Below, one piece after another: positions 1 through 64,000 of a stretch of DNA of 64,000 nt (positions are counted from its first letter, which is position 1; each line of letters starts with the position of its first letter). This stretch comes from an uncultured virus (IMG/VR IMGVR_UViG_3300020411_003822) (Duplodnaviria; Heunggongvirae; Uroviricota; Caudoviricetes). Position numbers and translations under genes: made by a program. Where the stretch lies: the IMG/VR virus record IMGVR_UViG_3300020411_003822; one strand, 5' to 3'. The notes under the pieces were generated by a model. The model had not been told where the DNA came from and did no database searches. It worked only from the letters and a program-made list of their open reading frames with translations.

Positions 1-228
1 TTCAACAACGGTGGTAACAATGCCAACGGGGTATTCAACAACGGTGGTAACAATGCCAACGGGGTATTCAACAACGGGGGCAACAATGCCAACGGGGTAT
101 TCAACAACGGTGGTAACAATGCCAACGGGGTATTCAACAACGGGGGCAACAATGCCAACGGCTTCAACAACGCCAACGGAGGCAACAATGGTAGCAACAA
201 TGCCAACGGCTTCAACAACGGAGGCAAC
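1..228 (+). repeat. 33-bp coding tandem repeat TTCAACAACGGKGGYAACAATGCCAACGGGGTA
   Basis: Units start at 1, 34, 67, 100 and 133, followed by degenerate copies; no spacers. Confidence 0.95.
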
Positions 229-786
229 TCAAATCAGGTAAACAACCCTGCACCCACAATGATGTCCTTAGTGAACTACGGAATCCCACAACACATCATT
301 GAAGCAGTCACGAAGGGCCACCCTCGCCTATCGAACTTGTCGAAAGACGAACTCCAAAAACACATGGAACTCATTGAAGCCATTTTAGCCAGTGGCGTGG
401 ATATGGACCCTCGAATCAAAATGCTATTGATGGATTTGTATAACCAATTGAAAAAAGCCCGTGACACTCCTACAATGAGCGCATCAAACAAATCTGTAAC
501 AAATAATGTTGTGCAAAGCGGGGTTATAATCAATCAAAAACCAAGAGCTTTCAATGTATCAAACCTAAACAAAATAAAGGCACTAAACACCGGCCCTCAA
601 GCAGTTGTGAATACATCAGCCTACTCATTAGCGAATCAACTTAGTACCCCAGTGACAAAATTCGTCACTACAAAAGGTCTTGGTGGGTTTGGAGGAAGCA
701 CTTCCACCACAACATCATCAAGATCACACGGCGGAGCAAGATTCAGTCACGGCAATGATCCAAGAATGGCACACAGAACATGGTGA
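1..786 (+). CDS. 5'-truncated protein with Asn/Gly repeats (FNNGGNNANGV)n, an NP motif and a C-terminal GLGG motif
   Basis: Frame +1 is open from base 1 into the 259..786 ORF; repeat variants GGT GGT / GGG GGC are synonymous only in this frame. Confidence 0.8.
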   Translation, partial: FNNGGNNANGVFNNGGNNANGVFNNGGNNANGVFNNGGNNANGVFNNGGNNANGFNNANGGNNGSNNANGFNNGGNSNQVNNPAPTMMSLVNYGIPQHIIEAVTKGHPRLSNLSKDELQKHMELIEAILASGVDMDPRIKMLLMDLYNQLKKARDTPTMSASNKSVTNNVVQSGVIINQKPRAFNVSNLNKIKALNTGPQAVVNTSAYSLANQLSTPVTKFVTTKGLGGFGGSTSTTTSSRSHGGARFSHGNDPRMAHRTW

Positions 787-803
787 TTTAGGGGGAATGA
801 ATA

Positions 804-3800
804 ATGCCGTCAATGGGTCATAATTGGAAAAGTGGGCTTCTGGGTTCCACATCTCCTACTTTGGTGAAGAACCAGGGTAGGATTTCCATCCTGTCCCAAG
901 AGGGCCCTACTGGAACACAATACAGAGTTCTGATTGATTATGGAGATATTACAGAAGAACAACTATTCCCCACTACAACAAGAAAGGCACAAGACGGTTC
1001 CCAGCATCACACCCTAAGCCCTGAAGAAGCATTCTCCCAATTTGAAGCATTAGTGGCAATGTACGAAGGCGTGGCTACAGATGCAAGCGGCATTGATCCA
1101 CAAAAGGTGGGTTCTCACGAAGAACTTGACACAATGTTGCTATCGATGCCCGAAATGCCATTAGACATCACCATAGAGATACAAAGGAGGGGAACACACG
1201 CAAATGGAAGACCGAAAACTGTACTCGACCTCAAATATGAAACAGGATTGGTGTCCAGAATACTTGGCCCTCGAACAGATTCATTGAGATTAGCAAGAAT
1301 CCACTACGAATCCTATTCCAAAGAACAAAGAATCGCTGCTTTGCGTGACCTAAGAGACAGAGTCGCAGCGAGATACCTTACGGCAGAACTACTATCCTCA
1401 ATGCTAATGTCTGACAGGGTGAAAAGAGAAGCATACAGGGCACAGATTCTGGCCGACCCATACAGCACAGTCGATTTGACTGAATACATGGAGACAACGC
1501 CAACAGTGGCCGCAAATCCCCTAATTGCATTTAGAGTTCGATTCGTAGATCAACACGGAAACGAAATATCTGGTTTACCATACGAAGTATCAGTAAGGGG
1601 CGTGCTAAACTTCGAGGAAGCTTTGAAATTAACCAATGCTGGTGCAAACCCAGGTAATTTCTCATCTGGAAGAACTCTAACAGAACAAGGAATGTCCGAC
1701 ATGGGTCAAGCCGATACAACTAACGGTGCTGAAGTAAGTGAATGGTACGGAAGATCCCTATCTCCAAATCACGAATACCACTTATTGTACCCTTATCGGG
1801 TCAGAAGCAAAGGAGGCACTCCAAGAGGCACAGTGAAAATCTCTGTAACAACACCCAGAAACACCACATCAACCGCCGATTGGGGGAATAACCGATTATT
1901 TGTCTATGAACAAGTGTCCAATGCATCAGAAAAACGAGATGCAAACACAATTCAAGCCGCACCAAAAATGATGCTTTACTCTCACAACTACAAACTCACA
2001 GAAGGCGAAAGCCCTCAAAACATGACAATCACAGTTCCAGTGTATGTCGAGCCATTGCCAATGCATTTAGTGGAATCTCCGAAGGGCAGTGGGAACATCG
2101 TATCAGTTTGGTCAGTAACAGACGACATAGGCGCAATTCCCAATCACCAAAAAACACAGGTCACATTCACAGTCCTAAGGCCCAAAGCATCAGAAAAATG
2201 GGAACAAGCCGATGAAATACTTCCAGATACCCGTACAGGATACATGGACAAATTCCTACAATACAATGAATTCACAAGCCCAGAGGGGCGTGCCGCATAT
2301 CGAGAAGCAGAAAAGGAAGCATCCCCAGTAAGAGGAATTAGATTCGTGCTTTTCCCCGATAAAAACAACACTTGGCAAGCAGCCAAACAACCAATTTACA
2401 TGCAACCGGATGGATTCGGAGTAATGAATGCCGAAGTATGCCCAGGAAAATACCTATTGAAAATGCTAATCGAGATAAATGCCGATGGAACAACTGGGCT
2501 TAGAATCATCACTTCCTCGAAAGACCCCGAATACGAATATGGTGTCAGATACGACAAACTCGCTCCAGAGATTCAAGACGCAGTCATCAACAAATATCCC
2601 GACAGGGACATCAAAAGGTGGACGAGATTCGCCCCCGAAACGATCCAATTAGGGGTGTTGGAATCACCTGCAGCATTCTATTATCGGAAAACCACCGAAG
2701 AAGACACAACACCAGTTGGAGCAGTGGGTGTGAAACTGTTAAAATCAGGAAACATACAAGACACAGGTTCCTCAAGGTTTAGAAAATTCGAACTGAAAAC
2801 AAAAGTCCCAGCCTTGCTCGCAGGTAAAGAACCAGAATTAGGCTCAATCTACGAAGTTCTCGGTGTGCAATACCCTGCAATCGATGGAGGCTGGCCTGGA
2901 CAAACAACCGATACAGATGAACGGATATTCGACAATGTAACTCTTCTATTATCTCCTGACTCAAGCATAGATCTGTCAATGCTTTCAGCATACGAACAAA
3001 GATATGAAGCTGAACGAGAAAGTGGAGGACAAACAACAGGAGCCAGTAAAATCCCAGCCGTGGGAACAAGAATGGCATACATGGGCTATTGGATAGAGCA
3101 CGCATGGTTTGATAGTGCCGTTGGACCCGAACTGATTAACAAAGAAGGGGCATTTACTGGCGGCGTCCATCAATACAACATGGGTAAACTGGAAACACCA
3201 TTCTATGACGAAGGCGTGCTACGACTAATGTGCTTCTATCCTCAAGCCGGTGTAATGAGGCGTAGGATGGTAAAACAGGCACAACAAACCACGAATCCTA
3301 ACCTTGTCGTTGCATCAGTGGAATCATACCCGAAATACAATCCACAACAAGCCGCAATGGACAGAGTATTCCACTTCCAAGTTGAAGCAGGTCCAGAAGG
3401 CGCAATCCTCTCTGGAAGATGGTGCCCTCTCGAAATTATCGGTCAGGGCAACTTTGACGATTTGAGACCAGGATTCACAGACGAAGTATTCGAAGCAATC
3501 AAAGAATGCATTCGTAAAGGCGGAGGGCCATTATCGGCATCACAATTCGGAGAAAAGGGTTCAATGCCGAAATGGAACATGTTCTGGTCCACAACTCACG
3601 ATGGCTGGCTGTTTGGCGGTAACGATGGTGCCCTTCCTGGTGCTGGCGATGATGTCGAAATTACTACCGATGGCTACGGTGCAAGTATTGATCCTTCAGA
3701 TGGAACAGTCACAGTGTCAGATTCAGCAGGGCAGACCGCCGCTACAGCCACTTATGGGACATTTGGAACAACAGTGAGTTTCATGAACGAACACGGAAAC

Positions 3801-3884
3801 ATCGATGATCTCATTCACGCACCCCAACCCACTTACAATGATGACGAGGACAATGACTTTGGCTTCATCGGAGGTGATTTCTGA
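804..3884 (+). CDS. Large hypothetical protein (1026 aa), acidic C-terminus
   Basis: Long ORF, GGGGG RBS-like site, codon usage like neighbours; no family recognised. Confidence 0.85.
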   Translation: MPSMGHNWKSGLLGSTSPTLVKNQGRISILSQEGPTGTQYRVLIDYGDITEEQLFPTTTRKAQDGSQHHTLSPEEAFSQFEALVAMYEGVATDASGIDPQKVGSHEELDTMLLSMPEMPLDITIEIQRRGTHANGRPKTVLDLKYETGLVSRILGPRTDSLRLARIHYESYSKEQRIAALRDLRDRVAARYLTAELLSSMLMSDRVKREAYRAQILADPYSTVDLTEYMETTPTVAANPLIAFRVRFVDQHGNEISGLPYEVSVRGVLNFEEALKLTNAGANPGNFSSGRTLTEQGMSDMGQADTTNGAEVSEWYGRSLSPNHEYHLLYPYRVRSKGGTPRGTVKISVTTPRNTTSTADWGNNRLFVYEQVSNASEKRDANTIQAAPKMMLYSHNYKLTEGESPQNMTITVPVYVEPLPMHLVESPKGSGNIVSVWSVTDDIGAIPNHQKTQVTFTVLRPKASEKWEQADEILPDTRTGYMDKFLQYNEFTSPEGRAAYREAEKEASPVRGIRFVLFPDKNNTWQAAKQPIYMQPDGFGVMNAEVCPGKYLLKMLIEINADGTTGLRIITSSKDPEYEYGVRYDKLAPEIQDAVINKYPDRDIKRWTRFAPETIQLGVLESPAAFYYRKTTEEDTTPVGAVGVKLLKSGNIQDTGSSRFRKFELKTKVPALLAGKEPELGSIYEVLGVQYPAIDGGWPGQTTDTDERIFDNVTLLLSPDSSIDLSMLSAYEQRYEAERESGGQTTGASKIPAVGTRMAYMGYWIEHAWFDSAVGPELINKEGAFTGGVHQYNMGKLETPFYDEGVLRLMCFYPQAGVMRRRMVKQAQQTTNPNLVVASVESYPKYNPQQAAMDRVFHFQVEAGPEGAILSGRWCPLEIIGQGNFDDLRPGFTDEVFEAIKECIRKGGGPLSASQFGEKGSMPKWNMFWSTTHDGWLFGGNDGALPGAGDDVEITTDGYGASIDPSDGTVTVSDSAGQTAATATYGTFGTTVSFMNEHGNIDDLIHAPQPTYNDDEDNDFGFIGGDF

Positions 3885-4174
3885 TGGTCAAGAGATACAG
3901 GCAGGGTGCAAGAAACACATTCGCTAAACAAGCCGAAGGGCTGTTATTCAGTGGAAGAAAAACTCTTTCCACAAGAGCAACTTTCGTAGGTGTATTGACA
4001 TTAGGAACGATTTTCGGAGCAGGTGCAGTAGCCACCTTCGCATACCCCGAAATTATTGGGCAGCAAAGAGGGCCAAACCAAATAATCACAGGTTCATTTG
4101 CTACTGGTGCAACATATGGAATGTACAAGGCCGCACAAGATATGGCGAGCAATTGGTGGAAAATTGAAAGGTGA
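3884..4174 (+). CDS. Small membrane protein
   Basis: TGATG coupling with GGAGGTGA RBS; hydrophobic segment ATFVGVLTLGTIFGAGAVATFAY. Confidence 0.8.
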   Translation: MVKRYRQGARNTFAKQAEGLLFSGRKTLSTRATFVGVLTLGTIFGAGAVATFAYPEIIGQQRGPNQIITGSFATGATYGMYKAAQDMASNWWKIER

Positions 4175-4178
4175 GATT

Positions 4179-4931
4179 ATGAAAAACCCATACATGTTAG
4201 GCGGAGTAACTTTACCTTCTGAATACGCAACAGCATTGCGTGATTGGAGAAGAGAAAGAGACTTCCGAAAGGATAGAATTGACAATGCCAGGGAAGACGG
4301 CATGACAGAAGAAGAAATTGCAATAAACCCGAACCTTCCTCTACCAAGAGGATGGTGGGAATACGCAGTAGATCCACGCATGGATGGTGCACCGACCTCA
4401 GAAAACTCTGACGCACCTGGAAAATTAGACCGTGCCAGCGACTTGAACACCGATGCTTTGGTTCTCACACCCTGGTGGGCGGAACAAGAAGCAGGTATGG
4501 ACACAAGAGCAATCATTGAATATCAACAGATGCTAAAATCCGAAATCGATAACTTCGGAAGTTGGGTCGGGTATTATGCAGATGAAGCTTGGACACCTGA
4601 TATTTACATCAGAACAAGTATGGCCGACTATGTCCCGAACATGTTCAACATCTTCATGGATGAAGACGGAGACAGATTAGATCCTTCGAAGACAGAAGGA
4701 TTCTGGGCACGAACAGGACAAACACTTGGGCAAGGTGTTGCAGGTTACACCATAGCAGGTGGAATGATATTCGTAGGACTTCTGTTCGCACCCAAAGCAG
4801 TTGAAAGAACAACTGAAATGGTTGAGAAAGTAGTCACTGGAACCTTTGAGACCTTATTTGGAATACAAGAAAAATGGACAGAGTCGAGAATGAGGAGAAA
4901 GGTAGCCAAACAAGCCATCACAGGCGACTGA
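4179..4931 (+). CDS. Hypothetical membrane-anchored protein (begins MKNP)
   Basis: ATG 4179 follows AGGTGA RBS (ORF-track start 4098 overlaps the previous gene); C-terminal hydrophobic segment. Confidence 0.8.
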   Translation: MKNPYMLGGVTLPSEYATALRDWRRERDFRKDRIDNAREDGMTEEEIAINPNLPLPRGWWEYAVDPRMDGAPTSENSDAPGKLDRASDLNTDALVLTPWWAEQEAGMDTRAIIEYQQMLKSEIDNFGSWVGYYADEAWTPDIYIRTSMADYVPNMFNIFMDEDGDRLDPSKTEGFWARTGQTLGQGVAGYTIAGGMIFVGLLFAPKAVERTTEMVEKVVTGTFETLFGIQEKWTESRMRRKVAKQAITGD

Positions 4932-4932
4932 G

Positions 4933-5802
4933 GTGATTAACTTGTCCGTTCCTCCAGCATTCTTGGCTATTCAACGAGGTTATCAGTCGTTGATACCTGT
5001 CTACGAAGCAGTAGATACGGGGATAGATACTGCACAAGAAGCACTCCAAGCGGTAGAAGACAATGTAATTGACCCTGTTGTATCCACAATACTCGGCGTC
5101 CCGAAAAAGATTGCAGATACAATCGGTACTTTCGAAATCTCGGTTGCAGGCTACGGCGTGGATGCATACGATGTGATTGGCGGTGATGCGGAAGAGTGGG
5201 AAGAAACATTTGCGGGGTGGCTCCAATTTGACCGCAGAGAAAACGAAGTCGCTATCAGACAAGGAAACAATATCTCGGAACAAGTAACTGTCTTTGGAAG
5301 CAGCGACCCAGCCATGAAAAAAAGAACCATGTGGAACATGTTGTGGGAAGACGGTGACTTATTTTCAGGAGAAACACAACTCGAAGATGATGATCCCGAA
5401 TCAATACTTGCTCCCTTTTCACTTTATTTCCCAACTTCTATGTGGCCATACAGTACCAATGATGGAAGTAGGTACACAGTACATGATTTAGGCAACGAGC
5501 CAATTGAAAGTGATTTCTTAGGAACAAAACCACTTGTTGAAATTGCTATGGGCCGAAAACTGGACAAGGTGGGCGCACTACCCGCATTCTCGAAATGGGG
5601 CGACATTGCATTAGGAACTCCACCTGCTCTTGTGTGGACAGGCATCTTGCTACTGGCAGGTTTTACAGTACAGGCGTGGGGGCCTCCTATTGGAAAGGCA
5701 GTGGGTGGAACGGCAACCGCCTTTGCAACAGGCATGGCAGAGATCGGATATGCAACAGCAAAGGGCATCAGAAAGGCAATTCCTATAGGAAAAGCAGAAT
5801 GA
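4933..5802 (+). CDS. Hypothetical protein with C-terminal membrane segment
   Basis: ORF in operon; ALVWTGILLLAGFTVQAW hydrophobic helix; start codon uncertain. Confidence 0.8.
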   Translation: MINLSVPPAFLAIQRGYQSLIPVYEAVDTGIDTAQEALQAVEDNVIDPVVSTILGVPKKIADTIGTFEISVAGYGVDAYDVIGGDAEEWEETFAGWLQFDRRENEVAIRQGNNISEQVTVFGSSDPAMKKRTMWNMLWEDGDLFSGETQLEDDDPESILAPFSLYFPTSMWPYSTNDGSRYTVHDLGNEPIESDFLGTKPLVEIAMGRKLDKVGALPAFSKWGDIALGTPPALVWTGILLLAGFTVQAWGPPIGKAVGGTATAFATGMAEIGYATAKGIRKAIPIGKAE

Positions 5803-5868
5803 TTTCATGCGTTCCGATGGAACGGTGAAACGGGTTTATTTCAAGACATAAGCAGGCATCGCGTAAGC

Positions 5869-7248
5869 ATGGCCGGAAGGGAACTTGCTGAAGCCAAGAA
5901 TGCAGAGGTGCGGGAAATCGCATCAAAGTACGGTGTAGAACGCTACTTGAACACAGAAAAACTCGCAATTGTTGATGCTTTAGTGAAGACCTGGGCCGAT
6001 GGTGCAGAGGACGATGATCCATTGTCCAGATCTACCAAATGGCTTGAAACAAAATCCGAAATTGAAGACATCATTGCACTCACTGCACTTGAGAATAATA
6101 GCAAAGAAACAATGTATCTTCTTGGCACAACCGCAACAGGTCAAATCTCATTTGAAGAAGTAAGAGCCGCATACGCTGATGGTTACAACACACTAATGCG
6201 CCAATACTCCAATACAATTGGCACACTAAACCAAAAGCAATTGACTGATATTGAAAGAATGCGGGACAGATTTGCAGTCACAATGCCAATGTTTGGTTCC
6301 TTAGAAGAAAAACACATACTCGCTCAACAGGCCAAAGAAGCACTGAATCAATTAGAAGCACATCTTGCTAATCTAAACTCGAAAAATATTGTAGCTTCAG
6401 CAAGAGTATTGCTTGGAGAAAAAGAGACAACCCGAACTCTAATTCTATCAACAGCAGAAGCAGGTTTCCGTGACGGTTCACTTACGCAAACAGATTACCA
6501 GCAAATACAGAATCTAATCGGCAGACAAAAATCTCTATTCCAGGGTCAAATGAAAGCCCTTAACCAATACGGGAATAATACTGATGCCCTATTCGCAGAA
6601 ATGGACCGTGCACTACAAAGAGCAAACGATGTGTTGGCTAAACAAGAATCAAGGTATGCACTAATGGGTTCATTTGTGACAACACCCGAACTACAACAAG
6701 TAAGGCAAGTTCGAGCAAGACTGGGTACAACAGGAGATGGAATCCGCGCAGTAAGGCCTTCAAACAAAATCCTTCAAGCAACGCCTCAAATCGTTGGAGA
6801 ATCTATTACAAACGGAAATGGAACCTATCCAGCATGGGTTGGGCTACCAAATCAATTACAACCTCCTTCTGAACCAACTGTGATAGCAAATCCAAAAGCC
6901 GCACACATCAAGTTCATGAATCCGGCTGATGTATATCGGAATGAACCGATGCAATCTCGATTTTCAGCATACCATGAGCAAAAAAACAAACCGTTGAAAG
7001 ATCCACAATCCGTTCCACCTCAACTACGAGGCGTATCGCCAGCAGTTGCGGCAAAGAATGGAACAGGTCTTGGCGCAACCGCAGTTGAAAAGGCAATGCC
7101 CGCATGGGCATTTACCGCCATTATGGTCGGTGGACTATTTGCAGCACCAGGGATAATCAAAGCCTTCCGCTCTACAGGAAAGAAAACCCCTGCCGACTCA
7201 AGCATTGGCCCAAGCATGGCAGACCTGAAAGAGTCATTATCATTTTGA
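5869..7248 (+). CDS. Helical/coiled-coil protein with GLG motif and C-terminal membrane anchor
   Basis: QLRGV and GTGLGA motifs precede AWAFTAIMVGGLFAAPGII. Confidence 0.85.
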   Translation: MAGRELAEAKNAEVREIASKYGVERYLNTEKLAIVDALVKTWADGAEDDDPLSRSTKWLETKSEIEDIIALTALENNSKETMYLLGTTATGQISFEEVRAAYADGYNTLMRQYSNTIGTLNQKQLTDIERMRDRFAVTMPMFGSLEEKHILAQQAKEALNQLEAHLANLNSKNIVASARVLLGEKETTRTLILSTAEAGFRDGSLTQTDYQQIQNLIGRQKSLFQGQMKALNQYGNNTDALFAEMDRALQRANDVLAKQESRYALMGSFVTTPELQQVRQVRARLGTTGDGIRAVRPSNKILQATPQIVGESITNGNGTYPAWVGLPNQLQPPSEPTVIANPKAAHIKFMNPADVYRNEPMQSRFSAYHEQKNKPLKDPQSVPPQLRGVSPAVAAKNGTGLGATAVEKAMPAWAFTAIMVGGLFAAPGIIKAFRSTGKKTPADSSIGPSMADLKESLSF

Positions 7249-7258
7249 GGGATTTTGA

Positions 7259-9616
7259 GTGACAGACCTTCCATCGAACATCAAGGTAAACCCTGCCAAC
7301 GACCACTTGGGCAGATACCCTTCGATAGACGACATGCTTAGGGTGATCAACAAAATGAAACCAAGAGAAATGTTCGAAGCTGCAGAAAGAGACAAAATAC
7401 CATTACCAGCAAGACAATCGCTAATCGTTTTCCTAAGAGATTGGAGGATAGAAGACCCAGGGCATGAAAGGTTCATGAAATTCATACCAGAAGGATTCCC
7501 TAAACAAGACGCATTGATGATGGGAGACCTCCTATCATTCTGTATGGTCGAAGGAGAAGAGAGGAAAAGAGACCAAGTGAACCTTGAAAACGAGTTCATG
7601 TCATGGAAAAGGTGGCAAGATTACCTGCAACCATTCTACAAGAAATTACCAAAAGAACTCTCCATTACTGATCTAACAGGGCTACATGTGAAACTTCTAA
7701 ACATGCTACCTCAGAACAATTATCACCAATACACAATTACACAATTATTTTCCGAGGATGAAACTTTCTTGAGTTCATTGGTCGGTGAAAAGATACAAAT
7801 TACGCCTCTTCAATTCGAAGCACTTACAATGCTAACAAGGATAGTAGAAACAGGTGCAATTTCACAATTCAAACTCGCACTTGCCTCAGGCTCGGATACT
7901 TCACTGGCAGAAATGTCTCAAAAAAAGAACATCAACATCGGTTCAATGGTGCTGGCAGCGTTCAAATTAGCCCAATCAGCAGTACAGCACTTCCAATTAG
8001 GCGACTTCAACCGAGCACTCATCAAACTTGATGAATTATACTCAAATTACGGAATAGGTGCACAGTCATTTGCAACAGGCATAGATCAAATATTTGTAGC
8101 AACACTAAACTCAGTCCAAACCAGTGGAAAGGGCAAAGTAACAACCAAAGGCAGTACCAAACCTGTACTAATGTCATTAGATACATCTTTCAAACCTATG
8201 GGGTTCCCAGAAGCAGTTGGATTCCCTGGCAGTGCAATCAATGCATCCCAAAGAGTCAGACAAGCCGCATCAGCAGAAGCCATCATCAGTACTAACAACG
8301 CGAAACTTGGTGCATACAGTAAGGAAGGGAATGCGATAGAGCCCAATTTCGGAACCAACGGTTTGAGAATATTTTCCCATGTAGAAGGGAATTCTGCTGA
8401 GATGACAAAGGCAACAACAATGACGACTGACTGGTACGCATTGTTTGCCGCATGCGTTTGCCAAGAAGGACCATCATTAAATGAAGCCGGACCCGAAGCA
8501 TGGTGGAAACAAGATGACCTTAGAGCCAAAGTATTCGAGGATGAAAATTCACGACCCATTCTAAGATTCATAATACATGGGTTTCTCGAAGACGGAATCA
8601 AAGACCTATTGCCCAAAGGGTTGCTAACCGTGGGGTTGTCTCCAATGGCGGCGTTGGATGCACAAAGCCAAGTACACGGAAAGAGCAAGGGGGCGATTCC
8701 AAAAGTGATGACCGACATGATCTTCCAAGATTTCTATCAACTACAGCGAGCGGTGATGGCGGATAAAGTCAAAATCCCAACGATAGGCCTTGATAACGAA
8801 ACACTTGAGGGTGATGCAGATGTCGAAGCAGCATTCGCAGACTTAGGAATTGGTGTGGAAGGCAGAAGAAAAGCAGCAAAGAGGCCATCAAAGAAAAGAA
8901 TCAGTCAAGGGCAAATGATTGCAATCGATTTAACGCCCTCAACGCATGTAAGACTGTCTAAAGCAGTGTTGCAAGCAGATTACATCAAAGCACTAAACAA
9001 AGAAGATCCAGATTTCAAACACCTTTGGAACAAATATGGAAGAGGAAACAAGCCCATTAGAGGAAAGGGTAAGGACAGAGGAAAATACAAATGGAGAGGA
9101 AAACTCTACAATAGCGAAGAAGCCGTAAAAAAAGCAATCAGCAAAGAAGGCTCATACGCAGATTACAAGGAAGGACAATCCAATATGCGAATGATCTATG
9201 CACCAAGAAAGGACAATGGAAACTTCGTACCGTTCAGATTACTACTGCCTCAAATCATGGTAAGACAAAGCGGAGACACCATAGTTGCAAAGAAGGGCTC
9301 GGCAGACACCAAAAAGACACAGAAGCTATTGAACCGACTTGAGGCAGACTTCGGTGAATTGAAATTCAAAGTAAGACAACTTGCAATCGGTGGCTACGAC
9401 AGATACCCAGAACAAAGGAAGAAGGGCGACACCAAAACAAAACCAGTCACAGCAATAGATCGTGGAGTGAACAAAGTGTTCCAAGCAGAAGGGTTAGACA
9501 CAAACTCAGAAAGATTCAGCACCAATGCACACCCCTCTGCAATCAAACCTTCAGGGGCAATAATCTACTCTGCCATGACAAAATCAGGACAGCCTGTTGA
9601 AATGGAGGTGCGGTAA
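7259..9616 (+). CDS. Large hypothetical protein (785 aa), Lys/Arg-rich C-terminal third
   Basis: Long ORF, GTG start after GAGGG; no family recognised. Confidence 0.85.
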   Translation: MTDLPSNIKVNPANDHLGRYPSIDDMLRVINKMKPREMFEAAERDKIPLPARQSLIVFLRDWRIEDPGHERFMKFIPEGFPKQDALMMGDLLSFCMVEGEERKRDQVNLENEFMSWKRWQDYLQPFYKKLPKELSITDLTGLHVKLLNMLPQNNYHQYTITQLFSEDETFLSSLVGEKIQITPLQFEALTMLTRIVETGAISQFKLALASGSDTSLAEMSQKKNINIGSMVLAAFKLAQSAVQHFQLGDFNRALIKLDELYSNYGIGAQSFATGIDQIFVATLNSVQTSGKGKVTTKGSTKPVLMSLDTSFKPMGFPEAVGFPGSAINASQRVRQAASAEAIISTNNAKLGAYSKEGNAIEPNFGTNGLRIFSHVEGNSAEMTKATTMTTDWYALFAACVCQEGPSLNEAGPEAWWKQDDLRAKVFEDENSRPILRFIIHGFLEDGIKDLLPKGLLTVGLSPMAALDAQSQVHGKSKGAIPKVMTDMIFQDFYQLQRAVMADKVKIPTIGLDNETLEGDADVEAAFADLGIGVEGRRKAAKRPSKKRISQGQMIAIDLTPSTHVRLSKAVLQADYIKALNKEDPDFKHLWNKYGRGNKPIRGKGKDRGKYKWRGKLYNSEEAVKKAISKEGSYADYKEGQSNMRMIYAPRKDNGNFVPFRLLLPQIMVRQSGDTIVAKKGSADTKKTQKLLNRLEADFGELKFKVRQLAIGGYDRYPEQRKKGDTKTKPVTAIDRGVNKVFQAEGLDTNSERFSTNAHPSAIKPSGAIIYSAMTKSGQPVEMEVR

Positions 9617-12600
9617 TGGCAAAAACATTCAAAATAAAGGTAGATTATGTACCTGGAGAATCTCAACAGAGAACATTCAAACGAATACAATTAGCGATTG
9701 AAGAAGCCAAAGAAAAGAATGGGGTGACAAACGCTATCGCACGACCCAACATCAGTGAAGCAGAACAAAATCTGAGTCGTAATCAAAGACCAATATTCAT
9801 CGATATTATCGAAACACGAAGTGCATCTTGGAGAACTGCAAGAAGATACAAACCCTCTCCAGCAATAGAAATTGCAGATGCACAAGGAGCACTTGATTTA
9901 GAAGCCGCAGCAAGAAAAATCACGCCCGAATTAACACCGTTCGAAATATCGCAAATAGCGGGAACCCTCGGTGCAAGAAAGGTGGCACTTGAAACCGCCC
10001 TGTACGGAAGACCTGGCCTAAGTCGAGATTTGAGAATATCTCACATCGGCGGCAGTGAATCAGACGACTCATTAGCCTCTAAAATCATAGGTTACGAACC
10101 CAATCGGGCCGCCAAGATTGATGCAGCAGCAGCAGCACATCTGAAGAATCAAATCAAAAAGACGATGCTGGATATTGGAGTAGAAGAAGGAAACGCCAGA
10201 GTGAATCAAGTCAAAGAGGTTATCGAATCCTCCTTCCGTTCAAAATACAGACTCCTGGATGAAGACATACTCAATCGGTTTACAATGATGCTAAAGGCCC
10301 ATCACGAAATCAGAGAAATGAACAAATCCTACATGATGGCAATGATGACAGGAATGCAGGGCGCAGAATTCCCCGACATATTACTTTCAATGCTTGCACC
10401 TTCTCCAGACGACTTCCTACAAGGTACAGATGCAATGGTAATCATTGATACAAAAGTCAGGCCCAATGTAGAAGGTGGGGGCTGGAGCGACATGTTCTCC
10501 CAATTTATCCTGACAGTTTGGAACAATATCCTCAATACAGGGAAACGAAGAAAACCCGTAAAGGTCACAGAAATACAAAGATCAGTAGCGGCCTTATTGG
10601 AACACTACGAATACGACAGAAAGAAAATGGTAAAGGAAATCGAACAAGCTTGCCGTGAAGCCAGGAGAAAAGGTGGTGATTTCTTAGAAGCATTCACTGC
10701 TTATCCTTACGCTGCAGATGCTGAAGCAGATGTGCAAGCAGAAGAAATCAGAGATTTAGTGATCCAAGCCGCACAAGTCGCTGATGACGAAGACCCGACT
10801 TTCCAACTGCAAATACCTGACGAAGATGAGAACGCATTGAAGTTATTCAAAGAATTAGCAGATAGAGGTATGGCAGTTCGAATTGGGAACAGTGAATACT
10901 TCATCGTCCCGATGTCGATGCCCCGATTCCAAACGCCTCCTATCGGATGGGACAGGCGTTGGATGGTATCCACTATGCGTGTTGTGGACGAGTATTGGGA
11001 ATTGATATTCAGTGATCAAGGCATTAGCCTCCACGACCTACTTTACCTGATAGCCACAAGAACTCAAGAATTATTCGATTACGCTATGGATGCTGAAGAT
11101 TTACTTCTCCTGGCCGTACTCCTTGTCGGAAACGCCGAAGAAATGCCCGAAGACGAAGAAGAAGAAGGCGAAGGCGAAGAAGAAGGCGAAGGCGAAGAAG
11201 AAGAAGGCGAAGGCGAAGAAGACGAAGGCGAAGAAGAAGAAGACGAAGAAGAAGAAGAAGAAGAAGAAATGGAAGAGGCAGTGCCCGAAGGCGATGCAGA
11301 AGTGGCAGCCCAACAACAACTTCGAGAAATGTTTGCTCGTGAAGGAGCCCAAGCCGCTGGTGAAGAAGAAGAAAGAAGGGCAAGACGCAAAGGCATACTA
11401 CCAACTGTAAGAGGTCGAGAGAGGCCACTGAAAACCATCGGAGGGCTAATCGGAATTGGCGATGCAACTTCAAAACTACGAAGTAGAGTCGCTGAGTTGG
11501 AAGACCAAAGAGAACAGATACTAAGGGTACTGCAAGTAACGGCCCGAAGATTGCAAGCAGAAGCAGATACCGCCAGGGCCGCCCTCGATATATCCTATGA
11601 CCGAGTTAATCAACTCTCAAGAGAACTTATGGAGGCGCAAAGGACAACTTCATACAACATCGCAATGCTCAAAGAACTGTTCAAGAAATACGATGTTGGC
11701 GATTTAGATTCTGTCATGGAAATTGCACAGAAAGGCGAACAAGGACTCCAAGATGCATGGGCAATTACCAAGAAGAACAGAGATATTTTCAAAAGGGCCA
11801 GGGATATGTACAAAAAGCGTCTAAGTCCAGCACAAAAAAAGAAATTAATCGATGATTATGAAAAACAGTTGCGGGCAGAAGCAGACAAACTCACAGACCT
11901 GCAAAAGCAGTTCAAGAAAGCAGCAAAAGATGCCGAAATAGAAGCAGAAAACAAAATGAAAGAGCAACTGGACAAATATGGTGCACAAGGAGTAGAATTA
12001 CAACAAGAACGAAAGAAAGCACTCGATCTTACCATAGATCTCCAAGCACTGGAAGAACGCTTGGAAGAAGAATTGCAAAAAGCCAGGCAACAAAGTGCCA
12101 CAGCAGCAAGAGACCAGGGCTTATTTCTCCAAGTTCCATTTATCGATGATGAAGATGTCAAACAACAAATGAAAAAGGTGCCGAAGAAAGTCCTTCAATG
12201 GCAAGCGGCAAATATATGGAAAATTCCCACCGAAGGACGAACTGTAAACCAACTTGTCGATGATATATTCGAAGCCCAAAATAAGTTCCACGATGGAGAA
12301 ACAGTTCCCAAAGAAACACTACCAATTGATAGTAGAAGGGCCAGAAGAAAATCTGCTAAGCCCATCGCAGACATTCACATCACGAGAGCAGACGGCACAG
12401 GCACAGAGTTAGGATTGGTAACTGCTGAAGTTATGATCGGTGTAAACATCGTCAGCGACATCAAGACAGGTGTAAGGGACTTGTTCGGTGGTCGAGCAAA
12501 GTCCGGTGAAGTAAAACTTCAGAACGCAATGAACATACTTGTAGCAGAACTGAAAAGCAGGGCTGCAGATATGGGCGCAACTCACATTACCAATTTCCAT

Positions 12601-13347
12601 GCAGAACCATTTGCTTACGGTTCTTATGGATCTATTATTGCAATCTACGGATTCGGAGTCGCACGGAAGGGAGGCAAAAAGAAAGCAAAATCAAATCCGC
12701 CCATGTATTTTGATGCTGACGAAAATGACAGCGATGTATATGTGGTGTCCAACGCCTTCCTATCTCAAATCTTAAACTCCTCAGATGTCTTGAAAACTCT
12801 TGAATCCCGTTTCAAGAAGGGGGCCAATCTTGACCTTCTATTCGAAGATGCACTTTCAGCAGCATACCAACGACAAATTATTGCCGAACGAACAGGCAAA
12901 GGTGTGGAAAAAGCATTTAGTGATGCTCAAAAGGTGGAAGATGCGATTGTCTTAGCACATGCTACATACCAACGAGGCATCACGAAAAAACCATACTTGA
13001 AATCCACTCCGGCGGAGATAATTGATGAGGCACAGTTGGATGCAAAGGTGGCGCAAGGGGTTCGCGTTGCATCATCCAAACCAAAGAAAACCTACAAAGG
13101 AATGGAAATCACTGGAAAGAAAGGAGCATGGGAAGTAGAAGCTTACGGAAGAACATTCAAAACATTGCAACAAGCAAGGGATTTCATTACAAAGAAAGCA
13201 AAGGGATCAGCAAAACCAAACCAAAGATGCCCTATGGTGTTCAAAGGAAAACAGTGTACAGGGATAGTGGTAGCAATAACGCCTAAGACAAATCCTCACA
13301 ACACCTGGAAATGCAAAGAATGCAATCACAAGTTTAGGGAGGCCTGA
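9616..13347 (+). CDS. Multidomain protein: Glu-rich tract, coiled coil, YbjQ/UPF0145-like domain, NPP linker, C-terminal Zn ribbon
   Basis: LGLVTAEVMIGVNIVSDIKTGVRDLFGGRA...A..MGA matches the YbjQ pattern (about 12400-12665); KSNPP at 12694; CPM..C..CKEC at the end. Confidence 0.85.
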   Translation: MAKTFKIKVDYVPGESQQRTFKRIQLAIEEAKEKNGVTNAIARPNISEAEQNLSRNQRPIFIDIIETRSASWRTARRYKPSPAIEIADAQGALDLEAAARKITPELTPFEISQIAGTLGARKVALETALYGRPGLSRDLRISHIGGSESDDSLASKIIGYEPNRAAKIDAAAAAHLKNQIKKTMLDIGVEEGNARVNQVKEVIESSFRSKYRLLDEDILNRFTMMLKAHHEIREMNKSYMMAMMTGMQGAEFPDILLSMLAPSPDDFLQGTDAMVIIDTKVRPNVEGGGWSDMFSQFILTVWNNILNTGKRRKPVKVTEIQRSVAALLEHYEYDRKKMVKEIEQACREARRKGGDFLEAFTAYPYAADAEADVQAEEIRDLVIQAAQVADDEDPTFQLQIPDEDENALKLFKELADRGMAVRIGNSEYFIVPMSMPRFQTPPIGWDRRWMVSTMRVVDEYWELIFSDQGISLHDLLYLIATRTQELFDYAMDAEDLLLLAVLLVGNAEEMPEDEEEEGEGEEEGEGEEEEGEGEEDEGEEEEDEEEEEEEEMEEAVPEGDAEVAAQQQLREMFAREGAQAAGEEEERRARRKGILPTVRGRERPLKTIGGLIGIGDATSKLRSRVAELEDQREQILRVLQVTARRLQAEADTARAALDISYDRVNQLSRELMEAQRTTSYNIAMLKELFKKYDVGDLDSVMEIAQKGEQGLQDAWAITKKNRDIFKRARDMYKKRLSPAQKKKLIDDYEKQLRAEADKLTDLQKQFKKAAKDAEIEAENKMKEQLDKYGAQGVELQQERKKALDLTIDLQALEERLEEELQKARQQSATAARDQGLFLQVPFIDDEDVKQQMKKVPKKVLQWQAANIWKIPTEGRTVNQLVDDIFEAQNKFHDGETVPKETLPIDSRRARRKSAKPIADIHITRADGTGTELGLVTAEVMIGVNIVSDIKTGVRDLFGGRAKSGEVKLQNAMNILVAELKSRAADMGATHITNFHAEPFAYGSYGSIIAIYGFGVARKGGKKKAKSNPPMYFDADENDSDVYVVSNAFLSQILNSSDVLKTLESRFKKGANLDLLFEDALSAAYQRQIIAERTGKGVEKAFSDAQKVEDAIVLAHATYQRGITKKPYLKSTPAEIIDEAQLDAKVAQGVRVASSKPKKTYKGMEITGKKGAWEVEAYGRTFKTLQQARDFITKKAKGSAKPNQRCPMVFKGKQCTGIVVAITPKTNPHNTWKCKECNHKFREA
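11152..11270 (+). repeat. GAA/GGC/GAC low-complexity repeat encoding an E/G/D acidic tract
   Basis: (GAA)n runs with GAAGGCGAAGGC units. Confidence 0.9.
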
Positions 13348-13352
13348 GCAGC

Positions 13353-13706
13353 ATGCATACCCTATACAACGACAATATGGGATACCCAATAACCCCGTTC
13401 AATAATCTCATGGACAGGAGGATGGATACTTCAAGAATGTTTACCACTCGATTGACCAGCGATGAACTTCCAACCCGCACTGGTAATGGCCATCTGCATA
13501 GAATCGACTCTATCGATAAACACCTCCATGAATGGTTTCTCAGTCACCTAAACACTCATCATACAGATATTGATGGCCATCTTCACAATCATGAGTATTC
13601 ACAAAATATTAATCAAAACCCATCAAACGAACCTAATTGGCTTCCAGGATTGGTGGGGGCAGGCATTCTTATTGGATTTCTTGGCATTGCGTGGGGTGTG
13701 TTCTAA
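13353..13706 (+). CDS. His-rich small protein with C-terminal membrane anchor
   Basis: Many His residues in the middle; NQNPS then WLPGLVGAGILIGFLGIAWGVF. Confidence 0.75.
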   Translation: MHTLYNDNMGYPITPFNNLMDRRMDTSRMFTTRLTSDELPTRTGNGHLHRIDSIDKHLHEWFLSHLNTHHTDIDGHLHNHEYSQNINQNPSNEPNWLPGLVGAGILIGFLGIAWGVF

Positions 13707-14332
13707 TGCGTAAATCCTCAACATGGGAGATGACAATCTACGAAGAAGAAGACGACATACTGGAAGTTCAATTGAAAGGGCCTTCAAAAAAGATTGATGA
13801 CCTCATCCTTCTGGAGATTTTGCTACGGGGGCTCAAGGCGTGGGATACAGATGTTGATTTCAAGGAAGGTAAGATGCCGAAAGAGATCACAAAGACATGG
13901 ATAATGCCCTTGTCTCGCGTTAAAGCAAAATTGAATCCAATCAAAGGCAAGAAAGTAGCCAGTAAAGAAGAAGTCAAGGACTTCGACCACGCAATCAAAC
14001 TATATCGAGAGTTCAACGGAGTAGAACCCACAGAAATAGTGATGGCAAAAGTATGGCTGCCTGATGAACAAAGCCCCCTTGTTGCATTAGGGGAAGGCGA
14101 GTGCCCATTCGTAGGCTATACCTCAGGGAAAACTAACAAAAAAGGAGAGTTGGATACTTACATTCACCATTTTGGAGAAGATGATGACGGCAAAATTACG
14201 AAAGAAAGGCCGAGAATTTATGTGACTGTACCTCCTAAGGGTCACAAACCTGTTATCATGATAATGGGTGGAGAGTTCGACATAGAAACCCGTCTAACAG
14301 GCGGTCAAGAATTGAAATGGTTGGTGGGATAG
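13706..14332 (+). CDS. Hypothetical protein; globular domain follows an NP motif
   Basis: TAATG coupling gives ATG at 13706; KLNP then AIKLYREFNG...LVALG...YIHHF...IMGG. Confidence 0.8.
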   Translation: MRKSSTWEMTIYEEEDDILEVQLKGPSKKIDDLILLEILLRGLKAWDTDVDFKEGKMPKEITKTWIMPLSRVKAKLNPIKGKKVASKEEVKDFDHAIKLYREFNGVEPTEIVMAKVWLPDEQSPLVALGEGECPFVGYTSGKTNKKGELDTYIHHFGEDDDGKITKERPRIYVTVPPKGHKPVIMIMGGEFDIETRLTGGQELKWLVG

Positions 14333-14530
14333 ATGATAGATGAAATCCAAAAAGAAGGCAGATCGTTGATTAACAACATGAAAGAAACAAGTAAAGAGGC
14401 AATTTACGGTCCTGTAGGGATGGTTAGCAATCCCTTGAGATTCATATTCTACGCAACTGTCCTCGGCGCATCCCAATTGTTAATCTTTCAAGTCATCAAT
14501 GGATCAATCAATCGCGCAATGGACAAGTAG
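14333..14530 (+). CDS. Small membrane protein
   Basis: Abuts the previous stop; VSNP then a hydrophobic helix. Confidence 0.7.
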   Translation: MIDEIQKEGRSLINNMKETSKEAIYGPVGMVSNPLRFIFYATVLGASQLLIFQVINGSINRAMDK

Positions 14531-14544
14531 GCAGGGGATTTTGT

Positions 14545-17500
14545 GTGGCTGATGAAATTGATGAAGGCGTAAGAATTGCCCTCCTATCCGCAACAGACCA
14601 CATCTTATCGTTCGTTCACACACCCGCAGTATTTGATGGAGAGGTCGGCCAAGTTGGAGAAACCCACATATTGTACAGAAGGGCCGGAGACGGAAACCTC
14701 ATTCCAGATTACGACACAACACAGATCGACATTGATAGGAACAAAGAAGTTGCCGAAACCCTACAAGGCAAACCTGTTTTACCAACATCTGATATTATGA
14801 CTGTTGCGTATTATGTGAAATGCTACCACGGAAGACTCATACAGAATGCGAGAACAAGGGCAACTATTTGGTTTCAAATGGATGCTCAAGCACGAAGAGA
14901 ATACCGTGACCAACTTGAGAACGATGGCGGTTCTCTCGCCCTGGGCAAGCATGTCATTGGACCAACGCGTCTGCTCCGTAGTAGCGGAATATCCAACTTC
15001 AAAGATTTCGGGGGAGAGCAATACAGAGTGGAACATAGGCAACCCTTCATGGATACACAAGCACAAAGCGTATGGTTTCCAGGTTTAGCCAACAAGTTGG
15101 AAGGTCTACCGAAGAAGGTCAAGAACAACAAAGCCCTATTCGAAAGAATACAAAAACTGGCAAAAGTAGTGAAACCAATCAAAAATATGAAAGAAGGAGA
15201 ACTATACAAACCAAACGAAATCACGCCATTAACAGAATACTACTTGATGAGATACATGGCTCCGTGGCTAATCAATCAAGGTTATGTCGGAGAAGCAATG
15301 CCTACGACAATCACGGACGATGAGGGTAGACAGAAAACAATTCTCAGAAAAATAGAGATAGACAAAGTACAAACCCACGAAGAATTTGACACCGAAGTCG
15401 AAACACTCCTAACTTCACTTGCATATGAAAGCGGCACTCCAATAGATGAAATGTTCGCCTTTGAAAGAATCAGGACAATTTACAACTATCCAGAGGATTA
15501 TCACGAAACACACTACATGCCGGTTCAAGGTGATCACATCGAAGGTCATTACAGACAACCAAACCCGAAGAATGAGAATATGGAGATAAGCTACGGGATA
15601 TTACAAGAAATGTATGCGTCAATGTCCCCTGCTAACAGAAAGAGTTTCATCGAACAAACAAAAAAGTGGGTACTCGACACGATGCCTAAGAGAAAATACA
15701 GGCGAAAAACAAGTGGGCCCGAAGATGGAATAGCATTAGGTCCTGGACCCGCAACCATGTACTTACCCGTAGATCACGATTCAAGCCTGAAAGCAGCAGA
15801 AGCCGCATTAGTGTGGGTCGAAGAAACAGAAGACGAAAGGGCCTTCCAACAAGAATTCACGCTCAAACTGCCAACTGACCTATCGGAACCAAAAAAGAAA
15901 GAGAGAATAAGCGAAGGTGCAACAATTGTTGTACCAGGAATCATTTTACTGCTGGCGGAATTAAGGGGTGGACACACTTTCTATGATTCGATTGCAGAAA
16001 CAGAAACAACTCACACAGCCGATTTGGACAATAGAGAAGGATACAGTTACCTCAGAAGATTAATGACAACAACTCAGATGCCTGGACTCGTCAGAGAAAG
16101 GGACTTTGATGCAACAGTGGCACACCAAACTGAGGCTCTAATACAAATTCTCCAAAATCAATACGAAGGAGTCTACCAACCAATCAATGAAGATTCTGCA
16201 AGGTTCATCCACATGGACAGCGATGGCATTATGAGTACACTAACCGTTAATCCAGACACAATCCAAAAAATAATTGGTCTCGGAAAATTACAAAGTGAAC
16301 TTGGTAATTTCATAGAAGGCGAAGAATACGCAAGCGACATAATTGGCGGGATAGAATGCGCAAACATTGGGAAAAACACGATTCACAAATACAAAGACAA
16401 CAACGACAACGAAATAGAAGAAGAAGCAGTTGCCGCTTTCGCTGAAGAAACTGGACTTAGAATGAGAAAACCACAAAGATTCGGAGCAAAGGCGTTCAAT
16501 GCGCTCGGTTACTTGGTCGAAGACCAGATGATAAGATCAGCCCAACAAGCAGCCAGGACAACTAAGATGCCGAAAAGTTCTGATTTCGACAAAATGGTAG
16601 CCGCCCTAATCGGTTCTCCTAAACACCCTGGACTGGCAGTATCACATGCAGCCCTACATTTCCAAAAATTGTATGTCCAAATGAGATCTCCAATCGCCAA
16701 ATGGGATATTATTGAAGAAGAACGATTTGCAGAAGGGACATTCCTCGCTCTCGAATCGTTTCTCGACAATCCCGCTTTGAAGGCCCTATACTGGATGCTG
16801 AACGAAAGAGGATACATCTCGATTGGTAATTTTGAAGGCACCAGGCCGTCTTTCTTCCAAGTCCCAAAGTCGAAAGCATCGTCTGAAGCAACATTCACCG
16901 GTTTGAAAAATGCCTTCGCATCAGTCGTAATTGGATATTACCGATTACTATTCGCACAAATTAGACAAAGAATAGTATTCGTAAGGTCGGGTGCTGAAGG
17001 TGCGAAATCAGGGCCAGAAACCATCGATTTGAAGAAATACTGGAAGGAACTAATGAAAGATGCCAGCGTATCTGCACCAGACCCAGCCATATTTGGAACC
17101 GTCTTGAGATTCTTTTCTCAAGGAGATAGTGGAATAAAGCCGGTGATAAGAATACCCACATGGATGCCGGTTATGCCAGAAACCCTCCGTGATGCCAAAG
17201 AAACAAAGGGAGATCCCAACATGGTAATCAATTATCTCAAATGGGCTTACGGTAGCGACCCCGTAGATATGGAAAACTTCTCCGAAGTTGCTGCAGCATA
17301 CCACAGCGCAAAGGCGTTATCCTATCACACAGATTACCCTCACATGGTTGAAAGATTTGTCAATGCAGTTGCCGAGGACAAAGGTTCTGCATTCCTCTTC
17401 GCAATACTTCTCAATGAATCCCAACCTGATTTGAGTCCAGAACGAATTGAAGGAACACGAGTAGATGTTGGCGTGGTTAATTTCATGACCGGTTCAGGAA

Positions 17501-17880
17501 ACCCAGAACAACAAGCAGTTCAAGAGGCATTGAGGGCGGAACCACCCGCACAAAATGAAGATGTAAGGAGTGTATACGATGAACTAATGGCAAGAATACA
17601 TGCCTTCGAATTACCTGAAGACGCAGATCAGAATGTAATCATCGGACTTCTCAACGATTTCAGAATAAATATGGCGGCGGCATTTGAAAACGCCGACCCT
17701 AATGACCCGCAAGCAAACTATGAAGCTCTGGTTACAATCTATGACGCTAAAGCAGAAAACCTTGACCTACAAGGATTAGCAGATAATAATCAAATCCGAA
17801 CACTGGTTGAAGCCGGAGAAATAGAAAGAACAATTGAACAACTTCGGGTGCCAGTTGGAGAGTTGGCTGAGGAGGAATAG
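14545..17880 (+). CDS. Large hypothetical protein (1111 aa)
   Basis: Long ORF, GTG start after AGGGG; no family recognised. Confidence 0.85.
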   Translation: MADEIDEGVRIALLSATDHILSFVHTPAVFDGEVGQVGETHILYRRAGDGNLIPDYDTTQIDIDRNKEVAETLQGKPVLPTSDIMTVAYYVKCYHGRLIQNARTRATIWFQMDAQARREYRDQLENDGGSLALGKHVIGPTRLLRSSGISNFKDFGGEQYRVEHRQPFMDTQAQSVWFPGLANKLEGLPKKVKNNKALFERIQKLAKVVKPIKNMKEGELYKPNEITPLTEYYLMRYMAPWLINQGYVGEAMPTTITDDEGRQKTILRKIEIDKVQTHEEFDTEVETLLTSLAYESGTPIDEMFAFERIRTIYNYPEDYHETHYMPVQGDHIEGHYRQPNPKNENMEISYGILQEMYASMSPANRKSFIEQTKKWVLDTMPKRKYRRKTSGPEDGIALGPGPATMYLPVDHDSSLKAAEAALVWVEETEDERAFQQEFTLKLPTDLSEPKKKERISEGATIVVPGIILLLAELRGGHTFYDSIAETETTHTADLDNREGYSYLRRLMTTTQMPGLVRERDFDATVAHQTEALIQILQNQYEGVYQPINEDSARFIHMDSDGIMSTLTVNPDTIQKIIGLGKLQSELGNFIEGEEYASDIIGGIECANIGKNTIHKYKDNNDNEIEEEAVAAFAEETGLRMRKPQRFGAKAFNALGYLVEDQMIRSAQQAARTTKMPKSSDFDKMVAALIGSPKHPGLAVSHAALHFQKLYVQMRSPIAKWDIIEEERFAEGTFLALESFLDNPALKALYWMLNERGYISIGNFEGTRPSFFQVPKSKASSEATFTGLKNAFASVVIGYYRLLFAQIRQRIVFVRSGAEGAKSGPETIDLKKYWKELMKDASVSAPDPAIFGTVLRFFSQGDSGIKPVIRIPTWMPVMPETLRDAKETKGDPNMVINYLKWAYGSDPVDMENFSEVAAAYHSAKALSYHTDYPHMVERFVNAVAEDKGSAFLFAILLNESQPDLSPERIEGTRVDVGVVNFMTGSGNPEQQAVQEALRAEPPAQNEDVRSVYDELMARIHAFELPEDADQNVIIGLLNDFRINMAAAFENADPNDPQANYEALVTIYDAKAENLDLQGLADNNQIRTLVEAGEIERTIEQLRVPVGELAEEE

Positions 17881-17882
17881 CC

Positions 17883-20800
17883 ATGAAGGAACTACCCCCA
17901 ATGCCTGAGGTGGCTGCATGGATTCTCAAAAGCGAGATTAACAAATACCCAAACATCTCGGAAGCAGATGTCGCAAAGCGTTCCAAAAACAGAATCCTCA
18001 CACGCAGGGGAGGTAAAGGCCAATTTCTAACAACAAGTACACAATACTGGATGGCTAAACTTCAAGGTGGAGGCGGTGTTGGAAAAAACTCAACCTTGCC
18101 TCTCGGACACACAACAATGGATAAACAGCAAAGTTGGCGAGAAGGTTTTCACACAAGCGGAGATCCTGTTATCATCCCAGAACGAGATTATCCAGGTTTA
18201 GAATTAGAGGAAATTGCATCTCTATTTGCTGCACAGTCGATATTACTGTACCGCACCGAAACAAGGGGCAGTAACATTGGCCCCGACATTTCCGCTTTAG
18301 AAGACACCGAGCCCCTTACTGCCATCAACATAGGTGAAAATGCCAACCTCGACATTTTGACTGAGCAAAGGAAAAAAAGAGAATCATACGCAAACAATGT
18401 TCTTAGAAGCATAAAGCATTCAATACCTGAGAGTAAAGCAATCAGATTCAACAACTCAAGGGGGAGAATACATGGCTTACACGCAGTTAATTTTGGAGTT
18501 GGCACAGAATTAGTTGGACTCGGTCTTGAACTCCCTAAACCAAACGCACCAACCAACTTGGTAGCAATAAATGTCGAAAATGTAGAACTCACAAGTAGAA
18601 AGGCACTATTCCTCCAAACAGTAGAATTGTCTGAACTAATTGCAAGAGAAATGCAAACTGTAACATTGCCATGCACAAAAGGAAAGCAGACCATCATTTA
18701 CATTGGTGGTGGCGCATTAGGGGGCATAAGCTACAACGATGTCTATGACAAACTCGCACAATTAGGAAAATTGGTCGGTCACGCCGCACCAAACAGCGTC
18801 ATAGCGTTCAAAGACATAGCATTCAAAGAAATGGGAATCAAAGTATCCAGGGAATCTTTCACAAGAAGAAACGAAGATGTTCTACAATTACCTCTTTCTC
18901 TGGACATCTATCCAGCCAAAGAAAAAACATCAATGAATAGACCGTATCAAGGCTCTCAAGAATTAGGCATGGAGTTCGGACAATCCGGATTATCAATCAC
19001 GCCAATAGGAGATGCAACATTATTCGACCCCAATTTTGACGATCATCCCAGTATAGTCCAATACAGAATGAATCAACTGGTTCCAACAGTCATAGAATTC
19101 TTACGCATATCAAGGGTGGCCCCGCCAGCCCTCGATGTGGAGCCATACTTGGTTAAACCCAACAATCTATGGAAGAAGATGAGGGCAGAAAATGCCAAAA
19201 TCAAAGAAATCAAACAAGAGGAACTCGAATACGCAATAGATGCCTTCTCCATTGTAAAGGGCCACGAAGTAGCAATCGAATACGAAAACGGACAGGCAAC
19301 AATGCACATGAGCAACGAACTTTCACTTACAGGAATACCTCAAACCAATGACTTCGAACAATATTGTAGAGCAGAAGGAATCAAAACGATAGCAGTCAAG
19401 GGGATTCTTTGTCCAACAGACGGAAATTCCTATGGGTTAGTGGACGATGCACTGAAAATCGAAGAGATTACAACTGATCTAACAGAAACGCTCAATATTT
19501 TCATGCCTCTTGAAGTGCAGATATACAGGGTAATGGAGGGAGAATCATTCCAACAAATCAGAGGATTGGCCTACCCTCACGCAAAAATTGCCCGCAACAT
19601 TAGCACAGAATCTGGCGGAACAAATTTTGCTGAATTAATCAATGACGAACTCGACACAGGCTACGCTACCAGAATCCTCTTGGAACTACCCGACAATGTT
19701 GAAAAAAACCTCTATTCAGAACAAGTACTTGATGCCGCAATCATCGGATATGATCTCGATGGAAAAAATCCAAGCAACGGGATTATAGGAAAGGTAATCA
19801 TTGCTCTGTTGAGTCGAGAAAAAATCCGAGTTGAAAAAGGCGGAAAGATGCGAACAATAAATGCAGAAATATACAACCCAATCGGTGTAGTAGGCGCATT
19901 TGCGGGATTTGAAATAGACGCGAAAAGGCAGATTCTACAACATTTGATGAAGCATTCAACACACCCCGATTATGATGAAGGATACATCATGGTTAATCCA
20001 GAAGATGCAAACATGGTCGTTCGTGTAATGCATAAAGGAATACAAACGATGAAGCCTCAAAAAAAATACCGCTTGATTACAACAATGGATGCTTACAAAG
20101 AGAAAAAACCGACTTGGCGAACTACCGCAGACATGAATATCGAACGCCTTGATTATGGCGGCACTCCCGAAGTAGTCCCAGGAAATACCCAATTAGTAAG
20201 CATGGGCATTGATGACTTGCCCACATTAAGAGCCCCAACGATTACTGCTCTCGTATCAAAGGTAGATGGCTTCGAAGAACATTTCATAGAAAAGGAGGAC
20301 AAATACTCGTCCAGGTGGAGTTCACAATCAGAAAAATTGACCTTCAAAGCACCGATAGAACAACTAATCAAAAATGCCCCCTCAAGAGAATATCCAGGAG
20401 GAGACGCTCAATACATGATGGATGGAATCTTACTTGGTTCCCTAACTCACATCAGTGCAGATGGTAAGAAAAGGATCACACTTGCCAACTGGCAACAAAA
20501 ATACCCTGAATTAGCAGCAAGGCTGGAAGAAGCCAAAAACCGAGGTTGGACTGTAGTAATGCCAAACCCTCCATCATACCCAAACTCAGAAGCAGAATCA
20601 GAAATCGTTTTGGAAAAAATGAAGAATCCAGATTTGGAATACTTCAAGCTAACAGACAAATCTCCCTATCCCGCATTCAAAGAATACCTCGATGAACATA
20701 GTTTGGAACACGAAAAAGAAGCCTTAACGAAAATCATCAAAGACACACAAGCGTTCATAATGAAACAAAAAAATCATTACAATCGCCCAAGACCTGCTGA

Positions 20801-23800
20801 AGTAAACAGCAAGATTAAACCTGAAAAGTCAGAAACGGCGAACACACCAGCATACCCTTCGGGCCACGCATTTCAATCATATCTCATTGCAGATTTCCTT
20901 TCAGATCAATACCCTGAACACAGAAACGGATTCTACGCAATCGCAAAACGCATAGCAGACGCAAGAGTAAGCGTGGGTTTACATTATCCATCAGACAACG
21001 AAAAAGCAATTGATTTACTCAATGAATTGTTAGTGCCTCAACCTATCGAAAACCCGCCAACAGACAATTGGAGCGCACATAGGCAGCGTGTTCCGTGGGA
21101 CTTTGCACCGAATGCCTTTGGCAGAGGTTCTGCTTTCAGAACCTTCAAGATGGACGATAAGACCAGTAGGAGAAAAGCAATTCACATGGATGGGTGGAAC
21201 AGGCGTTATGACAAATACAAGGGTGTACAAGCCATTGCAGGCCGACTTCTAAATGGTAAGTGGCACATTCAATCCATTCGCGTACCTCGTAAATACAAAC
21301 TTCGAAGGACTCTGAGAGAAGTGAGACTTGATCGTAAGCGACCTCCGAAGTGGTACAAGGAACTGCATCCAGAAGCAAAGCCGTTTGGAACAAAAAAGAA
21401 CCCAATACCTGATGAGGATTTTCCCCCAACCATATTTCTCCAAAATCTCAAAATAACACCAGAACTTGACGAAGCCTTGCGTTTTTCCGCAGACCACGCC
21501 GTCCGTACCAATCGTGAAATGCTTGTAATCAAACCTGACTTATCTCTCTACTGGTTCCAACAATTACACCAACAAATGCTTGAAGATGGACAATTTAACC
21601 GTTTCTCGGCACAAACGCCAGAATCATATTTCCTCACAATTGCAGCGGAAGATTTGGAACATAATCTCCGGAATTCACCCAATATACGCGAAGCAATCAA
21701 AGAATTCACAGTAGCAAGCATCCCACCCCCTGAGAAGAATGCGCCACTGTACGAAAGAACAGGCAGAAAAATCCCATCAACATTGTATCACGGTACAAGC
21801 GCAAGAGCAGTTGAAGCAATTTACAATTCAGGCGAAATAGACCCCAGATTCAGCCATTTTATGGGGGAGGGAATATATCTCACGCCAAGTCCAAAACTTG
21901 CAAGTGCATACGCAAAAAAAGCAGCAGGTTATTGGAAGGAAAATGCCCGTGTCCTCCAAGTAGATATGGATTCTCTTGAAAAAGATGTTAAGCATCTTGT
22001 TGTCAGGTACAGCAAAGCGAAACACACATCAGTATCGGACGAACCCAGCGACATCTACACAGTTGATTCCTCAATCCCTCTACAGTATATCGAAAGAGTA
22101 TGGTCGCCAACTGGAGAAATCAACCCGCTCCTTGAAAACCCAATCATGCCTCGCAACGCAATCGCCGCAATGGACGAGGGTTGGACAGGATACCCCACAT
22201 GGGCAATATCTCCTACAATCTCGATGAGCAACCTGCAGGGAAATCCCCCCAAAGAACACCGGATTAGTCACACAGTAAAAGGCAAAGAGTTAGGATTTTT
22301 GACATATTTCAAATACAAAAACAATAACTTCATCGAGGAGTTTTCAGTCAGCCCCCGACATCGAGACAAGGGAATCGGAAAGAAACTACTGAATGAATAC
22401 ATCAAAAAATACCCAAAGACCACGACAATTCTGTTGGCCGGAGCCCAACCTTCATGGTTTTGGAAGAGTGGCTTAGATCAAAAGCAATTAGAGGGGTTTT
22501 ATGAGAAATACGGATTTGTTAAAATTGGAGAAATAGATGGAGAAGGGCCCTTCTTCCAACGAAACCCCCCATTGAAAATCATAACCTCAGACATCATCAC
22601 AATTTCTGGACCCAGCGGTGCAGGTAAATCTGCGATAGCGAAGGGACTCAAGAAGAAAATTGGTCGTTCAGCAAGAGTTGTGCCTTCTTACATGACTCGA
22701 AAGAGAAGACCGAAAGAAGAAGAAGGAAAGGATGGCATATTCATCACCAAGAAGAAATTCAAAGAGATGATTAAACGAGGCAATTTCACAACATCAAATG
22801 GAACAGATCTATGGGTGCTGCAGAACAACGGCCACTATTACGGCAGAAGGGCAGAGGATTTCGAAAGGTCGGGTGTAGCAATTGTTGATGTAAGCTTCAA
22901 GGGATTGGAATTGATGCGAGAAGCCTTCCCAGGTAAGACCTATTCTGTACTTGTAAAAACAAGAATGGGTGAAGAACGAAGAAGAAAAATATTACAAAAA
23001 AGAGGCATTCACACAGACGATGAGATAGAACGCAGGGTCAAAATCGGAACAATGATGATGCAAAAAGAGAACTACGAGAAATACAACTTCGATTTCTTTG
23101 CCGCCAATAGATTAGGAGAATTGGAAAAGAATGTAGCAATGATCGCAAGCGAGTTCCGTAAATCTCAGGCCAAAGATAATCCAGATACTTGTTGCATAAT
23201 TTGTGGTTCATGCGAAGATCCTTGCGACTGTAAAGAAAATCCAACGAAACAACTGCCTGGGCTATTCACGGACAAAGTGAAGGTTACGGCCAATGAATTC
23301 CACAGAAGTTTCAATCATCTGCCATTCGTAAACCCACCATTCATAGAATTAAGGGAAGCATATCATACAACGCCCGATGAAAATGTCGCCTCAATCATGG
23401 AAAAAGGCATTTTGATGACAAAAATAGGAAAGGTAGAACCTGCCGTTTACCTCACTTACAATATGCAACAAGCCGAGAGGATGAGGGCTTTCAGAGAACG
23501 GAGACTCGGAACCCCCCACACAATATTGAAAGTAGATCTTAGGAACTTTTCCAACAAAGATGTCGGAGCGGAACCGTGGGAAAGCAGAGATTTCCCCGAC
23601 AAAAATCAGAGGATGGCCTACATGATGGCAACGACCAACCAATTAATGATTACAAAAAACATCTCACCAGAATACCTCACAATAATGCCTAAGACAGATT
23701 CACAAGACAGACTTGATGCCCTTGAATTTGTTGAATCACGCCATTGGCCCGATGATTCGCCCGAAGAAAAGAAAAAGAGATTTGATGCAAGGAACAAACC

Positions 23801-26800
23801 CAACCCTCCTCGTAAGCCTACCGTAACATTCTCCAAAAGCCCAAAGTCAGACAAAAAGATGGTTGCAGTATTCACCTACAATGATGGTCGGACAAAGACC
23901 ACCCATTTCGGTGCAAAGGGAATGTCAGATTACACAATACACAAAGACCCAAAGAGGAAAAAACGGTATTTAGACCGACACCGAAAGAACGAAAATTGGG
24001 ACGACTACACCAGTGCAGGTTCATTGTCAAGATACATTTTATGGGGGGAACCTACCTTGAAGGCCAGCATTGAATCATATCTGAAAAGATTTGGATTGAA
24101 AGAAACCAAGAAAAACCCAATGGCACCAGGATACCAATCATTCAGTTGGATAAGTCAAGACTGGAGAGCCGTTAAGGTAAACAACAAAGGTGAAATCGAT
24201 TATTCAGAAAAGTGTGGAGCAGAAGGGACACAAACAAAATCAGGGAAACCACGATTATGTTTGCCTCGCAAAGTGATCCAAACATTGTTGAGAACAGAAT
24301 CAGGAAAGGAGATATTGCGACAACAAGCAAGAAAGAAAGCGAGAGCCAAGAAAGGAGAGAGAGTCCCCTGGCATCCTCGAATCAAAAAACTCCACGCCAA
24401 ATTAGAGAAAGAAACAGTTCAAGACAATCCTCCAGTGTTTGAATCACCAACAGCAATGGACATGGGCATCCAATACGGAGACATAACAGGGCCAAGTCCA
24501 GAAGGCAAAGAAGGTAGTTCAAAGTGGCACAACCAACTCCTTGATGGAAAAATGTCGGATCTGCCTTTGAAGGCGGGAGCATGGAAGAAGCGTTCATTCA
24601 AGGCTGAAATGGGAATGCATTCACTCGAACATGAGGATGGCACACGCACAATCGGTTTCGTTGAGAAATTCGCAGATGATACTCGCCCATACACAGTTTC
24701 CCTGAAAATTGACGGGGACAGTAGCTTGGTTCACTTTGATGGTAAACAATCAGTTGTGTGGAACAAGCGTGGTCGCTGGCGCAGAAACTTCCACATCACC
24801 GACCAAATAACCACTTCGCTGAAAAAGAAAGGCGTGAAATCAGCACAGATTTTGGGTGAGTTGTATGCAGTAGACGAAGACGGGCTGGCCCTTTCCCTTA
24901 ACGAAATATCAAGCATCATCGTATCACCCAAGACTCAAGAACGACAGGACTCAATCAGGTTTGCTGGATTCGACCTTCTCGAACTAAACGGGAAGGACTT
25001 CTCTGAAACCCCATACGAAGAAAGAGTCTCCAAATTGATTGGGCTTCTTGAAGGCGAAGACATCATGATTGTACCGTTCTACCAAAGCAAAGGCGGGATG
25101 AAAGAGTTAGAACAGGCGTGGGAAGAAGGAATGAAAGAACCCAACTTCGAAGGCCTTGTCCTTAGATTTGAGGGCGAACCTAAATCATACAAAATCAAAA
25201 TGAAAGGGACTGCTGACCTTGCAGTATTCGGATTCTATCGTGGAAAAACAACAGAGACAGGCAGAGACAAAGACAGAGTAGGCGGAGGTGTACTTGCTTG
25301 GATGCTCCCTAACGGTGATTTCGTTTACGCAGGTAGATCTGTAATAGGGAAATCTCTCAAAGAGAAAGACGAACTGTTAGAATTACTATTGAAGGATTCA
25401 GTAGATGCGCCTTTGATTAAATTAAGAGGGAGAACGGTTGATAATTCAATCACCCATGATTCCAAAGGGAAAGGAACAATCACAATGGTTGCTCCCAAGA
25501 TGGTCGGAGAGTTCATGTACAGAGGAATCAACTGGGGAGAGAAACCTGTATTCAGATTCACAAAAGGAAAAGTAGAGGTTGTGGGGAAGATGAGAGCCCC
25601 TACAATGTTCCAAGCCTCATTCAAGAGATGGAGAGAAGACAAAGGCGTCAATCCTCACGATCTGCGCATGGAACAAATCCCTGTTGAGGGAACTGGCAAA
25701 TGGGGTCACATCAAAACCAACCCAGCAAAAAGCGTATGGGGTGAAGAAATCGAGATGCCAAAGAAATTGTACCATCTCACACTGGAAGAAAACCTACCAA
25801 GCATAATGGAAAACGGATTGGTGGCTAATCACGGGCCACTCACACGGGCATTAAAGAGACAACTCTACAAAGTTGCAATAGAACGAGGTTTGATTGAGGC
25901 GGACTTAGATTTTGAAGAATACATCAACTCATTCACCCCAAGAATTTTCATGACTTCCGAAATCGAAGATGCTTTATTTTGGAGAAGTAAAATGCCTAAA
26001 CATGATAATTTCGCCTTGATTGAAATAACAGTACCTGAAACACTCGAACTCAGATTGAATGGCTTGGAATGGACAACAACAGAAACAATAGCCCCAGGAA
26101 ATCTCAAAGTTGTCAACCCAGCAAAAGGCGTCACATTTGAGATTAAGCCCCATCCTGATTTAGAAGACGACCCATCGATAACTTCGTCTTTCTTAGTCGG
26201 AGAATTGGATGGCGAAGAAATCATCGGTGTAATCTTCAATGATGAGGGTGACAAATACCACATCGACCACATACATATCCAACGGAAACACAGGGGAAAA
26301 GGATACTCAAAAGCGACACTAAATTGGTTCAAATCAAAGGGAAAACCAATTGAACTGTACGCTCCAATCCAATCAGGAAAAGCACCCTGGTCAAAGGAGC
26401 GAGGCCGAAGAGACTGGTACAAGGGAATGTATGAAAGACAAGGTTTTGTGGAAATCAACGCAGACAGTGGATTAATGCGTTGGGAACCCGATGTGAAAGG
26501 GAACCCATCCATGAGAATGAAGCCAGTCACTGAAAAAAAATGGAATGCAAACTCCAGTTATCCTTTTGATAATCGAATGTTCGAAATACCAAACATCATG
26601 GTTTGGCCGAAATGGCACACAATCAAGGATCTAAGAGATAATCCAGACCACATCTTCTTGTTTGGAGACAACCAAGCCAGGAAGGGGAAAAAGGGCCAAG
26701 CACAAATCCGTGGTATGAAAAATGCAATGGGGGTTAGAACAAAGAGAATCCCATCCACTACGCCCAGTTCGTTTTTGGCAGACAAAAATTATCAATCTAA

Positions 26801-27008
26801 CTTGAAGATGATGAAAGAGGATTTCCTAATGGCAATTGAAGCTGTCCCAAAAGGAGGAACCTTAGTGTTCCCGAAAGACGGTTTAGGTACAGGATTGGCA
26901 GAATTGCCTCAAAGGGCTCCCAAGACATACCTATGGCTGAAGGAGTTTAGCGAAATGCTCACATCATTAGACGATACCCCACTGAACAAGGCGGAGGTGC
27001 AAATATGA
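17883..27008 (+). CDS. Giant NP-linked polyvalent polyprotein (3041 aa)
   Basis: About 890-aa unknown N-terminus, then more than 10 modules, nearly all opened by NP/NPP; domains listed separately. Confidence 0.92.
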   Translation: MKELPPMPEVAAWILKSEINKYPNISEADVAKRSKNRILTRRGGKGQFLTTSTQYWMAKLQGGGGVGKNSTLPLGHTTMDKQQSWREGFHTSGDPVIIPERDYPGLELEEIASLFAAQSILLYRTETRGSNIGPDISALEDTEPLTAINIGENANLDILTEQRKKRESYANNVLRSIKHSIPESKAIRFNNSRGRIHGLHAVNFGVGTELVGLGLELPKPNAPTNLVAINVENVELTSRKALFLQTVELSELIAREMQTVTLPCTKGKQTIIYIGGGALGGISYNDVYDKLAQLGKLVGHAAPNSVIAFKDIAFKEMGIKVSRESFTRRNEDVLQLPLSLDIYPAKEKTSMNRPYQGSQELGMEFGQSGLSITPIGDATLFDPNFDDHPSIVQYRMNQLVPTVIEFLRISRVAPPALDVEPYLVKPNNLWKKMRAENAKIKEIKQEELEYAIDAFSIVKGHEVAIEYENGQATMHMSNELSLTGIPQTNDFEQYCRAEGIKTIAVKGILCPTDGNSYGLVDDALKIEEITTDLTETLNIFMPLEVQIYRVMEGESFQQIRGLAYPHAKIARNISTESGGTNFAELINDELDTGYATRILLELPDNVEKNLYSEQVLDAAIIGYDLDGKNPSNGIIGKVIIALLSREKIRVEKGGKMRTINAEIYNPIGVVGAFAGFEIDAKRQILQHLMKHSTHPDYDEGYIMVNPEDANMVVRVMHKGIQTMKPQKKYRLITTMDAYKEKKPTWRTTADMNIERLDYGGTPEVVPGNTQLVSMGIDDLPTLRAPTITALVSKVDGFEEHFIEKEDKYSSRWSSQSEKLTFKAPIEQLIKNAPSREYPGGDAQYMMDGILLGSLTHISADGKKRITLANWQQKYPELAARLEEAKNRGWTVVMPNPPSYPNSEAESEIVLEKMKNPDLEYFKLTDKSPYPAFKEYLDEHSLEHEKEALTKIIKDTQAFIMKQKNHYNRPRPAEVNSKIKPEKSETANTPAYPSGHAFQSYLIADFLSDQYPEHRNGFYAIAKRIADARVSVGLHYPSDNEKAIDLLNELLVPQPIENPPTDNWSAHRQRVPWDFAPNAFGRGSAFRTFKMDDKTSRRKAIHMDGWNRRYDKYKGVQAIAGRLLNGKWHIQSIRVPRKYKLRRTLREVRLDRKRPPKWYKELHPEAKPFGTKKNPIPDEDFPPTIFLQNLKITPELDEALRFSADHAVRTNREMLVIKPDLSLYWFQQLHQQMLEDGQFNRFSAQTPESYFLTIAAEDLEHNLRNSPNIREAIKEFTVASIPPPEKNAPLYERTGRKIPSTLYHGTSARAVEAIYNSGEIDPRFSHFMGEGIYLTPSPKLASAYAKKAAGYWKENARVLQVDMDSLEKDVKHLVVRYSKAKHTSVSDEPSDIYTVDSSIPLQYIERVWSPTGEINPLLENPIMPRNAIAAMDEGWTGYPTWAISPTISMSNLQGNPPKEHRISHTVKGKELGFLTYFKYKNNNFIEEFSVSPRHRDKGIGKKLLNEYIKKYPKTTTILLAGAQPSWFWKSGLDQKQLEGFYEKYGFVKIGEIDGEGPFFQRNPPLKIITSDIITISGPSGAGKSAIAKGLKKKIGRSARVVPSYMTRKRRPKEEEGKDGIFITKKKFKEMIKRGNFTTSNGTDLWVLQNNGHYYGRRAEDFERSGVAIVDVSFKGLELMREAFPGKTYSVLVKTRMGEERRRKILQKRGIHTDDEIERRVKIGTMMMQKENYEKYNFDFFAANRLGELEKNVAMIASEFRKSQAKDNPDTCCIICGSCEDPCDCKENPTKQLPGLFTDKVKVTANEFHRSFNHLPFVNPPFIELREAYHTTPDENVASIMEKGILMTKIGKVEPAVYLTYNMQQAERMRAFRERRLGTPHTILKVDLRNFSNKDVGAEPWESRDFPDKNQRMAYMMATTNQLMITKNISPEYLTIMPKTDSQDRLDALEFVESRHWPDDSPEEKKKRFDARNKPNPPRKPTVTFSKSPKSDKKMVAVFTYNDGRTKTTHFGAKGMSDYTIHKDPKRKKRYLDRHRKNENWDDYTSAGSLSRYILWGEPTLKASIESYLKRFGLKETKKNPMAPGYQSFSWISQDWRAVKVNNKGEIDYSEKCGAEGTQTKSGKPRLCLPRKVIQTLLRTESGKEILRQQARKKARAKKGERVPWHPRIKKLHAKLEKETVQDNPPVFESPTAMDMGIQYGDITGPSPEGKEGSSKWHNQLLDGKMSDLPLKAGAWKKRSFKAEMGMHSLEHEDGTRTIGFVEKFADDTRPYTVSLKIDGDSSLVHFDGKQSVVWNKRGRWRRNFHITDQITTSLKKKGVKSAQILGELYAVDEDGLALSLNEISSIIVSPKTQERQDSIRFAGFDLLELNGKDFSETPYEERVSKLIGLLEGEDIMIVPFYQSKGGMKELEQAWEEGMKEPNFEGLVLRFEGEPKSYKIKMKGTADLAVFGFYRGKTTETGRDKDRVGGGVLAWMLPNGDFVYAGRSVIGKSLKEKDELLELLLKDSVDAPLIKLRGRTVDNSITHDSKGKGTITMVAPKMVGEFMYRGINWGEKPVFRFTKGKVEVVGKMRAPTMFQASFKRWREDKGVNPHDLRMEQIPVEGTGKWGHIKTNPAKSVWGEEIEMPKKLYHLTLEENLPSIMENGLVANHGPLTRALKRQLYKVAIERGLIEADLDFEEYINSFTPRIFMTSEIEDALFWRSKMPKHDNFALIEITVPETLELRLNGLEWTTTETIAPGNLKVVNPAKGVTFEIKPHPDLEDDPSITSSFLVGELDGEEIIGVIFNDEGDKYHIDHIHIQRKHRGKGYSKATLNWFKSKGKPIELYAPIQSGKAPWSKERGRRDWYKGMYERQGFVEINADSGLMRWEPDVKGNPSMRMKPVTEKKWNANSSYPFDNRMFEIPNIMVWPKWHTIKDLRDNPDHIFLFGDNQARKGKKGQAQIRGMKNAMGVRTKRIPSTTPSSFLADKNYQSNLKMMKEDFLMAIEAVPKGGTLVFPKDGLGTGLAELPQRAPKTYLWLKEFSEMLTSLDDTPLNKAEVQI
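20574..21030 (+). other. Domain: PAP2 / acid phosphatase-haloperoxidase fold
   Basis: KxxxxRxRP, PAYPSGH and RVSVGLHYPSD are the three PAP2 motifs. Confidence 0.9.
21780..22110 (+). other. Domain: ADP-ribosyltransferase-like 1
   Basis: LYHGT...GEGIYLT...ASAYA...VLQVD (H-Y class ART pattern). Confidence 0.8.
22251..22560 (+). other. Domain: GNAT acetyltransferase 1
   Basis: VSPRHRDKGIGKKLL (motif A) and FYEKYGF. Confidence 0.88.
22590..23165 (+). other. gmk: Domain: guanylate kinase
   Basis: ISGPSGAGKS, SYMTRKRRPKEEEGKDGIF, GHYYG. Confidence 0.85.
23340..23690 (+). other. Domain: ADP-ribosyltransferase-like 2 (Tpt1/KptA/DarT-like start)
   Basis: YHTTPDENVASIMEKGI...VYLT...ILKVD...NISPEYL. 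Confidence 0.7.
23810..24100 (+). other. Domain: basic domain resembling a family common in nucleocytoviruses (DUF5754-like, from memory)
   Basis: HFGAKGMSDYTIHKDPKRKKRYLDRH...W...SAGSLSRYILW. Confidence 0.7.
24435..25710 (+). other. lig: Domain: ATP-dependent DNA ligase (adenylation + OB domains)
   Basis: Motif I SLKIDG (Lys at 24705), ILGEL, FAGFDLL, EGLVLR, YKIK; C-terminal F..WREDK. Confidence 0.88.
25755..26110 (+). other. Domain: ADP-ribosyltransferase-like 3
   Basis: LYHLTLEENLPSIMENGL...IFMT...LIEI...EW..TETIAP; resembles domain 2. Confidence 0.7.
26130..26490 (+). other. Domain: GNAT acetyltransferase 2
   Basis: IQRKHRGKGYSKATL and MYERQGF. Confidence 0.8.
26620..26970 (+). other. 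Domain: phage-type FGDN/GQA domain, possibly macrodomain-related
   Basis: FLFGDN..RKGKKGQAQIR...NAMGVRTK...VFPKDGLGTGLA. Confidence 0.5.
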
Positions 27009-30000
27009 GTTTATGGAACCGGCACATCAAGAATCCGACACAACCGCTTAGAACTGGAAGAATACCAAATCAAAACACCGCTCAACGAGCATCACCGAGA
27101 GTTTTGGGCTGGAGAGTAGAAGACAGAGATTCATTTGTCGCAGCATTCGCATTCAGCACAGTCGAAAACGCCAATTCTGAAAAACCCGAAATCGAAGAAT
27201 GGGTGAAAAGGAACCTTGAACCAAGATTCGGCAAAGGCTTAGAAGTAATACTCAAGGCCAAAACACTAATCGTCATTAGACCAGGAACAGATGTGACTAA
27301 ACTTGAAACTACAAAGGACGGCTCTCCTTACTACAAAGGAGAACTCAGGCAAACTCGATCATCTGATGAAGGAGAAACGAGATTTGTCGAAGATTTACTT
27401 ACTGGTAAAGAAGTCCGTGAAAATCCCCCTACTGATGTAATCATTACCGTACCTCACGCCAAAGATGACAAAGTCGATGATGGCCACGATACCGATTGGA
27501 ACGCAGAAAAGGCCTCCCATGAACTTGCTAATGCACTATTGGAAAAGGGAATAGATCCAATCGTAATGATTGGAGAAGATAATCGGGACATATGGGACCT
27601 TAACAGAGAACATTCGAGCGGAAGGCCTTTTCACATTGCATTAAACAAAAATCTGAAAAACGCAGATATTCTGCTCGACATTCATTCATACCCAGCAGAA
27701 TACGAAGGCTGGGGAGACTACGATGTAGTGTTGTTTGCATTCGGCCCTTTTCACACCGAAGAAGACAACAACGACACGATGGAACTTGCAAAATGGATTA
27801 CAGAAGAATGTCCCGATACCAAAGTTCTCATCGACCAAGCCGACATGATACGCAATTACATTCAGCACAAAGGAATGATTAGAGACATTGAATCACATTT
27901 GATTGAAGTTGTCGAAGGAAAGGATCCGAAACCCGCAATGAAAGCTGTAGCAAATTACATCACAGGAACCAAAAGAAACATACCAACCGTTTTACCAGAA
28001 GGTGCGGCATACCAACAATTCACACTGAAACTAAATCTCAAAGAGAAAACAACATTGCTGGAACTGCTTGAAATCGAAATGGAAGATTTAGGATTCCCTC
28101 CCTTCAAACACAGTTATTTCGGTTCAACCTCAATAGTTGAGAGAACATGGTTCAAACTCCCAACAGGATTTCCTCAAGAGCCAACACTAATGTTTGCAAG
28201 GAATACTGGAGTCGTTTACCTGTATCGAGCGCAATTCCTCAACAACAAGGAAGTTCAATCAATCTACGAAATGATAAATGAGGCAGTTGAATCTCAACCA
28301 GAACCAAATCCCAAAGACGACAATAAAGAAAGCAAACTGAACAGAAAATCCTCTGAAAGCGAAATCAAAGAAGCATTGAAGAAGAAAAAAATAGATCCTC
28401 CTGTTAATGCAAAAGGAAAATTGCAGGTTTCGAAAGCACTACAATTAGCCGCAGGTTATGTGGACAAGGATTCATCCAACGAAGACATTGAAGCCGAACT
28501 GAAAAAAAGGAAGAAGAAAATCCCGAAAAAATCCGATGGAAAGGGCGGTGAAAAACTCGATAGGGCCAAAGCCCTTGAAATGGTTGGGGCAAAAGAATCA
28601 GTTGAAGCAATGCCAAGTTTACCATCATTCGGCAGCAGTAGCAAAAACGAAAGGATGAAATTGTCCACATCTGTAACCAGAATGGTTGTATCTCAATTAC
28701 TTCCAGGTGCACACACAATCAAAGAAGAAGGCAAAGGCAAAGGCGGCCAAGTAGATGCAGCAAAAGTCAGAAACCTCGATGCATTCAAGAAATTACCAAG
28801 AGCAGAGAAGAACAAATTGCTTCCGAAAGGAAAAGCACCAAACTGGGGTGAAATCAAAAAGAAGTTCGGAGACAAAGACATTTACAAAAACCCACCCAAA
28901 CTCTGCAATACTCCTAACAAGAAAAAGTACGAAACCCAGGCAGATGCAAGAATAGCAGCAAACTACCGAATGCGATTAGGGACCGCTCCCCACCTATCAA
29001 CCTACAAATGCAAGGGTTGCGGCTTCTGGCACCTTACCTCAACAAAGACCAACCCTCCGGTCACAGTAGATCCAGAGCAAGGAAAGTTCTCTTTAGACAT
29101 CACAGGCAGATTCGTCAAGAACCCCTCAATCGTAGTCACGGCTAATGGGGAAGCTTCAAAATTGAATATAGGAGAATTAGCGGAGCCCCAAGAAGGAGAA
29201 TATGGAAGGGAACAAGGACGCTTGGTAAGGGTGAACATGTTTAGACAAAAAGCAGGTTTCAAAATCAAGGGCCAGAAAAAGCAACCAAAATACATCATCT
29301 CAATAGAAACAGCAGGCAAACACTTCTATGCTGAAAGAGAAGTCAAAATACATGGATTCGCTGAATTGAAACACTTCCCCGACAAGAAAAGCGAACCACG
29401 GCTACGCGTGGAGACAAGAGGCAAACACATCACAGTTTGGCCAACAGTAGGAGATGGAAAGGGGTGGCTAAAGCAAGCACCAGAAAAAACAGTAATTGTC
29501 CGAGGAAAAGAACACCCTCTTTACGACAACATACACATCTACCAAAAAGAAGGAGATAAGTACGCTACAGAATCATTAGGCCTCTCTGACCTGATAGAAA
29601 ACCCAACATTGCAAAAAACCCTGTATGGTGAGGCGTTTAGAGATGAACTCACCGAAAAAGAAGAAAAAATAGAGGCATTGAAGGTTGCGGGACACATTCT
29701 AATGGACCTGCCCAAATGGATGAAGGATAAAGAACTCCAAAAATTAGGTGCAATGCGTGTTTCTAAACCAGAAAATCCGCTAAACAATAACTGGCTAATT
29801 CCTCCTGAGGCAGAACCCATAATCGAAGGAATGATAGAAAAGAAGAGAGAAGCAATTCTCGAAGAAGCCCGAAAAAAAGCAGAAGGTACAGCACGACTTG
29901 ACGAGTTCAAAAGAAACTCACCTGCATACGCAGAACAATATGTGAAAGATCACGAACTGATGACTCCCAAAGAAGAAAAGAAATTTACCAAAATCAAACT

Positions 30001-30616
30001 CAAAGGAAAAATTGGTTCACCTGAGTTCTTTGAACAGATCGCAAGCAAAGTCCAAGTTTTCGGTGAAGGTCAAGGCTGGGTTAGAGATGGCTACCTGTAT
30101 TGGAAGAAAGGACCAGGGCATCTGAATTATGTCGAGGTAGATGGACACATGCTTGAAGGCGGCACAGCATGGATGCACACTCACCCTGCAGCATGGGAAC
30201 CATCACAAAGCAGTCCTGACGATTTCAAAGTGATGCATGGACTATTCATCAACCACGGAGTTAGAGACTTCTTCACGATTATAGCAGATCGTATTGACTG
30301 GTTCCGAGCGAAGAAGAAGGACAGAATACCATTAGAAGAAATGCTCGAAGTGATTGACGGCAAAAGCATCGTACAACACATGGAAGAAGACATCGACAGA
30401 GAGTTCCACATTGCTGAAGAGAAGTTCCAAAGAAAAATGGGCGATAAACCATACCTCACATCTGAACAAACTCGGTACATCACAAACCATTTCAATAAGG
30501 TGATTGATGAGTTCGAAATGTCCTACAAAGCATACGCCTTATCGCCTCAACAGGTAAGAGGAAGAATAGTATCAAATCCACCTCCCACAGTCGCCATATC
30601 TGGATTCTTCAAGTGA
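27005..30616 (+). CDS. Second NP-linked polyprotein (1203 aa): Zn amidohydrolase-like, Zn finger and JAB/MPN-like domains
   Basis: ATGA overlap; NP at 27032, 27422, 28307, 28889, 29051, 29120, 29600, 29774, 30575. Confidence 0.9.
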   Translation: MSLWNRHIKNPTQPLRTGRIPNQNTAQRASPRVLGWRVEDRDSFVAAFAFSTVENANSEKPEIEEWVKRNLEPRFGKGLEVILKAKTLIVIRPGTDVTKLETTKDGSPYYKGELRQTRSSDEGETRFVEDLLTGKEVRENPPTDVIITVPHAKDDKVDDGHDTDWNAEKASHELANALLEKGIDPIVMIGEDNRDIWDLNREHSSGRPFHIALNKNLKNADILLDIHSYPAEYEGWGDYDVVLFAFGPFHTEEDNNDTMELAKWITEECPDTKVLIDQADMIRNYIQHKGMIRDIESHLIEVVEGKDPKPAMKAVANYITGTKRNIPTVLPEGAAYQQFTLKLNLKEKTTLLELLEIEMEDLGFPPFKHSYFGSTSIVERTWFKLPTGFPQEPTLMFARNTGVVYLYRAQFLNNKEVQSIYEMINEAVESQPEPNPKDDNKESKLNRKSSESEIKEALKKKKIDPPVNAKGKLQVSKALQLAAGYVDKDSSNEDIEAELKKRKKKIPKKSDGKGGEKLDRAKALEMVGAKESVEAMPSLPSFGSSSKNERMKLSTSVTRMVVSQLLPGAHTIKEEGKGKGGQVDAAKVRNLDAFKKLPRAEKNKLLPKGKAPNWGEIKKKFGDKDIYKNPPKLCNTPNKKKYETQADARIAANYRMRLGTAPHLSTYKCKGCGFWHLTSTKTNPPVTVDPEQGKFSLDITGRFVKNPSIVVTANGEASKLNIGELAEPQEGEYGREQGRLVRVNMFRQKAGFKIKGQKKQPKYIISIETAGKHFYAEREVKIHGFAELKHFPDKKSEPRLRVETRGKHITVWPTVGDGKGWLKQAPEKTVIVRGKEHPLYDNIHIYQKEGDKYATESLGLSDLIENPTLQKTLYGEAFRDELTEKEEKIEALKVAGHILMDLPKWMKDKELQKLGAMRVSKPENPLNNNWLIPPEAEPIIEGMIEKKREAILEEARKKAEGTARLDEFKRNSPAYAEQYVKDHELMTPKEEKKFTKIKLKGKIGSPEFFEQIASKVQVFGEGQGWVRDGYLYWKKGPGHLNYVEVDGHMLEGGTAWMHTHPAAWEPSQSSPDDFKVMHGLFINHGVRDFFTIIADRIDWFRAKKKDRIPLEEMLEVIDGKSIVQHMEEDIDREFHIAEEKFQRKMGDKPYLTSEQTRYITNHFNKVIDEFEMSYKAYALSPQQVRGRIVSNPPPTVAISGFFK
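27430..27965 (+). other. Domain: N-formylglutamate amidohydrolase-like (Zn exopeptidase fold)
   Basis: IITVPHA...D...DLNR...LLDIHSYP...IE. Confidence 0.65.
28898..29050 (+). other. Domain: small Zn finger bounded by two NPP motifs
   Basis: C...KKKY....A...YKCKGCGFWHLTS between KNPP (28889) and TNPP (29051). Confidence 0.7.
30040..30310 (+). other. Domain: JAB/MPN-like metallopeptidase
   Basis: E upstream, then WMHTHP-x8-SPDD (HxH...SxxD with slightly long spacing). Confidence 0.6.
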
Positions 30617-30620
30617 AGCC

Positions 30621-30637
30621 TTCAAACGGCTGGAGGG
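30621..30637 (+). promoter_or_regulatory. Conserved promoter motif TTCAAACGGCTGGAGGG
   Basis: Starts 31 nt before chaperonin ATG; same motif and spacing at other genes. Confidence 0.8.
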
Positions 30638-30651
30638 CTTAGGACTGTTCA

Positions 30652-32145
30652 ATGGATGAAGACTCCCGAATCATCAGAGGAAGAGATGCTCAAAGAATGA
30701 TTGTCGATACAGCATGGAATATGGCTGAAGCTGTTCGAGCAACTCTTGGTCCGAGAGGAATGGACATGATGCTTGTTGATAGGATGGGCAACCAAGTATT
30801 GACGAACGATGGCGCAACAATCTTGAAGTCACTTGAAACCAGAGATCCTATCGCTAAAATTATCTCGGAAGTAGCCAAGTCACAGGAACAAACAGCATTT
30901 GACGGTACAACAACCTGCATCATCTTGATTGGGGAATTACTACGCAGAGCAGACGAATTGGTTAATCGAGGACTTCATCCAAATGCAATTATCAAAGGAT
31001 ACAGAATAGGACTTGCCCAAGCACTTGAGTCGGCAAAGAAGAACGCTATTCCTATGGAGCCAATAGATGCGGCCTACAAGGTTGCACACACTGCAATGAC
31101 TGGAAAAAGTGCCGAGGACTTCGTTGAGAACCTTGCCAACCTTTGTGCCAATGCCGCAGCAATCGCAGAACCGTCCGAAATCAAACTGCTCACTTTCACA
31201 GGCCAACCTCAAGACGCAGAATTAATCGAAGGAGTTGTAATCCTGAAAGGTGCGGTAGCAAAGGGCATGCCCGAAGAGATTGATGGAAATGTGCTACTTC
31301 TCGAAGCAGAGTTCTCTCCTCCAATCGCAAATATCACTCTAACAGATCCACAAAAAATAGCAGAGATAACGCAAATACAAGAAATGTTCTTGAAAAACAG
31401 GTTTGAGAAAATCTCTGAACTAAATGTGAAAGCAATATTTTGCCAAAAAGGAATGGACAGTAGGGTTTCACAGTATCTTCGTAAAAACGGGATTCTTGCA
31501 TTCAAAAATATCCGCAGGTCAGATATGCATAGAATTAGCGCAGCAACAGGGGCAGAACCAATTACAGACATTGGCGACATCAACGAAGAAGACCTGGGCA
31601 AAGGAAAAGTAAGCACCCACAAATCTGCTAACGCCTATGCAGTAGTAGAAGGGGCGACAAGTAAAGCCGCCACCATTCTGATTCCAGCACCTACAGAGCA
31701 AGCCGCAGAAGAATTCCAAAGAGCCCTCGAAGATGCAGTCGGTGTGTCCTACCTTTGCGTCAAAGAACCATATGTCGTGGATGGCGCAGGGTCAATCCAA
31801 GCCAAGATGGCTAAACACATCAAAGAATCAAAACCCGAAGAGAACCCAAAGGTTGAAGCGGCTCGACTCGCATTTGGTGAGGCTTTGATGATCATACCTC
31901 AAACTCTTGCCGAATCAGCAGGGATGGACATTATGGATGCGACAGTAAAAATGGCTAACAATCCTGAACTCGGTGTCGATGTGAACGGAATGACTCTAAG
32001 AGAAATGGAAGTGTTCGAACCTCTTGCAGTTGTGAGTTCCGCAATGTCAAGTGCAGTTGAAAATGGTGTATCTCTCTTACGCACGCACAGTATAGTGATG
32101 GCTAAACCCATACAAGAGATATTTGGAGAAAGAGCAAACGAATAG
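30652..32145 (+). CDS. Group II chaperonin (thermosome-like subunit)
   Basis: TLGPRGMDMML, TNDGATIL, DGTTT, FCQKGMD, RALEDA, IPQTLAESAG, EPLAV. Confidence 0.95.
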   Translation: MDEDSRIIRGRDAQRMIVDTAWNMAEAVRATLGPRGMDMMLVDRMGNQVLTNDGATILKSLETRDPIAKIISEVAKSQEQTAFDGTTTCIILIGELLRRADELVNRGLHPNAIIKGYRIGLAQALESAKKNAIPMEPIDAAYKVAHTAMTGKSAEDFVENLANLCANAAAIAEPSEIKLLTFTGQPQDAELIEGVVILKGAVAKGMPEEIDGNVLLLEAEFSPPIANITLTDPQKIAEITQIQEMFLKNRFEKISELNVKAIFCQKGMDSRVSQYLRKNGILAFKNIRRSDMHRISAATGAEPITDIGDINEEDLGKGKVSTHKSANAYAVVEGATSKAATILIPAPTEQAAEEFQRALEDAVGVSYLCVKEPYVVDGAGSIQAKMAKHIKESKPEENPKVEAARLAFGEALMIIPQTLAESAGMDIMDATVKMANNPELGVDVNGMTLREMEVFEPLAVVSSAMSSAVENGVSLLRTHSIVMAKPIQEIFGERANE

Positions 32146-32156
32146 GGTGATTATTG

Positions 32157-32282
32157 ATGGAAACAAAAATGCCGCACTACCTGTTAAACAAAGAACACCT
32201 TTGCAGTTGTAATAGAAATCCTTGTCCTCGCCCTGGAAGGCAAGCATGCATCAGAAGAACAAGAAGAAACTTATCTTCCTAA
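32157..32282 (+). CDS. Possible small Cys-rich protein (41 aa)
   Basis: GGGTGA RBS; METKMPHYLLNKEHLCSCNRNPCPRPGRQAC; below the ORF-track cut-off. Confidence 0.35.
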   Translation: METKMPHYLLNKEHLCSCNRNPCPRPGRQACIRRTRRNLSS

Positions 32283-33014
32283 GATGTCGGAAAGAGTTGC
32301 ATCTTTGCTCGGCAAAGGCAATGGAGTATGGAATCTCAATCTATCGTCACCTGCAATCAGATAAGCGAAGTGGTATTTGTTATCCCTGAGCCACGGTAAA
32401 TACTTCTCAATCTCTTCGAGCCGCTGACTTTCAAGATAAGAGCGATTCTCGCGCATGAAGAAACAGATCGTATTATTGCATTGAGAATAAACTTGAGAGT
32501 TGATGTTCTGTATTCTCTGACCTAATGCAACCATGATTATATTCTTGCCAAGTCCAGTAGTAGCTAATCTCTGTAAACCACTATGATTCGCTTGTTTCGC
32601 AGAATACAATTGAATCTCATCTATGAAAACAAGCATCGGCCTATTGGAATGTCCTTTACGAACTGGCTTATCAGATTTCAAGGAAAACAAAAAGTCAATC
32701 ATTTTCGTTAGTGCCTCTTTCCGACTGTCATCCCCAGGTGGCCGATAGATAATATGGCTGGCCTTCATCATTACATGGAATCTCAATTCAGACAGATTTC
32801 TGGCAACAACTCCATGAGGGAGAATAGAATTATCGTGCTTTGTATCTACAAAAATGTGTACAGGCTTTTTTCTCAAATCAAAAATCGGCTGTAAGAATAA
32901 TGTAAGGGCAGCAGTCGTTTTCCCATACTGGGTCTGCCCAACAATCACAGTATGGCCTGTTGAGAGTGCCTTCGTAAGTGGCTTGATGGATCTAATTAAG
33001 GGAGGATTCTCCAA
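32271..33014 (-). CDS. FtsK/HerA-superfamily ATPase, probable genome-packaging ATPase (A32/P9-like)
   Basis: Walker A GQTQYGKT, FVDTK, Walker B LVFIDEIQ, then G..K.I.MVALGQR..SQC; TTG at 33014 after GAGGTGA preferred (ORF open to 33104). Confidence 0.8.
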   Translation of the reverse strand: MENPPLIRSIKPLTKALSTGHTVIVGQTQYGKTTAALTLFLQPIFDLRKKPVHIFVDTKHDNSILPHGVVARNLSELRFHVMMKASHIIYRPPGDDSRKEALTKMIDFLFSLKSDKPVRKGHSNRPMLVFIDEIQLYSAKQANHSGLQRLATTGLGKNIIMVALGQRIQNINSQVYSQCNNTICFFMRENRSYLESQRLEEIEKYLPWLRDNKYHFAYLIAGDDRLRFHTPLPLPSKDATLSDILGR

Positions 33015-33018
33015 AGAA

Positions 33019-33249
33019 TCACCTCTTCTTCTTCTTTGACTCTCTGGACCTTCGGCCATTTCCGGACAATTTCTTCCGAATATCGTGTGGAGATTCTCCA
33101 ACAACCATCTCCAGGTAAGTCACAATCAGATTACTCATACTTCGATTTTCACTATCGGCACGAGACCGAATCAACTCTAACAAAGGCGCAGGCAACCGAA
33201 GAGTAAGAGTTTCCGACTCAACTCTTTCTGCCTTCTTTGCCTTCGCCAT
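33019..33249 (-). CDS. Ribbon-helix-helix (Arc/CopG-like) regulator
   Basis: TLTLRLPAPLLELIRSRADSENRSMSNLIVTYL; ATG 33249 is 30 nt from a promoter-motif variant. Confidence 0.8.
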   Translation of the reverse strand: MAKAKKAERVESETLTLRLPAPLLELIRSRADSENRSMSNLIVTYLEMVVGESPHDIRKKLSGNGRRSRESKKKKR

Positions 33250-33262
33250 GCCATAACCGATG

Positions 33263-33279
33263 CTTCTCAACCCTTTGGA
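33263..33279 (-). promoter_or_regulatory. Promoter motif variant TCCAAAGGGTTGAGAAG
   Basis: 3 mismatches to TTCAAACGGCTGAGA, 30 nt upstream of ATG 33249. Confidence 0.55.
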
Positions 33280-33286
33280 CTTTCCC

Positions 33287-33339
33287 CGCAAACAAGACGA
33301 ACACAAGCGAACACAAGTTAAATTGGTTGCAAGTGCAAC
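33287..33339. promoter_or_regulatory. Operator-like array: CGCAAACAAG, CGAACACAAG x2, then palindrome GTTGCA-AG-TGCAAC
   Basis: Direct repeats at 33287, 33298, 33308; inverted repeat 33326-33339; lies between divergent genes. Confidence 0.6.
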
Positions 33340-33351
33340 GATTTCAATTTG

Positions 33352-33360
33352 ATTATATGG
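33352..33360 (+). promoter_or_regulatory. TATA-like box ATTATATGG
   Basis: About 31 nt before ATG 33384; identical 9-mer at 37587. Confidence 0.6.
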
Positions 33361-33383
33361 AACTGCATATTCGGCTTGATACA

Positions 33384-34772
33384 ATGGTGGAATCGAACCT
33401 CATACTGGTGAACCCGCCAAGAAAAGCAAGGAAGGCGAAAAAAATGGCGACTACGAAGGCATCCAGATCCAAAGCAGCAAGAAAGGCAGCAGCAACAAGA
33501 AAGAGAAATGCGGCAAAGAGAAGTGCAGCAGCAAAGAAGGCAGCAGCAACTCGAAAGCGCAATGCTCGTAAAGGCAGTCGAAAGGCCGCCACCAAATCCC
33601 GTTCCACTAAAGCTAAGAGAAGTGCAGCAGCAAGAAAAGCAGCAGCAACTCGAAAGCGCAATGCGGCAAAGAGAAGTGCAGCAGCAAAGAAGGCAGCAGC
33701 AACTCGAAAGCGCAATTCTCGTAAAGGCAGTCGCAAAGCATCCTCCAAGAGAAAGGCATCTTCCAAGCGCAAGGGTACAAAAGCATCCCGTTCTGCAGCA
33801 GCAAAGAAAGCGTGGAGAACACGCAAGAGAAATGCGGCAAAGAGATCCGCGGCAGCAAAGCGTGGAGCAAGCAAGCGCAAAGCATCCACAAAGCGCAGAG
33901 CATCCACAAAACGCAGAGCATCCTCCAAGAGAAAAGGAAGCAAAGCTTCTCGTTCAGCAGCAGCACGCAAAGGATGGAGAACTCGCAGGCGCAATGGCAC
34001 TGCAAAGAGATCCTCAACCAAGCGCAGAGCATCCTCCAAGAGAAGAAAATCTCGAAGAAAGGCAAGAGGCGTTACAGTATCTAAAGTGAAAACCACTGGA
34101 AAGAACCTAACAGACTCAATGATGGCAGGTGCACAACTCCTACCAGGTCTAATGGGAACTGCAGCAGCAGCATTCGTTGCTCTTGGCGCATACCAAGCAG
34201 TCAAACCATACGCATGGGATCAACTGAACCTAACAGGTCCAGGTGGATTCATTGCTCAGGCAGTAAACATGCTTCCAGGAACTCCAAACACTGCAGCAGA
34301 CTTGACGAACTTCACTGAAAAGTCCCTTGCATTGGCAACAATTGCCGGTCTTGGATACCTTGTATCTTCGAAGAAAGCATTGAACCTTGTGGACTCCAAA
34401 ATCACAAACGGAGCAGTAATGGTAGCAGGTCTCTTGACAGCAGGTAACTTGTTGTTAGAACTGAAAACCTACAGCATCGGTAATGTGTTCAGCAACATTC
34501 TACAGTTCGACCTACAAGGAGCAAAGAACGCTTTCGGAGCAGGTAACGGGGTAGCAGGTGGCGGATTCGGTACAACGAACAACGCTTTGGCTAACAACGC
34601 AGTCTTCCGTGGCGCACACAACGGCAACATGGGACTCGCATTGAACTACAAGATGGCAGGCGCACACAACCAATTGCAAACAGCTAACACTGCAGCACTT
34701 CAAAGAGGTACAGGCAGATCCGCATTCTTCGGAACTGGTGGCTTGGGCGCATCCCGTGTGAACCTCTTCTGA
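33384..34772 (+). CDS. Histone-H1/protamine-like basic protein with C-terminal membrane segments (candidate DNA-condensing core protein)
   Basis: LVNPP, then about 220 aa of KRSAAAKKAAATRKRN / KRRASS repeats, three hydrophobic helices and a GGLGA tail. Confidence 0.85.
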   Translation: MVESNLILVNPPRKARKAKKMATTKASRSKAARKAAATRKRNAAKRSAAAKKAAATRKRNARKGSRKAATKSRSTKAKRSAAARKAAATRKRNAAKRSAAAKKAAATRKRNSRKGSRKASSKRKASSKRKGTKASRSAAAKKAWRTRKRNAAKRSAAAKRGASKRKASTKRRASTKRRASSKRKGSKASRSAAARKGWRTRRRNGTAKRSSTKRRASSKRRKSRRKARGVTVSKVKTTGKNLTDSMMAGAQLLPGLMGTAAAAFVALGAYQAVKPYAWDQLNLTGPGGFIAQAVNMLPGTPNTAADLTNFTEKSLALATIAGLGYLVSSKKALNLVDSKITNGAVMVAGLLTAGNLLLELKTYSIGNVFSNILQFDLQGAKNAFGAGNGVAGGGFGTTNNALANNAVFRGAHNGNMGLALNYKMAGAHNQLQTANTAALQRGTGRSAFFGTGGLGASRVNLF

Positions 34773-34800
34773 GCCTCACACTTTAGTGAGGTGAAGAGCG

Positions 34801-35487
34801 ATGGCTAATGGAGTTATGAAAACCCTAAAGAAACCTATCAAGGCAATTCAAGGGATTCCAAAAGCAATCACTGGTGCTCCAGGTAAGATCAAGAAATCCG
34901 CTACAGTCAAAAACGCCAAATCATACGGCAAAGTAGCACTGGCTCTTACAACAGCCGGAGTAGGATACGCTGCAGTACAGGAAACTGCCAAAGGAGTCAC
35001 TCGCGCACTTGCACCCGAAGAGTTCTCAAACAATCTCGAATGGAGATTCTCCAACACTGAGGTAGGTCTTGCAGGGCAAACTCTTCTTTTCATTGCCGCT
35101 TCGAATATGGCTGGAAAAGTGTTAGACGATATGGGGCTAATCAGCAGAAAAGAATCAAGCATCGTTGCAAATGCGGGAATGGGTCTTGCTATTGGAAGAC
35201 ACTTGATGGGTACAAGCTTGTTCGACTTTGGAAAGAGATTCGAATACTTGCTTGACGGAGAAATGGGCGCAGCCCTATATCCAGGAAGAGGTCCAGCAAT
35301 CACACTACCACAAAACGCAGTAGCAGCAAGTGAAGTTGTCACGATGAATGCAGGCGGTGGCTATTCTGTGGAAAACGCCTATCTGCAAAACAGAGTAGAT
35401 AGGGGAATGCCACACAATGTCGCAGGTGAAACTGTGTACAAGAACGGATCTAAACTACAACCATTCACAGCACCAAGTTACATCTGA
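34801..35487 (+). CDS. Membrane-associated structural protein candidate
   Basis: GAGGTGA RBS; basic N-terminus; Gly/Ala hydrophobic helices. Confidence 0.8.
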   Translation: MANGVMKTLKKPIKAIQGIPKAITGAPGKIKKSATVKNAKSYGKVALALTTAGVGYAAVQETAKGVTRALAPEEFSNNLEWRFSNTEVGLAGQTLLFIAASNMAGKVLDDMGLISRKESSIVANAGMGLAIGRHLMGTSLFDFGKRFEYLLDGEMGAALYPGRGPAITLPQNAVAASEVVTMNAGGGYSVENAYLQNRVDRGMPHNVAGETVYKNGSKLQPFTAPSYI

Positions 35488-35496
35488 GGTCATATC

Positions 35497-35655
35497 ATGC
35501 AGTTGCAGAAGATTTTGAGAAACCCTCACTGCTACACAAACAATGGTGGTCTTGGACAAACAAGCAATATCCCTCCAGGTTACTTGGTTGGCGGATTAGG
35601 AATGGGCGGATTGATGGTAACTGGTCTGATAGCACTCCTGATTCTCAGGAAGTGA
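35497..35655 (+). CDS. Small membrane protein (52 aa) with RNP and GGLG motifs
   Basis: MQLQKILRNPHCYTNNGGLGQTSNIPPGYLVGGLGMGGLMVTGLIALLILRK; fills an operon gap; GAGGT RBS. Confidence 0.75.
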   Translation: MQLQKILRNPHCYTNNGGLGQTSNIPPGYLVGGLGMGGLMVTGLIALLILRK

Positions 35656-35659
35656 AATC

Positions 35660-36160
35660 ATGTACAATAATCTTCGAGGTCCTGGAAACCCCTCTTTACA
35701 ATGGAGAGAAGTTCCACATGCTCCTGGTTCTGGAGTATATCGATGGTTGCCCAGAAACAACCTCGAAGTAAATCAGCATTCACAAGCAAACGAACTGAAC
35801 AATCTTTCCCAACAAAACCAACATCAGAATCAAAACCAACATCAGAATCAGCACCACCAGCAACACATGGAAAATAATCCTGGCTCACAAAGCCCATTCT
35901 TCGGTAATACCATCAGCGGCAGACAAGCGGGATGGGCGATTACTGGAGCGGTTGTAGGAAACACCATCATTGCCAAAGCACTGGGAACAAAGTGGTTGGA
36001 GGCTCTCGACATTGGCATTGTGACCGCCGGATTAGGAATTACAGTTGCTGGAGGATTGACAGCGATTAACGGGATCACCGAAGAAAATGTGACGAAACTC
36101 GCAGCAGGCGGTGCCCTTACAGGTCTTGGCTTGTTCTACATGCTGCCGATGGGGAAGTGA
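35660..36160 (+). CDS. Membrane protein with Q/N/H-rich N-terminus
   Basis: LRGPGNP, QNQHQNQNQHQNQ repeat, ENNP, three Gly-rich helices. Confidence 0.8.
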   Translation: MYNNLRGPGNPSLQWREVPHAPGSGVYRWLPRNNLEVNQHSQANELNNLSQQNQHQNQNQHQNQHHQQHMENNPGSQSPFFGNTISGRQAGWAITGAVVGNTIIAKALGTKWLEALDIGIVTAGLGITVAGGLTAINGITEENVTKLAAGGALTGLGLFYMLPMGK

Positions 36161-36342
36161 TCCCATTGTCCAAACAACAGTTGGCAAAGGAAAGAACTGA
36201 ACTTGCTCGAACAAGAACCAAATTAGCATGGACACGAACGGGTATTGCATTCGTAGGTCTTGGTTTAGCATGGGTTGGATTCAGATTAGGTGCAGGTCAA
36301 TCAATCATACCTGACCCAAGAGCGCCATTTCGTCCGAGATGA
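36157..36342 (+). CDS. DUF202/YidH-like small membrane protein
   Basis: LAKERTELARTRTKLAWTRTGIAFVGLG. Confidence 0.7.
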   Translation: MIPLSKQQLAKERTELARTRTKLAWTRTGIAFVGLGLAWVGFRLGAGQSIIPDPRAPFRPR

Positions 36343-36370
36343 TTCAATGCCAAGAAATCCATTCACTGAT

Positions 36371-36398
36371 GGTGGGAAGGAAATCCCCACCGTGGGGA
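36371..36398. terminator. Inverted repeats between convergent genes
   Basis: GGTGGG...CCCACC overlapping TCCCCAC-C-GTGGGGA in the convergent gap. Confidence 0.4.
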
Positions 36399-36405
36399 GT
36401 CTCCT

Positions 36406-36564
36406 TCAACGCTTGCGCTTCTTCTTCTCCCAATTGCTACGCCGGTCATCTCGATAATCGTCAGTCATCCCTCTAATCTGTTCATCAACAATACACTCCT
36501 GGCACAATTTAGATTCAGGATGAACAGCAGGTACAACTTTCTTACATCGAAAGCACTTAGGCAA
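36406..36564 (-). CDS. Small Zn-finger protein (52 aa)
   Basis: TTG start; PKCFRC...LCQEC...KKKRKR; follows the upstream minus gene. Confidence 0.6.
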   Translation of the reverse strand: MPKCFRCKKVVPAVHPESKLCQECIVDEQIRGMTDDYRDDRRSNWEKKKRKR

Positions 36565-36568
36565 ACTT

Positions 36569-36793
36569 TCACTTCCGAGAAATATCCTTCAGCAACTTGG
36601 ATTCTTCGAGAGTCCGAATTGTTTCCAACGGCGTTGCTACCTTTTCGCCACGATCTGTCAGCATATCCACAAAGACACTAACAGTAGCTACCGCCAAGAA
36701 CCAAAGAAACCCTTGATGACCTGTAATCAGATAGCCAACAAGGGAGAATAATTGTAAGAAATGAAGAAAAATCCTAACAGGACGCAAAATCAA
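36569..36793 (-). CDS. Small two-helix membrane protein
   Basis: Overlapping coupling; two hydrophobic segments. Confidence 0.7.
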   Translation of the reverse strand: MILRPVRIFLHFLQLFSLVGYLITGHQGFLWFLAVATVSVFVDMLTDRGEKVATPLETIRTLEESKLLKDISRK

Positions 36794-37224
36794 ACCTCCA
36801 CAGAATCGTGGTAAGTAACTTCTATTTGAGCCTCATTCAACAACCCAGGTCGAAGGGTACTCAACATTGCAACCAACTCAGTAACTCGAATAGCATCAAT
36901 AGGGCTGAAGACCCAAAAGACAGTCATTACTCCTGTTCTTCGCTGCTTCTTCCCATCTTCGACTACTTCAATGAGTTCTAAGTCGTGCCCATCCAACCAA
37001 TCATCGAAAGATTTGAGATTGGCAACAAGTGTCTGTTCCCATTGAAACCCAGCATCAGTAGTTTCGACAACCTTGCGTACAGTAACGCTCCAAGAAGGTT
37101 CTTCAGCATCGTTTTCAATTTCAACTACAATTAGATCCTCTGAATCACATTCTGGACAAGCTGTGTTGGTGAGTCCAGTTATGTGGTTACAAACCTTGCA
37201 CTTTTTCGCACGAATCAACATCAC
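36790..37224 (-). CDS. Zn-ribbon protein
   Basis: CKVC...CPEC at the N-terminus. Confidence 0.75.
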   Translation of the reverse strand: MMLIRAKKCKVCNHITGLTNTACPECDSEDLIVVEIENDAEEPSWSVTVRKVVETTDAGFQWEQTLVANLKSFDDWLDGHDLELIEVVEDGKKQRRTGVMTVFWVFSPIDAIRVTELVAMLSTLRPGLLNEAQIEVTYHDSVEV

Positions 37225-37451
37225 TGTCCACCCAACTGACGCCTAACGGCCTCGTCTGCCGCCTTTTTCCTTTGATGTTCGTCAATCACCTGGGCTTCCT
37301 TGATTGCAAGATTTTCAAATGCCAATGAACGCAATGCAGTCGATATGCCAGGAAGCCCCATTCGTGCTGCATATTCCCTCAACCTGCGCATTTCGTCTTC
37401 GCTAAGCCTTGTCCGGACTGTAGCCGCAGATTTCGGAGCCTCGGTTCCCAT
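37221..37451 (-). CDS. Ribbon-helix-helix-like regulator
   Basis: TVRTRLSEDEMRRLREYAARMGLPGISTALRSL. Confidence 0.7.
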   Translation of the reverse strand: MGTEAPKSAATVRTRLSEDEMRRLREYAARMGLPGISTALRSLAFENLAIKEAQVIDEHQRKKAADEAVRRQLGGQ

Positions 37452-37463
37452 GATTACAGGTCA

Positions 37464-37482
37464 AGGGTCTCAGCCGTTTGAG
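37464..37482 (-). promoter_or_regulatory. Promoter motif CTCAAACGGCTGAGACCCT
   Basis: 31 nt upstream of ATG 37451. Confidence 0.8.
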
Positions 37483-37529
37483 GATAACCCAATCTATGAA
37501 CCTCTAAAGAAGGGCCTGGACCATCGACA

Positions 37530-37562
37530 TTTGTAGGCACTTTGTAGGCACATTGTAGCGAC
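37530..37562. promoter_or_regulatory. 11-bp-period direct repeats TTTGTAGGCAC x2 + ATTGTAGCGAC
   Basis: Units at 37530, 37541, 37552 in the divergent intergenic region. Confidence 0.65.
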
Positions 37563-37586
37563 CTGTGTTCTTTAGGGCCACATCTC

Positions 37587-37595
37587 ATTATATGG
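37587..37595 (+). promoter_or_regulatory. TATA-like box ATTATATGG
   Basis: Identical to 33352-33360; upstream of the structural operon. Confidence 0.55.
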
Positions 37596-37658
37596 GAGGG
37601 TATGGTGAGCCCAGAATAACGCAGCCGGACAAAACTACTGCGGGATGAAAAAATAAAG

Positions 37659-38291
37659 GTGAGAAAATTGCAATGGACTGTATACTGGGATCGACCACAA
37701 GCTTTGATTAACGACTACATGGAATCTATCAATGGTTTCATTGGGTATGCTTACCCCAATTGGGGTAGCAGTAATAGAGGGGTTCATGCCAAAGGTGAAT
37801 TCGGATCAGCAAGTTTGAGAGCGGATCACATGGGCATGCTCGATACTGAAGGAAGATGGGTCGTTCCAGTCGATGGAACAGATGGTACTACAGACACTGG
37901 ACAAGCAGGTACTGCAGCATCTGGAAGCCCCGCAGTTGGTGGCGGTTGGATCAGCAAAGGAATTTCAGTAAAAACCCTGGAAGAAGCCTACTACATGTTC
38001 ACAGGACTTCAATACAACACAAGTCCAATTCGAATCACAGAAACACAATTCGCAATTGCTGGAATTACTACTCCAGTACATTCGCACTTGATTCTGAGTG
38101 TCCTTGAGGAGCCCTTCTGCTATATGAGTGAGCCCCTGGTAATTGAACCAGAGAAGCTTGTCGATTGGCATCTTCGAAGCACATTGAGCAACTCAACTTT
38201 GCAAGGCGAATCCCTGAGAATTCTTGGTATGGTCGTGGGTCAGCATCATTCTTTGATCCAGCAGCAAATGTCGATGAACGAACTACAGTGA
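37659..38291 (+). CDS. Candidate single-jelly-roll capsid protein
   Basis: First gene of the structural operon, 210 aa, beta-strand pattern (PLVIEPEK...LRILGMVVG); fold inferred only. Confidence 0.45.
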   Translation: MRKLQWTVYWDRPQALINDYMESINGFIGYAYPNWGSSNRGVHAKGEFGSASLRADHMGMLDTEGRWVVPVDGTDGTTDTGQAGTAASGSPAVGGGWISKGISVKTLEEAYYMFTGLQYNTSPIRITETQFAIAGITTPVHSHLILSVLEEPFCYMSEPLVIEPEKLVDWHLRSTLSNSTLQGESLRILGMVVGQHHSLIQQQMSMNELQ

Positions 38292-38333
38292 GGTCTTTGG
38301 TAGGACATTATACAATAAGGAAGGTGAAAAAAT

Positions 38334-38861
38334 ATGGCACTATCAAACTTAGAAGGCTCTACCATTGGAGGACTTGACGAAGGCAGAGGGCACAACGCTC
38401 GCATTCTGGCCTTCCAGGGTCGTGTGACTCTCGCTGGCGCAATCACCGGCAGCGACACCGTTGTCCACTCTGTCGACATGGACGGAAATGTGACTGACAC
38501 AGACAGTGGCAGCGCAACGCACTCGCTGGCTGTTGATTTTGGACACGGCTTGACCCTTGAAACTCCTGGTATCGTTGACAACGATGAAGTCACATTCAAA
38601 TTGACTTTCGGTGAAGTTTCGACTACTGCAGTCACAGCTTCGTCCGAAAACCTTGACATCAAATTTGCACAGGTCTGCATCGGCGTTGCGAACGCTGGTG
38701 GCACCTCGGACTTCTTGCCCGTGCCTGCTGCCATCAAGTCTGTCTCAGGGAACCAAGTTCAATTCAGCATGGGCGAAATCACTGTCAACGGCGCAAACAC
38801 GGCAATTGTCGTGTCCGATGTGATCCACATCTCCGTCATGGCAATCGCCATGCCTGCTTGA
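38334..38861 (+). CDS. Beta-rich virion structural protein candidate
   Basis: AAGGTGA RBS; T/V/S/G-rich, alternating hydrophobic pattern. Confidence 0.65.
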   Translation: MALSNLEGSTIGGLDEGRGHNARILAFQGRVTLAGAITGSDTVVHSVDMDGNVTDTDSGSATHSLAVDFGHGLTLETPGIVDNDEVTFKLTFGEVSTTAVTASSENLDIKFAQVCIGVANAGGTSDFLPVPAAIKSVSGNQVQFSMGEITVNGANTAIVVSDVIHISVMAIAMPA

Positions 38862-38906
38862 TTACTACTCATCTATCACGCTCACTTGTGAGCCCCTGGT
38901 AGGTGT

Positions 38907-39257
38907 GTGAACAATGAGGAGAGATTCAAAATGTCAGACGGCTGGAGAGGAACAAGACTCGGTTATGCTGGTGGAAGAACTGGCTGGCTTGGTAACTACG
39001 GCAACAATGATGCCCTTCGAGGAACCAGGGGAATCGGCGCATCCAACAATTACTACAACGGTCTTAAGATCAACAGAGATACGACAACCATGATGGTTAC
39101 AGCAGTTGGTTTGATTGGAGGCTTGTACATGCTCGCTGAATACAGAGGGCGCAACAAACTTCTGAAAACGCTGAAGAAAACCACAAAGGTAGTCAATAAA
39201 CCTGTTCAGAACGCCGTTAAACAAACTCAGAAAGGCATTTCGAATATTACAGGTTAG
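38907..39257 (+). CDS. Small membrane protein with Gly-motif-rich N-terminus
   Basis: WRG, RLG, WLG, LRG, GIG before one hydrophobic helix. Confidence 0.75.
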   Translation: MNNEERFKMSDGWRGTRLGYAGGRTGWLGNYGNNDALRGTRGIGASNNYYNGLKINRDTTTMMVTAVGLIGGLYMLAEYRGRNKLLKTLKKTTKVVNKPVQNAVKQTQKGISNITG

Positions 39258-39266
39258 TTGATTTAG

Positions 39267-39512
39267 ATGAATACAGGCGCATATGAAACGGCATTGAGAG
39301 GACAACACAGTCTTCAGCCTATGCGCAATGATACTCTTCGAGGAAGCTTATCTGGAACAAAGGAGTTTTGGACACCCGCCGCTATACTCGTTGGCGGACT
39401 TGGCTTACTCGCAATAAAAGATCGTGGAATTAGTTTCGACAATAAGATAATGATGACTGGAGGCGCATTCCTAACCGGATGGCTACTTGGAGGTGGCGCT
39501 TCAATAATATGA
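39267..39512 (+). CDS. Small membrane protein with LRG/LSG motifs
   Basis: ALRGQ...TLRGSLSG then two hydrophobic helices. Confidence 0.75.
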   Translation: MNTGAYETALRGQHSLQPMRNDTLRGSLSGTKEFWTPAAILVGGLGLLAIKDRGISFDNKIMMTGGAFLTGWLLGGGASII

Positions 39513-39551
39513 TATTCCCTGCTTACACACACATAGGGGAGGACGAAAAAA

Positions 39552-40325
39552 ATGGCAAGAGTTAATTTTGGAAGAACACCGACAGTACGAGGATACAATC
39601 CTCTAACGAACACATTGAAGCCTGGACATGTTATCCAGTTGCGAGGGGAATTTTACCTCGTAGACGCTGTAGAAGGACTTACCTTCGATATTGTCTGCAC
39701 CGCAAATGGCAACACATCAGGTACAGAGATTTCTGCTGGTTACGACAGCGGTTATTTCCAAGATGCAGATCTCGAACCTTACAGAAACCACTTGTATTGT
39801 CTTACACCATCTCTACCAGGACAACCTAAGTTCATCAGCCGTTCAGGCACATACGATGGAGTAGGATTCCCTAATGATGAAACAAATGTAACTCTTGATG
39901 CTTCTCTTAGAAGTATTGGTGGAGCATCTCGGTCAATGGTTGGCCTAATCAGCCCACGGCTATTCTTGAAGCACCCAGCAGGCGTACCTCGCTGGCACGC
40001 TGATGAAGCTCCAGAGAACGACAAGACAGGTTTCTTGGACTGCACAGTAAGTCCTCATGAAGATCCTAACCCAAACTTTGCAATATGGATTGAGAGTGGA
40101 GAAAATCAACTACCTCAATTCCGCCTTGTAAACACAACAGGAGAAGTAATTTACAATCCTGTTATTCATCTCCAGGGATTCAAGTGCCGATTGAAGCACA
40201 TGTCCAAAGCAGATGTCGAGGCGGCACGAAGAGCAAATGGCGGCAAGTTCGTGTACAAAGTGATTAAACCACAAGGTCTTCCTCATGCCGGTTCTATGGC
40301 TGCTGATTACGACCAAGTCCTGTGA
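39552..40325 (+). CDS. Candidate capsid/structural protein A (paralogue of the next gene)
   Basis: GGGAGG RBS; shares N- and C-terminal blocks with 40341..42125. Confidence 0.7.
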   Translation: MARVNFGRTPTVRGYNPLTNTLKPGHVIQLRGEFYLVDAVEGLTFDIVCTANGNTSGTEISAGYDSGYFQDADLEPYRNHLYCLTPSLPGQPKFISRSGTYDGVGFPNDETNVTLDASLRSIGGASRSMVGLISPRLFLKHPAGVPRWHADEAPENDKTGFLDCTVSPHEDPNPNFAIWIESGENQLPQFRLVNTTGEVIYNPVIHLQGFKCRLKHMSKADVEAARRANGGKFVYKVIKPQGLPHAGSMAADYDQVL

Positions 40326-40340
40326 GGGAGGTCGTAAAGC

Positions 40341-42125
40341 ATGGTGAACGAAAATCCTTTCAAAGAACTGGGCGGTGCGAAGTCAGCAGATAAACTTCCA
40401 TCCTCCGAGCCTTTTGGAAGGCCGTTTGGCGCTCTTGGCACACACATAGGCCAAGAATACCAGCCAGGGGAACTTGTAATGCTCTCTAACGGCCTTTACA
40501 GGGTCAAAGCAGCAGAACCAATGTCTATGACGCTACACATGGGCCTACAGGCCACTACACAGACGGGAACTACAGGCACTACACTGAAACTCAAATTAGA
40601 TGAAACAGATGATGCCTTTTCCAGTATCGCATCTCCTCGATTCTTTCTGCCGAAGGGAACAAAAATACTTCTTGGAGAGCAGGGGTTCAACACCGAAACT
40701 CAAGTAGTAACTTTAGCACAAAAAGCAGAATATTGCAGGGCAACAGGGCTAATCACTGTCACTGGAACTGCCACTAACGGCAAAATCCTCACCATAATTG
40801 GTGCAAATGAGGATGGAACAACCTCATCTAAAGCATTCTTAGCAGCAGCTTCCGAAGATCTAACAACGGACCCCTGTAAGTTCAAGTCGAGTGGAACGAA
40901 ATACACCGTAGCACATTCGATTGTAAACTGCATCAATGATGAATCGGGTGGTCTTGGTGGAGCCCTCCACAAAGTACACGCAGAACTGTTACTCGAAGAA
41001 GGGGCAAATCCCATCATTAGGGTCATTCAAGACCACACAGGTACAACTGGGAATACCACAATAACTACCAACGAAGCAAATATCAATGTAGAGGGCTTCA
41101 CAGGTGGCTCCTCAGTAGCAAATAAAACACTCACCATCACAACTGTAGAGACCATACAATCAAGATTTGAAGGAGAAGGGCACACAGCCACAATCCTGTT
41201 TATTCCATACGCCAGTGTAGATAGCAGAGACTCTACAATATTGTTGAACGAAAGATCATTCTCGATTTTAGAAAGTCCTGATAGCAGAAAAATTGTGTAC
41301 GACCTCACTTGGGGAATCAGTTCCCATCCAAAGTTCATAGGGGCTGACGGAGACATAACCAATACTGGAATTTTTGGCGTAGATAGCAGCGATGCAACCA
41401 CACAAATTGCACCAGGCGCACTATCTGGATACATCGACAACAATGGTAGTGGATGGTCTCTCGATGGCGCTGGTGCGCAAACCGAAGGTGAAACGACCAA
41501 GACAGTGGGTATGGCAAACCACGGTGCTGGAGGATACGGCTACGGGATAGGAACAAGATACAGCGGCATGACGAGCCCTAAAATCAGAGTAAGCCAACCT
41601 CGCGGCCAAGTGAGGTTTACGGTAGATCTTATGTCAGGTTCTAACGATAGTAACAAAGCGGGATGGATTACTGCAGAAGAAACTCCAAGTTACAATCCAA
41701 ACCCAGTTTACCGCCTCATTACCGGTTCAGGCGCAAACGGCAACTTACTGCCGCATTTCCAACTTCTTCAAGACATCGAAGAGGACCTTAGAGACCCAAG
41801 AATACTCATTACAGGATTCAAGTATCTCTTCGAAGAAGTAACAGACGGCGAAGTCCGAGAAATGATTCGCAGGTCAGGCAGATTCAATTACAAAATCGTT
41901 CAAAACCCAGGGGACATGTCTATGCCGTCTGATGGAGTTACAGGGCCAACAGAAGGATGGAAAGCCCTTGTAGAATCACAAAGAGGTCGCAAGATGTCTT
42001 TCGAAGAATACAAGCGAGCCACAGAGAATGTGACATCACAGACATTGAACATGCTATATGGGACTTCTGCCTCAGGTAGAACAAGCGGGTCGGCAGACCC
42101 CAGGAAAAGACACAGGAGGATCTAA
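40341..42125 (+). CDS. Candidate capsid/structural protein B: paralogue of A with a large inserted beta-rich region
   Basis: PGELVMLSNGLYRVKAAE vs PGHVIQLRGEFYLVDAVE; HPKFI vs QPKFI; SPKIRVSQPRGQVRF vs SPRLFLKHPAGVPRW; GFKY..RFNYKIV vs GFKC..KFVYKVI. Confidence 0.75.
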   Translation: MVNENPFKELGGAKSADKLPSSEPFGRPFGALGTHIGQEYQPGELVMLSNGLYRVKAAEPMSMTLHMGLQATTQTGTTGTTLKLKLDETDDAFSSIASPRFFLPKGTKILLGEQGFNTETQVVTLAQKAEYCRATGLITVTGTATNGKILTIIGANEDGTTSSKAFLAAASEDLTTDPCKFKSSGTKYTVAHSIVNCINDESGGLGGALHKVHAELLLEEGANPIIRVIQDHTGTTGNTTITTNEANINVEGFTGGSSVANKTLTITTVETIQSRFEGEGHTATILFIPYASVDSRDSTILLNERSFSILESPDSRKIVYDLTWGISSHPKFIGADGDITNTGIFGVDSSDATTQIAPGALSGYIDNNGSGWSLDGAGAQTEGETTKTVGMANHGAGGYGYGIGTRYSGMTSPKIRVSQPRGQVRFTVDLMSGSNDSNKAGWITAEETPSYNPNPVYRLITGSGANGNLLPHFQLLQDIEEDLRDPRILITGFKYLFEEVTDGEVREMIRRSGRFNYKIVQNPGDMSMPSDGVTGPTEGWKALVESQRGRKMSFEEYKRATENVTSQTLNMLYGTSASGRTSGSADPRKRHRRI

Positions 42126-42127
42126 GC

Positions 42128-42748
42128 ATGGTAGAATTGCCCGATGGAGTAAATACGGTTACGAACGGCAGTCAAGACACTGACGAAATCATGCTAATGC
42201 CCTCTGCAATGTACACTGAACCAGTGGAACTAAGTCGCAACGACCCACGAAACATCACAGAAAGAAAGAGGGGCCTTGTTGTCGGTGCTAATGCCACAGT
42301 AAGGTGCATCGACCAACTTGAATCGGGAAGTTTAGATTATGTGATTATGAAAGTCACCAAGACACTACCTGACGGTACAGAGGGTGCAGACCCAAGCAAA
42401 CTTGCTATCTTCTTGCAACTTGACGGTCATGCCCAGGGTGGCTTCGAATCCATTTACAATCCTACTACAAGTACATCAACAACAGGAATCACAATTTCTT
42501 CAATCAGTGAATTGAATCTACCAGAACAATTTGGTATGTGGTTCTTGACCGTAGATCAAGCAGATACCAAAGTAGCTGTATTCAGAGGAAGAAACATGTA
42601 CAGGCACAGATTCAGATTAGAAGTAATGAACACAGATGCAGACTCAAGCATATTTGTTGAATTCATCGAGGTATCTCGAAGAAGAATGACTGCAAAGGAA
42701 GGCGGTTCAAACGCTCGTGGGTCTCCGGCAGACCAATTAGGATATTGA
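42128..42748 (+). CDS. Beta-rich structural protein candidate
   Basis: In the structural operon; beta-strand pattern. Confidence 0.65.
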   Translation: MVELPDGVNTVTNGSQDTDEIMLMPSAMYTEPVELSRNDPRNITERKRGLVVGANATVRCIDQLESGSLDYVIMKVTKTLPDGTEGADPSKLAIFLQLDGHAQGGFESIYNPTTSTSTTGITISSISELNLPEQFGMWFLTVDQADTKVAVFRGRNMYRHRFRLEVMNTDADSSIFVEFIEVSRRRMTAKEGGSNARGSPADQLGY

Positions 42749-42758
42749 GGGGTAAAAA

Positions 42759-44021
42759 ATGACTGAAACAAGTACCAGAGCGGATAGTTCAGTATTTGGA
42801 GCAATCGTTGATATTGCCAAAACCGGTTACTTGGTAAATAGTGGGTCCGACCTTGCAAGGGGCACTACTGAAATAGTAATCGACACTGGAACAGGTTCTC
42901 TGAGCAAAGGACAAAAAATACAGTTTGCAAGCGATAGCACCATTTACACCATCGAAAGCATCGATGCTGCCATGTGCTTAGACACAAACGACAAAGGAGT
43001 TGGAATTCACGGTACAACTGTTACTCAAATTACAATCTCTCCAGGTCTCCAACTCTCAACGGGCAACAACGCAACAATCACTCCTGTAGTAACTGCAGCG
43101 TTTACAGATGCAACCTGCGACACAGATCACACGGCAACAGTATCGAACACAACAGGAATCACTGATACTTTCGGAGCAAATACAAAACTCATACAAATGG
43201 ACTCCACTCAAAAAATAGCAGTGGGTATGCATGTGGCAGGTACAGGGATTGCAACGGATTCGATTGTAACCGAAATCTCGAAGGCAAAAGGTTCTGTTAC
43301 TGTAACAGATGGTGATGCCGCAAATGGGATGACAGCAGGTACAAAAATAACCATGATGAGTACAGACGGCCATATTGTAGATTACATTCTATCCGACACC
43401 AACGATGGAGGGGTTGCACACTTAGGCGTAGTTGTTGCAGGGGCTACAATGAAATCAACGGGATCTGTTACAGCGAGCCTTACCACAGGTGCCGTTGGAA
43501 TTGCCGTTGGAATCAATCTATCCAGTGCAACACAAAACGCATTCTTGGTTGCATTAAAGGAAGCAATTGAGCATGCAAACGGTCACGCTGGTAGAATCAT
43601 TGTTGGCGGTGTGCCAGCAGAAGCTAATGGAAACCAAGTCATTACATTAGACCAGAGAGATCTAACTCCTACAGGAAACCATACAATAACAGAAACAATA
43701 GCGAATGTCGCCGTTAGTGGTTTCAGTAGCACACTATTCACCGTGTCCTTACCCACAACGGCTTCGAACAACAATCAAACTCTGACATTCACGCCAGTTA
43801 CAGGACAGCCCCTACCACCCTACCAAGTAACAGATAGCATCGTGATTCTTGCAGACGCAGGTAATGCTGCAGATGTGTATGTTGGTTCAAGCACAGTAAC
43901 GAATGGGAAGTTTGGTTTTGCTCTTGCTGCAGGTTCTGCAATCGAAGTTAAATGCACAGATGCGTCTTCTGTCTACATTGCTGGAACAACAGCAGATCAT
44001 GTGTACATTACAGGGAGTTGA
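42759..44021 (+). CDS. Spike/vertex protein candidate with nested beta domains
   Basis: T/G-rich; C-terminal VILADAGNAADVYVG...GFALAAG module. Confidence 0.7.
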   Translation: MTETSTRADSSVFGAIVDIAKTGYLVNSGSDLARGTTEIVIDTGTGSLSKGQKIQFASDSTIYTIESIDAAMCLDTNDKGVGIHGTTVTQITISPGLQLSTGNNATITPVVTAAFTDATCDTDHTATVSNTTGITDTFGANTKLIQMDSTQKIAVGMHVAGTGIATDSIVTEISKAKGSVTVTDGDAANGMTAGTKITMMSTDGHIVDYILSDTNDGGVAHLGVVVAGATMKSTGSVTASLTTGAVGIAVGINLSSATQNAFLVALKEAIEHANGHAGRIIVGGVPAEANGNQVITLDQRDLTPTGNHTITETIANVAVSGFSSTLFTVSLPTTASNNNQTLTFTPVTGQPLPPYQVTDSIVILADAGNAADVYVGSSTVTNGKFGFALAAGSAIEVKCTDASSVYIAGTTADHVYITGS

Positions 44022-44025
44022 TTAG

Positions 44026-44619
44026 TTGGGTAAATACACAAGTGCTGGTGGCGGAGGCGGCGGTAGTGGCGACATAACAGCCGTCTCATTTGTAACAGAC
44101 TCCGGTAGCGGTAGCAAAGCATCGGATGATAGCGACTCTGCCGACTTCTCCATACTTGGTGGTGCAGGCGTTGATGTAACCAACTCAGGTACTACCATCA
44201 CAGTCGCAGGTGAAACTGCATCCGATTCAAACGCAGGTATCGTTGAACTCGCCACAACTGCAGAAGCCATTGCAGGTACAGATACGGCAAGAGCAATTAC
44301 CGCAGAAGGTTTGCTTGCCAAAGTAAACGAAATTGTAGTGAATAGTTCAGCCTCTACAACAACTCTTACTGCATCGCAAAGTGGCGCAGTTGTATTTCTA
44401 AATCATGCAAATGCAGCCTGTACTCTCCCCAACGGCTGCGCAGTCGGGACACACTTTACAATCATTAACAATACAGGGGCTTCTGAAACAATCGGATTAA
44501 ACACAAACGGTGTTACGGTAACTGGTATGGCAAACAATGTAATTAGCGATCACATGTCCAAGACATTCATCTGTGTCAATCTTGCTGGAAGCGTTTCTTC
44601 TTGGGCAGTGATAGGGTGA
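44026..44619 (+). CDS. Fibre/spike protein candidate
   Basis: Poly-Gly hinge; ASDSNAGIVELATTAEAIAGTDTARAITA resembles phage fibre repeats. Confidence 0.7.
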   Translation: MGKYTSAGGGGGGSGDITAVSFVTDSGSGSKASDDSDSADFSILGGAGVDVTNSGTTITVAGETASDSNAGIVELATTAEAIAGTDTARAITAEGLLAKVNEIVVNSSASTTTLTASQSGAVVFLNHANAACTLPNGCAVGTHFTIINNTGASETIGLNTNGVTVTGMANNVISDHMSKTFICVNLAGSVSSWAVIG

Positions 44620-44625
44620 ATAAAA

Positions 44626-45300
44626 ATGATGTCTGCAGCAGTTTCGGGTAGTGTCTCTGATGCAACAAAGACTGCTCCTACTATCACTGTAAGCCACCTA
44701 CAAATCAACATGACTGATGAAGGGGGCGGCACAGTCCATGCAACTGAAGATGTTGCAAACGGTGGCGCGTCAGCAACCCTTTATGATTTATCGAACATGC
44801 AGGCTATGGGTGCAGAATTTTTTGTATTCAAATTGAAAATCGCAGTAGGCGGCGGAGGTGGCAGTTCCAGAACAACCAATCACATGATGTCAATAGGAAC
44901 AATAGGGAGGGATGACATGCATTCAACGGTAGCAAACCCGCAACCATGCTTTATTCACACCGGATATATTTCAATTGCGGGAAATCCGAATTCCATGCTT
45001 GGAATGTTTATGCCCCCAGAAGGCCCAGATGGTTCAGGAAGTCAAGGAGAACCCTATGCGATAATCGCTTCAAAACACGACATAGTAGGTGGAAGTTCGG
45101 CCAACTACGCACCTACCATATCCACTCCTGATGATGCAAGTATATTCCTCATAGACCCTCCTGGAATCAATCCACACACTCCTCTAAGATGCCCTTTCAT
45201 GGTTCCGGCAAATTCCTTAGAAGTGTATGATCAACAAACAGGCCTTTACGCCACAGGCCCAAGCAGCAATCTCGCCTACGATGTGAGAATCCAACTATGA
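44626..45300 (+). CDS. Hypothetical protein, possibly a receptor-binding tip
   Basis: GGGTGA RBS; follows the fibre gene; Gly/Pro-rich. Confidence 0.6.
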   Translation: MMSAAVSGSVSDATKTAPTITVSHLQINMTDEGGGTVHATEDVANGGASATLYDLSNMQAMGAEFFVFKLKIAVGGGGGSSRTTNHMMSIGTIGRDDMHSTVANPQPCFIHTGYISIAGNPNSMLGMFMPPEGPDGSGSQGEPYAIIASKHDIVGGSSANYAPTISTPDDASIFLIDPPGINPHTPLRCPFMVPANSLEVYDQQTGLYATGPSSNLAYDVRIQL

Positions 45301-45319
45301 TGGTTTAAGAGGGGTCGTT

Positions 45320-45763
45320 ATGTTTGGTGCACTGAAAAACTCAAGACCTCGACTCCTCAAAACATACAGGAACAAATTTCCTTCCCTTCGTGTAGAAGTA
45401 GTTGAACGATTCACCAACTCCTTCAATTGCATTGCCTGGACAATAGGTGTCCGTGACCGTTGGGTTTGGAATGAAATCGACATGAACGCAGATGGTGAGG
45501 CCTCCTTTTCAGAGTTCATCAGCTTCTATGAGAAACATGGGCTGGTTCCAACACCGTATGAGTCGGAAGCAGTTGTTGCGATATTCGGTTTCGAAGATGT
45601 TATGGGAAGAATCAGCATCAAACATGGGGCAAGAAGGGAAAAATCAACAGGATTTTGGCTATCAAAGATGGGTCAGGGGGGAATTATCCGTCACGATGAA
45701 CTCGAAGTATTCGACAACAGCCCGTATGGGAAACTAATGCTTATGTTCAAGGAGGCTAATTGA
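45320..45763 (+). CDS. Papain-like-fold cysteine peptidase candidate
   Basis: FNCIAW (Cys), KHGAR (His), WLSKMG, SPYG. Confidence 0.55.
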   Translation: MFGALKNSRPRLLKTYRNKFPSLRVEVVERFTNSFNCIAWTIGVRDRWVWNEIDMNADGEASFSEFISFYEKHGLVPTPYESEAVVAIFGFEDVMGRISIKHGARREKSTGFWLSKMGQGGIIRHDELEVFDNSPYGKLMLMFKEAN

Positions 45764-46011
45764 TGAGAGATCTACTTGCCTCAATTCTCAAGCCAAGATC
45801 ATACGATGGTGCGAAGGACATTGCAAAGGGCAATTTGCAAGGCTTTGTGCCAATAATACAGGCCACATTGGTTCGAGCCGCACTGGTAGCCCCTGGTTTG
45901 CTCTTAATGGGCGTACCTAACAAAACAGCCATTTACGGGTCACTTATTGGTAGCGCCAACATCTCCGCAGGTTTAGTGATTTACTACATGATCGAGGAGG
46001 GAAATAGATGA
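45760..46011 (+). CDS. Small two-helix membrane protein
   Basis: Coupled ORF with hydrophobic segments. Confidence 0.7.
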   Translation: MMRDLLASILKPRSYDGAKDIAKGNLQGFVPIIQATLVRAALVAPGLLLMGVPNKTAIYGSLIGSANISAGLVIYYMIEEGNR

Positions 46012-46301
46012 ATCTGAAAAAGTTCCAAGACACTATGAAAAAACAGTGGTGGTGGAATGAAAAAAGTGCCATTGCGATTGGAACTTTAGGTGGTGTCGGA
46101 TTCTACGCACTTTCGGAACACGGTCAAAAAGAGCACAACAGGAGTTATACCGCTTCACCTGCAACCGATGCATTGGCCTTCATTGGAGCCACATATGTAT
46201 TGTATCGTGGTTGGCAACTCGAAGAACCTCTATTGGTGGCAATAGGATCTACAATTAACAGCATTCATGCAATGCAGGTAGTGTTCAACAAAGGATGGTA
46301 A
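46008..46301 (+). CDS. Small membrane protein
   Basis: GAGGAGGG RBS; three hydrophobic segments. Confidence 0.7.
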   Translation: MNLKKFQDTMKKQWWWNEKSAIAIGTLGGVGFYALSEHGQKEHNRSYTASPATDALAFIGATYVLYRGWQLEEPLLVAIGSTINSIHAMQVVFNKGW

Positions 46302-46444
46302 TCATCTACACTTCGAACAGCAAATAGTTCCACCAAACCCAACAGTAGCATCTCGTTGGTCGAACAAACAAAAGCAGTGAGAACATTGGACAGTCATGGG
46401 AACACCGAAGTAAAACGCACTAAGAAAAAGACACCAAATAATGG

Positions 46445-47266
46445 TTACGCCACTTCCTCAACCGCCAGATAATTTTTATTCGGGCCAATGGCATTGTATT
46501 CCCCAAAAGGCGCTCTCTTTTCTGAAAGCAAATGCTCGGCTGAATTGTGGAGTTTTATGGCGTGCTGCAGCTTCTCCTTGACTTCACCTGCAATTCTACA
46601 TCGCGGATCACGATGAAGTTGCATTCTCCGAAATGTGTATCTGACTACAGGCATTTCCAACAGAGGGCCTCTCCCCTTTATCGTTCCATTAGGCCAGTCA
46701 AACTCTCTAAAATCGAATCCTCCAAAACCGAAACAAGACAAATCATACCCTTCATACCCATAAGACACCACCATTTCATTATTCATTCGTCTCCTCCCCA
46801 TCATGCCGTTTGCTTGTTTTACCTCAGTCCTATTGATACAATCAAATCCAGAAAAAGGCTTCATCAGCAAATGGTAGCATTGGTGGGCAAAGTAATGCCG
46901 TTCAATGTCTTCAGCATTCTTTCCGAAAGAATTGCAATAGGCGAGTGCTTTCGTAAACCCAAACTCGTTAGCACATGTTGGCCCCAATTCAGCCCTGTCT
47001 TCCAGGTGTGAATGTCGAACCCAAGATGAGTTGTCATATTTGCGATACTGATCAAACCTCGCATAGTAATCAATGGGGGTATGCCCCTGTACTCTGGACA
47101 ATAACTCCCTTGTTGCATCTAAGCGAATAGGCGCAACAAGGGAAATTGTTGCATATTTGCAATTTAACTCCACATACATGTCTGATATATCCCCTTCAAA
47201 GGTAACATGCGACCTTGTCCTTCCTGTATTATCTGCATTAACAACCCTAATCGGTATCTTCGCCAT
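46445..47266 (-). CDS. Hypothetical protein (273 aa), isolated on the minus strand
   Basis: Long ORF; no family recognised. Confidence 0.65.
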   Translation of the reverse strand: MAKIPIRVVNADNTGRTRSHVTFEGDISDMYVELNCKYATISLVAPIRLDATRELLSRVQGHTPIDYYARFDQYRKYDNSSWVRHSHLEDRAELGPTCANEFGFTKALAYCNSFGKNAEDIERHYFAHQCYHLLMKPFSGFDCINRTEVKQANGMMGRRRMNNEMVVSYGYEGYDLSCFGFGGFDFREFDWPNGTIKGRGPLLEMPVVRYTFRRMQLHRDPRCRIAGEVKEKLQHAIKLHNSAEHLLSEKRAPFGEYNAIGPNKNYLAVEEVA

Positions 47267-47592
47267 AATCTATCCACTAACAATACCCCCAATAAAGCCC
47301 TCGGTCTGCAAAGGTTGCAACCATTGTAGGAATGATAAACAATACAACCTGCAAAGGTTGAACCTTTGTTAGCAATAATGCACGGTGGATTAGATCTATC
47401 AAAAAAAGCCCAAAATACACACAAAGGGTCTGATGATTAATTGTAATCCACCTGCATTATTCTGCATGGGCTTTGCCCTCCACCCGTTTCTTATGCGTAA
47501 AGAGTGGGGGGAAGCCCCCTCAATGCGCAAGGGTGGAACATTTTAGCCCCCTGATGCGAGAAGGTTAAAGGGCTCAACGGTATGGGGCAAGC
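47267..47592. other. Largest non-coding region, dense in direct and inverted repeats
   Basis: CTGCAAAGGTTG at 47306 and 47349; CAAAGGTT-G-AACCTTTG 47352-47368; 18-bp inverted repeat 47374-47392/47444-47461; nested hairpin 47479-47537. Confidence 0.8.
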
Positions 47593-47877
47593 ATGGGCGA
47601 TGAAGCTGAAGAACTCATTCCAGGAGTTTGGTCCGAAGAACAAGTAATTTCATTTGATCTGCATTGTGTAATCAGATACGACATAAATGGGGATTTAATC
47701 ATCGATTACCCCCCCTTGTACAACAATAAACAGTTCAAAATGAAATTAATGGAAATACTGCAGGGATACGGTTTCCCTGAACAAAACTTAGAACGGGCAG
47801 AACTGGGTATGCAGGCTTGCCCGCCTGTTGTTTTCGAAGGAGTCCAACCTCCTGTCAAATACCACTTAGGTGAATAA
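47593..47877 (+). CDS. Hypothetical protein
   Basis: First gene of an operon; TTAAAGGGCT 28 nt upstream. Confidence 0.65.
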   Translation: MGDEAEELIPGVWSEEQVISFDLHCVIRYDINGDLIIDYPPLYNNKQFKMKLMEILQGYGFPEQNLERAELGMQACPPVVFEGVQPPVKYHLGE

Positions 47878-48070
47878 TATGCTCAAAAGACTGCTAATTA
47901 GGTACGAATGGCTCATTGTAATGGGGGCTCTTATTGCAATATTGGCAGCCCTCAATGGAATGGGTATCACATCAATTAATTCAGATTACTTTTGGTCGCT
48001 TGCTGGGGCTATTGTGGTGGGTGAAGGTGCTATTGAATTGTACTACGAAAGCAAGGAGGATTCACAATGA
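47870..48070 (+). CDS. Small two-helix membrane protein
   Basis: Two hydrophobic segments; coupled to the recombinase gene. Confidence 0.7.
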   Translation: MNNMLKRLLIRYEWLIVMGALIAILAALNGMGITSINSDYFWSLAGAIVVGEGAIELYYESKEDSQ

Positions 48071-48885
48071 GAGCAGTCATCTACACAAGGGTATCTACAG
48101 TAGGGCAAGAGAAGGATGGGCTTTCGCTCGATGAGCAAGAAAGACAGTGTAAGGCCCTACTTGAGATACACAACCACGAATTAATCAAGACATATACTGA
48201 CACAGGATCAGGAGGTGGCTTCGAACACCGCCCAGGTTACAAAGAAATGATGAGCGAAATCGGAGAAGAATGGGATATTGTGTATGTGTGGAAACTTGAC
48301 AGGCTGAACAGAAACCTCACAAACTCAGTTAGATTCTTCGAGACATTAGGAGAAAGTGACGCATACATCGCATGTGTAACCGAACAAGTGGACACATCAT
48401 CTCCAATGGGTCGCTTTATCATCAATGTAATGTCGTCTCTCGCACAAATGGAAAGAGAGCAAACCAAAGAGCGCGTAATAATGGGTAGTGAAGCCGCAAG
48501 AAGAGCCGGTAGATGGACAGGTGGAATCCCCTACGGCTACCATATTCCAATTGAACACGATTCCTCAGGAAACAGAGTAAACAGGGGTATTCTTGTTGAA
48601 AATACTGATGAATCGCCAATAGTGCAGAAGATATTCGAGATGTATGGGTCGGGGTTGAGTATCTCTGCAATATGCAATCAACTTGTTATGGATAGAATCT
48701 TAACCAGAAAAGGCAACATCATATGGTCGCAAAACACAGTATCTGGAATAATTAGAAGAGCAGATCTATACATCAAAGGGCACAATAGTGAAGGAGAGGC
48801 GGTTTTTTCTCCAATCGTAGCACTTACTCAAGATGAAGCACACCAAATATACCGTAGAAGGGGAAGCCTGGAGGAAGAGGAATAA
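48067..48885 (+). CDS. Serine recombinase (catalytic + recombinase domains)
   Basis: YTRVST, RPG, VWKLDRLNR, DTSSPMGR, AQMERE, GGIPYGY, W.QNTV..I. Confidence 0.93.
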   Translation: MRAVIYTRVSTVGQEKDGLSLDEQERQCKALLEIHNHELIKTYTDTGSGGGFEHRPGYKEMMSEIGEEWDIVYVWKLDRLNRNLTNSVRFFETLGESDAYIACVTEQVDTSSPMGRFIINVMSSLAQMEREQTKERVIMGSEAARRAGRWTGGIPYGYHIPIEHDSSGNRVNRGILVENTDESPIVQKIFEMYGSGLSISAICNQLVMDRILTRKGNIIWSQNTVSGIIRRADLYIKGHNSEGEAVFSPIVALTQDEAHQIYRRRGSLEEEE

Positions 48886-49025
48886 TGATGTGTCCAGAAT
48901 GCAAAGAGGGGGAGTTCAAGATGGTAGAATACAGAGCCGCCCAAAGTAGCTACTCCTCATCTGGTCCAAGATCCCAATCAGCAATTTTTGAATGCAAAAT
49001 GTGCGGTCACAGGGAGGTATTCTGA
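48885..49025 (+). CDS. Zn-ribbon microprotein (46 aa)
   Basis: MMCPECKEG...FECKMCGHREVF; TAATG coupling. Confidence 0.7.
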   Translation: MMCPECKEGEFKMVEYRAAQSSYSSSGPRSQSAIFECKMCGHREVF

Positions 49026-49162
49026 TGTGTCATATTTGTAGAGCCGCCAAAGTGTTAGAAGAACGAAAACAGTATGTGTGCACTGGATGCACATCAGTAT
49101 ATTTGGATGAAGAAGATGCCGAATTATGCGAAGCCGTTTGTGATAGGGAGGCAAAAGAATGA
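49025..49162 (+). CDS. Cys-rich microprotein (45 aa)
   Basis: MCHIC...CTGC...CEAVC; TGATG and ATGA coupling; GGGAGGT RBS. Confidence 0.65.
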   Translation: MCHICRAAKVLEERKQYVCTGCTSVYLDEEDAELCEAVCDREAKE

Positions 49163-49614
49163 CTGAAAAGAAAAAGAGAAAGTGCAGCCTATGTGGTGAG
49201 CCAGGTCATCAAAGAAACAATTGCAAGAACAGTCCTTTTGGTGGCGCTTATGTGCACGAAAACGAACAGGTTCTATTGATACACAAGAAGGAGGCCCCTG
49301 ATATGAAAAAACGAAATTGGACAGAAGAAGACATCGGAAAAAAGGTAACAATCGAGTTCGAACACGGAACTACAATGGAAGACACTATCGTTAGCATCCC
49401 TCTCGAACTTCCAATAATCAAACGAGATGCTGAAGGCAACGAATATGCCGAAATGCTCGGAGATGGGCAACTAATTGTTGGACCATCCATAGAAATAGGT
49501 ATGATCCACGCAAGACTCACACATTCACTACCATTGATTGAATTACTCAAACTTCAACAAGAAGCTTTGCAAAAAGCCGCAGAAGATTTTTCAGATGAAG
49601 AGGAAGGTGTTTAG
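49159..49614 (+). CDS. Protein with N-terminal CCHC zinc knuckle
   Basis: CSLCGEPGHQRNNC (CX2CX4HX4C). Confidence 0.8.
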   Translation: MTEKKKRKCSLCGEPGHQRNNCKNSPFGGAYVHENEQVLLIHKKEAPDMKKRNWTEEDIGKKVTIEFEHGTTMEDTIVSIPLELPIIKRDAEGNEYAEMLGDGQLIVGPSIEIGMIHARLTHSLPLIELLKLQQEALQKAAEDFSDEEEGV

Positions 49615-49615
49615 G

Positions 49616-50107
49616 ATGCCCGATAGAATAGTAACCCAAGACAAGTTCAATGGTACATGCGATGTCACCCTAACTCTCAATCAAGAAGAGACGAGAGCAT
49701 GGAGAAATCTCACACAAGCCCAAAGAAAATCATTAACAGATAGATTTGCAGAATTACTTGGTGGAAGGGCAGCGCCCCGATTAGCAGATGCAACAATGCC
49801 AGTTGGCAAAGATAGCATGAGCCAAGAAGCGGCCAAAAAAGCAGCCCCCAAATTCTCTGGAAAAGTCAAAACCGTATTCGACACAATACACAATACTGCA
49901 AGCCTCGGTTTGACAGATGAAGAAGGCCAAGAAATACTGGTTATGTCAGGTAATTCATATCGTCCAGCAAGAAGGGCTCTCGTCAAACTTGGATTAGTCG
50001 CAAAGAGCGGAGAATACAGATTAACCAGGGCAGGCAACAATGCAAATGTTTGGATCACAATCGCAACGCCATCAGACATAGGAGGTAATCTAATTGGGGA
50101 TGAATGA
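49616..50107 (+). CDS. Winged-helix DNA-binding protein, phage type
   Basis: GLTDEE...SYRPARRALVKLGLVAKSGEYRLTRAG...VW; ATG 49616 follows the upstream stop. Confidence 0.7.
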   Translation: MPDRIVTQDKFNGTCDVTLTLNQEETRAWRNLTQAQRKSLTDRFAELLGGRAAPRLADATMPVGKDSMSQEAAKKAAPKFSGKVKTVFDTIHNTASLGLTDEEGQEILVMSGNSYRPARRALVKLGLVAKSGEYRLTRAGNNANVWITIATPSDIGGNLIGDE

Positions 50108-50540
50108 AAAAACTCCATTCATAGTATCTGGAATCTGCTCTACATTGATGCTTGCATGGATGGTCGTCCGTGGTGACGACCCCCTGAAAGCAGTAGGGGC
50201 TGCACTAATGATTGGTTCCGCAATGTTTCTTTTTGTTGGTTTTTTTACCAGACCCAAATACCAGTTTGGAGAGTTTTCCATTCTTCAAAACGCATATCGA
50301 ATCAATGAGAAGCTAAATGAGTTAGACGCAATGCCTCACCATAAACAAATCTACGGCAAAAGAATGCGTGAAGGCACAGAAGAGATACCAAGTCCAGCAA
50401 GGCTACGCTCAATGCTTAAACCAGAATTAGTACAGGTGTGCATTGGGTTAGGCCTGCCATCAGATCCCGACCTACACACAAAGAAACAATTGATTGAGAA
50501 TATTATTGAATACAAAGAGGCAGGTGTGAAATCCAAATGA
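50100..50540 (+). CDS. Membrane protein with C-terminal helix-extension-helix (Rho-N/SAP-like) module
   Basis: Two hydrophobic helices; LRSMLKPELVQVCIGLGL...TKKQLIENI. Confidence 0.65.
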   Translation: MNEKTPFIVSGICSTLMLAWMVVRGDDPLKAVGAALMIGSAMFLFVGFFTRPKYQFGEFSILQNAYRINEKLNELDAMPHHKQIYGKRMREGTEEIPSPARLRSMLKPELVQVCIGLGLPSDPDLHTKKQLIENIIEYKEAGVKSK

Positions 50541-50647
50541 TATTTCGCTGCCCCATTTGCAGAGATGAGTACGACCTCGAAGTGTTTGAGAAAATACTGA
50601 AACGGCAATGCACTACTTGCCTATTTAGGGCAGACAGGGAATGGTGA
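50537..50647 (+). CDS. Zn-finger microprotein (36 aa)
   Basis: MIFRCPICRDEY...CTTC; ATGA overlap. Confidence 0.55.
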   Translation: MIFRCPICRDEYDLEVFEKILKRQCTTCLFRADREW

Positions 50648-50651
50648 TACA

Positions 50652-51128
50652 ATGAGAGGATTTAGAAAAAAGCCAGAAAAGGAAATCTTGCATGCACATT
50701 ATGCAGTAAACCTGAGCAGATTGAATACAACTAATCCAGATGAATACATATTGGATTTGCAAAAGAGAATTGAAAAAGCCGTTGAAGATGGGTTGCCAGT
50801 AAGATCTGTAACAAACCCGTTGCACACCACCGGCAATATCTACGGTCCTTTCGAAAACATTCGAGGGGCACAATTGATGGCAGCCAGTGGGCTCAATGAA
50901 AACGATAGAGATTACTTCGGAACCCATTGGGGTTTCATATCCACAATAATGACTGAATCAGATTATCAAAGACCACTAATTGAGAAAGCAAGAAAGTTCG
51001 TATGCGTAAATTATGAAGAATGCGGAGGCGTTCAGAGATTCAAAGGGGCATGTGCTAAATGCAAAGCCAATGGTAAACCATTGGTAAAGACAATAGAAAT
51101 TCGTGATTGGGAGGATAAAATCAAATGA
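50652..51128 (+). CDS. Hypothetical protein with C-terminal Zn finger
   Basis: CVNYEEC...CAKC; GGTGA RBS. Confidence 0.75.
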   Translation: MRGFRKKPEKEILHAHYAVNLSRLNTTNPDEYILDLQKRIEKAVEDGLPVRSVTNPLHTTGNIYGPFENIRGAQLMAASGLNENDRDYFGTHWGFISTIMTESDYQRPLIEKARKFVCVNYEECGGVQRFKGACAKCKANGKPLVKTIEIRDWEDKIK

Positions 51129-51304
51129 TTAACACCATAGAAAGCAACTGGAAACGAACACTTGCATGTCTCGGTGTATTCTTGATTGGCCTCGGTTTGT
51201 ACATGGGAGATGATGGAACCTCTCCCCTTGTAATCGGAGTGATCGTGACAGGGATTTATGCAATCGATAGATACCTCGAAGAAAAGGTGAGGTGGACCAA
51301 ATGA
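51125..51304 (+). CDS. Small two-helix membrane protein (59 aa)
   Basis: MINTIESNWKRTLACLGVFLIGLGLYMG...; ATGA overlaps at both ends; GGGAGG RBS. Confidence 0.7.
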   Translation: MINTIESNWKRTLACLGVFLIGLGLYMGDDGTSPLVIGVIVTGIYAIDRYLEEKVRWTK

Positions 51305-51741
51305 TTTCTTGCAATTCAGGCAATCGAGCACGACAAGTCAAAGAAGCCGTAATTATGAGGGGCACTGGCCACACCTACCAAGAAATCGGTGACAAAGTGG
51401 GTGTAAGCGGTTCAACTGTCGGGAACTGGCTCAAGAAATTGAAAGAAGAATCTCTTGAAAAGGGGGTCGATGAAACCTTGACTCGGATATTCCTCGAAGC
51501 AGACCCCTCTCTTGCAGTACCTGGGCTTATCTCATTACAAATCAACAATGATCTTGAGTGGTGGTTAAATCACTACAAAACAAATGCACACTGGCTCATA
51601 TTGAGAATGTGGCAACTGTGCAACGAAGAAGGTGAACAATTAGAGTCAATCAAAAAAATATGCAATGCCTCTCTCCCTGCTTTTTGTGAATCCTACCAAT
51701 TCGATTTAGAAAAATACCTCAAAATGAAGGAGATGAAATGA
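51301..51741 (+). CDS. Helix-turn-helix protein
   Basis: GHTYQEIGDKVGVSGSTVGNWLKKL. Confidence 0.8.
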   Translation: MISCNSGNRARQVKEAVIMRGTGHTYQEIGDKVGVSGSTVGNWLKKLKEESLEKGVDETLTRIFLEADPSLAVPGLISLQINNDLEWWLNHYKTNAHWLILRMWQLCNEEGEQLESIKKICNASLPAFCESYQFDLEKYLKMKEMK

Positions 51742-52389
51742 ATGGCAAGAAAGAGCAAGGGCAAAAACAGCACCAGGGCGAGAAACACCCAAAAAAAGAA
51801 AGAAGAAGAAGAACAACCGATTGATACTGACGAAGCTTTAGAGTTTGACTTTGCAATACAAAAAGCAACTCAAGTTGTTACAGATCAATATGAGAAGAGA
51901 ATCACTGCCATTGAAAACAGACAAGCCAAAGAAATGCAGAACTTCATGGATGGACAACGCTTCTTTGTAAAACCAAGTCTCCTGGACAGGCTTCTTGGAA
52001 GATACAAAGACATGTATCTTGTATTCAATCATCTACGGCCATTCCACTGCACCGCATGTGGTACAAACCATCACGGAGTAAATCATGGAATCGAATCCCT
52101 AACTCTTGACCTCGATACAGCACTTGGCTACATTGACGAAATGTTCGATAAATTCCCCGAAGGCAAAGCAAGGCTTCTACATATCCAGGTGGACAGGAGA
52201 AGCAGAAGACAAGGGCAAATAGTGAATGAATACACATTCATGCTGAAGGATTGGGATCGTGATAGGCAAAAATACATCACAGAAGAAATTATGGAAAATA
52301 GTGCCCACAACAAAATCTTCGGCAGTTTCAAAGAAGATAGAAAACAATGGAAAGAAGGCAAAAGAAGAAGCAAGCAAAATATGCCCTAA
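51742..52389 (+). CDS. Hypothetical protein with CxxC/His motif
   Basis: AAGGAG RBS; HCTACGTNHH. Confidence 0.75.
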   Translation: MARKSKGKNSTRARNTQKKKEEEEQPIDTDEALEFDFAIQKATQVVTDQYEKRITAIENRQAKEMQNFMDGQRFFVKPSLLDRLLGRYKDMYLVFNHLRPFHCTACGTNHHGVNHGIESLTLDLDTALGYIDEMFDKFPEGKARLLHIQVDRRSRRQGQIVNEYTFMLKDWDRDRQKYITEEIMENSAHNKIFGSFKEDRKQWKEGKRRSKQNMP

Positions 52390-52664
52390 TTCTTCTCCTT
52401 CGAACCAAGATACAAAATTGTTAGAGAGATGGAACCCAGGGTGCGTAGAATCGCCTTTGTTCTATTTTCTCCGTAGATAGCAGCACCTATTGAAGCACAT
52501 GTAGCTGCAGCACCAACGACTCCACCAAACAATGCATTAGAACTCGATATAGGAGTATTGGATAAATCAATAGTTGCACCTAAATTGGTAGGCGGCTTTG
52601 GTGCCCGTAAAAAACTCTTGAAGGATACAGGGCCATCTCCTAATGCAAAGGAAGTTAGATCCAG
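52386..52664 (-). CDS. Membrane protein with probable CTG start (92 aa)
   Basis: GGGGTGA-TTTT-CTG; LDLTSFALGDG...TNLGAT...LFGGVVGAAATCASIGAAIYG...; fills the gap exactly. Confidence 0.6.
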   Translation of the reverse strand: MDLTSFALGDGPVSFKSFLRAPKPPTNLGATIDLSNTPISSSNALFGGVVGAAATCASIGAAIYGENRTKAILRTLGSISLTILYLGSKEKN

Positions 52665-52668
52665 AAAA

Positions 52669-53067
52669 TCACCCCACTACAATGTCGGTGTTTAACGGGT
52701 TAATCTTGTCCAATAGCGTCTTATCCACAGGGATGGGCAATAGTGGAATAAGGAAAGCAGCACTTAACACAGAAAGACCAGCCGCCTTCTGTTTTCTCTT
52801 TCTGGCCAAAAATGGCTTCTTGGCCTTTCCGCCTCTGTCCCATTGTTCTTTTGCTTCCATAGCAGTCACCAATGAACCTAAAACACAAACCAAAGTCGTA
52901 CCGACAGCAAGGCCATCCATCTTTGCTCCTGGAACGGGCAGACCAACAGTTGCGACAGCTTTCAAAGACTCTTGCCCAGTAGTGGTGTTTTTGACTTGCT
53001 GAGTTACAGTAAGTCCCATCTTTCGTTCCATTCGCTTTGCTTCTCTAATCATATCTCGCCCATTCAT
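52669..53067 (-). CDS. Membrane protein
   Basis: GGGTGA RBS; two hydrophobic segments. Confidence 0.75.
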   Translation of the reverse strand: MNGRDMIREAKRMERKMGLTVTQQVKNTTTGQESLKAVATVGLPVPGAKMDGLAVGTTLVCVLGSLVTAMEAKEQWDRGGKAKKPFLARKRKQKAAGLSVLSAAFLIPLLPIPVDKTLLDKINPLNTDIVVG

Positions 53068-53078
53068 GTGATCACCCG

Positions 53079-53375
53079 TTACAGTTTTGTGTACACTCCA
53101 AATCCAGCCGCACAGAAAAGCATGAAGCCAAGTATAGCAGTCATCAAGCCTTCTGGTGTAAGTGCATCACCAGCAGTGACTATCAAGAACAAAGCAACAA
53201 TAAAACAAGCAATCATCTGTATGACAATTACATGCTTCATCAATTCCTGTCGTGGATTGAACCACTCGTTCATCAATTTTGTAACAGTCAAATTGTCTTT
53301 GCTTTCAGGCTTTGCAATAGAATCAAGGATATTGGAAATATCTCTTTGCTCTGATTTTTCTGCCATCAATTTCAC
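53079..53375 (-). CDS. Two-helix membrane protein
   Basis: Two strong hydrophobic helices. Confidence 0.75.
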   Translation of the reverse strand: MKLMAEKSEQRDISNILDSIAKPESKDNLTVTKLMNEWFNPRQELMKHVIVIQMIACFIVALFLIVTAGDALTPEGLMTAILGFMLFCAAGFGVYTKL

Positions 53376-54112
53376 CTTCCTACTCCTGGTGGTGGTGGCG
53401 GTTGATGTGAAGCAGGTGCTACAGGAACACCAACTGCTCGAAGAGCCGTGTTCGTCACGCCGCCAACAACTGCACTCAACATACCACCTTTTCTGCCGCC
53501 ACCGTCAGTCAATTCTGCCACGATTCCTTCCATGCCGCCTTGAGCAGCAATAAGGCCTGCAGCCTGTCTGTGATCAGCAAGCAATGCATCTGCTTGAGCA
53601 ATAAGTGTGTTCCGAAGCTGTTCTGAAATAGCCGTCATCGATGTTGATACTTCAGCCATCGTCATTGTACTCAGTTCCTTTCCTCTATCAGTAGGTTGCT
53701 CTGCTAATGGTTGTAAAAACATCTGCCCTGAATCATCTTGTACCATTCCGAGTTTGTATTCCTTGAAGAATGAAACTAATTTGTAATCAATCAAAACCGA
53801 CAAAAATTGAGCGAGTGCTGGGAATCCTTGTTCAGAAGCCAAGAATCGAGAAACGGGAGTTGAAGATTTGATTATATCAGAGATAATATCAATCTCGGTT
53901 GGTTGCCCGTCCCAATAACCCAAGCGTTGGTAGATCATTGCCGCTGTAGCAGCATTCATCTGTGGATTAGTCGCATATTGTTGGTATCCGCCTTGTCCAC
54001 CAGGGGCTTGTGGTTGAAATGGATTCCCTACGGGCGCAGGCGCAGCCGCAGGTGCGAGAAAACCGTTCGCTGAGGCTGCAGGTTGAGGGTTCGAAAAGAA
54101 ATTATCCGCCAT
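53372..54112 (-). CDS. Hypothetical protein with P/Q/A-rich termini
   Basis: ORF in the GTPase operon; ends in PPPPPP. Confidence 0.8.
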   Translation of the reverse strand: MADNFFSNPQPAASANGFLAPAAAPAPVGNPFQPQAPGGQGGYQQYATNPQMNAATAAMIYQRLGYWDGQPTEIDIISDIIKSSTPVSRFLASEQGFPALAQFLSVLIDYKLVSFFKEYKLGMVQDDSGQMFLQPLAEQPTDRGKELSTMTMAEVSTSMTAISEQLRNTLIAQADALLADHRQAAGLIAAQGGMEGIVAELTDGGGRKGGMLSAVVGGVTNTALRAVGVPVAPASHQPPPPPGVGR

Positions 54113-54115
54113 TGT

Positions 54116-54916
54116 TCACACTCCGCTCTGTGCAACCGATAACGCTTCAACGCTTGAGTGTTCCGCTTCATCGGCAATTTGTTCTGCGGCCCTCATAACC
54201 CTCAAATCAAGGGTAATTGTCGTTAAATCTGTCTCATCGGTAAGTGGATTTTTGTATTCCTTAATATCAATCCCTCTGCCTTGATTTTCTATGCACAATT
54301 GGTAAAATGGCTCCAGTGCGGCCACAAGACCAGGTTTTTGCTTAGATGTCTTCGGCCTGTCCGTTATTGGGACCATCTTAATGCGCTTTCTTTTCCAAAG
54401 CCAAACAGACATCTGCCCCTGATTGTCCAGGTGCTGTTGTTGCTTCCATTGCGTGTAGAGCCAGTAAAGTTGGAGCAGTTCAGGGCAATATGATGAACGG
54501 AGAGGGTATCCAGAATCAACACTGGACAGGGCAGTAAAATGAGAATCCTGTCCCGAAAGTTGGTCCTTGAAAAAATGTCCCGAAAGAGTTGTGCCAGAAT
54601 CAAGCGGCTTCAATGTATCAGGATCCAACAATGGCTTAGTGTAAGCATCAGGCCCCAATGCAGCAAGCCTGATTCCAGTAACACAACATTGGCCAGCATC
54701 ATTGAACCGTGAGAAGTTAAGCGGCCACACCGACCACCATGACTTCGTTGGTTTGAGAAGCTTCCTTGCTTTCTTGATATTTTTCTTCCTTCTGCGTATC
54801 GGATCAGGGTCCTGGTCGAAGTCAAACTTCACTTGGGGATAGTAATCCGGAACTGGTCCGTAGGTATCGTCCATGTACATGCCAGCAGTCCCAGCCGATT
54901 TAATGCTTTGATTCAA
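54116..54916 (-). CDS. Hypothetical protein with Cys motifs
   Basis: Coupled to the GTPase gene; QCCVTG, SYCPE. Confidence 0.75.
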   Translation of the reverse strand: MNQSIKSAGTAGMYMDDTYGPVPDYYPQVKFDFDQDPDPIRRRKKNIKKARKLLKPTKSWWSVWPLNFSRFNDAGQCCVTGIRLAALGPDAYTKPLLDPDTLKPLDSGTTLSGHFFKDQLSGQDSHFTALSSVDSGYPLRSSYCPELLQLYWLYTQWKQQQHLDNQGQMSVWLWKRKRIKMVPITDRPKTSKQKPGLVAALEPFYQLCIENQGRGIDIKEYKNPLTDETDLTTITLDLRVMRAAEQIADEAEHSSVEALSVAQSGV

Positions 54917-55652
54917 GCAAATCCCAAATAGTGGACTCTACTTCCCAATTTCTCAGTGCGCTCATAGGTCGTTTTATTGTTGGAATCAAATGCCTTTGAA
55001 GGCGTGTTAATTCATGTTTGAACGGCTCAAAAATAGGGTGTTCGTTCATTCTTCGAGTGCCCCAGTGCTTCTCCCAGTTCTCATCAAGCCAAACATCAGC
55101 CTTGTTGGCGACAAGTCCCACGATAAGGGGCTTGTAGGCTTTGGCCTTCTTCTTCATTTTACGCTCTGTAAATGGATAATCATTATTCACAATACAATCC
55201 ACAAATCTCCTGAATGAATCTTGTTGTGTTGTGTCATTCTTGTCTCGAAGATGCCTATGATCTATCATCCAAATAACAACCTCGACATTTCTCCCCACCA
55301 TGTCACGCAACCATAAGTCGAAGTATTTCGGGTGGCCACCCAGGTCAGTTGATACAATTGTTCGCTTTGCCGAACCCAAAGTAACGGTGTTATGTACGGC
55401 AATTCTTTTCCTGGTGGCTGGCGGTGGCAGATAGCGCCCCAAATTCGGGTCAAAGGGATGATGAGTAGTTGTATCGAAATCCTCAGGATCTATATGCTCC
55501 AGTTCACCAGTTGTGGATAGTTGGCGACTTAGCGTAGTTTTGCCAACTCCCCAAGTGCCGTATGTGCCAAATGTATGACTTCTCCATGTCTGCCACAGAT
55601 GCTTGAGATACAGAAAACCTCCATAGGCGATGGCAAAACTGCCTTCGACCAT
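54900..55652 (-). CDS. Small Ras-superfamily GTPase, Arf-like
   Basis: G1 GTWGVGKT, G2 PAT, G3 DLGG..KY..LW, G4 NKAD, G5 SAL; hydrophobic N-terminal helix. Confidence 0.85.
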   Translation of the reverse strand: MVEGSFAIAYGGFLYLKHLWQTWRSHTFGTYGTWGVGKTTLSRQLSTTGELEHIDPEDFDTTTHHPFDPNLGRYLPPPATRKRIAVHNTVTLGSAKRTIVSTDLGGHPKYFDLWLRDMVGRNVEVVIWMIDHRHLRDKNDTTQQDSFRRFVDCIVNNDYPFTERKMKKKAKAYKPLIVGLVANKADVWLDENWEKHWGTRRMNEHPIFEPFKHELTRLQRHLIPTIKRPMSALRNWEVESTIWDLLESKH

Positions 55653-55654
55653 GC

Positions 55655-56413
55655 TTAATCCCAATCCGTGATTGGTCCGATGTCGGCTCCCTCATCTTCA
55701 TCCTCGACTTCATCTTCATCCTCATCGTCATCCCAATCATCAAACGAATCAAAATCATCATCATCATCATCATCATCGTCTTCATCATCAACAACTTCGA
55801 GGGGAACCAATTTGGGTTCTTCAACTGGTTCATCCACCATCTTAGCGGTGCTTCCAGTATCGGCCTCCATCTCTGCACGAATCTGCAATCGGAGAGCATC
55901 CATCACAGAATCAGGAATTTCAGGTTCAGGTTCAGCCTTTGGTTCCTCTTTCAATTCGGGTGCAGAAGCTACAGGTTCTTCGGCCACATCTTCATCGGGC
56001 TTCAAATCATCTGCATTCTCACTAATCAAACTTGGAACAAAATCATTCAAACGCATATGATACTGTGGTGTATCTGTGCCAGAGTCAGTCCATAGGAGAT
56101 TCAAATCATAGGCTTCCATGATAACTGCGACAAGTGCGTGCCACTTGATGTAATCAATATCTGTTCTCCCACGATGGTGAACGGCAATAGAAACTGCCCA
56201 ATTGTGAACCCAGCCTACCTCATCAGCCCACTCTCTGTATTCGGGCTGCAGATCAGTACGCAGGTCCTCAAGTCGTATTCGAAACCTTCCTTTTGCAAAA
56301 ATCCAATTAGAATCGTCAGTTGGTTGCTCACTCATGCCGAAGGCTCTTGCAACAGAACTGGCAGGGGACTTTGCAGGTTTACGCTGAAATCCGAGAAATA
56401 CTTTCATCGTCAT
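55655..56413 (-). CDS. Hypothetical protein with very acidic C-terminus
   Basis: D/E tract; promoter motif 30 nt upstream. Confidence 0.8.
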   Translation of the reverse strand: MTMKVFLGFQRKPAKSPASSVARAFGMSEQPTDDSNWIFAKGRFRIRLEDLRTDLQPEYREWADEVGWVHNWAVSIAVHHRGRTDIDYIKWHALVAVIMEAYDLNLLWTDSGTDTPQYHMRLNDFVPSLISENADDLKPDEDVAEEPVASAPELKEEPKAEPEPEIPDSVMDALRLQIRAEMEADTGSTAKMVDEPVEEPKLVPLEVVDDEDDDDDDDDDFDSFDDWDDDEDEDEVEDEDEGADIGPITDWD

Positions 56414-56423
56414 TGAACTGCCC

Positions 56424-56443
56424 AGGGCTCTCAGCCGTATGAA
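56424..56443 (-). promoter_or_regulatory. Promoter motif TTCATACGGCTGAGAGCCCT
   Basis: 30 nt upstream of ATG 56413. Confidence 0.8.
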
Positions 56444-56647
56444 TCAACCGCCTAAGTTGAATAGCCAGCCTACAAGGGAAAAGTCAAAAATATACTCGAT
56501 AACAGAAACAGAAAAGGCAGAAATCAATATGCCCGCAACAGTATATCCAATAATTTGCATTCTAAACCAACGCAGATCCCACTTGTTTTTTTCACTAAAT
56601 GCTAAAGCCATCGTCTCGAAGGCCTTCTCTGCATCTGATGGAAACAA
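56444..56647 (-). CDS. Small membrane protein
   Basis: Hydrophobic C-terminal half; start uncertain. Confidence 0.7.
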   Translation of the reverse strand: MFPSDAEKAFETMALAFSEKNKWDLRWFRMQIIGYTVAGILISAFSVSVIEYIFDFSLVGWLFNLGG

Positions 56648-56660
56648 AGAAGCGATAAAA

Positions 56661-57092
56661 TCACCTCATGTTATCGAGACCAATTAGAGGCACATCATTC
56701 AGACCTTCGCCTGTTTGTTCCTCAAGTTTCCTTCTTTGGTCTTCCATAGCCCCTTCCATCATCCTTCTTTGACCTTCCATCTCAAGGGACATTTGGAAGC
56801 GTTGAAGTTCTGCATTCATTTTCTTCATGCTTCTCCTGGATTGAGTCATCATTGTTTGAATGTAAGTTTGATCTTCGAGTCTTTCTTGGAAGAAAATCTT
56901 GTACAACATGAACGACACCATCTGGACGAAAGTAGCCGCCATCATGTATAATCCTCCTACCTTGAACCAATTATCTTCACTTGGGAACCACAGTTGTTGC
57001 TGGTGAATAGCAACTGCTGCGCCAATCAAAAATGAATTGACAAAAAGTAAGGTAAAAATCCGTAGAGTATTGTAGTCTCCGTCCTCTGCCAT
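56661..57092 (-). CDS. Two-helix membrane protein with C-terminal coiled coil
   Basis: Two hydrophobic helices then an M/Q/R/E-rich helix. Confidence 0.8.
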   Translation of the reverse strand: MAEDGDYNTLRIFTLLFVNSFLIGAAVAIHQQQLWFPSEDNWFKVGGLYMMAATFVQMVSFMLYKIFFQERLEDQTYIQTMMTQSRRSMKKMNAELQRFQMSLEMEGQRRMMEGAMEDQRRKLEEQTGEGLNDVPLIGLDNMR

Positions 57093-57105
57093 GACTGCGC
57101 CACCA

Positions 57106-57121
57106 CTTTCTGCCGTTTGAA
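57106..57121 (-). promoter_or_regulatory. Promoter motif TTCAAACGGCAGAAAG
   Basis: 29 nt upstream of ATG 57092. Confidence 0.75.
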
Positions 57122-57127
57122 CCTACC

Positions 57128-57787
57128 TCAATCGTATGCAACACCTAATGCACGGTGTCCTAAAGCAACCATTGCAGCACCAGCGAGAGCACCAATAAGG
57201 CCCCCAGTGACTCTATCTTTCCGTTTGTCTCCGACATAAGCGCCAATGACCGCAGGGATTCCAATTCCCAACAACAATGTCGAAGGCATCATTAATGCTT
57301 CCTTCCAATCCTTAACTTTGGTTTTCTTGTATTGGTTCATCTTCATCAATGAGAAAAGGCCAACCGCACTACCAACAACTGCTATTGAACCGCCAACATA
57401 CGGGTTGGACAGTCCCTCGGTCCATGCAGGCGTATCATTTCGACCACCAAAATAACCGCCAATAGCGCCTCCTACGATTCCAGATACAGCAGTCCTATTT
57501 CTTTGCTCCTTCTGCGTCTTACCTGCTGCTGAAGAAGCCAAATATCCCAAAGCACCTCCGACCAAACCTCCCAGGACACCATAAGCGACAGGATCAGTAA
57601 TGTAAGTTGTATTGCCCATTGGCTTTGAGCCATTTACCTGGACAGGAGTAGCTATGTTGCCGACCAAAGTGGGCGCATTTGTGTTCATAGCATTAACACG
57701 GTTCATTCTTGATTGGTGGGTTTCACCAACTCTTTGATTCCCAAGTAGTTCGTAATTTGTTTTTCCAATATGGCTCGCAGGCATCAT
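57128..57787 (-). CDS. Glycine-zipper multi-pass membrane protein
   Basis: GVLGGLVGGALG, GIVGGAIGG, GGLIGALAG. Confidence 0.8.
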   Translation of the reverse strand: MMPASHIGKTNYELLGNQRVGETHQSRMNRVNAMNTNAPTLVGNIATPVQVNGSKPMGNTTYITDPVAYGVLGGLVGGALGYLASSAAGKTQKEQRNRTAVSGIVGGAIGGYFGGRNDTPAWTEGLSNPYVGGSIAVVGSAVGLFSLMKMNQYKKTKVKDWKEALMMPSTLLLGIGIPAVIGAYVGDKRKDRVTGGLIGALAGAAMVALGHRALGVAYD

Positions 57788-58296
57788 TCTAAATCATCCT
57801 CCTCTTCTCTCAATGCAGCATCTGCCGCTTGTTGTAGTGAACTTAACTCATCGTCAGTCATTATGATCTCTCCTCTGCGCCTCTTATCCTGTTCTTCAGC
57901 CAATTCTTGAAGAGATTCTCCCATTTCCGCAATGTCTTCTAATTCTTCTTCTTCTTCCTCGAACGCATCCTCGACAAAACCACCATCTGCCTGTGGTCTT
58001 CCAAATGCGGAAGTAGAAACGGCTAATCTATATGCGATAGAAATGCCTGAGTAAGCACTTCTTCTTGTAATTCGAACAACCTGTTCAGCAGGCCACCCAG
58101 GTTCCATGTTCTGCCTTTCATCGTAGGGTATTGCAAGAGCAGCAGAAAGGAGGGCTGGATCATCAATTGCAATTTGAGGTAATTTGGAAAAATCCGACAC
58201 AGATGTAATGTCCCACGGTTCCAATTCTTTCAGTGCTACATCGTGAGAAATAATCTCGTGTAGTGGCACCATTGAGTGCTCTAACGCTCCCGCCAT
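57784..58296 (-). CDS. Acidic hypothetical protein
   Basis: Motif variant TTCAAGCGGT 29 nt upstream (58325). Confidence 0.75.
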   Translation of the reverse strand: MAGALEHSMVPLHEIISHDVALKELEPWDITSVSDFSKLPQIAIDDPALLSAALAIPYDERQNMEPGWPAEQVVRITRRSAYSGISIAYRLAVSTSAFGRPQADGGFVEDAFEEEEEELEDIAEMGESLQELAEEQDKRRRGEIIMTDDELSSLQQAADAALREEEDDLE

Positions 58297-58341
58297 ACAC
58301 GGGCGAGGTCGTTATACCGCTTGAAACTGCCGATGAAGTAA

Positions 58342-58500
58342 TTATTCAGAATCTTCTGAATCAAGGATCTTTTGGGCCAACGCCAAAAGTTCCGTGTAAG
58401 CAACATGAACTGTGTTATCAGGTACTTCTTTCTTGAGTACTACTTCGTTTCCGGCTTTGTTCTTGAAGGTATAGACGACTGTGCAATCTTGGTCTCGCAT
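58342..58500 (-). CDS. Small hypothetical protein (52 aa)
   Basis: MRDQDCTVVYTFKNKAGNEVVLKKEVPD...; ATG exactly 30 nt from a promoter motif. Confidence 0.7.
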   Translation of the reverse strand: MRDQDCTVVYTFKNKAGNEVVLKKEVPDNTVHVAYTELLALAQKILDSEDSE

Positions 58501-58511
58501 AAATCCCCTCA

Positions 58512-58530
58512 AGGGTCTCAGCCGTATGAA
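58512..58530 (-). promoter_or_regulatory. Promoter motif TTCATACGGCTGAGACCCT
   Basis: 30 nt upstream of ATG 58500. Confidence 0.8.
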
Positions 58531-58539
58531 TGCATCGGG

Positions 58540-58701
58540 TCATAACTCATTGAAGAACTTCGACAAACGAAGGACCTTTGCAAACCAGCGAATCCATAGC
58601 CATACAAGCATAACCAAAAAAACACAAGCAAAAATGCCAATCAGAAATAGTAAACAAAAATCGAAAGTACTGTAGGTAGTATTTACGACAACTTCACTCA
58701 T
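58540..58701 (-). CDS. Single-pass membrane microprotein (53 aa)
   Basis: ATGA overlap; MSEVVVNTTYSTFDFCLLFLIGIFACVFLVMLVWLWIRW... Confidence 0.65.
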   Translation of the reverse strand: MSEVVVNTTYSTFDFCLLFLIGIFACVFLVMLVWLWIRWFAKVLRLSKFFNEL

Positions 58702-59339
58702 CCCTTCCACCATTTCTTCTTCTTCTTCTTCTTCGAATCAGTTTTCTTCCGAAGAGGATTTGTGGATTCATCAGCTTCAGCCATCGCCTCCCGATTAGTC
58801 CATTCATAGAACCTTGTCATAATCTCGGTTCGCTCAAGTGGCCTAACACCATAACCAAGAACCTCCCAACCTGTATCCAAGCAATAGAACTGATGGGGTC
58901 GGAAAAAAGCATCGCATGCAATGGCAAACTTTGACTTCTGCAACAACTCTTCATTCTCTTCACCCTGTTCGAGATGGCGTTGGATCTGCGCAACCAATTC
59001 CTTCTGATCCAATTCAGGAGGATATTTGTAAACAAGTTTCGGCTTACCAGTCACCGCATCTATTCCTTCATAGACACGGCCAGTACCGCAACTTCTGCAC
59101 CGAGTTACCCTGGTGTGAGACATCGCATTCATGTTCTTCGTCACCACAGTAAAGAACTCTTCTTCAATTTCCAAAGAACCACACACCATGCAAGGCGGGT
59201 GTTTTTCCCCTCGCTGCACGGCAGGGTCATCTAATTCGCCACAATCCAATAACCGTGGCCAATTTTCTTCTTCCACAATGAGTTTACAAATTGGGCATTG
59301 GGAACCCCAATCATCAAATTGCAACAATTTATCTGCCAT
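58698..59339 (-). CDS. Multi-CxxC Zn-finger protein
   Basis: CPIC, CMVC, CRSC; Lys-rich tail. Confidence 0.8.
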   Translation of the reverse strand: MADKLLQFDDWGSQCPICKLIVEEENWPRLLDCGELDDPAVQRGEKHPPCMVCGSLEIEEEFFTVVTKNMNAMSHTRVTRCRSCGTGRVYEGIDAVTGKPKLVYKYPPELDQKELVAQIQRHLEQGEENEELLQKSKFAIACDAFFRPHQFYCLDTGWEVLGYGVRPLERTEIMTRFYEWTNREAMAEADESTNPLRKKTDSKKKKKKKWWKG

Positions 59340-60146
59340 CTAATCACCTCTGTTAGATACTACTTTACCAATTACAGAGTTCCATTGAATCAAAGCGTCA
59401 TTTCTCCACTTTGGAACACCAGAAACAAAAGCAGTTGGTATTTCAGTCGCGTCTTGAAATAGACGATCATGCGTACTCGTATGATTTTTGCCCCTGTAGC
59501 ATAGAACCTTTGTGTCTTCACACCATGCCACAGAACAACCTGCTCTCCACAAACGGAGGCCAAAGTCACAATCCTCTTGTCCATAAACACCATCAAACAA
59601 CAAATCAAAACCGCCTACTCTCTTCCATGCATCCTTCGTAAATGCCATGTGCATGCCATAGAAATGATTTGCCGCCCATGCTCCATCAGCACGCTTCTCA
59701 TCACCCAATCGTGAATCAGCCATAGGGCCTTGAATGATTTCTCCATCGTCTTGGATAACATCAAAAGTCGAAATCGATGCATCAAATCCTATTCGTGCGA
59801 TATTCAAATGCGAAAGTAAAGAGCCCTCGTAAAAGGCTGTTAAATCATCAATAGAAACAATCCAATCTCCAGTGCTTGCATTAACTCCCGCATTTCTTGC
59901 ACCAGAAGGGCAAGGCCCAAGTGCAGTAGGTTCATCACGAACATATACAAAATCAATATCTGGAATTTGAGCCATTGCTTGCTTGTACAAATCCTCTCTC
60001 GTTTCCCAAAGACGATCAACATAAACCAACTCTAAACTACAATCGTGTTTCTTCAACTCAGGCGCAGATTTTTGCAAGGAACGAACTAAATCTTCGAAAC
60101 CGGCCTTCTCACGGGCAGTTATCACCATTACACTCAACTTGTTCAA
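59340..60146 (-). CDS. Glycosyltransferase family 2 (GT-A)
   Basis: ARNAG...GDWIVSIDD, VGGFD..F..YGQEDCDFGLRL; TTG start after GGAGG. Confidence 0.9.
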   Translation of the reverse strand: MNKLSVMVITAREKAGFEDLVRSLQKSAPELKKHDCSLELVYVDRLWETREDLYKQAMAQIPDIDFVYVRDEPTALGPCPSGARNAGVNASTGDWIVSIDDLTAFYEGSLLSHLNIARIGFDASISTFDVIQDDGEIIQGPMADSRLGDEKRADGAWAANHFYGMHMAFTKDAWKRVGGFDLLFDGVYGQEDCDFGLRLWRAGCSVAWCEDTKVLCYRGKNHTSTHDRLFQDATEIPTAFVSGVPKWRNDALIQWNSVIGKVVSNRGD

Positions 60147-60262
60147 GGTAAATCCTCCATTCTGATTAATGTCCCACAAAAATGACACACCATATGGTGT
60201 ATGCAAGCCTCTTGCCCGCATCTGCGGCAAGTTATCGTTCCACTACTACTGTGAATCCCCAT
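60143..60262 (-). CDS. Zn-ribbon microprotein (39 aa)
   Basis: CRRCG...CHFCG; coupled at both ends. Confidence 0.65.
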   Translation of the reverse strand: MGIHSSSGTITCRRCGQEACIHHMVCHFCGTLIRMEDLP

Positions 60263-60354
60263 TATTCTTCCTCTCCTTTGCCATTACACTCAGGACAAGG
60301 CATCTCAATACAGAATCCAGTACCACTACAATGCAAACAAGGGAACGCAGACAT
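60262..60354 (-). CDS. DnaJ-type Zn-finger microprotein (30 aa)
   Basis: MSAFPCLHCSGTG...CPECNGKG (CxxCxGxG twice); GAGGAGG RBS. Confidence 0.65.
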   Translation of the reverse strand: MSAFPCLHCSGTGFCIEMPCPECNGKGEEE

Positions 60355-60355
60355 C

Positions 60356-62809
60356 TTATTCCTCCTCATCTGTTTGCGAACTTTGTGCTGTATTGTATTC
60401 CAGCAAATCCTTCGCATCATTATCAACCCATATTGGTTTGACGGGCATCACCCTATCCGGCCTAACAGACCACACAGAACAAACCTTGCTATACAAATCC
60501 AAGTGCTTTACTGCAATCTTGCCCCAATCTCTGTCTGCAGCCAAAGCCTCCACCCTCTGACCCATCTCCTGATAGGTTCTCTTGTCGGAATGGAACATAT
60601 TTACTGCAGTTTGAATAGCAACAGCCAGTGTCTTAGGATCTCGCTTGGAAGCTTTGATACAATGGACTCCGCCTATCAAATCTCTCAACCTGCCTTCATC
60701 TGTGCAAATCAAAGGTTTACCTGCGCCCAATGAACGCATAACAGCGCCCGATGTACTCAAAATCTCATGCCCTGGAACCCCACTGTAAGGGAACACAACA
60801 AAATCAGTTGCAGACAACATAAGGTCAAGCCTGTCATCATCCAAAAACTCTCGAATGAATGAAACTCCTGGAATACGCTCCGCAAGTTCAGCACATTGTT
60901 GCAAATAGGGCTCAACCTCCCAATGGGGGTGATCTCCAGCGTAAATTACCGCTTCGAAATAAGGACACAAATTCTCTCTTTGAACAATTTCAAGCGCCCT
61001 GATAAAATCCAGGGTGCCTTTAGAACGGGAGGCAAATCCATAGTTCAACAACATAGGCACGCCATCTGGAATCTTTGTCTCTGCCCTGGCCCCCTGCAAT
61101 TGGAGATGTTTGATAATGCCGTGAGGGATATGGGCAACAGGAGGGAAAACCCTGCCTCTAATCTCTTCAGCAACGAACTCATTGTGTGTAACAAAAGCGT
61201 CTGCAAAACTGGAGTGTGCAAGCAGGTGGCTCCACGCACCATCATGCGCATCACTAACAAAATCAGGAGTGTGGTATGTGAAAACAACTCGTGCATCAGT
61301 GTGGCGTAAGACTTCCCACATTTCCCTTGAACGACTAAACAATGCCCATTCATGCTGGACATGAATAACATCAGGGCGTATGTCATCAAGCGCCTGCTGC
61401 AGTGCACCTCCCGCATCATAGTTACGATCCCAACATCGAAGAACCTTGATAGGCCCTTCCAAATCAAATGCTCCTATAGGATATTCTTGAGTAGCTTCAG
61501 CCAAGACAAACACTTCTTGGTTTTGTCTTACCAAAGAGTCGGCAAGCATTTTGGTATATGTTGCGATACCACAATTCGTATCGTAAGTAGACAAAAACGC
61601 AACTTTCTGCATTTTTCTCGGAGACCGAACTGAAAGTTCCGGCTTATCTTGATTCAGAGAACTTTTTTTCATCAGCCTCTGTACAGTTGGCAAATAATGC
61701 TCTTCGAAAACCCTATCAAAATCATAATCTTCAGCCCACTGAATGCATTTTTGATGCCTATCGTGATATTTCCCTTCCTTCCATTCCTTGTAACATGTCT
61801 CCAAACGCACAACAATATCGTCCACACTTGGTATTGGATAATTGACACCGAGGTGATTTCTCGACTCCTTAGGTACAACCATTAGATCTGCATGCGCATT
61901 GAGTTCCTTCATGGCCCCGAAGGCTGTATTGATTACTGGAGTTCCAACTGCTTGTGCTTCTATCTGATAAATGCCAAAGCCTTCCTGAGATGAGCAATGT
62001 AACAACACATCAAGCCCAATTAACAAATCTCCCATTTCCTTTACAGTCAAACCTCTCCCTGAATCATACGATGAAGTGGACATGACTGTACCATGAGGGA
62101 GTAATTCGAGCATGTGGCCTATTTCTTCGGCTTGGAAGTGATTTGAACCCTTAACCCATAATCGAACATCTTCTTTGTCTGCAGCAAACCGTACAAAAGC
62201 CTCGATGTTTTCCTTTGGACATTTCCTCAAAGACATGTCGCCCAAAAATCCTACCAAAAAGCATCCTGTTGCATGCCTAAATGTTGCAGAAGCACGCACT
62301 GCTCTATGTGATGAAGACTGCTTAACCAATTCGGGGTCATATCCATGAGGCAAATATGACGGTGCAGGGAAATGTTGGTGAATAACCTCTGCGCCAAACC
62401 TGCTGATGCCCGCCAATTCATTTGCAGAATGCAAATCTGATATGTCGTGCGTGTTTAGATCATCTCCATCAACAGGAACCATCAGAAGAGAATTACGAAT
62501 GCCTTTCGTCAATTGCCCCCAATTGCGAAAGTTACCAAGACCAATCAAGCACCAATTTTCAATGAGATTTCTCTTACGCCAATCCAGAATATGACTTGCC
62601 AAATCGTTAGAAGTAAGTTTGCCAGGTAATTCTGAACAACCGTACACTTCAACCCCGTTTAATTCGAACATTTGTCCAGCGTAACCGTAATCACAAATAT
62701 GTGCAACAGAATATCCAGCGGCTTTCAAGCGTTCTCCAATCATTCTCAACTGACTACCGTAGCCCGTCTGTAGCATGGGTGGGTTTCCCAACAACACTAC
62801 GCCGTCCAT
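60356..62809 (-). CDS. Tandem double glycosyltransferase family 4 (GT-B)
   Basis: Domain 1: TGYG, EGFGI..IEAQAVGTPVI; domain 2: CGIATYT, HVQHE, GF...KG, PY...SGA...GKPLI. Confidence 0.9.
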   Translation of the reverse strand: MDGVVLLGNPPMLQTGYGSQLRMIGERLKAAGYSVAHICDYGYAGQMFELNGVEVYGCSELPGKLTSNDLASHILDWRKRNLIENWCLIGLGNFRNWGQLTKGIRNSLLMVPVDGDDLNTHDISDLHSANELAGISRFGAEVIHQHFPAPSYLPHGYDPELVKQSSSHRAVRASATFRHATGCFLVGFLGDMSLRKCPKENIEAFVRFAADKEDVRLWVKGSNHFQAEEIGHMLELLPHGTVMSTSSYDSGRGLTVKEMGDLLIGLDVLLHCSSQEGFGIYQIEAQAVGTPVINTAFGAMKELNAHADLMVVPKESRNHLGVNYPIPSVDDIVVRLETCYKEWKEGKYHDRHQKCIQWAEDYDFDRVFEEHYLPTVQRLMKKSSLNQDKPELSVRSPRKMQKVAFLSTYDTNCGIATYTKMLADSLVRQNQEVFVLAEATQEYPIGAFDLEGPIKVLRCWDRNYDAGGALQQALDDIRPDVIHVQHEWALFSRSREMWEVLRHTDARVVFTYHTPDFVSDAHDGAWSHLLAHSSFADAFVTHNEFVAEEIRGRVFPPVAHIPHGIIKHLQLQGARAETKIPDGVPMLLNYGFASRSKGTLDFIRALEIVQRENLCPYFEAVIYAGDHPHWEVEPYLQQCAELAERIPGVSFIREFLDDDRLDLMLSATDFVVFPYSGVPGHEILSTSGAVMRSLGAGKPLICTDEGRLRDLIGGVHCIKASKRDPKTLAVAIQTAVNMFHSDKRTYQEMGQRVEALAADRDWGKIAVKHLDLYSKVCSVWSVRPDRVMPVKPIWVDNDAKDLLEYNTAQSSQTDEEE

Positions 62810-62820
62810 GATGACTCCAG

Positions 62821-62838
62821 CCCTTTCAGCCGTTTGAA
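62821..62838 (-). promoter_or_regulatory. Promoter motif TTCAAACGGCTGAAAGGG
   Basis: 29 nt upstream of ATG 62809. Confidence 0.8.
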
Positions 62839-62851
62839 GTTAAGCAAAACA

Positions 62852-63076
62852 TCAGTGGTAAGCCATATCGAAGTCTTGTTTCTCAGTAGCTATGTCATTT
62901 AACTGCAACATCATTAAAGCAATTGTTGCAGGTGAGAGAGAGATATTGGATAATTGCGACCTGATACTTTGTGCTATTTCTATCCCCTGCTGTATTTGTC
63001 CATCCTCAAGATTTTCGATTTCTTTGAGGGAACGAACGACAAGATCTATCCAAAGTTGTTCCTCGCTACTCTCCAT
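62852..63076 (-). CDS. Small helical hypothetical protein
   Basis: ORF fills the gap; TTGATAA about 30 nt upstream. Confidence 0.6.
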   Translation of the reverse strand: MESSEEQLWIDLVVRSLKEIENLEDGQIQQGIEIAQSIRSQLSNISLSPATIALMMLQLNDIATEKQDFDMAYH

Positions 63077-63178
63077 TACCCGCGCCTTGTCTGATACGGG
63101 TTATCAAGGTTACTCGAACTGGTGTGATGGATAACCATTATACGGCTTGTGAAAGTGACGCCGGTTAAGGGGACTGAA

Positions 63179-63367
63179 ATGGCGGAATCACGGGGTAAAA
63201 CAATTCATGTAAGTGGAGAAGTGCATGCAAGATTATCAGCAATTGGTCGATTTCAAGACTCCTATAACGACATCATCAAGCGTTTACTCGATGAAAAAGA
63301 ATCTGCAGAAGCAGAAAGTGATGATTCGGGGGAAGACCATAATGGGCAAGAAGAAAGTAGTGAATGA
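63179..63367 (+). CDS. Archaeal-type RHH / antitoxin-like protein
   Basis: KTIHVSGEVHARL......SYNDIIKRLL; ATG 63179 after AAGGGG. Confidence 0.75.
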   Translation: MAESRGKTIHVSGEVHARLSAIGRFQDSYNDIIKRLLDEKESAEAESDDSGEDHNGQEESSE

Positions 63368-63734
63368 GATTGAAAGATTGTACCAAAGAAGCGGTACAAG
63401 TGTGCTATCGTTCCAGCATATAATGGACAATGTTGATGAAAAAAGATCAACCCTTCTTGGCGTCTTGTCCTCTCATCCACGATTATTCATGAAGCTGAAG
63501 AAGAATGTGTGGAAGTTAATCCCAGCAGGCGTAGCCGACTTAGAAACGATTTGTGCTGAATACGGCATAGATCGTGAGAAAATGGAATCAGTTATGGACG
63601 ATTCGGGCTCTCTACGGTATCATTGGATTAGAGTACAAAAAGAAGGCGATGGATTCTCCAGAAGAGAAATCCACTACATGATTCACACGATGAGAAAGGA
63701 CGGAAAATTATCCCTTCCTAATTCTACGCAGTAA
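63342..63734 (+). CDS. Hypothetical protein, possibly winged helix
   Basis: ATG 63342 after GGGGG; overlaps the RHH gene. Confidence 0.6.
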   Translation: MGKKKVVNEIERLYQRSGTSVLSFQHIMDNVDEKRSTLLGVLSSHPRLFMKLKKNVWKLIPAGVADLETICAEYGIDREKMESVMDDSGSLRYHWIRVQKEGDGFSRREIHYMIHTMRKDGKLSLPNSTQ

Positions 63735-64000
63735 TTGCACATCATTTGCAGGCATAGTAGGCTTCGAAGGCGGATTACGAATAGGTGGATCCCCCTGCAT
63801 TCTTTTTGCATACTTGTAAATCTGCCTTCGTTCTACAAACGCAAACTGTGCAATCCGTACTCCCGAATAATGCCTGGTTCTTGTCCTTGAGGGAATATCT
63901 GCCCGTTGAGCGGCAAGGTAAATTGCCGATGCCGCTTGATTCTTTGCAGGGACATTAGACAAAGGTATTGCACACAACTCCTTCGCCATTTTGTTAATCT
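63708..64000 (-). CDS. 5'-truncated TFB/TFIIB-like cyclin-repeat protein
   Basis: AASAIYLAA...IAQFAFVERRQIYKYAKRM resembles the TFB cyclin repeat and its HTH; frame open to the window edge. Confidence 0.55.
   Translation of the reverse strand, partial: INKMAKELCAIPLSNVPAKNQAASAIYLAAQRADIPSRTRTRHYSGVRIAQFAFVERRQIYKYAKRMQGDPPIRNPPSKPTMPANDVQLLRRIRKG

Follow-up and report, generated by a model that had tools for sequence, protein, structure and literature searches.

The stretch of DNA analyzed here (the window, 64,000 nucleotides) comes from an uncultured marine dsDNA virus with a genome of about 128-135 kb, the hosts of which are probably archaea. The two giant open reading frames (ORFs) described in the earlier note were confirmed. 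Polyprotein 1 (P0001; 17883..27008, 3041 aa) and polyprotein 2 (P0002; 27005..30616, 1203 aa) overlap at stop and start and, like all features given below, lie on the plus strand. P0001 consists of a conserved head followed by about 17 modules framed by Asn-Pro (NP), and P0002 of modules framed by NP, NPP, NIP or NSP. Both are modular polyproteins built of swappable enzyme modules, almost all joints of which (the seams) carry a conserved Asn-Pro. Their viral context is given by complete relatives bearing direct terminal repeats; the relative G001 is complete at 127.6 kb. Directly 3' of the polyproteins lies an archaeal-type thermosome subunit gene (30652..32145), an order also found in G001, and a core-like protein and small membrane proteins are encoded downstream. 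Magroviruses carry an archaeal-type replication block of DNA polymerase B, MCM, clamp, clamp loader and primase (Philosof et al. 2017, PMC5434244). Membership in that group was rejected: the Pfam families of the block gave no match in the 138 ORFs of G001 (E ≤ 1e-4) and only the thermosome was in common.

The head of P0001 (aa 1-830; 17883..20372; AF2 model pLDDT 72) combines a primase-polymerase (AEP/LigD-Pol) fold at aa 143-416 (VIA against 3pky: Z 12.4, rmsd 4.0, 212 aa) with an ATP-ligase NTase plus OB fold at aa 426-794 (VIA against 2cfm: Z 13.8, 279 aa). Foldseek with the head model returned DNA ligases at E 1e-10, and no Lys was present among the near-invariant columns of the head. No seam parts the two folds, and the head ends at a variant seam, 'KNAP' (nt 20373). 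It is followed by a 63-aa 'PGG..YMMDGIL' module (20379..20567) that is NPP-bounded in relatives without the head, a PAP2 phosphatase module (aa 896-1057; 20568..21053) and a 116-aa basic module (aa 1058-1173; 21054..21401) that recurs in relatives with NP at most 2 aa from its start in 11/11 occurrences. Module X (aa 1174-1286), a 'KNAP' seam (nt 21738) and an ART/Tpt1-like module (aa 1289-1414) with only weak HMM matches occupy 21402..22124. A 35-aa mini-module (22140..22244) has NP exactly at both ends in all eight of its occurrences. The GNAT (aa 1455-1561) and guanylate-kinase-like P-loop (aa 1562-1766) modules (22245..23180) are each framed by NPP or NP, and all units of the next segment (23181..24428) are NP-framed: a Cys-rich 20-mer, a 31-mer, a weak ART/2'-phosphotransferase-like module, DUF5754 and a 104-aa module. 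The ATP-dependent DNA ligase module (aa 2183-2613; 24429..25721), which has no seam between its NTase and OB domains, precedes a weak ART-like module, a second GNAT and the C-terminal DUF7831 module (25722..27005). The earlier description of these modules as unrelated enzymes was borne out by P0001, in which six Pfam families passed the curated cut-off (PAP2, GNAT, guanylate kinase, DUF5754, ATP-dependent DNA ligase and DUF7831). The three 'ART' calls all fell below it (Tpt1 3e-4, PARP 6e-3, PHROG 2'-phosphotransferase 2e-4 and DUF7002 5e-3).

P0002 begins with a 10-aa leader, NP, a 130-aa module, NPP, an FGase-like module (aa 141-325) and NIP. It continues through a 110-aa module, NP, a Lys-rich stretch, NPP, a Zn ribbon, NPP and further modules, and closes with NSP, a JAMM/MPN+-like module (aa 972-1191; 29918..30577), NPP and a conserved 12-aa tail (30578..30613; ..GFFK, GLY or GFY in homologues). 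The FGase-like module, the Zn ribbon, a 160-aa module and the JAMM-like module form the conserved core. Among 18 polyprotein-2 homologues, 14 have an NP inside their first 15 residues, and in 11 the C-terminus is NP(P) plus 3-16 aa. In P0071 and P0072 the first module is internal, and an upstream module plus NP stands in place of the leader.

All 22 positions that had been reported as Asn-Pro were AAY-CCN codon pairs (16 in ORF 1 and 6 in ORF 2). Nine further NPs were found, at 19767, 19875 and 19995 in the head, at 20625, 25650 and 26640 inside modules, and at 27032, 29120 and 29774 in ORF 2. P0001 contains 22 NPs, against 8.7 expected (2000 shuffles: mean 8.7, sd 2.8, maximum 18). P0002 contains 9 against 3.3 expected, an enrichment that is weaker taken alone because the shuffle maximum was 10, and the upstream ORF P0003 has 4 against 2.5. 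In each of the two ORFs, and in the cargo region of each, no real dipeptide was more over-represented than NP, whereas in the head and in P0003 it did not rank first. NPP occurred seven times in P0001 and four times in P0002, and of 44 other ORFs three had a single one. AAT and AAC, and the CCN codons, are mixed at NP as elsewhere in each ORF and the flanking bases are unconserved; thus the signal lies in the peptide rather than the DNA, as had been proposed. The proposed variant seams also held up in alignments: the NIP at aa 325 is NPP in 8/13 homologues and NIP in 5/13, and the NSP at aa 971 aligns with NPS, NPT or NPG.

A logo of 144 de-duplicated seam contexts gave weak preferences upstream (K/R enriched at -2 and -1, hydrophobic residues or Pro at -3), the contexts there being heterogeneous (KKNP, LVNPP, HIKNP). 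Downstream, from +2 to +9, there was no conservation save Pro in 39% of seams, and TH was lacking. The seams fall in low-pLDDT, probably disordered stretches of the AF2 models.

The earlier suggestion that NP(P) borders plugged-in units was upheld in that relatives gain, drop and reorder modules exactly there. In 42 Pfam envelopes from 15 family members (homologues that are not mutually independent), NP was about 15 times denser in the 30-aa flanks than within. Inside the envelopes there were 6 NPs in 5,524 residues (1.1 per 1000; about 14 NPs predicted by composition), versus 39 in the 2,355 residues up to 30 aa outside (16.6 per 1000; 2.6 per 1000 predicted by composition). Clusters of BLAST alignment (HSP) ends lay within 6 aa of an NP in 141 of 491 cases (null 35.9 ± 5.9, maximum 57, 1000 trials), and the internal HSP ends lay within 5 aa of NP in 9/10 cases for P0005 versus P0006 and in 6/8 for P0001 versus P0004. 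Segments cut at N|P gave end-to-end matches between proteins, one 116-aa module being 97% identical between proteins whose heads share only 60% identity. Modules recur beside different neighbours, and even at 26-46% identity an NP is found 0-3 aa from their ends. The seam Asn is fixed across homologues, whereas domain-internal NPs change to DP, RP, TP, YP or NR: the PAP2 NP (aa 915) is DP in P0004, the ligase NP (aa 2590) is TP, KP or NA, and that at aa 2920 in the C-terminal part of P0001 is NR or YP. The second Pro of NPP moves with the downstream module and not with the seam. NP is a selected peptide-level frame around exchange units, a short junction motif of the kind required in processed viral polyproteins. 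NP alone is insufficient as a signal, since six NPs of P0001 lie within folded parts.

From the sequence evidence we place at about an even chance the reading that the polyproteins are matured by endoproteolytic cleavage at the seams. Asn-Pro would form the core signal, aided by weak preferences in the flanks (K/R at -2, a hydrophobic residue or Pro at -3). Each module would thereby become a protein of its own, and short leaders, that of a DNA-condensing core protein included, would be trimmed off. Gene neighbourhood and analogy with other viruses suggest that packaging into the virion and delivery might follow. The putative core protein is a protamine-like Lys/Arg/Ala-repeat protein (33357..34772; start codon inferred) with a hydrophobic C-terminus. 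Its sole NP is an NPP at the border of leader and basic region ('MVESNLILVNPP|RKARK'), and 4/4 relatives (the window, G001, L002 and L003) have the leader L-[ILV]-L-[IV]-N-P-P-[KR], which looks like a propeptide. Three observations argue against a plain linker: the domain pair of the 830-residue head has no seam within it, in P0002 a short leader precedes the first NP and a short tail follows the last NPP, and the leader of the protamine-like protein ends in LVNPP in 4/4 relatives. Counted against cleavage are the six NPs in folded parts, the heterogeneous upstream contexts, one seam that is NG in P0005 but NP in P0006 and the fact that most proteases dislike Pro at P1'.

The seams might instead stay uncut, NP being a short linear motif by which a chaperone, a partner protein or the packaging machinery docks, or a structural stop that insulates modules. 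We consider this unlikely, although a frame round each module, terminal leader and tail included, suits a motif that flanks every unit, and eukaryotes have NP-based docking motifs (NPF and NPxY). The thermosome gene, which adjoins the polyproteins in the window and in G001, also fits. However, a two-residue motif with hardly any flanking conservation is poorly suited to specific binding, and the LVNPP leader of the core protein resembles a propeptide. Insulation leaves the invariant Asn unexplained, as many linkers would do, and the head joins its own domains without NP.

It is quite improbable, in our estimate, that the seams cut themselves by attack of the Asn side chain on its own carbonyl to give a succinimide and break the Asn-Pro bond, with no protease involved. 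In free peptides Asn-Pro cleavage takes weeks to months, although basic residues nearby or the virion interior might speed the reaction. The precedents put forward earlier, the FlhB/YscU NPTH proteins and reovirus mu1, do share an Asn-Pro scissile bond, once in a virion protein, and so put Asn-Pro autocleavage on record. The invariant Asn with Pro after it, the K/R enrichment at -2 and -1 and the lack of a protease found by HMM agree with such chemistry. Yet these precedents are not directly transferable. They have a single site in a folded domain with fixed local structure (NPTH in a turn), whereas here there are dozens, in probably disordered, low-pLDDT linkers without TH and with nothing conserved after NP but the Pro of 39% of seams; by the same observations the seams do not belong to the FlhB/YscU type of asparagine peptide lyase. 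Moreover, internal NPs persist, and the NIP, NSP and NAP variants lack the Pro that favours this chemistry.

We give little credence to NP as a programmed translational pause, by which each module would fold before the next emerges because Asn-Pro and Pro-Pro bonds form slowly. Folding cannot profit from a seam placed only 4-10 residues into the protein or 10 residues ahead of the stop codon, the domains of the head and of the ligase are not parted by seams, and the second Pro is outside the seam, traveling with the downstream module. These points stand against the placement of seams between folding units, the 39% of NPP seams, the adjacent chaperonin gene and the established slowness of X-Pro bond formation with its dependence on aIF5A/EF-P. 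Least credible is a functionless leftover of cassette recombination or of common descent of the linkers, for although modules are exchanged exactly at NP, varied codons and unconserved flanking DNA leave no DNA-level crossover signal, NP is kept at 26-46% identity despite change in neighbouring residues, and it is depleted within domains (6 seen versus about 14 predicted by composition).

If the seams are cut proteolytically, the sole candidate seen for the protease is the conserved C-terminal JAMM-like module of P0002. Pfam and PHROGs searches of the window yielded no known protease family, nor did Pfam in the 138 ORFs of at least 90 aa of G001 (E ≤ 1e-4) or PHROGs in 97 of those ORFs (E ≤ 1e-3). 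The JAMM-like module (AF2 model pLDDT 75) has the E..HxH..SxxD zinc-site motif, with E1021, H1058, H1060, S1070 and D1073 (E97, H134, H136, S146 and D149 in the numbering of alignment A2) invariant in 15/15 aligned homologues. Its HxH-to-S spacer is 2 residues longer than in the JAMM pattern H-x-H-x(7)-S. The top Foldseek MPN proteins had weak E values of 9e-3 to 0.4. The best VIA comparisons (6fno_B: Z 5.9, rmsd 3.7, 110 aa; 5lda_A: Z 5.7) were below the caution line of Z 8, and by entry title all VIA rows but one were JAMM/MPN entries. An Atlas lead pointed to Prok-JAB (score 0.86), and Pfam JAB gave no match in 15 family members at E ≤ 0.1. Note that known JAMM enzymes cut after the Gly-Gly of ubiquitin-like proteins, which counts against this module as the seam protease.

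Two other ways of separating products at Asn-Pro were rejected. The 2A 'StopGo' peptides, D(V/I)ExNPGP, likewise include Asn-Pro and yield separate products from a single ORF, but in the 144-context logo both NPG-P and the conserved upstream peptide are missing from the seams. PPEP-1 of Clostridioides difficile is a genuine protease with Asn-Pro-Pro in its site, which cuts VNP|PVP at many sites in one substrate (PMC10413326, from the accessible text). It requires Pro at P1', whereas NPP makes up only 39% of seams, and according to the same text it favours Val rather than Lys at P3, near which the seams favour K/R; PPEP substrates were ruled out on the NPP fraction and the lack of an M34 match in the window or G001.

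The closest parallels to the cleavage reading are found in other viruses. The adenovirus protease AVP cuts pVII, pVI and other proteins, and the ASFV polyproteins pp220/pp62 and poxvirus core proteins are also processed, at GG-X or AG-X signals cut by clan CE cysteine proteases. The likeness to the proposed system extends to a two-residue core signal with weak flanks and to the processing of polyproteins together with a core protein that condenses DNA and bears a short propeptide at its N-terminus; the short C-terminal peptide released in adenovirus has a counterpart in the short conserved tail of P0002. No clan CE protease was detected in general, rather than by-name, family searches, and PF04451, for a capsid of the kind found in these viruses, gave no match, its control genomes being silent too. 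The T4 prohead protease gp21 acts on internal proteins and Alt, and the phiKZ inner bodies are likewise processed. There, the head takes up enzymes, an ADP-ribosyltransferase among them, which are trimmed at a short motif before injection, but trimming is at L/I-x-E or S/A/G-x-E and each cargo protein has its own gene. Pfam and PHROGs found no prohead protease, G001 included.

A wider reading, which we hold tentatively and at somewhat under an even chance, is that uncultured viruses of prokaryotes, over a wide lineage, share Asn-Pro as a 'cut-here' code. Its reader would be a protease with a novel specificity, perhaps a JAMM-type metalloprotease diverted from ubiquitin-like substrates, which would convert shuffled polyproteins to separate enzymes and mature the protamine-like genome-condensing protein. 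This would be a prokaryote-virus counterpart of adenovirus/ASFV maturation and a plug-in format for cargo genes. No published description of Asn-Pro seams was found in the literature searched, and if the seams are cut, neither has the protease specificity been described there. Cutting would also allow the giant 'hypothetical' ORFs of this ocean virus group to be read, by a simple rule, as lists of proteins and would explain how cassettes of counter-defence or repair enzymes are swapped without frame breakage. As a compact tag-and-release format, Asn-Pro seams could then be of use in multi-enzyme constructs. Even uncut seams would leave a rule of protein architecture to be explained, namely an invariant dipeptide round every exchange unit.

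In domain content the nearest relatives are the polyvalent proteins of phages and conjugative elements, which carry two to 15 unrelated, mostly enzymatic domains per polypeptide and for which domain release by embedded peptidases was proposed (Iyer, Burroughs, Anand, de Souza and Aravind 2017, PMC5512222, in its accessible text). P0001 fits that description and shares with these proteins the mosaic architecture and the presence of unrelated enzymes, including ARTs and GNATs, in a single viral polypeptide. Polyvalent proteins also reach the new host along with the nucleic acid, packaged in the virion or by transfer; for the proteins described here, the core-like and small membrane proteins encoded downstream hint at such delivery by neighbourhood only. 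In contrast to the fixed dipeptide that frames the cassettes here, the accessible text of PMC5512222 names no junction motif and mentions neither a linker nor NP. The hub peptidase described in that text is a zincin-like MPTase, which is absent from the window. An archaemetzincin-like HExxH module, the motif of which was read by eye, is present only in the relatives P0004 and P0005.

The two polyproteins are encoded on the plus strand by adjoining ORFs, polyprotein 1 (P0001, 3041 aa) at 17883..27008 and polyprotein 2 (P0002, 1203 aa) at 27005..30616, the start of the second overlapping the stop of the first. Pfam matches above the curated cut-offs in P0001 were PAP2 (aa 963-1038), GNAT (aa 1456-1554), guanylate kinase (aa 1572-1742), DUF5754 (aa 1981-2033), ATP-dependent DNA ligase (aa 2268-2440), and DUF7831 (aa 2909-3021). 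Three ADP-ribosyltransferase/Tpt1-like calls in P0001 were only weak (Pfam PTS_2-RNA 3e-4, PARP 6e-3, and DUF7002 5e-3), as was a PHROG 2'-phosphotransferase match (2e-4). P0002 gave no Pfam match above noise, and its profile found nothing below E 0.19 among PDB sequences. Searches of the window ORFs against Pfam (E <= 1), PHROGs, and NCBIfam returned almost no names beyond five kinds: thermosome, serine recombinase, glycosyltransferases, YbjQ, and DUF7689.

All 22 coordinates at which the earlier note had placed Asn-Pro (NP) at module borders, here called seams, are Asn-Pro codon pairs. P0001 contains 22 NP versus 8.7 expected from composition (2000 shuffles: mean 8.7, sd 2.8, maximum 18). 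The excess in P0002 (nine observed versus 3.3 expected) is weaker taken alone because the shuffle maximum reaches 10, and the upstream ORF, P0003, has four versus 2.5 expected. With CC set aside owing to its near-zero expectation, NP is the most over-represented dipeptide both in P0002 and in P0001 aa 831-3041 (19 versus 6.4 expected), and is not the top dipeptide of P0003 or of the P0001 head (aa 1-830). NPP occurs seven times in P0001, four times in P0002, and once each in three of 44 other ORFs. Codons at the seams vary as had been claimed, AAT and AAC being mixed with all four CCN codons as elsewhere in the ORFs, and the NP sites have no flanking bases in common. The constraint is therefore on the peptide rather than on the DNA, and a recombination signal in the seam DNA is ruled out.

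Borders were defined in three ways that made no use of NP: Pfam envelopes, the ends of BLAST HSPs, and module tracing. Inside 42 Pfam envelopes from 15 family members, homologues that are mutually non-independent, six NP were found in 5,524 residues (1.1 per 1000), five of them at one and the same DUF7831 site, versus 39 NP in the 2,355 residues of the 30-residue flanks on either side (16.6 per 1000; composition expectation 2.6 per 1000). This ~15-fold contrast bears out the proposal that NP is commoner at boundaries than inside domains. Internal depletion is visible only in this pooled count; in P0001 alone there are six internal NPs versus 8.7 predicted for the whole protein, which is not clearly fewer. 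Of 491 distinct HSP-end clusters in 23 relatives, 141 are <=6 aa from an NP, versus 35.9 +/- 5.9 upon random placement (maximum 57 in 1000 trials). The closest pairs of related proteins fit almost completely: with P0005 and P0006, nine of the ten internal HSP ends fell <=5 aa from an NP and the tenth at 9 aa. Between P0001 and another relative, P0004, six of eight ends did so; one of the remaining two is at "KNAP" (aa 1286) and the other (aa 2802) is within a low-identity extension.

Pieces cut at N|P match other proteins end to end, where they stand in a different order and have new neighbors. Modules are thus gained and lost at NP, as the earlier note proposed to check, and also reordered. 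A 35-aa mini-module is bounded precisely by NP on either side in all eight occurrences. A 116-aa basic module (21054..21401, +) has NP <=2 aa from its start in 11 of 11 occurrences and at its end in nine, the other two proteins stopping soon after. Both the P0002 FGase-like module and a 26%-identical copy in P0027 are bounded by NP at start and end. P0005 and P0006 each have a 203-aa module of P0004, and they share a 165-aa DUF5824 module that occupies a different place in each. Copies of the 116-aa basic module are 96-98% identical in P0004, P0005, P0006, P0022, and P0023, although the heads of its carriers are only ~60% identical to that of P0001 where comparable, a sign of either recent transfer or very strong constraint. 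From these sequence comparisons we conclude that the seams are real, selected at the peptide level, and frame units of exchange.

Seam NPs behave differently from internal ones. The six internal NPs of P0001 (aa 629, 665, 705, 915, 2590, and 2920) lie within conserved blocks, and where alignments cross them the homologues show DP, RP, TP, YP, LP, or NR, whereas a seam NP is conserved as NP wherever an alignment crosses it. There is one counter-example, following the ligase module, where P0005 has NG and P0006 has NP. The suggested variants also proved genuine: the window NIP (aa 325) corresponds to NPP in eight of 13 homologues and to NIP in five, the window NSP (aa 971) aligns to NPS, NPT, or NPG, and NAP stands at two P0001 borders (aa 831 and 1286). 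A logo built from 144 de-duplicated contexts gave weak flanks, with K/R at -2 (41%), L/P/V/T at -3, and Pro at +2 (39%). The second Pro of NPP belongs to the module that follows and moves with it (the ligase module always starts PVF(E/D)), and thus the seam proper is N-P.

The termini of polyprotein 2 are framed in the same manner. Of 26 P0002 homologues found (900-1700 aa), 18 were read; 14 have NP within the first 15 residues behind a short leader, such as M-S-L-W-N-R-H-I-K-N-P-T, and 11 have a C-terminal NP(P) and then 3-16 further residues that share the ending ..G-[FL]-[FY]. In P0071 and P0072 the first module of P0002 is internal, with another module plus NP upstream of it. The P0002 tail after the last NPP is 12 residues long (30578..30613, +), its ..G-[FL]-[FY] ending being kept in homologues. 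This tail is reminiscent of the adenovirus pVI C-terminal peptide, which activates the viral protease. A second kind of leader is found in the ORF at 33237..34772 (+), a Lys/Arg/Ala-repeat, protamine-like protein with "KRSAAAKKAAATRKRNA" units and a hydrophobic C-terminus, which is likely a genome-condensing core protein. Its sole NP is an NPP where a short hydrophobic leader meets the basic region, and that leader reads L-[ILV]-L-[IV]-N-P-P-[KR] in four of four loci (the window, the complete 127.6-kb relative G001, and relatives L002 and L003). It resembles the propeptide of adenovirus pVII. The 1243-aa protein encoded at 9616..13347 (+), in which a YbjQ-like domain (aa 931-1012) precedes an NPP (aa 1027) and a further NP lies 17 residues ahead of a Cys-rich C-terminus, may be a third seam-bearing protein. 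Note also a 257-aa protein (39552..40325, +) with the N-terminus "MARVNFGR..RGYNPL", which is 56% identical to its G001 counterpart and keeps the NP at residue 16.

Viral polyprotein proteases typically read a dipeptide core that has weak flanks (Q-G, GG-X, and AG-X). As this pattern, the framed termini, and the leader of the core protein all fit, proteolytic maturation, in which the seams would be cut, is the best explanation, and we give it an even chance. Leaders of 4-10 residues and a 10-residue tail are what an endopeptidase site would need; however, any motif required around each unit would need them equally, so docking on uncut seams accommodates the same termini. A plain spacer does not, since such a leader and tail would make no sense, and overall we consider uncut seams, whether docking or insulating motifs, rather unlikely. 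Self-cleavage via the Asn would also release the modules at N-P, and we hold it to be distinctly unlikely. A translational pause at the seams is very improbable, as the same short leader and tail make no sense for a folding pause. That NP is a leftover of recombination is the least probable reading of all. By analogy and from the gene neighborhood only, we infer a possible role in packaging and delivery.

The available text of the polyvalent-protein paper (Iyer et al. 2017, PMC5512222) proposes release by embedded peptidases and names no junction motif, whereas here NP seams frame the modules. An NPP-reading protease exists: PPEP-1 cuts VNP|PVP (PMC10413326), although it requires Pro at P1' and the seams carry Pro at +2 in only 39%. 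Literature searches covering phages and archaeal viruses found no relevant description of NP seams or of an Asn-Pro code in polyproteins.

Pfam and PHROGs searches detected no known protease family, either in the window or in G001. A plausible candidate zinc protease, judged from conserved residues and a predicted structure, is the final large module of P0002 (aa 972-1191). E1021, H1058, H1060, S1070, and D1073 are invariant in 15 of 15 homologues, a pattern that fits the JAMM zinc site with a slightly longer spacer. The first structural matches of the model (pLDDT 75) were BRCC36, Rpn11, archaeal JAMM1, CSN5, and AMSH, and all but one of 50 VIA rows were JAMM/MPN as judged by title; scores were low (MPN rows Foldseek E 9e-3 to 0.4; VIA Z <=5.9). 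Pfam JAB models matched none of 15 family members, and an Atlas lead to Prok-JAB scored 0.86. The FGase-like module is a second conserved metallohydrolase of polyprotein 2 (Pfam FGase best E 8.7e-4 in aligned homologues and 5.2e-5 in that of G001). An archaemetzincin-like HExxH module, recognized by eye, is present in P0004 and P0005 and absent from the window, where a motif scan found no HExxH in ORFs outside the polyproteins. G001 has an LRAT/NlpC-P60-like ORF.

The head of P0001 (17883..20372, +) is a conserved block, 19-48% identical across 10 aligned relatives; no close relatives were found in the viral-contig collection (single-protein query) or the phage collection. In its AlphaFold model (pLDDT 72), aa 143-416 adopt an archaeo-eukaryotic primase/LigD-polymerase fold (3pky, 212 aa aligned, Z 12.4, rmsd 4.0) and aa 426-794 the NTase+OB fold of DNA ligases (2cfm, 279 aa aligned, Z 13.8; Foldseek E 1e-10), which excludes the head as a protease. 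No seam separates these two folds, nor NTase from OB in the true ligase module, indicating that NP frames exchange units rather than every domain border. The near-invariant columns of the head alignment include no Lys and hence its ligase-like part may be inactive; the LigD-like pair may be a non-catalytic DNA-end binder.

The gene after the polyproteins (30652..32145, +), in the same order in G001, encodes an archaeal-type thermosome subunit (TIGR02339 370 bits versus GroEL <=96; PDB group II chaperonins 1e-85), which may fold the polyproteins. Two complete relatives have direct terminal repeats (127,570 and 128,784 bases). The window and G001 are syntenic, with 24-71% amino-acid identity (most genes 30-55%), and the synteny takes in the two polyproteins as well as the thermosome and core-like protein. 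G001 encodes proteins resembling RNA polymerase Rpb1 domain 5 (4e-20; L004:8480-11011:+) and, weakly, TFIIB (8e-5; L007:1114-2205:+), which hint at archaeal-type transcription of its own, and further encodes Mom, methyltransferases, and RusA. An archaeal host is likely. Magroviruses have a DNA polymerase B/MCM block, whereas G001 does not. G001 86118..86876, the ortholog of window 32271..33104 (-), resembles only the nuclease part of the terminase large subunit (phrog_2666, 3e-12), and no terminase ATPase part, portal, or capsid protein was recognized. PF04451 (NCLDV capsid) matched nothing in the records of three relatives, a result made uninformative by equally silent control genomes, and an Atlas capsid-fold search with the ORF at 40341..42125 gave only weak leads to phage cement/decoration proteins, all under 0.9. 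An edge-cut ORF at 1..786 (+) opens with tandem "FNNGGNNANGV" repeats. Many small proteins (3884..7248, 13353..13706, 34801..36160, and 38907..39257, +) end in hydrophobic, Gly/Ala-rich stretches as if membrane-anchored, which suggests a virion or assembly membrane.

Follow-up and report, generated by a model that had tools for sequence, protein, structure and literature searches.

A conserved gene cassette around a divergent Arf/SRbeta-like GTPase in viruses linked to ocean archaea

The small GTPase encoded in the 64,000-nucleotide stretch of DNA analyzed here (the window) almost certainly lies at the center of a genuine conserved cassette. Six genes follow one another in the same order and on the same strand in 78 of the 80 related viral contigs: TMCC, tm67, the GTPase, p266, a 246-aa protein (p246) and tm98; the remaining two are truncated by the contig edge. 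The guanine-nucleotide motifs of the window GTPase are intact, and the protein has a Ras-superfamily fold. We consider that the cassette products may form a GTP-switched complex acting on the host membrane, a reading to which we assign a probability of roughly one half. The cassette was not described in the literature searched.

The six-gene block and its carriers

The window comes from a large virus-like element of marine origin, akin to the viruses that infect abundant archaea of the ocean, and the archaeal-virus setting that an earlier note on this DNA had suggested for the GTPase is supported. The cassette is common to 74 contigs of tailed magroviruses (clade II) and to the six loci of the window's own clade (clade I). 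A terminase gene lies on the same strand, 6.9-9.8 kb downstream of the cassette, at 74/74 clade-II loci and at 0/6 clade-I loci. Members of the window's clade measure ~128-135 kb, and two of them, G001 and G002, are complete (~128 kb, direct terminal repeats, CheckV 100%). Searches with Pfam and a single protein query detected no TerL, HK97 capsid or PolB in these two genomes, both of which keep a HerA/FtsK-type ATPase. Most large ORFs of the window carry no annotation. Because it is shared by tailed magroviruses and a clade without detectable tailed-virus genes, the cassette is independent of virion type.

Loss of the neighbors had been named beforehand as an argument against a functional module; instead, the block is kept across the 80 viral contigs, and the neighbors of the GTPase are conserved far beyond chance. 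The GTPase always lies on the same strand as its five constant partners, of which two are membrane-hairpin proteins, one is a single-pass membrane protein and two are soluble or peripheral. Median gaps between neighbors range from -4 to 30 nt in five of six pairs, the exception being the 174 nt from the GTPase to p266, which lies immediately downstream at all 80 loci. The tm67 gene (79/80 loci) immediately follows TMCC at a median distance of 6 nt, and tm98, recovered at 80/80 loci with an iterated profile, is invariably last. The flanking TM, TM-coiled-coil, glycine-zipper and poly-Pro proteins described in the earlier note are all present where it placed them (Table 1). As an account of the cassette's make-up, its list holds for the membrane-protein block, which is conserved, but not for the glycine-zipper (4/80 loci), acidic (5/80) and 132-aa (3/80) proteins or for the poly-Pro tail, which are clade-specific.

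Table 1. Cassette genes, clade-specific additions and promoter-like motifs in the window
Feature	Position	Strand	Remarks
Promoter-like motif, third copy	58516..58530	-	Exact; ends 15 nt before ATG at 58500 opening a small ORF
Glycine-zipper membrane protein (219 aa)	57128..57787	-	PF05433 Glycine zipper 2TM, E 6.7e-6, 26.4 bits vs cut-off 24.2
Promoter-like motif TTCAAACGGCAGAAA	57107..57121	-	Exact match; ends 14 nt before TMCC ATG
TMCC, core gene 1 (TM/membrane hairpin + coiled coil, 143 aa)	56661..57092	-	First in block, 78/80 loci
tm67, core gene 2 (67-aa single-pass membrane protein)	56444..56647	-	Hydrophobic residues 31-59
Promoter-like motif TTCATACGGCTGAGA	56429..56443	-	Exact match; ends 15 nt before acidic-gene ATG
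Acidic protein (252 aa, poly-Asp/Glu tail)	55655..56413	-	Between tm67 and GTPase, window's clade only
GTPase, core gene 3	54900..55652	-	Divergent Arf/Sar/SRbeta-like; 250 aa from likely ATG at 55652
p266, core gene 4 (254-aa soluble protein)	54116..54880	-	ATG start; open frame extends to TTG at 54916
p246, core gene 5 (246-aa protein)	53372..54112	-	80/80 loci by iterated profile, 44/80 by single-sequence search
tm98, core gene 6 (98-aa membrane hairpin)	53079..53375	-	Hydrophobic residues 44-75, 76-96
132-aa protein, accessory in window's clade	52669..53067	-	Hydrophobic residues 50-72, 94-115

No known relatives were found for any of the five partners, and a comparison of the block with Pfam and PHROGs revealed no lytic enzyme and no known holin. 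TMCC has a hydrophobic segment at residues 9-31 (assigned by script), and in its alignment a further hydrophobic stretch is conserved, while the C-terminal half is helical and charged. It has no relative among PDB sequences at E<=1 and none in PHROGs at E<=0.001; its sole Pfam row, Mga (E 0.032, under the cut-off), is not credible. The AlphaFold (AF2) model of p266 reaches a pLDDT of 81.9, and the protein has no Pfam match, no PDB sequence match and no fold match (Foldseek best E 1.2, VIA best Z 4.4); a Cys/His cluster found in its tailed relatives is missing from the window's clade. The N-terminal region of p246 is rich in Gln, Pro and Gly, its middle is helical and its C-terminal end is Gly-rich; the window protein terminates in QPPPPPGVGR. 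Its only PDB profile match below E 0.01, to the 5cyb "Lipoprotein" chain (E 0.0039), covers the low-complexity N-terminal region only and was rejected as homology, and the Atlas gave no usable match.

Among the additions peculiar to the window's clade, the glycine-zipper protein is accessory and is hydrophobic over residues 130-148 and 163-185, and the homologues of the acidic protein, which had no Pfam or PHROG match, are all near relatives. The small ORF opened by the ATG at 58500 is followed by an Rpb5-like gene (57784-58296) and then by the glycine-zipper gene. Glycosyltransferases adjoin the cassette in this clade.

The promoter-like motif TTCAWACGGCWGARA matches the window seven times against 1.05 expected, a number reached in 0/100 shuffles. 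Four copies are exact, the three in Table 1 and one at 62824-62838, all on the minus strand and ending 14-16 nt before an ATG. The copies noted previously near the GTPase were recovered, the one at 58516-58530 lying beyond the range then considered. The core TTCAAACGG is also found upstream of the orthologous TMCC gene in loci L003 and L004, and at the site orthologous to 56429..56443 the core is retained in L001, L002, L004 and L006, with diverged flanks. The motif at this site is likely to mark the start of the transcription unit containing the GTPase.

Motifs, fold and kinship of the GTPase

Numbered on the 254-aa ORF, which extends to a TTG at 55664 (54900-55664(-)), the GTPase displays G1 (G36-x4-G41-K42-T43), G2 (T67), G3 (D107-L-G-G110, followed by H111, Y114 and W118), G4 (N187-K-A-D190) and G5 (S235-A236). 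G1, G3 and G4 show no variation among 45 aligned relatives, G36, G41, K42, T43, D107, G109, G110, W118, N187, K188 and D190 being invariant in 45/45; T67 is present in 43/45. The position after DxGG is occupied by H (n=25), Q (n=17) or E (n=3), residue kinds able to participate in catalysis. The N-terminal hydrophobic and aromatic helix recognized previously is predicted at residues 8-27 and is conserved. Its hydrophobicity is too low for a membrane span, its hydrophobic moment is moderate (0.22-0.51; 0.36 in the window protein), and the model confidence of this region is modest (pLDDT 54-76).

The AlphaFold model of the GTPase (pLDDT 85.6, pTM 0.81) retrieved at least 500 small-GTPase matches with Foldseek (best E about 1e-9), with Ras, Ral and Rap on top. 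VIA placed Arf6 first (Z 16.5, rmsd 2.6, 162 aligned) and Sar1 second (Z 15.8); Rag, Rab and G-alpha fall within about 1.5 Z of these and count as tied, and SRbeta scored 15.1, 14.1, 13.9 and 13.9. The description of the protein as an Arf/Sar-style GTPase with G1-G5 is therefore borne out, in that the motifs are conserved and the fold is closest to Arf6/Sar1, other GTPases being tied.

The window GTPase matches no GTPase family in Pfam at E<=0.1, its best row being KAP_NTPase (E 0.0053, under its cut-off). Among 45 members, Arf is the commonest Pfam family (19/45, sub-threshold) and SRPRB appears once. In 25 weaker, longer relatives, Arf is the best family in 16, 15 of them above the cut-off, and SRPRB in 2; SRPRB also shows up in several other distant relatives. 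Against the PDB, the family profile matches the Asgard GTP-binding protein 8oun (E 1.1e-4) and Arl8 chains (about 1e-3). A homologue search found 90 proteins, one of which is labeled "signal recognition particle receptor subunit beta" by one source. The family has 130 matches among 1.84 billion proteins, and only 7 contigs of the genome collection carry the GTPase. Affinity to Arf holds by profile. In the phylogenetic comparison advocated in the earlier note, the tree does not join the family to Asgard Arf-like proteins with support (split SH-aLRT 80). The family is virus-specific, Arf/SRbeta-like and very divergent.

Like eukaryotic Arf, Arl8 and Sar1 and Asgard ArfR, the window protein is a P-loop GTPase with an NKxD motif, and its DxGG(H/Q) ... 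W stretch resembles the switch II of Arf/Sar1. It shares with the Arf family a hydrophobic N-terminal helix directly before strand 1, as well as the structural (Arf6/Sar1) and profile (Arl8, 8oun) matches given above. It differs in scoring under the Pfam Arf threshold, in having about 30 extra switch I residues and inserts after helix 3 and G4, and in being virus-encoded and placed apart from Asgard Arf-like proteins in the tree. ArfR itself is described as "almost exclusive" to Asgard archaea in a preprint (bioRxiv 10.1101/2024.02.28.582541). Mimivirus Rab (PDB 5xc5; Z 15.0 to the window model) is likewise a virus-borne Ras-superfamily switch; however, it is the Rab of a eukaryotic virus, whereas the GTPase studied here is Arf/Sar-like, belongs to archaea-linked viruses and is part of a fixed cassette that also encodes membrane proteins.

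Possible roles of the cassette

The link to the membrane comes from three core partners with hydrophobic hairpins or a single span. In the mechanism that we propose, these three integral membrane proteins would make up a platform within the cytoplasmic membrane of the host. The GTP form of the GTPase would dock on it by means of the hydrophobic helix at its N-terminus, the cytosolic coiled coil that TMCC provides, or both. Once docked, it would recruit or control p266 and p246, candidate effectors or GAP- or GEF-like partners, and the complex would deform or breach the host membrane late in infection. Of the purposes that such a complex might serve, we tentatively favor egress or vesiculation as the likeliest. 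In two incomplete genomes of the host lineage, the Arf, Ras and OapB families had no match, so that the virus would supply a switch absent from its host.

These properties recall the ArvA-ArvB-ArvC operon of Euryarchaeota and DPANN. The Haloferax small GTPase ArvA is reported (PMC10927574) to possess an amphipathic helix at its N-terminus and, in concert with two proteins of its operon, to drive the formation of extracellular vesicles. The system operates in archaea that lack ESCRT and is the sole experimentally shown case of archaeal GTPase-driven membrane budding. The viral protein likewise combines an N-terminal hydrophobic helix with conserved operon partners. Identity with ArvA was rejected, as there is no homology beyond the P-loop: hhalign aligned the family over 39 columns (probability 64%) with an ArvA homologue whose gene adjoins an OapB gene in L089 and which matches Pfam MMR_HSR1 at 54.7 bits. 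No cassette protein contains an OapB or OapC domain, and the viral block differs in having three additional integral membrane proteins.

The resemblance to SRbeta, the Arf-like subunit of the eukaryotic SRP receptor, raises the rather unlikely alternative that an SRbeta-like switch on viral membrane proteins directs proteins of the virus or the host to the membrane; the same estimate covers a variant in which the switch would gate a channel, serving for example superinfection exclusion or host takeover, and no membrane would be remodeled. The high structural scores of SRbeta, the SRPRB matches of distant relatives and the name given to one member agree with such a role. However, no SRX/longin-like partner of the SRalpha kind was recognized, p266 having no fold match; the GTPase N-terminus is not a membrane span, unlike that of SRbeta; and just one of the 45 members matches SRPRB.

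We regard it as unlikely that the clade-I cassette builds membrane vesicles that move the ~128-kb DNA between cells, in what would resemble haloarchaeal plasmid vesicles. The glycine-zipper protein, the acidic protein and the 132-aa membrane protein would then expand a block that tailed relatives use for release. This idea accommodates the gene content of G001 and G002, with its conserved ATPase, the extra membrane proteins and adjoining glycosyltransferases of clade I, and the vesicle formation driven by ArvA-type GTPases in Euryarchaeota (PMC10927574). Against it, the absence of a capsid derives from Pfam and one protein query, and the unannotated large ORFs could encode divergent structural proteins. 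Moreover, the HerA/FtsK family includes ATPases that package DNA into membrane-containing icosahedral virions.

The same ATPase, together with the several small membrane proteins of the block, would fit a role in drawing lipid from the host to make an internal membrane of the virion or a membrane-bound assembly compartment. Acquisition of the virion membrane had been among the first suggestions for this module. Tailed virions have no membrane, and 74/80 cassette contigs are tailed, with a terminase on the same strand 7-10 kb downstream; it is therefore improbable as a general role. The six core genes are, moreover, the same in both clades, and we hold this explanation to be quite unlikely. A defense or counter-defense system, in which an NTPase senses infection or a rival element and triggers membrane damage, is very unlikely: conflict systems commonly pair small membrane proteins with an NTPase, and KAP_NTPase is the best, sub-threshold Pfam row of the window GTPase, but position and order stay fixed even in relatives with only 37% identity, the block invariably preceding the terminase by 7-10 kb where the contigs are tailed, which suits a core viral function and not a shuffled accessory island.

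Returning to the GTP-switched complex on the host membrane, the cassette is a candidate for the means by which such virus-like elements act on the membrane of their host.

The conserved gene core and its promoter-like motif

Nine close-packed ORFs fill the minus strand from 52669 to 57787 of the window. An Arf-like small GTPase, transmembrane (TM) proteins, a TM and coiled-coil protein (TMCC), a glycine-zipper protein and a protein ending in poly-Pro had been described here from the sequence; all of these ORFs are present, and the description was accurate. The likely start codon of the GTPase gene gives a product of 250 aa, in agreement with database cluster P0001; the residue numbers used below are those of the 254-aa open frame.

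Features of the GTPase region and of other parts of the window
Feature	Coordinates	Strand	Remarks
3041-aa ORF	17883-27008	+	PAP2, GNAT acetyltransferase, guanylate kinase, DUF5754, ATP-dependent DNA ligase and DUF7831 in one frame; flanked by ORFs of 1026-1243 aa without family match, except YbjQ_1 (small domain) in the 1243-aa ORF
Motif, two-mismatch copy	30621-30635		ahead of thermosome gene
Thermosome-type chaperonin	30652-32145	+	Cpn60_TCP1, E 5e-112
HerA/FtsK-like ATPase, 277 aa	32271-33104	-	
Serine recombinase	48067-48885	+	Resolvase, E 2.4e-34, and Recombinase domain; kept in 5 close loci
p132, 132 aa	52669-53067	-	two hydrophobic segments
tm98, 98 aa	53079-53375	-	hairpin protein
p246, 246 aa	53372-54112	-	C-terminal end QPPPPPGVGR
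p266, 266-aa ORF	54116-54916	-	likely ATG 54880
GTPase	54900-55664	-	central ORF; likely ATG 55652
Acidic protein	55655-56413	-	
Motif, exact copy	56429-56443	-	
tm67, 67 aa	56444-56647	-	single-pass
TMCC	56661-57092	-	membrane hairpin and coiled coil
Motif, exact copy	57107-57121	-	
Glycine-zipper protein	57128-57787	-	PF05433, E 6.7e-6, exceeds Pfam cut-off
Rpb5-like protein, 170 aa	57784-58296	-	RNA polymerase Rpb5 C-terminal domain (Pfam E 2.9e-9, exceeds cut-off), long acidic tail; overlaps start of glycine-zipper gene by 4 nt
Motif, exact copy	58516-58530	-	
GT2-type glycosyltransferase	59340-60230	-	directly upstream of cassette region
817-aa protein, two GT4-type modules	60356-62809	-	directly upstream of cassette region; exact motif copy
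Motif, exact copy	62824-62838	-	

At least 467 IMG/VR contigs encode a relative of the GTPase, and the best 80 of these were analysed. With single sequences as queries, p266 was found to adjoin the GTPase in 80/80 loci, and TMCC, p246 and tm98 were recovered in 77, 44 and 15; iterated profiles found p266, p246 and tm98 in all 80, tm67 in 79 and TMCC in 78, with one ORF per locus. The order TMCC-tm67-GTPase-p266-p246-tm98, together with the strand, is identical in 78 of these best 80 loci (of at least 467). In the two exceptions, L005 and L070, no more than about 350 nt separate the GTPase gene from the end of the contig. The GTPase has three integral membrane partners and two soluble ones, and the six genes are strictly co-inherited. 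Synteny across viruses had been proposed in the earlier note as a check, and loss of the neighbours as grounds for giving up its reading; the core neighbours have been kept. Other genes of the region are found only in the closest relatives: among the best 80 loci, the acidic protein occurs in 5, the glycine-zipper protein in 4, and p132 and the Rpb5-like protein in 3 each, and the poly-Pro tail of p246 is restricted to the window's clade (loci L001-L006). The conserved unit is thus a six-gene core, of which the window carries an expanded version. The idea of a GTPase inside a conserved cassette of membrane proteins therefore stands, whereas the glycine-zipper protein and the poly-Pro tail, which had been counted as parts of it, are clade-specific. 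Within the tailed magrovirus clade (L007-L080), the gap between the GTPase and p266 genes has a median of 174 nt (up to 1056), most other junctions being tight.

The window contains 7 occurrences of the motif TTCAWACGGCWGARA, where chance would give 1.05; a count of 7 was reached in 0 of 100 shuffles. Copies near the cassette had been noticed before; three exact ones do lie there, between 56429 and 58530, and a fourth stands farther upstream. These exact copies and the two-mismatch one end 14-16 nt ahead of an ATG. At orthologous sites in relatives of only 50-84% protein identity the core TTCAWACGG is kept and the surrounding bases diverge; it precedes the acidic gene in L001, L002, L004 and L006, and the TMCC gene in L003 and L004. 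By what is generally known of archaeal transcription, a position of roughly -33 to -16 relative to the ATG would suit a TATA/BRE-type promoter and a leaderless or near-leaderless mRNA. If this reading holds, the cassette would be expressed as two units, TMCC-tm67 and acidic-GTPase-p266-p246-tm98-p132. Contigs from RNA libraries match short parts of tm98/p132, p246, p266 and TMCC with 0 mismatches. Being contigs, to which carried-over DNA may have contributed, they give at most a weak hint of transcription, and the parts left uncovered are uninformative.

The GTPase and its relatives

The G1-G5 motifs are complete, as had been claimed, and were followed through an alignment of 45 family members (A1). 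G1 corresponds to G36-x4-G41-K42-T43, G2 to T67, G3 to D107-L-G-G110 followed by H111, Y114 and W118, G4 to N187-K-A-D190 and G5 to S235-A236. G36, G41, K42, T43, D107, G109, G110, W118, N187, K188 and D190 are invariant (45/45); T67 is kept in 43 members, S235 in 35 and A236 in 37. The position following DxGG is occupied by H in 25 members, by Q in 17 and by E in 3. The GTP switch is intact. We take DLGGH to be a Sar1-like trait and the W after switch II an Arf-like one.

In the AF2 model, which is confident (pLDDT 85.6, pTM 0.81), a helix at residues 8-27 leads into the first strand, and switch I carries inserts of low confidence. Foldseek returned at least 500 matches at E ≤ 0.001, those listed being all small GTPases, which confirms the small-GTPase fold; Ral, Ras and Rap ranked at the top (E about 1e-9). 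VIA, a comparison independent of Foldseek, placed Arf6 first (Z 16.5 and 16.4), followed by Sar1 (15.8), an Asgard Rag-like protein (15.4), SRbeta (15.1) and a mimivirus Rab (15.0). Since these scores lie within about 1.5 Z, they lean to Arf/Sar1 and leave the family undecided. On its motifs and its predicted six-stranded G-domain fold, the protein is a small GTPase of the Ras superfamily.

Sequence profiles place it less closely. The window protein by itself matched no Pfam GTPase family at E ≤ 0.1, with no row for Arf (PF00025), and its sole match among PDB sequences was Arl10C (E 0.88, over the switch II stretch). For the 45 members the commonest Pfam family was Arf (19/45 at E ≤ 0.01, best 2.3e-4), all of these Arf matches staying under the Pfam gathering cut-off; others were GTP_EFTU (10), KAP_NTPase (7), Roc (6), MMR_HSR1 (5), RagA (1) and the SRbeta family SRPRB (PF09439; 1). 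NCBIfam gave the generic small_GTP model only, in 17/45. The family profile run against PDB sequences found 8oun at E 1.1e-4, four Arl8 chains at 8e-4 to 1.4e-3 and SRbeta at 0.015; RecA rows topping this search were rejected as homology, being repeated P-loop matches. The code 8OUN occurs twice in the ArfR paper (10.1101/2024.02.28.582541). Searched against 1.84 billion representatives, the profile yielded only 130 proteins at E ≤ 1e-3, mostly fragments. Among 25 distant relatives taken from the longer, weaker of these hits, the best Pfam family was Arf in 16 (15 above cut-off), SRPRB in 2, MMR_HSR1 in 2 and Roc in 1; 2 had no family and 2 were multi-P-loop proteins. Some members bear the database names 'GTPase SAR1 family protein' or 'SRP receptor subunit beta'. 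Unlike SRbeta, the window GTPase has no N-terminal membrane anchor (no 19-residue window exceeds 1.6 on the Kyte-Doolittle scale).

The phylogeny suggested in the earlier note was built from 67 rows, comprising the window protein, 18 of the 45 A1 members, 23 distant hits, one ArvA, and Asgard proteins drawn from Arf-type (8 of 39) and Ras-type (16 of 33) matches; eukaryotic references and MglA were left aside. The viral family forms a clade (SH-aLRT 97) within a loose set of Arf/SRbeta-like metagenomic proteins, apart from an Asgard Ras-like clade (SH-aLRT 97). In this tree, without eukaryotic references, a join of the viral family with the Asgard Arf-like rows (SH-aLRT 80) was not supported. 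ArvA formed a very long branch. We conclude that the family forms a lineage of its own, borne by viruses and of the Arf/Sar/SRbeta kind, and that membership in the Arf family proper is not demonstrable. Motifs, fold and conserved gene order together uphold the original observation of an Arf-like GTPase cassette; the reading given to it in the earlier note is supported in part.

The Arf interswitch toggle moves the register by two residues between the GDP-bound and the GTP-bound state; for the viral protein there is a single predicted conformation. An Arf hallmark, according to 10.1101/2024.02.28.582541, is an amphipathic helix at the N-terminus with which the GTP-bound protein attaches to membrane. 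The N-terminal hydrophobic and aromatic helix noticed from the sequence of the viral protein coincides with the predicted helix of the AF2 model, which is conserved, aromatic and hydrophobic, does not span a membrane and has a moment of 0.22-0.51 across members. By calculation it is moderately amphipathic only, so that docking of the GTPase on a membrane through this helix is put forward as a hypothesis.

Partner proteins and the archaeal precedent

The five core partners are without known relatives. For p266 the AF2 model is confident (pLDDT 81.9), and neither Pfam, with 45 relatives included, nor PDB sequences gave a match. Its fold found nothing closer than E 1.2 in a Foldseek search of the PDB and Z 4.4, the noise level, in VIA against 48,161 chains; BFVD contains a single unnamed match (E 3.5e-4, TM 0.28). 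An RNase H assignment, suggested by Atlas clusters at 0.87-0.88 with 127-133 shared features, was rejected as falling under the tool's own bar. In the alignment of the p266 family (A2), C82, C84, H147, H149, H152 and C155 recur across the tailed clade (in 21-38 of its 38 rows), and in the window's clade I/V, L, L, Q, W and T/S replace them in 7/7 rows. Only C77 (45/45) and C144 (44/45) persist among the Cys/His residues. A metal site, if there is one, would thus be non-essential to the p266 family. Neither p246 nor TMCC has a credible relative among PDB sequences, p246 giving only a low-complexity row (5cyb) and no usable match in the Atlas. PHROGs has no family for the cassette proteins, except for a weak match of the glycine-zipper protein to one of unknown function.

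The nearest working archaeal precedent for the cassette is the ArvA-ArvB-ArvC system, in which ArvA with ArvB and ArvC drives vesicle formation in Haloferax, as described in PMC10927574. An ArvA homologue, chosen by its OapB neighbour gene, was aligned with the viral GTPase by hhalign over 39 columns around the P-loop only (probability 64%, from a single-sequence template of limited sensitivity); with only the P-loop aligned, the viral GTPase is not an ArvA. Beside an ArvA gene one expects OapB (PF09846, ArvB) immediately downstream and DUF2072 (ArvC) close by; Pfam matched neither in the region's 13 proteins nor in 45 relatives of p266, and hhalign gave ArvB a probability of 0.1-0.2% against p266 and p246, no cassette protein being ArvB-like.

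Carriers of the block and its possible role

A large terminase gene lies 6.9-9.8 kb downstream of the block, on the same strand, in 74/74 of the more distant loci among the best 80 (of at least 467); the one in L039 is confirmed by Pfam and PHROGs. It is found downstream in 0/6 close loci, four of them with flanks long enough to reveal it. Two records of the window's clade, G001 (128.8 kb) and G002 (127.6 kb), have direct terminal repeats (DTRs) and a CheckV value of 100%, and are complete by IMG/VR criteria. Neither matched the terminase of the more distant loci, Terminase_6C, Phage_capsid or the tailed-virus capsid protein, a profile-limited result that divergent forms could escape, nor DNA_pol_B or RNA_pol_Rpb1_2 at the sensitivity of these profiles. 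In a tailed control genome (G003) the terminase, capsid and PolB queries all matched. Absence here means no detection with the profiles used, in a window whose large ORFs are mostly unannotated; in this sense the tailed-magrovirus (Magrovirales) set of HK97 capsid, large terminase and family-B polymerase was not detected in the window's clade. The HerA/FtsK-like ATPase of the window has HerA as its best PDB match (8wiv, E 1.2e-5); among PHROGs it matches 2666, 'terminase large subunit' (E 3.9e-12). It recurs at 44-49% identity in G001 and G002, is absent from a tailed magrovirus, and may serve this clade in DNA packaging or transfer.

Magrovirus 'group D', according to PMC5434244, carries DNAP, a thermosome, a resolvase and RNA polymerase A. 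The window has the thermosome and the resolvase in common with it; the label, considered on account of thermosome, resolvase and Rpb5, was dropped because G001 and G002 gave no match to PolB or to RNA polymerase A/Rpb1 domain 2. The window's thermosome is 51% identical to the G001 copy and 32-37% to archaeal and tailed-virus copies. A host call from it was discarded, 36-37% identity to Poseidoniales against 35% to an Asgard copy affording no discrimination. GTPase relatives occur on only 7 contigs of the species-genome collection: L086, of 106 kb, belongs to a genome labelled Candidatus Poseidoniales, and the other 6 are short contigs in assorted bins that look like viral DNA carried along in binning. 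Neither Arf/Ras family matches (E ≤ 1e-5) nor OapB were found in two incomplete Poseidoniales-type genomes (1.2 Mb each). Thirteen studies contributed marine metagenomes that contain parts of the window stretch, its probable source being one of them. In the surface ocean, magroviruses rank with the most abundant viruses (PMC5434244, PMC11706807).

The block is independent of particle genes. Being common to elements that may differ in particle type, it would act on the host and not form part of a particular virion. What the window adds is that the block crosses element types, that it is accompanied there by extra membrane genes and a promoter-like motif of its own, and that its p266 is without the Cys/His cluster. 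Most probably the membrane proteins would mark a site in the host membrane, to which the GTPase in its GTP form would bind through its N-terminal helix, the TMCC coiled coil or both; it would control p266 and p246, and the complex would bend or open the membrane. In tailed relatives the block lies upstream of the morphogenetic genes and is co-oriented with them, which fits a late function such as release.

To our knowledge, no route is known by which tailed archaeal viruses leave their hosts, and we know of no egress system in Magrovirales. The holin proposal in PMC11706807 concerns Adrikavirales. The word 'GTPase' is absent from the main texts of PMC5434244, PMC11706807, PMC10160649, PMC8651126 and PMC10768690 and from the readable supplementary text of the first two, though supplementary gene tables may carry such an annotation; in the literature on archaeal-virus small GTPases or Marine Group II virus GTPases we found no such cassette. 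It is tempting to speculate that one Arf/Sar-like cassette serves both the tailed magroviruses and the DTR elements of about 128 kb, in which capsid, terminase and polymerase genes went unrecognised, and that in the latter the expanded cassette buds DNA-carrying vesicles, a proposal to which we would give about one chance in eight. If true, a prokaryotic mobile element would encode its own coat-like system driven by a GTPase, one that arose outside eukaryotes and Asgard archaea.

A conserved block with a membrane-type GTP switch offers a concrete, expressible and assayable target for the question of archaeal-virus egress. GTPase-driven membrane budding was long held to be eukaryotic, and was later joined by ArfR of Asgard archaea and ArvA of euryarchaea. 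The present family would be a third, virus-borne Arf-like lineage, whose five partners have no known relatives, one of them with a confident model and no fold match, and it bears on the history of Arf-like switches.
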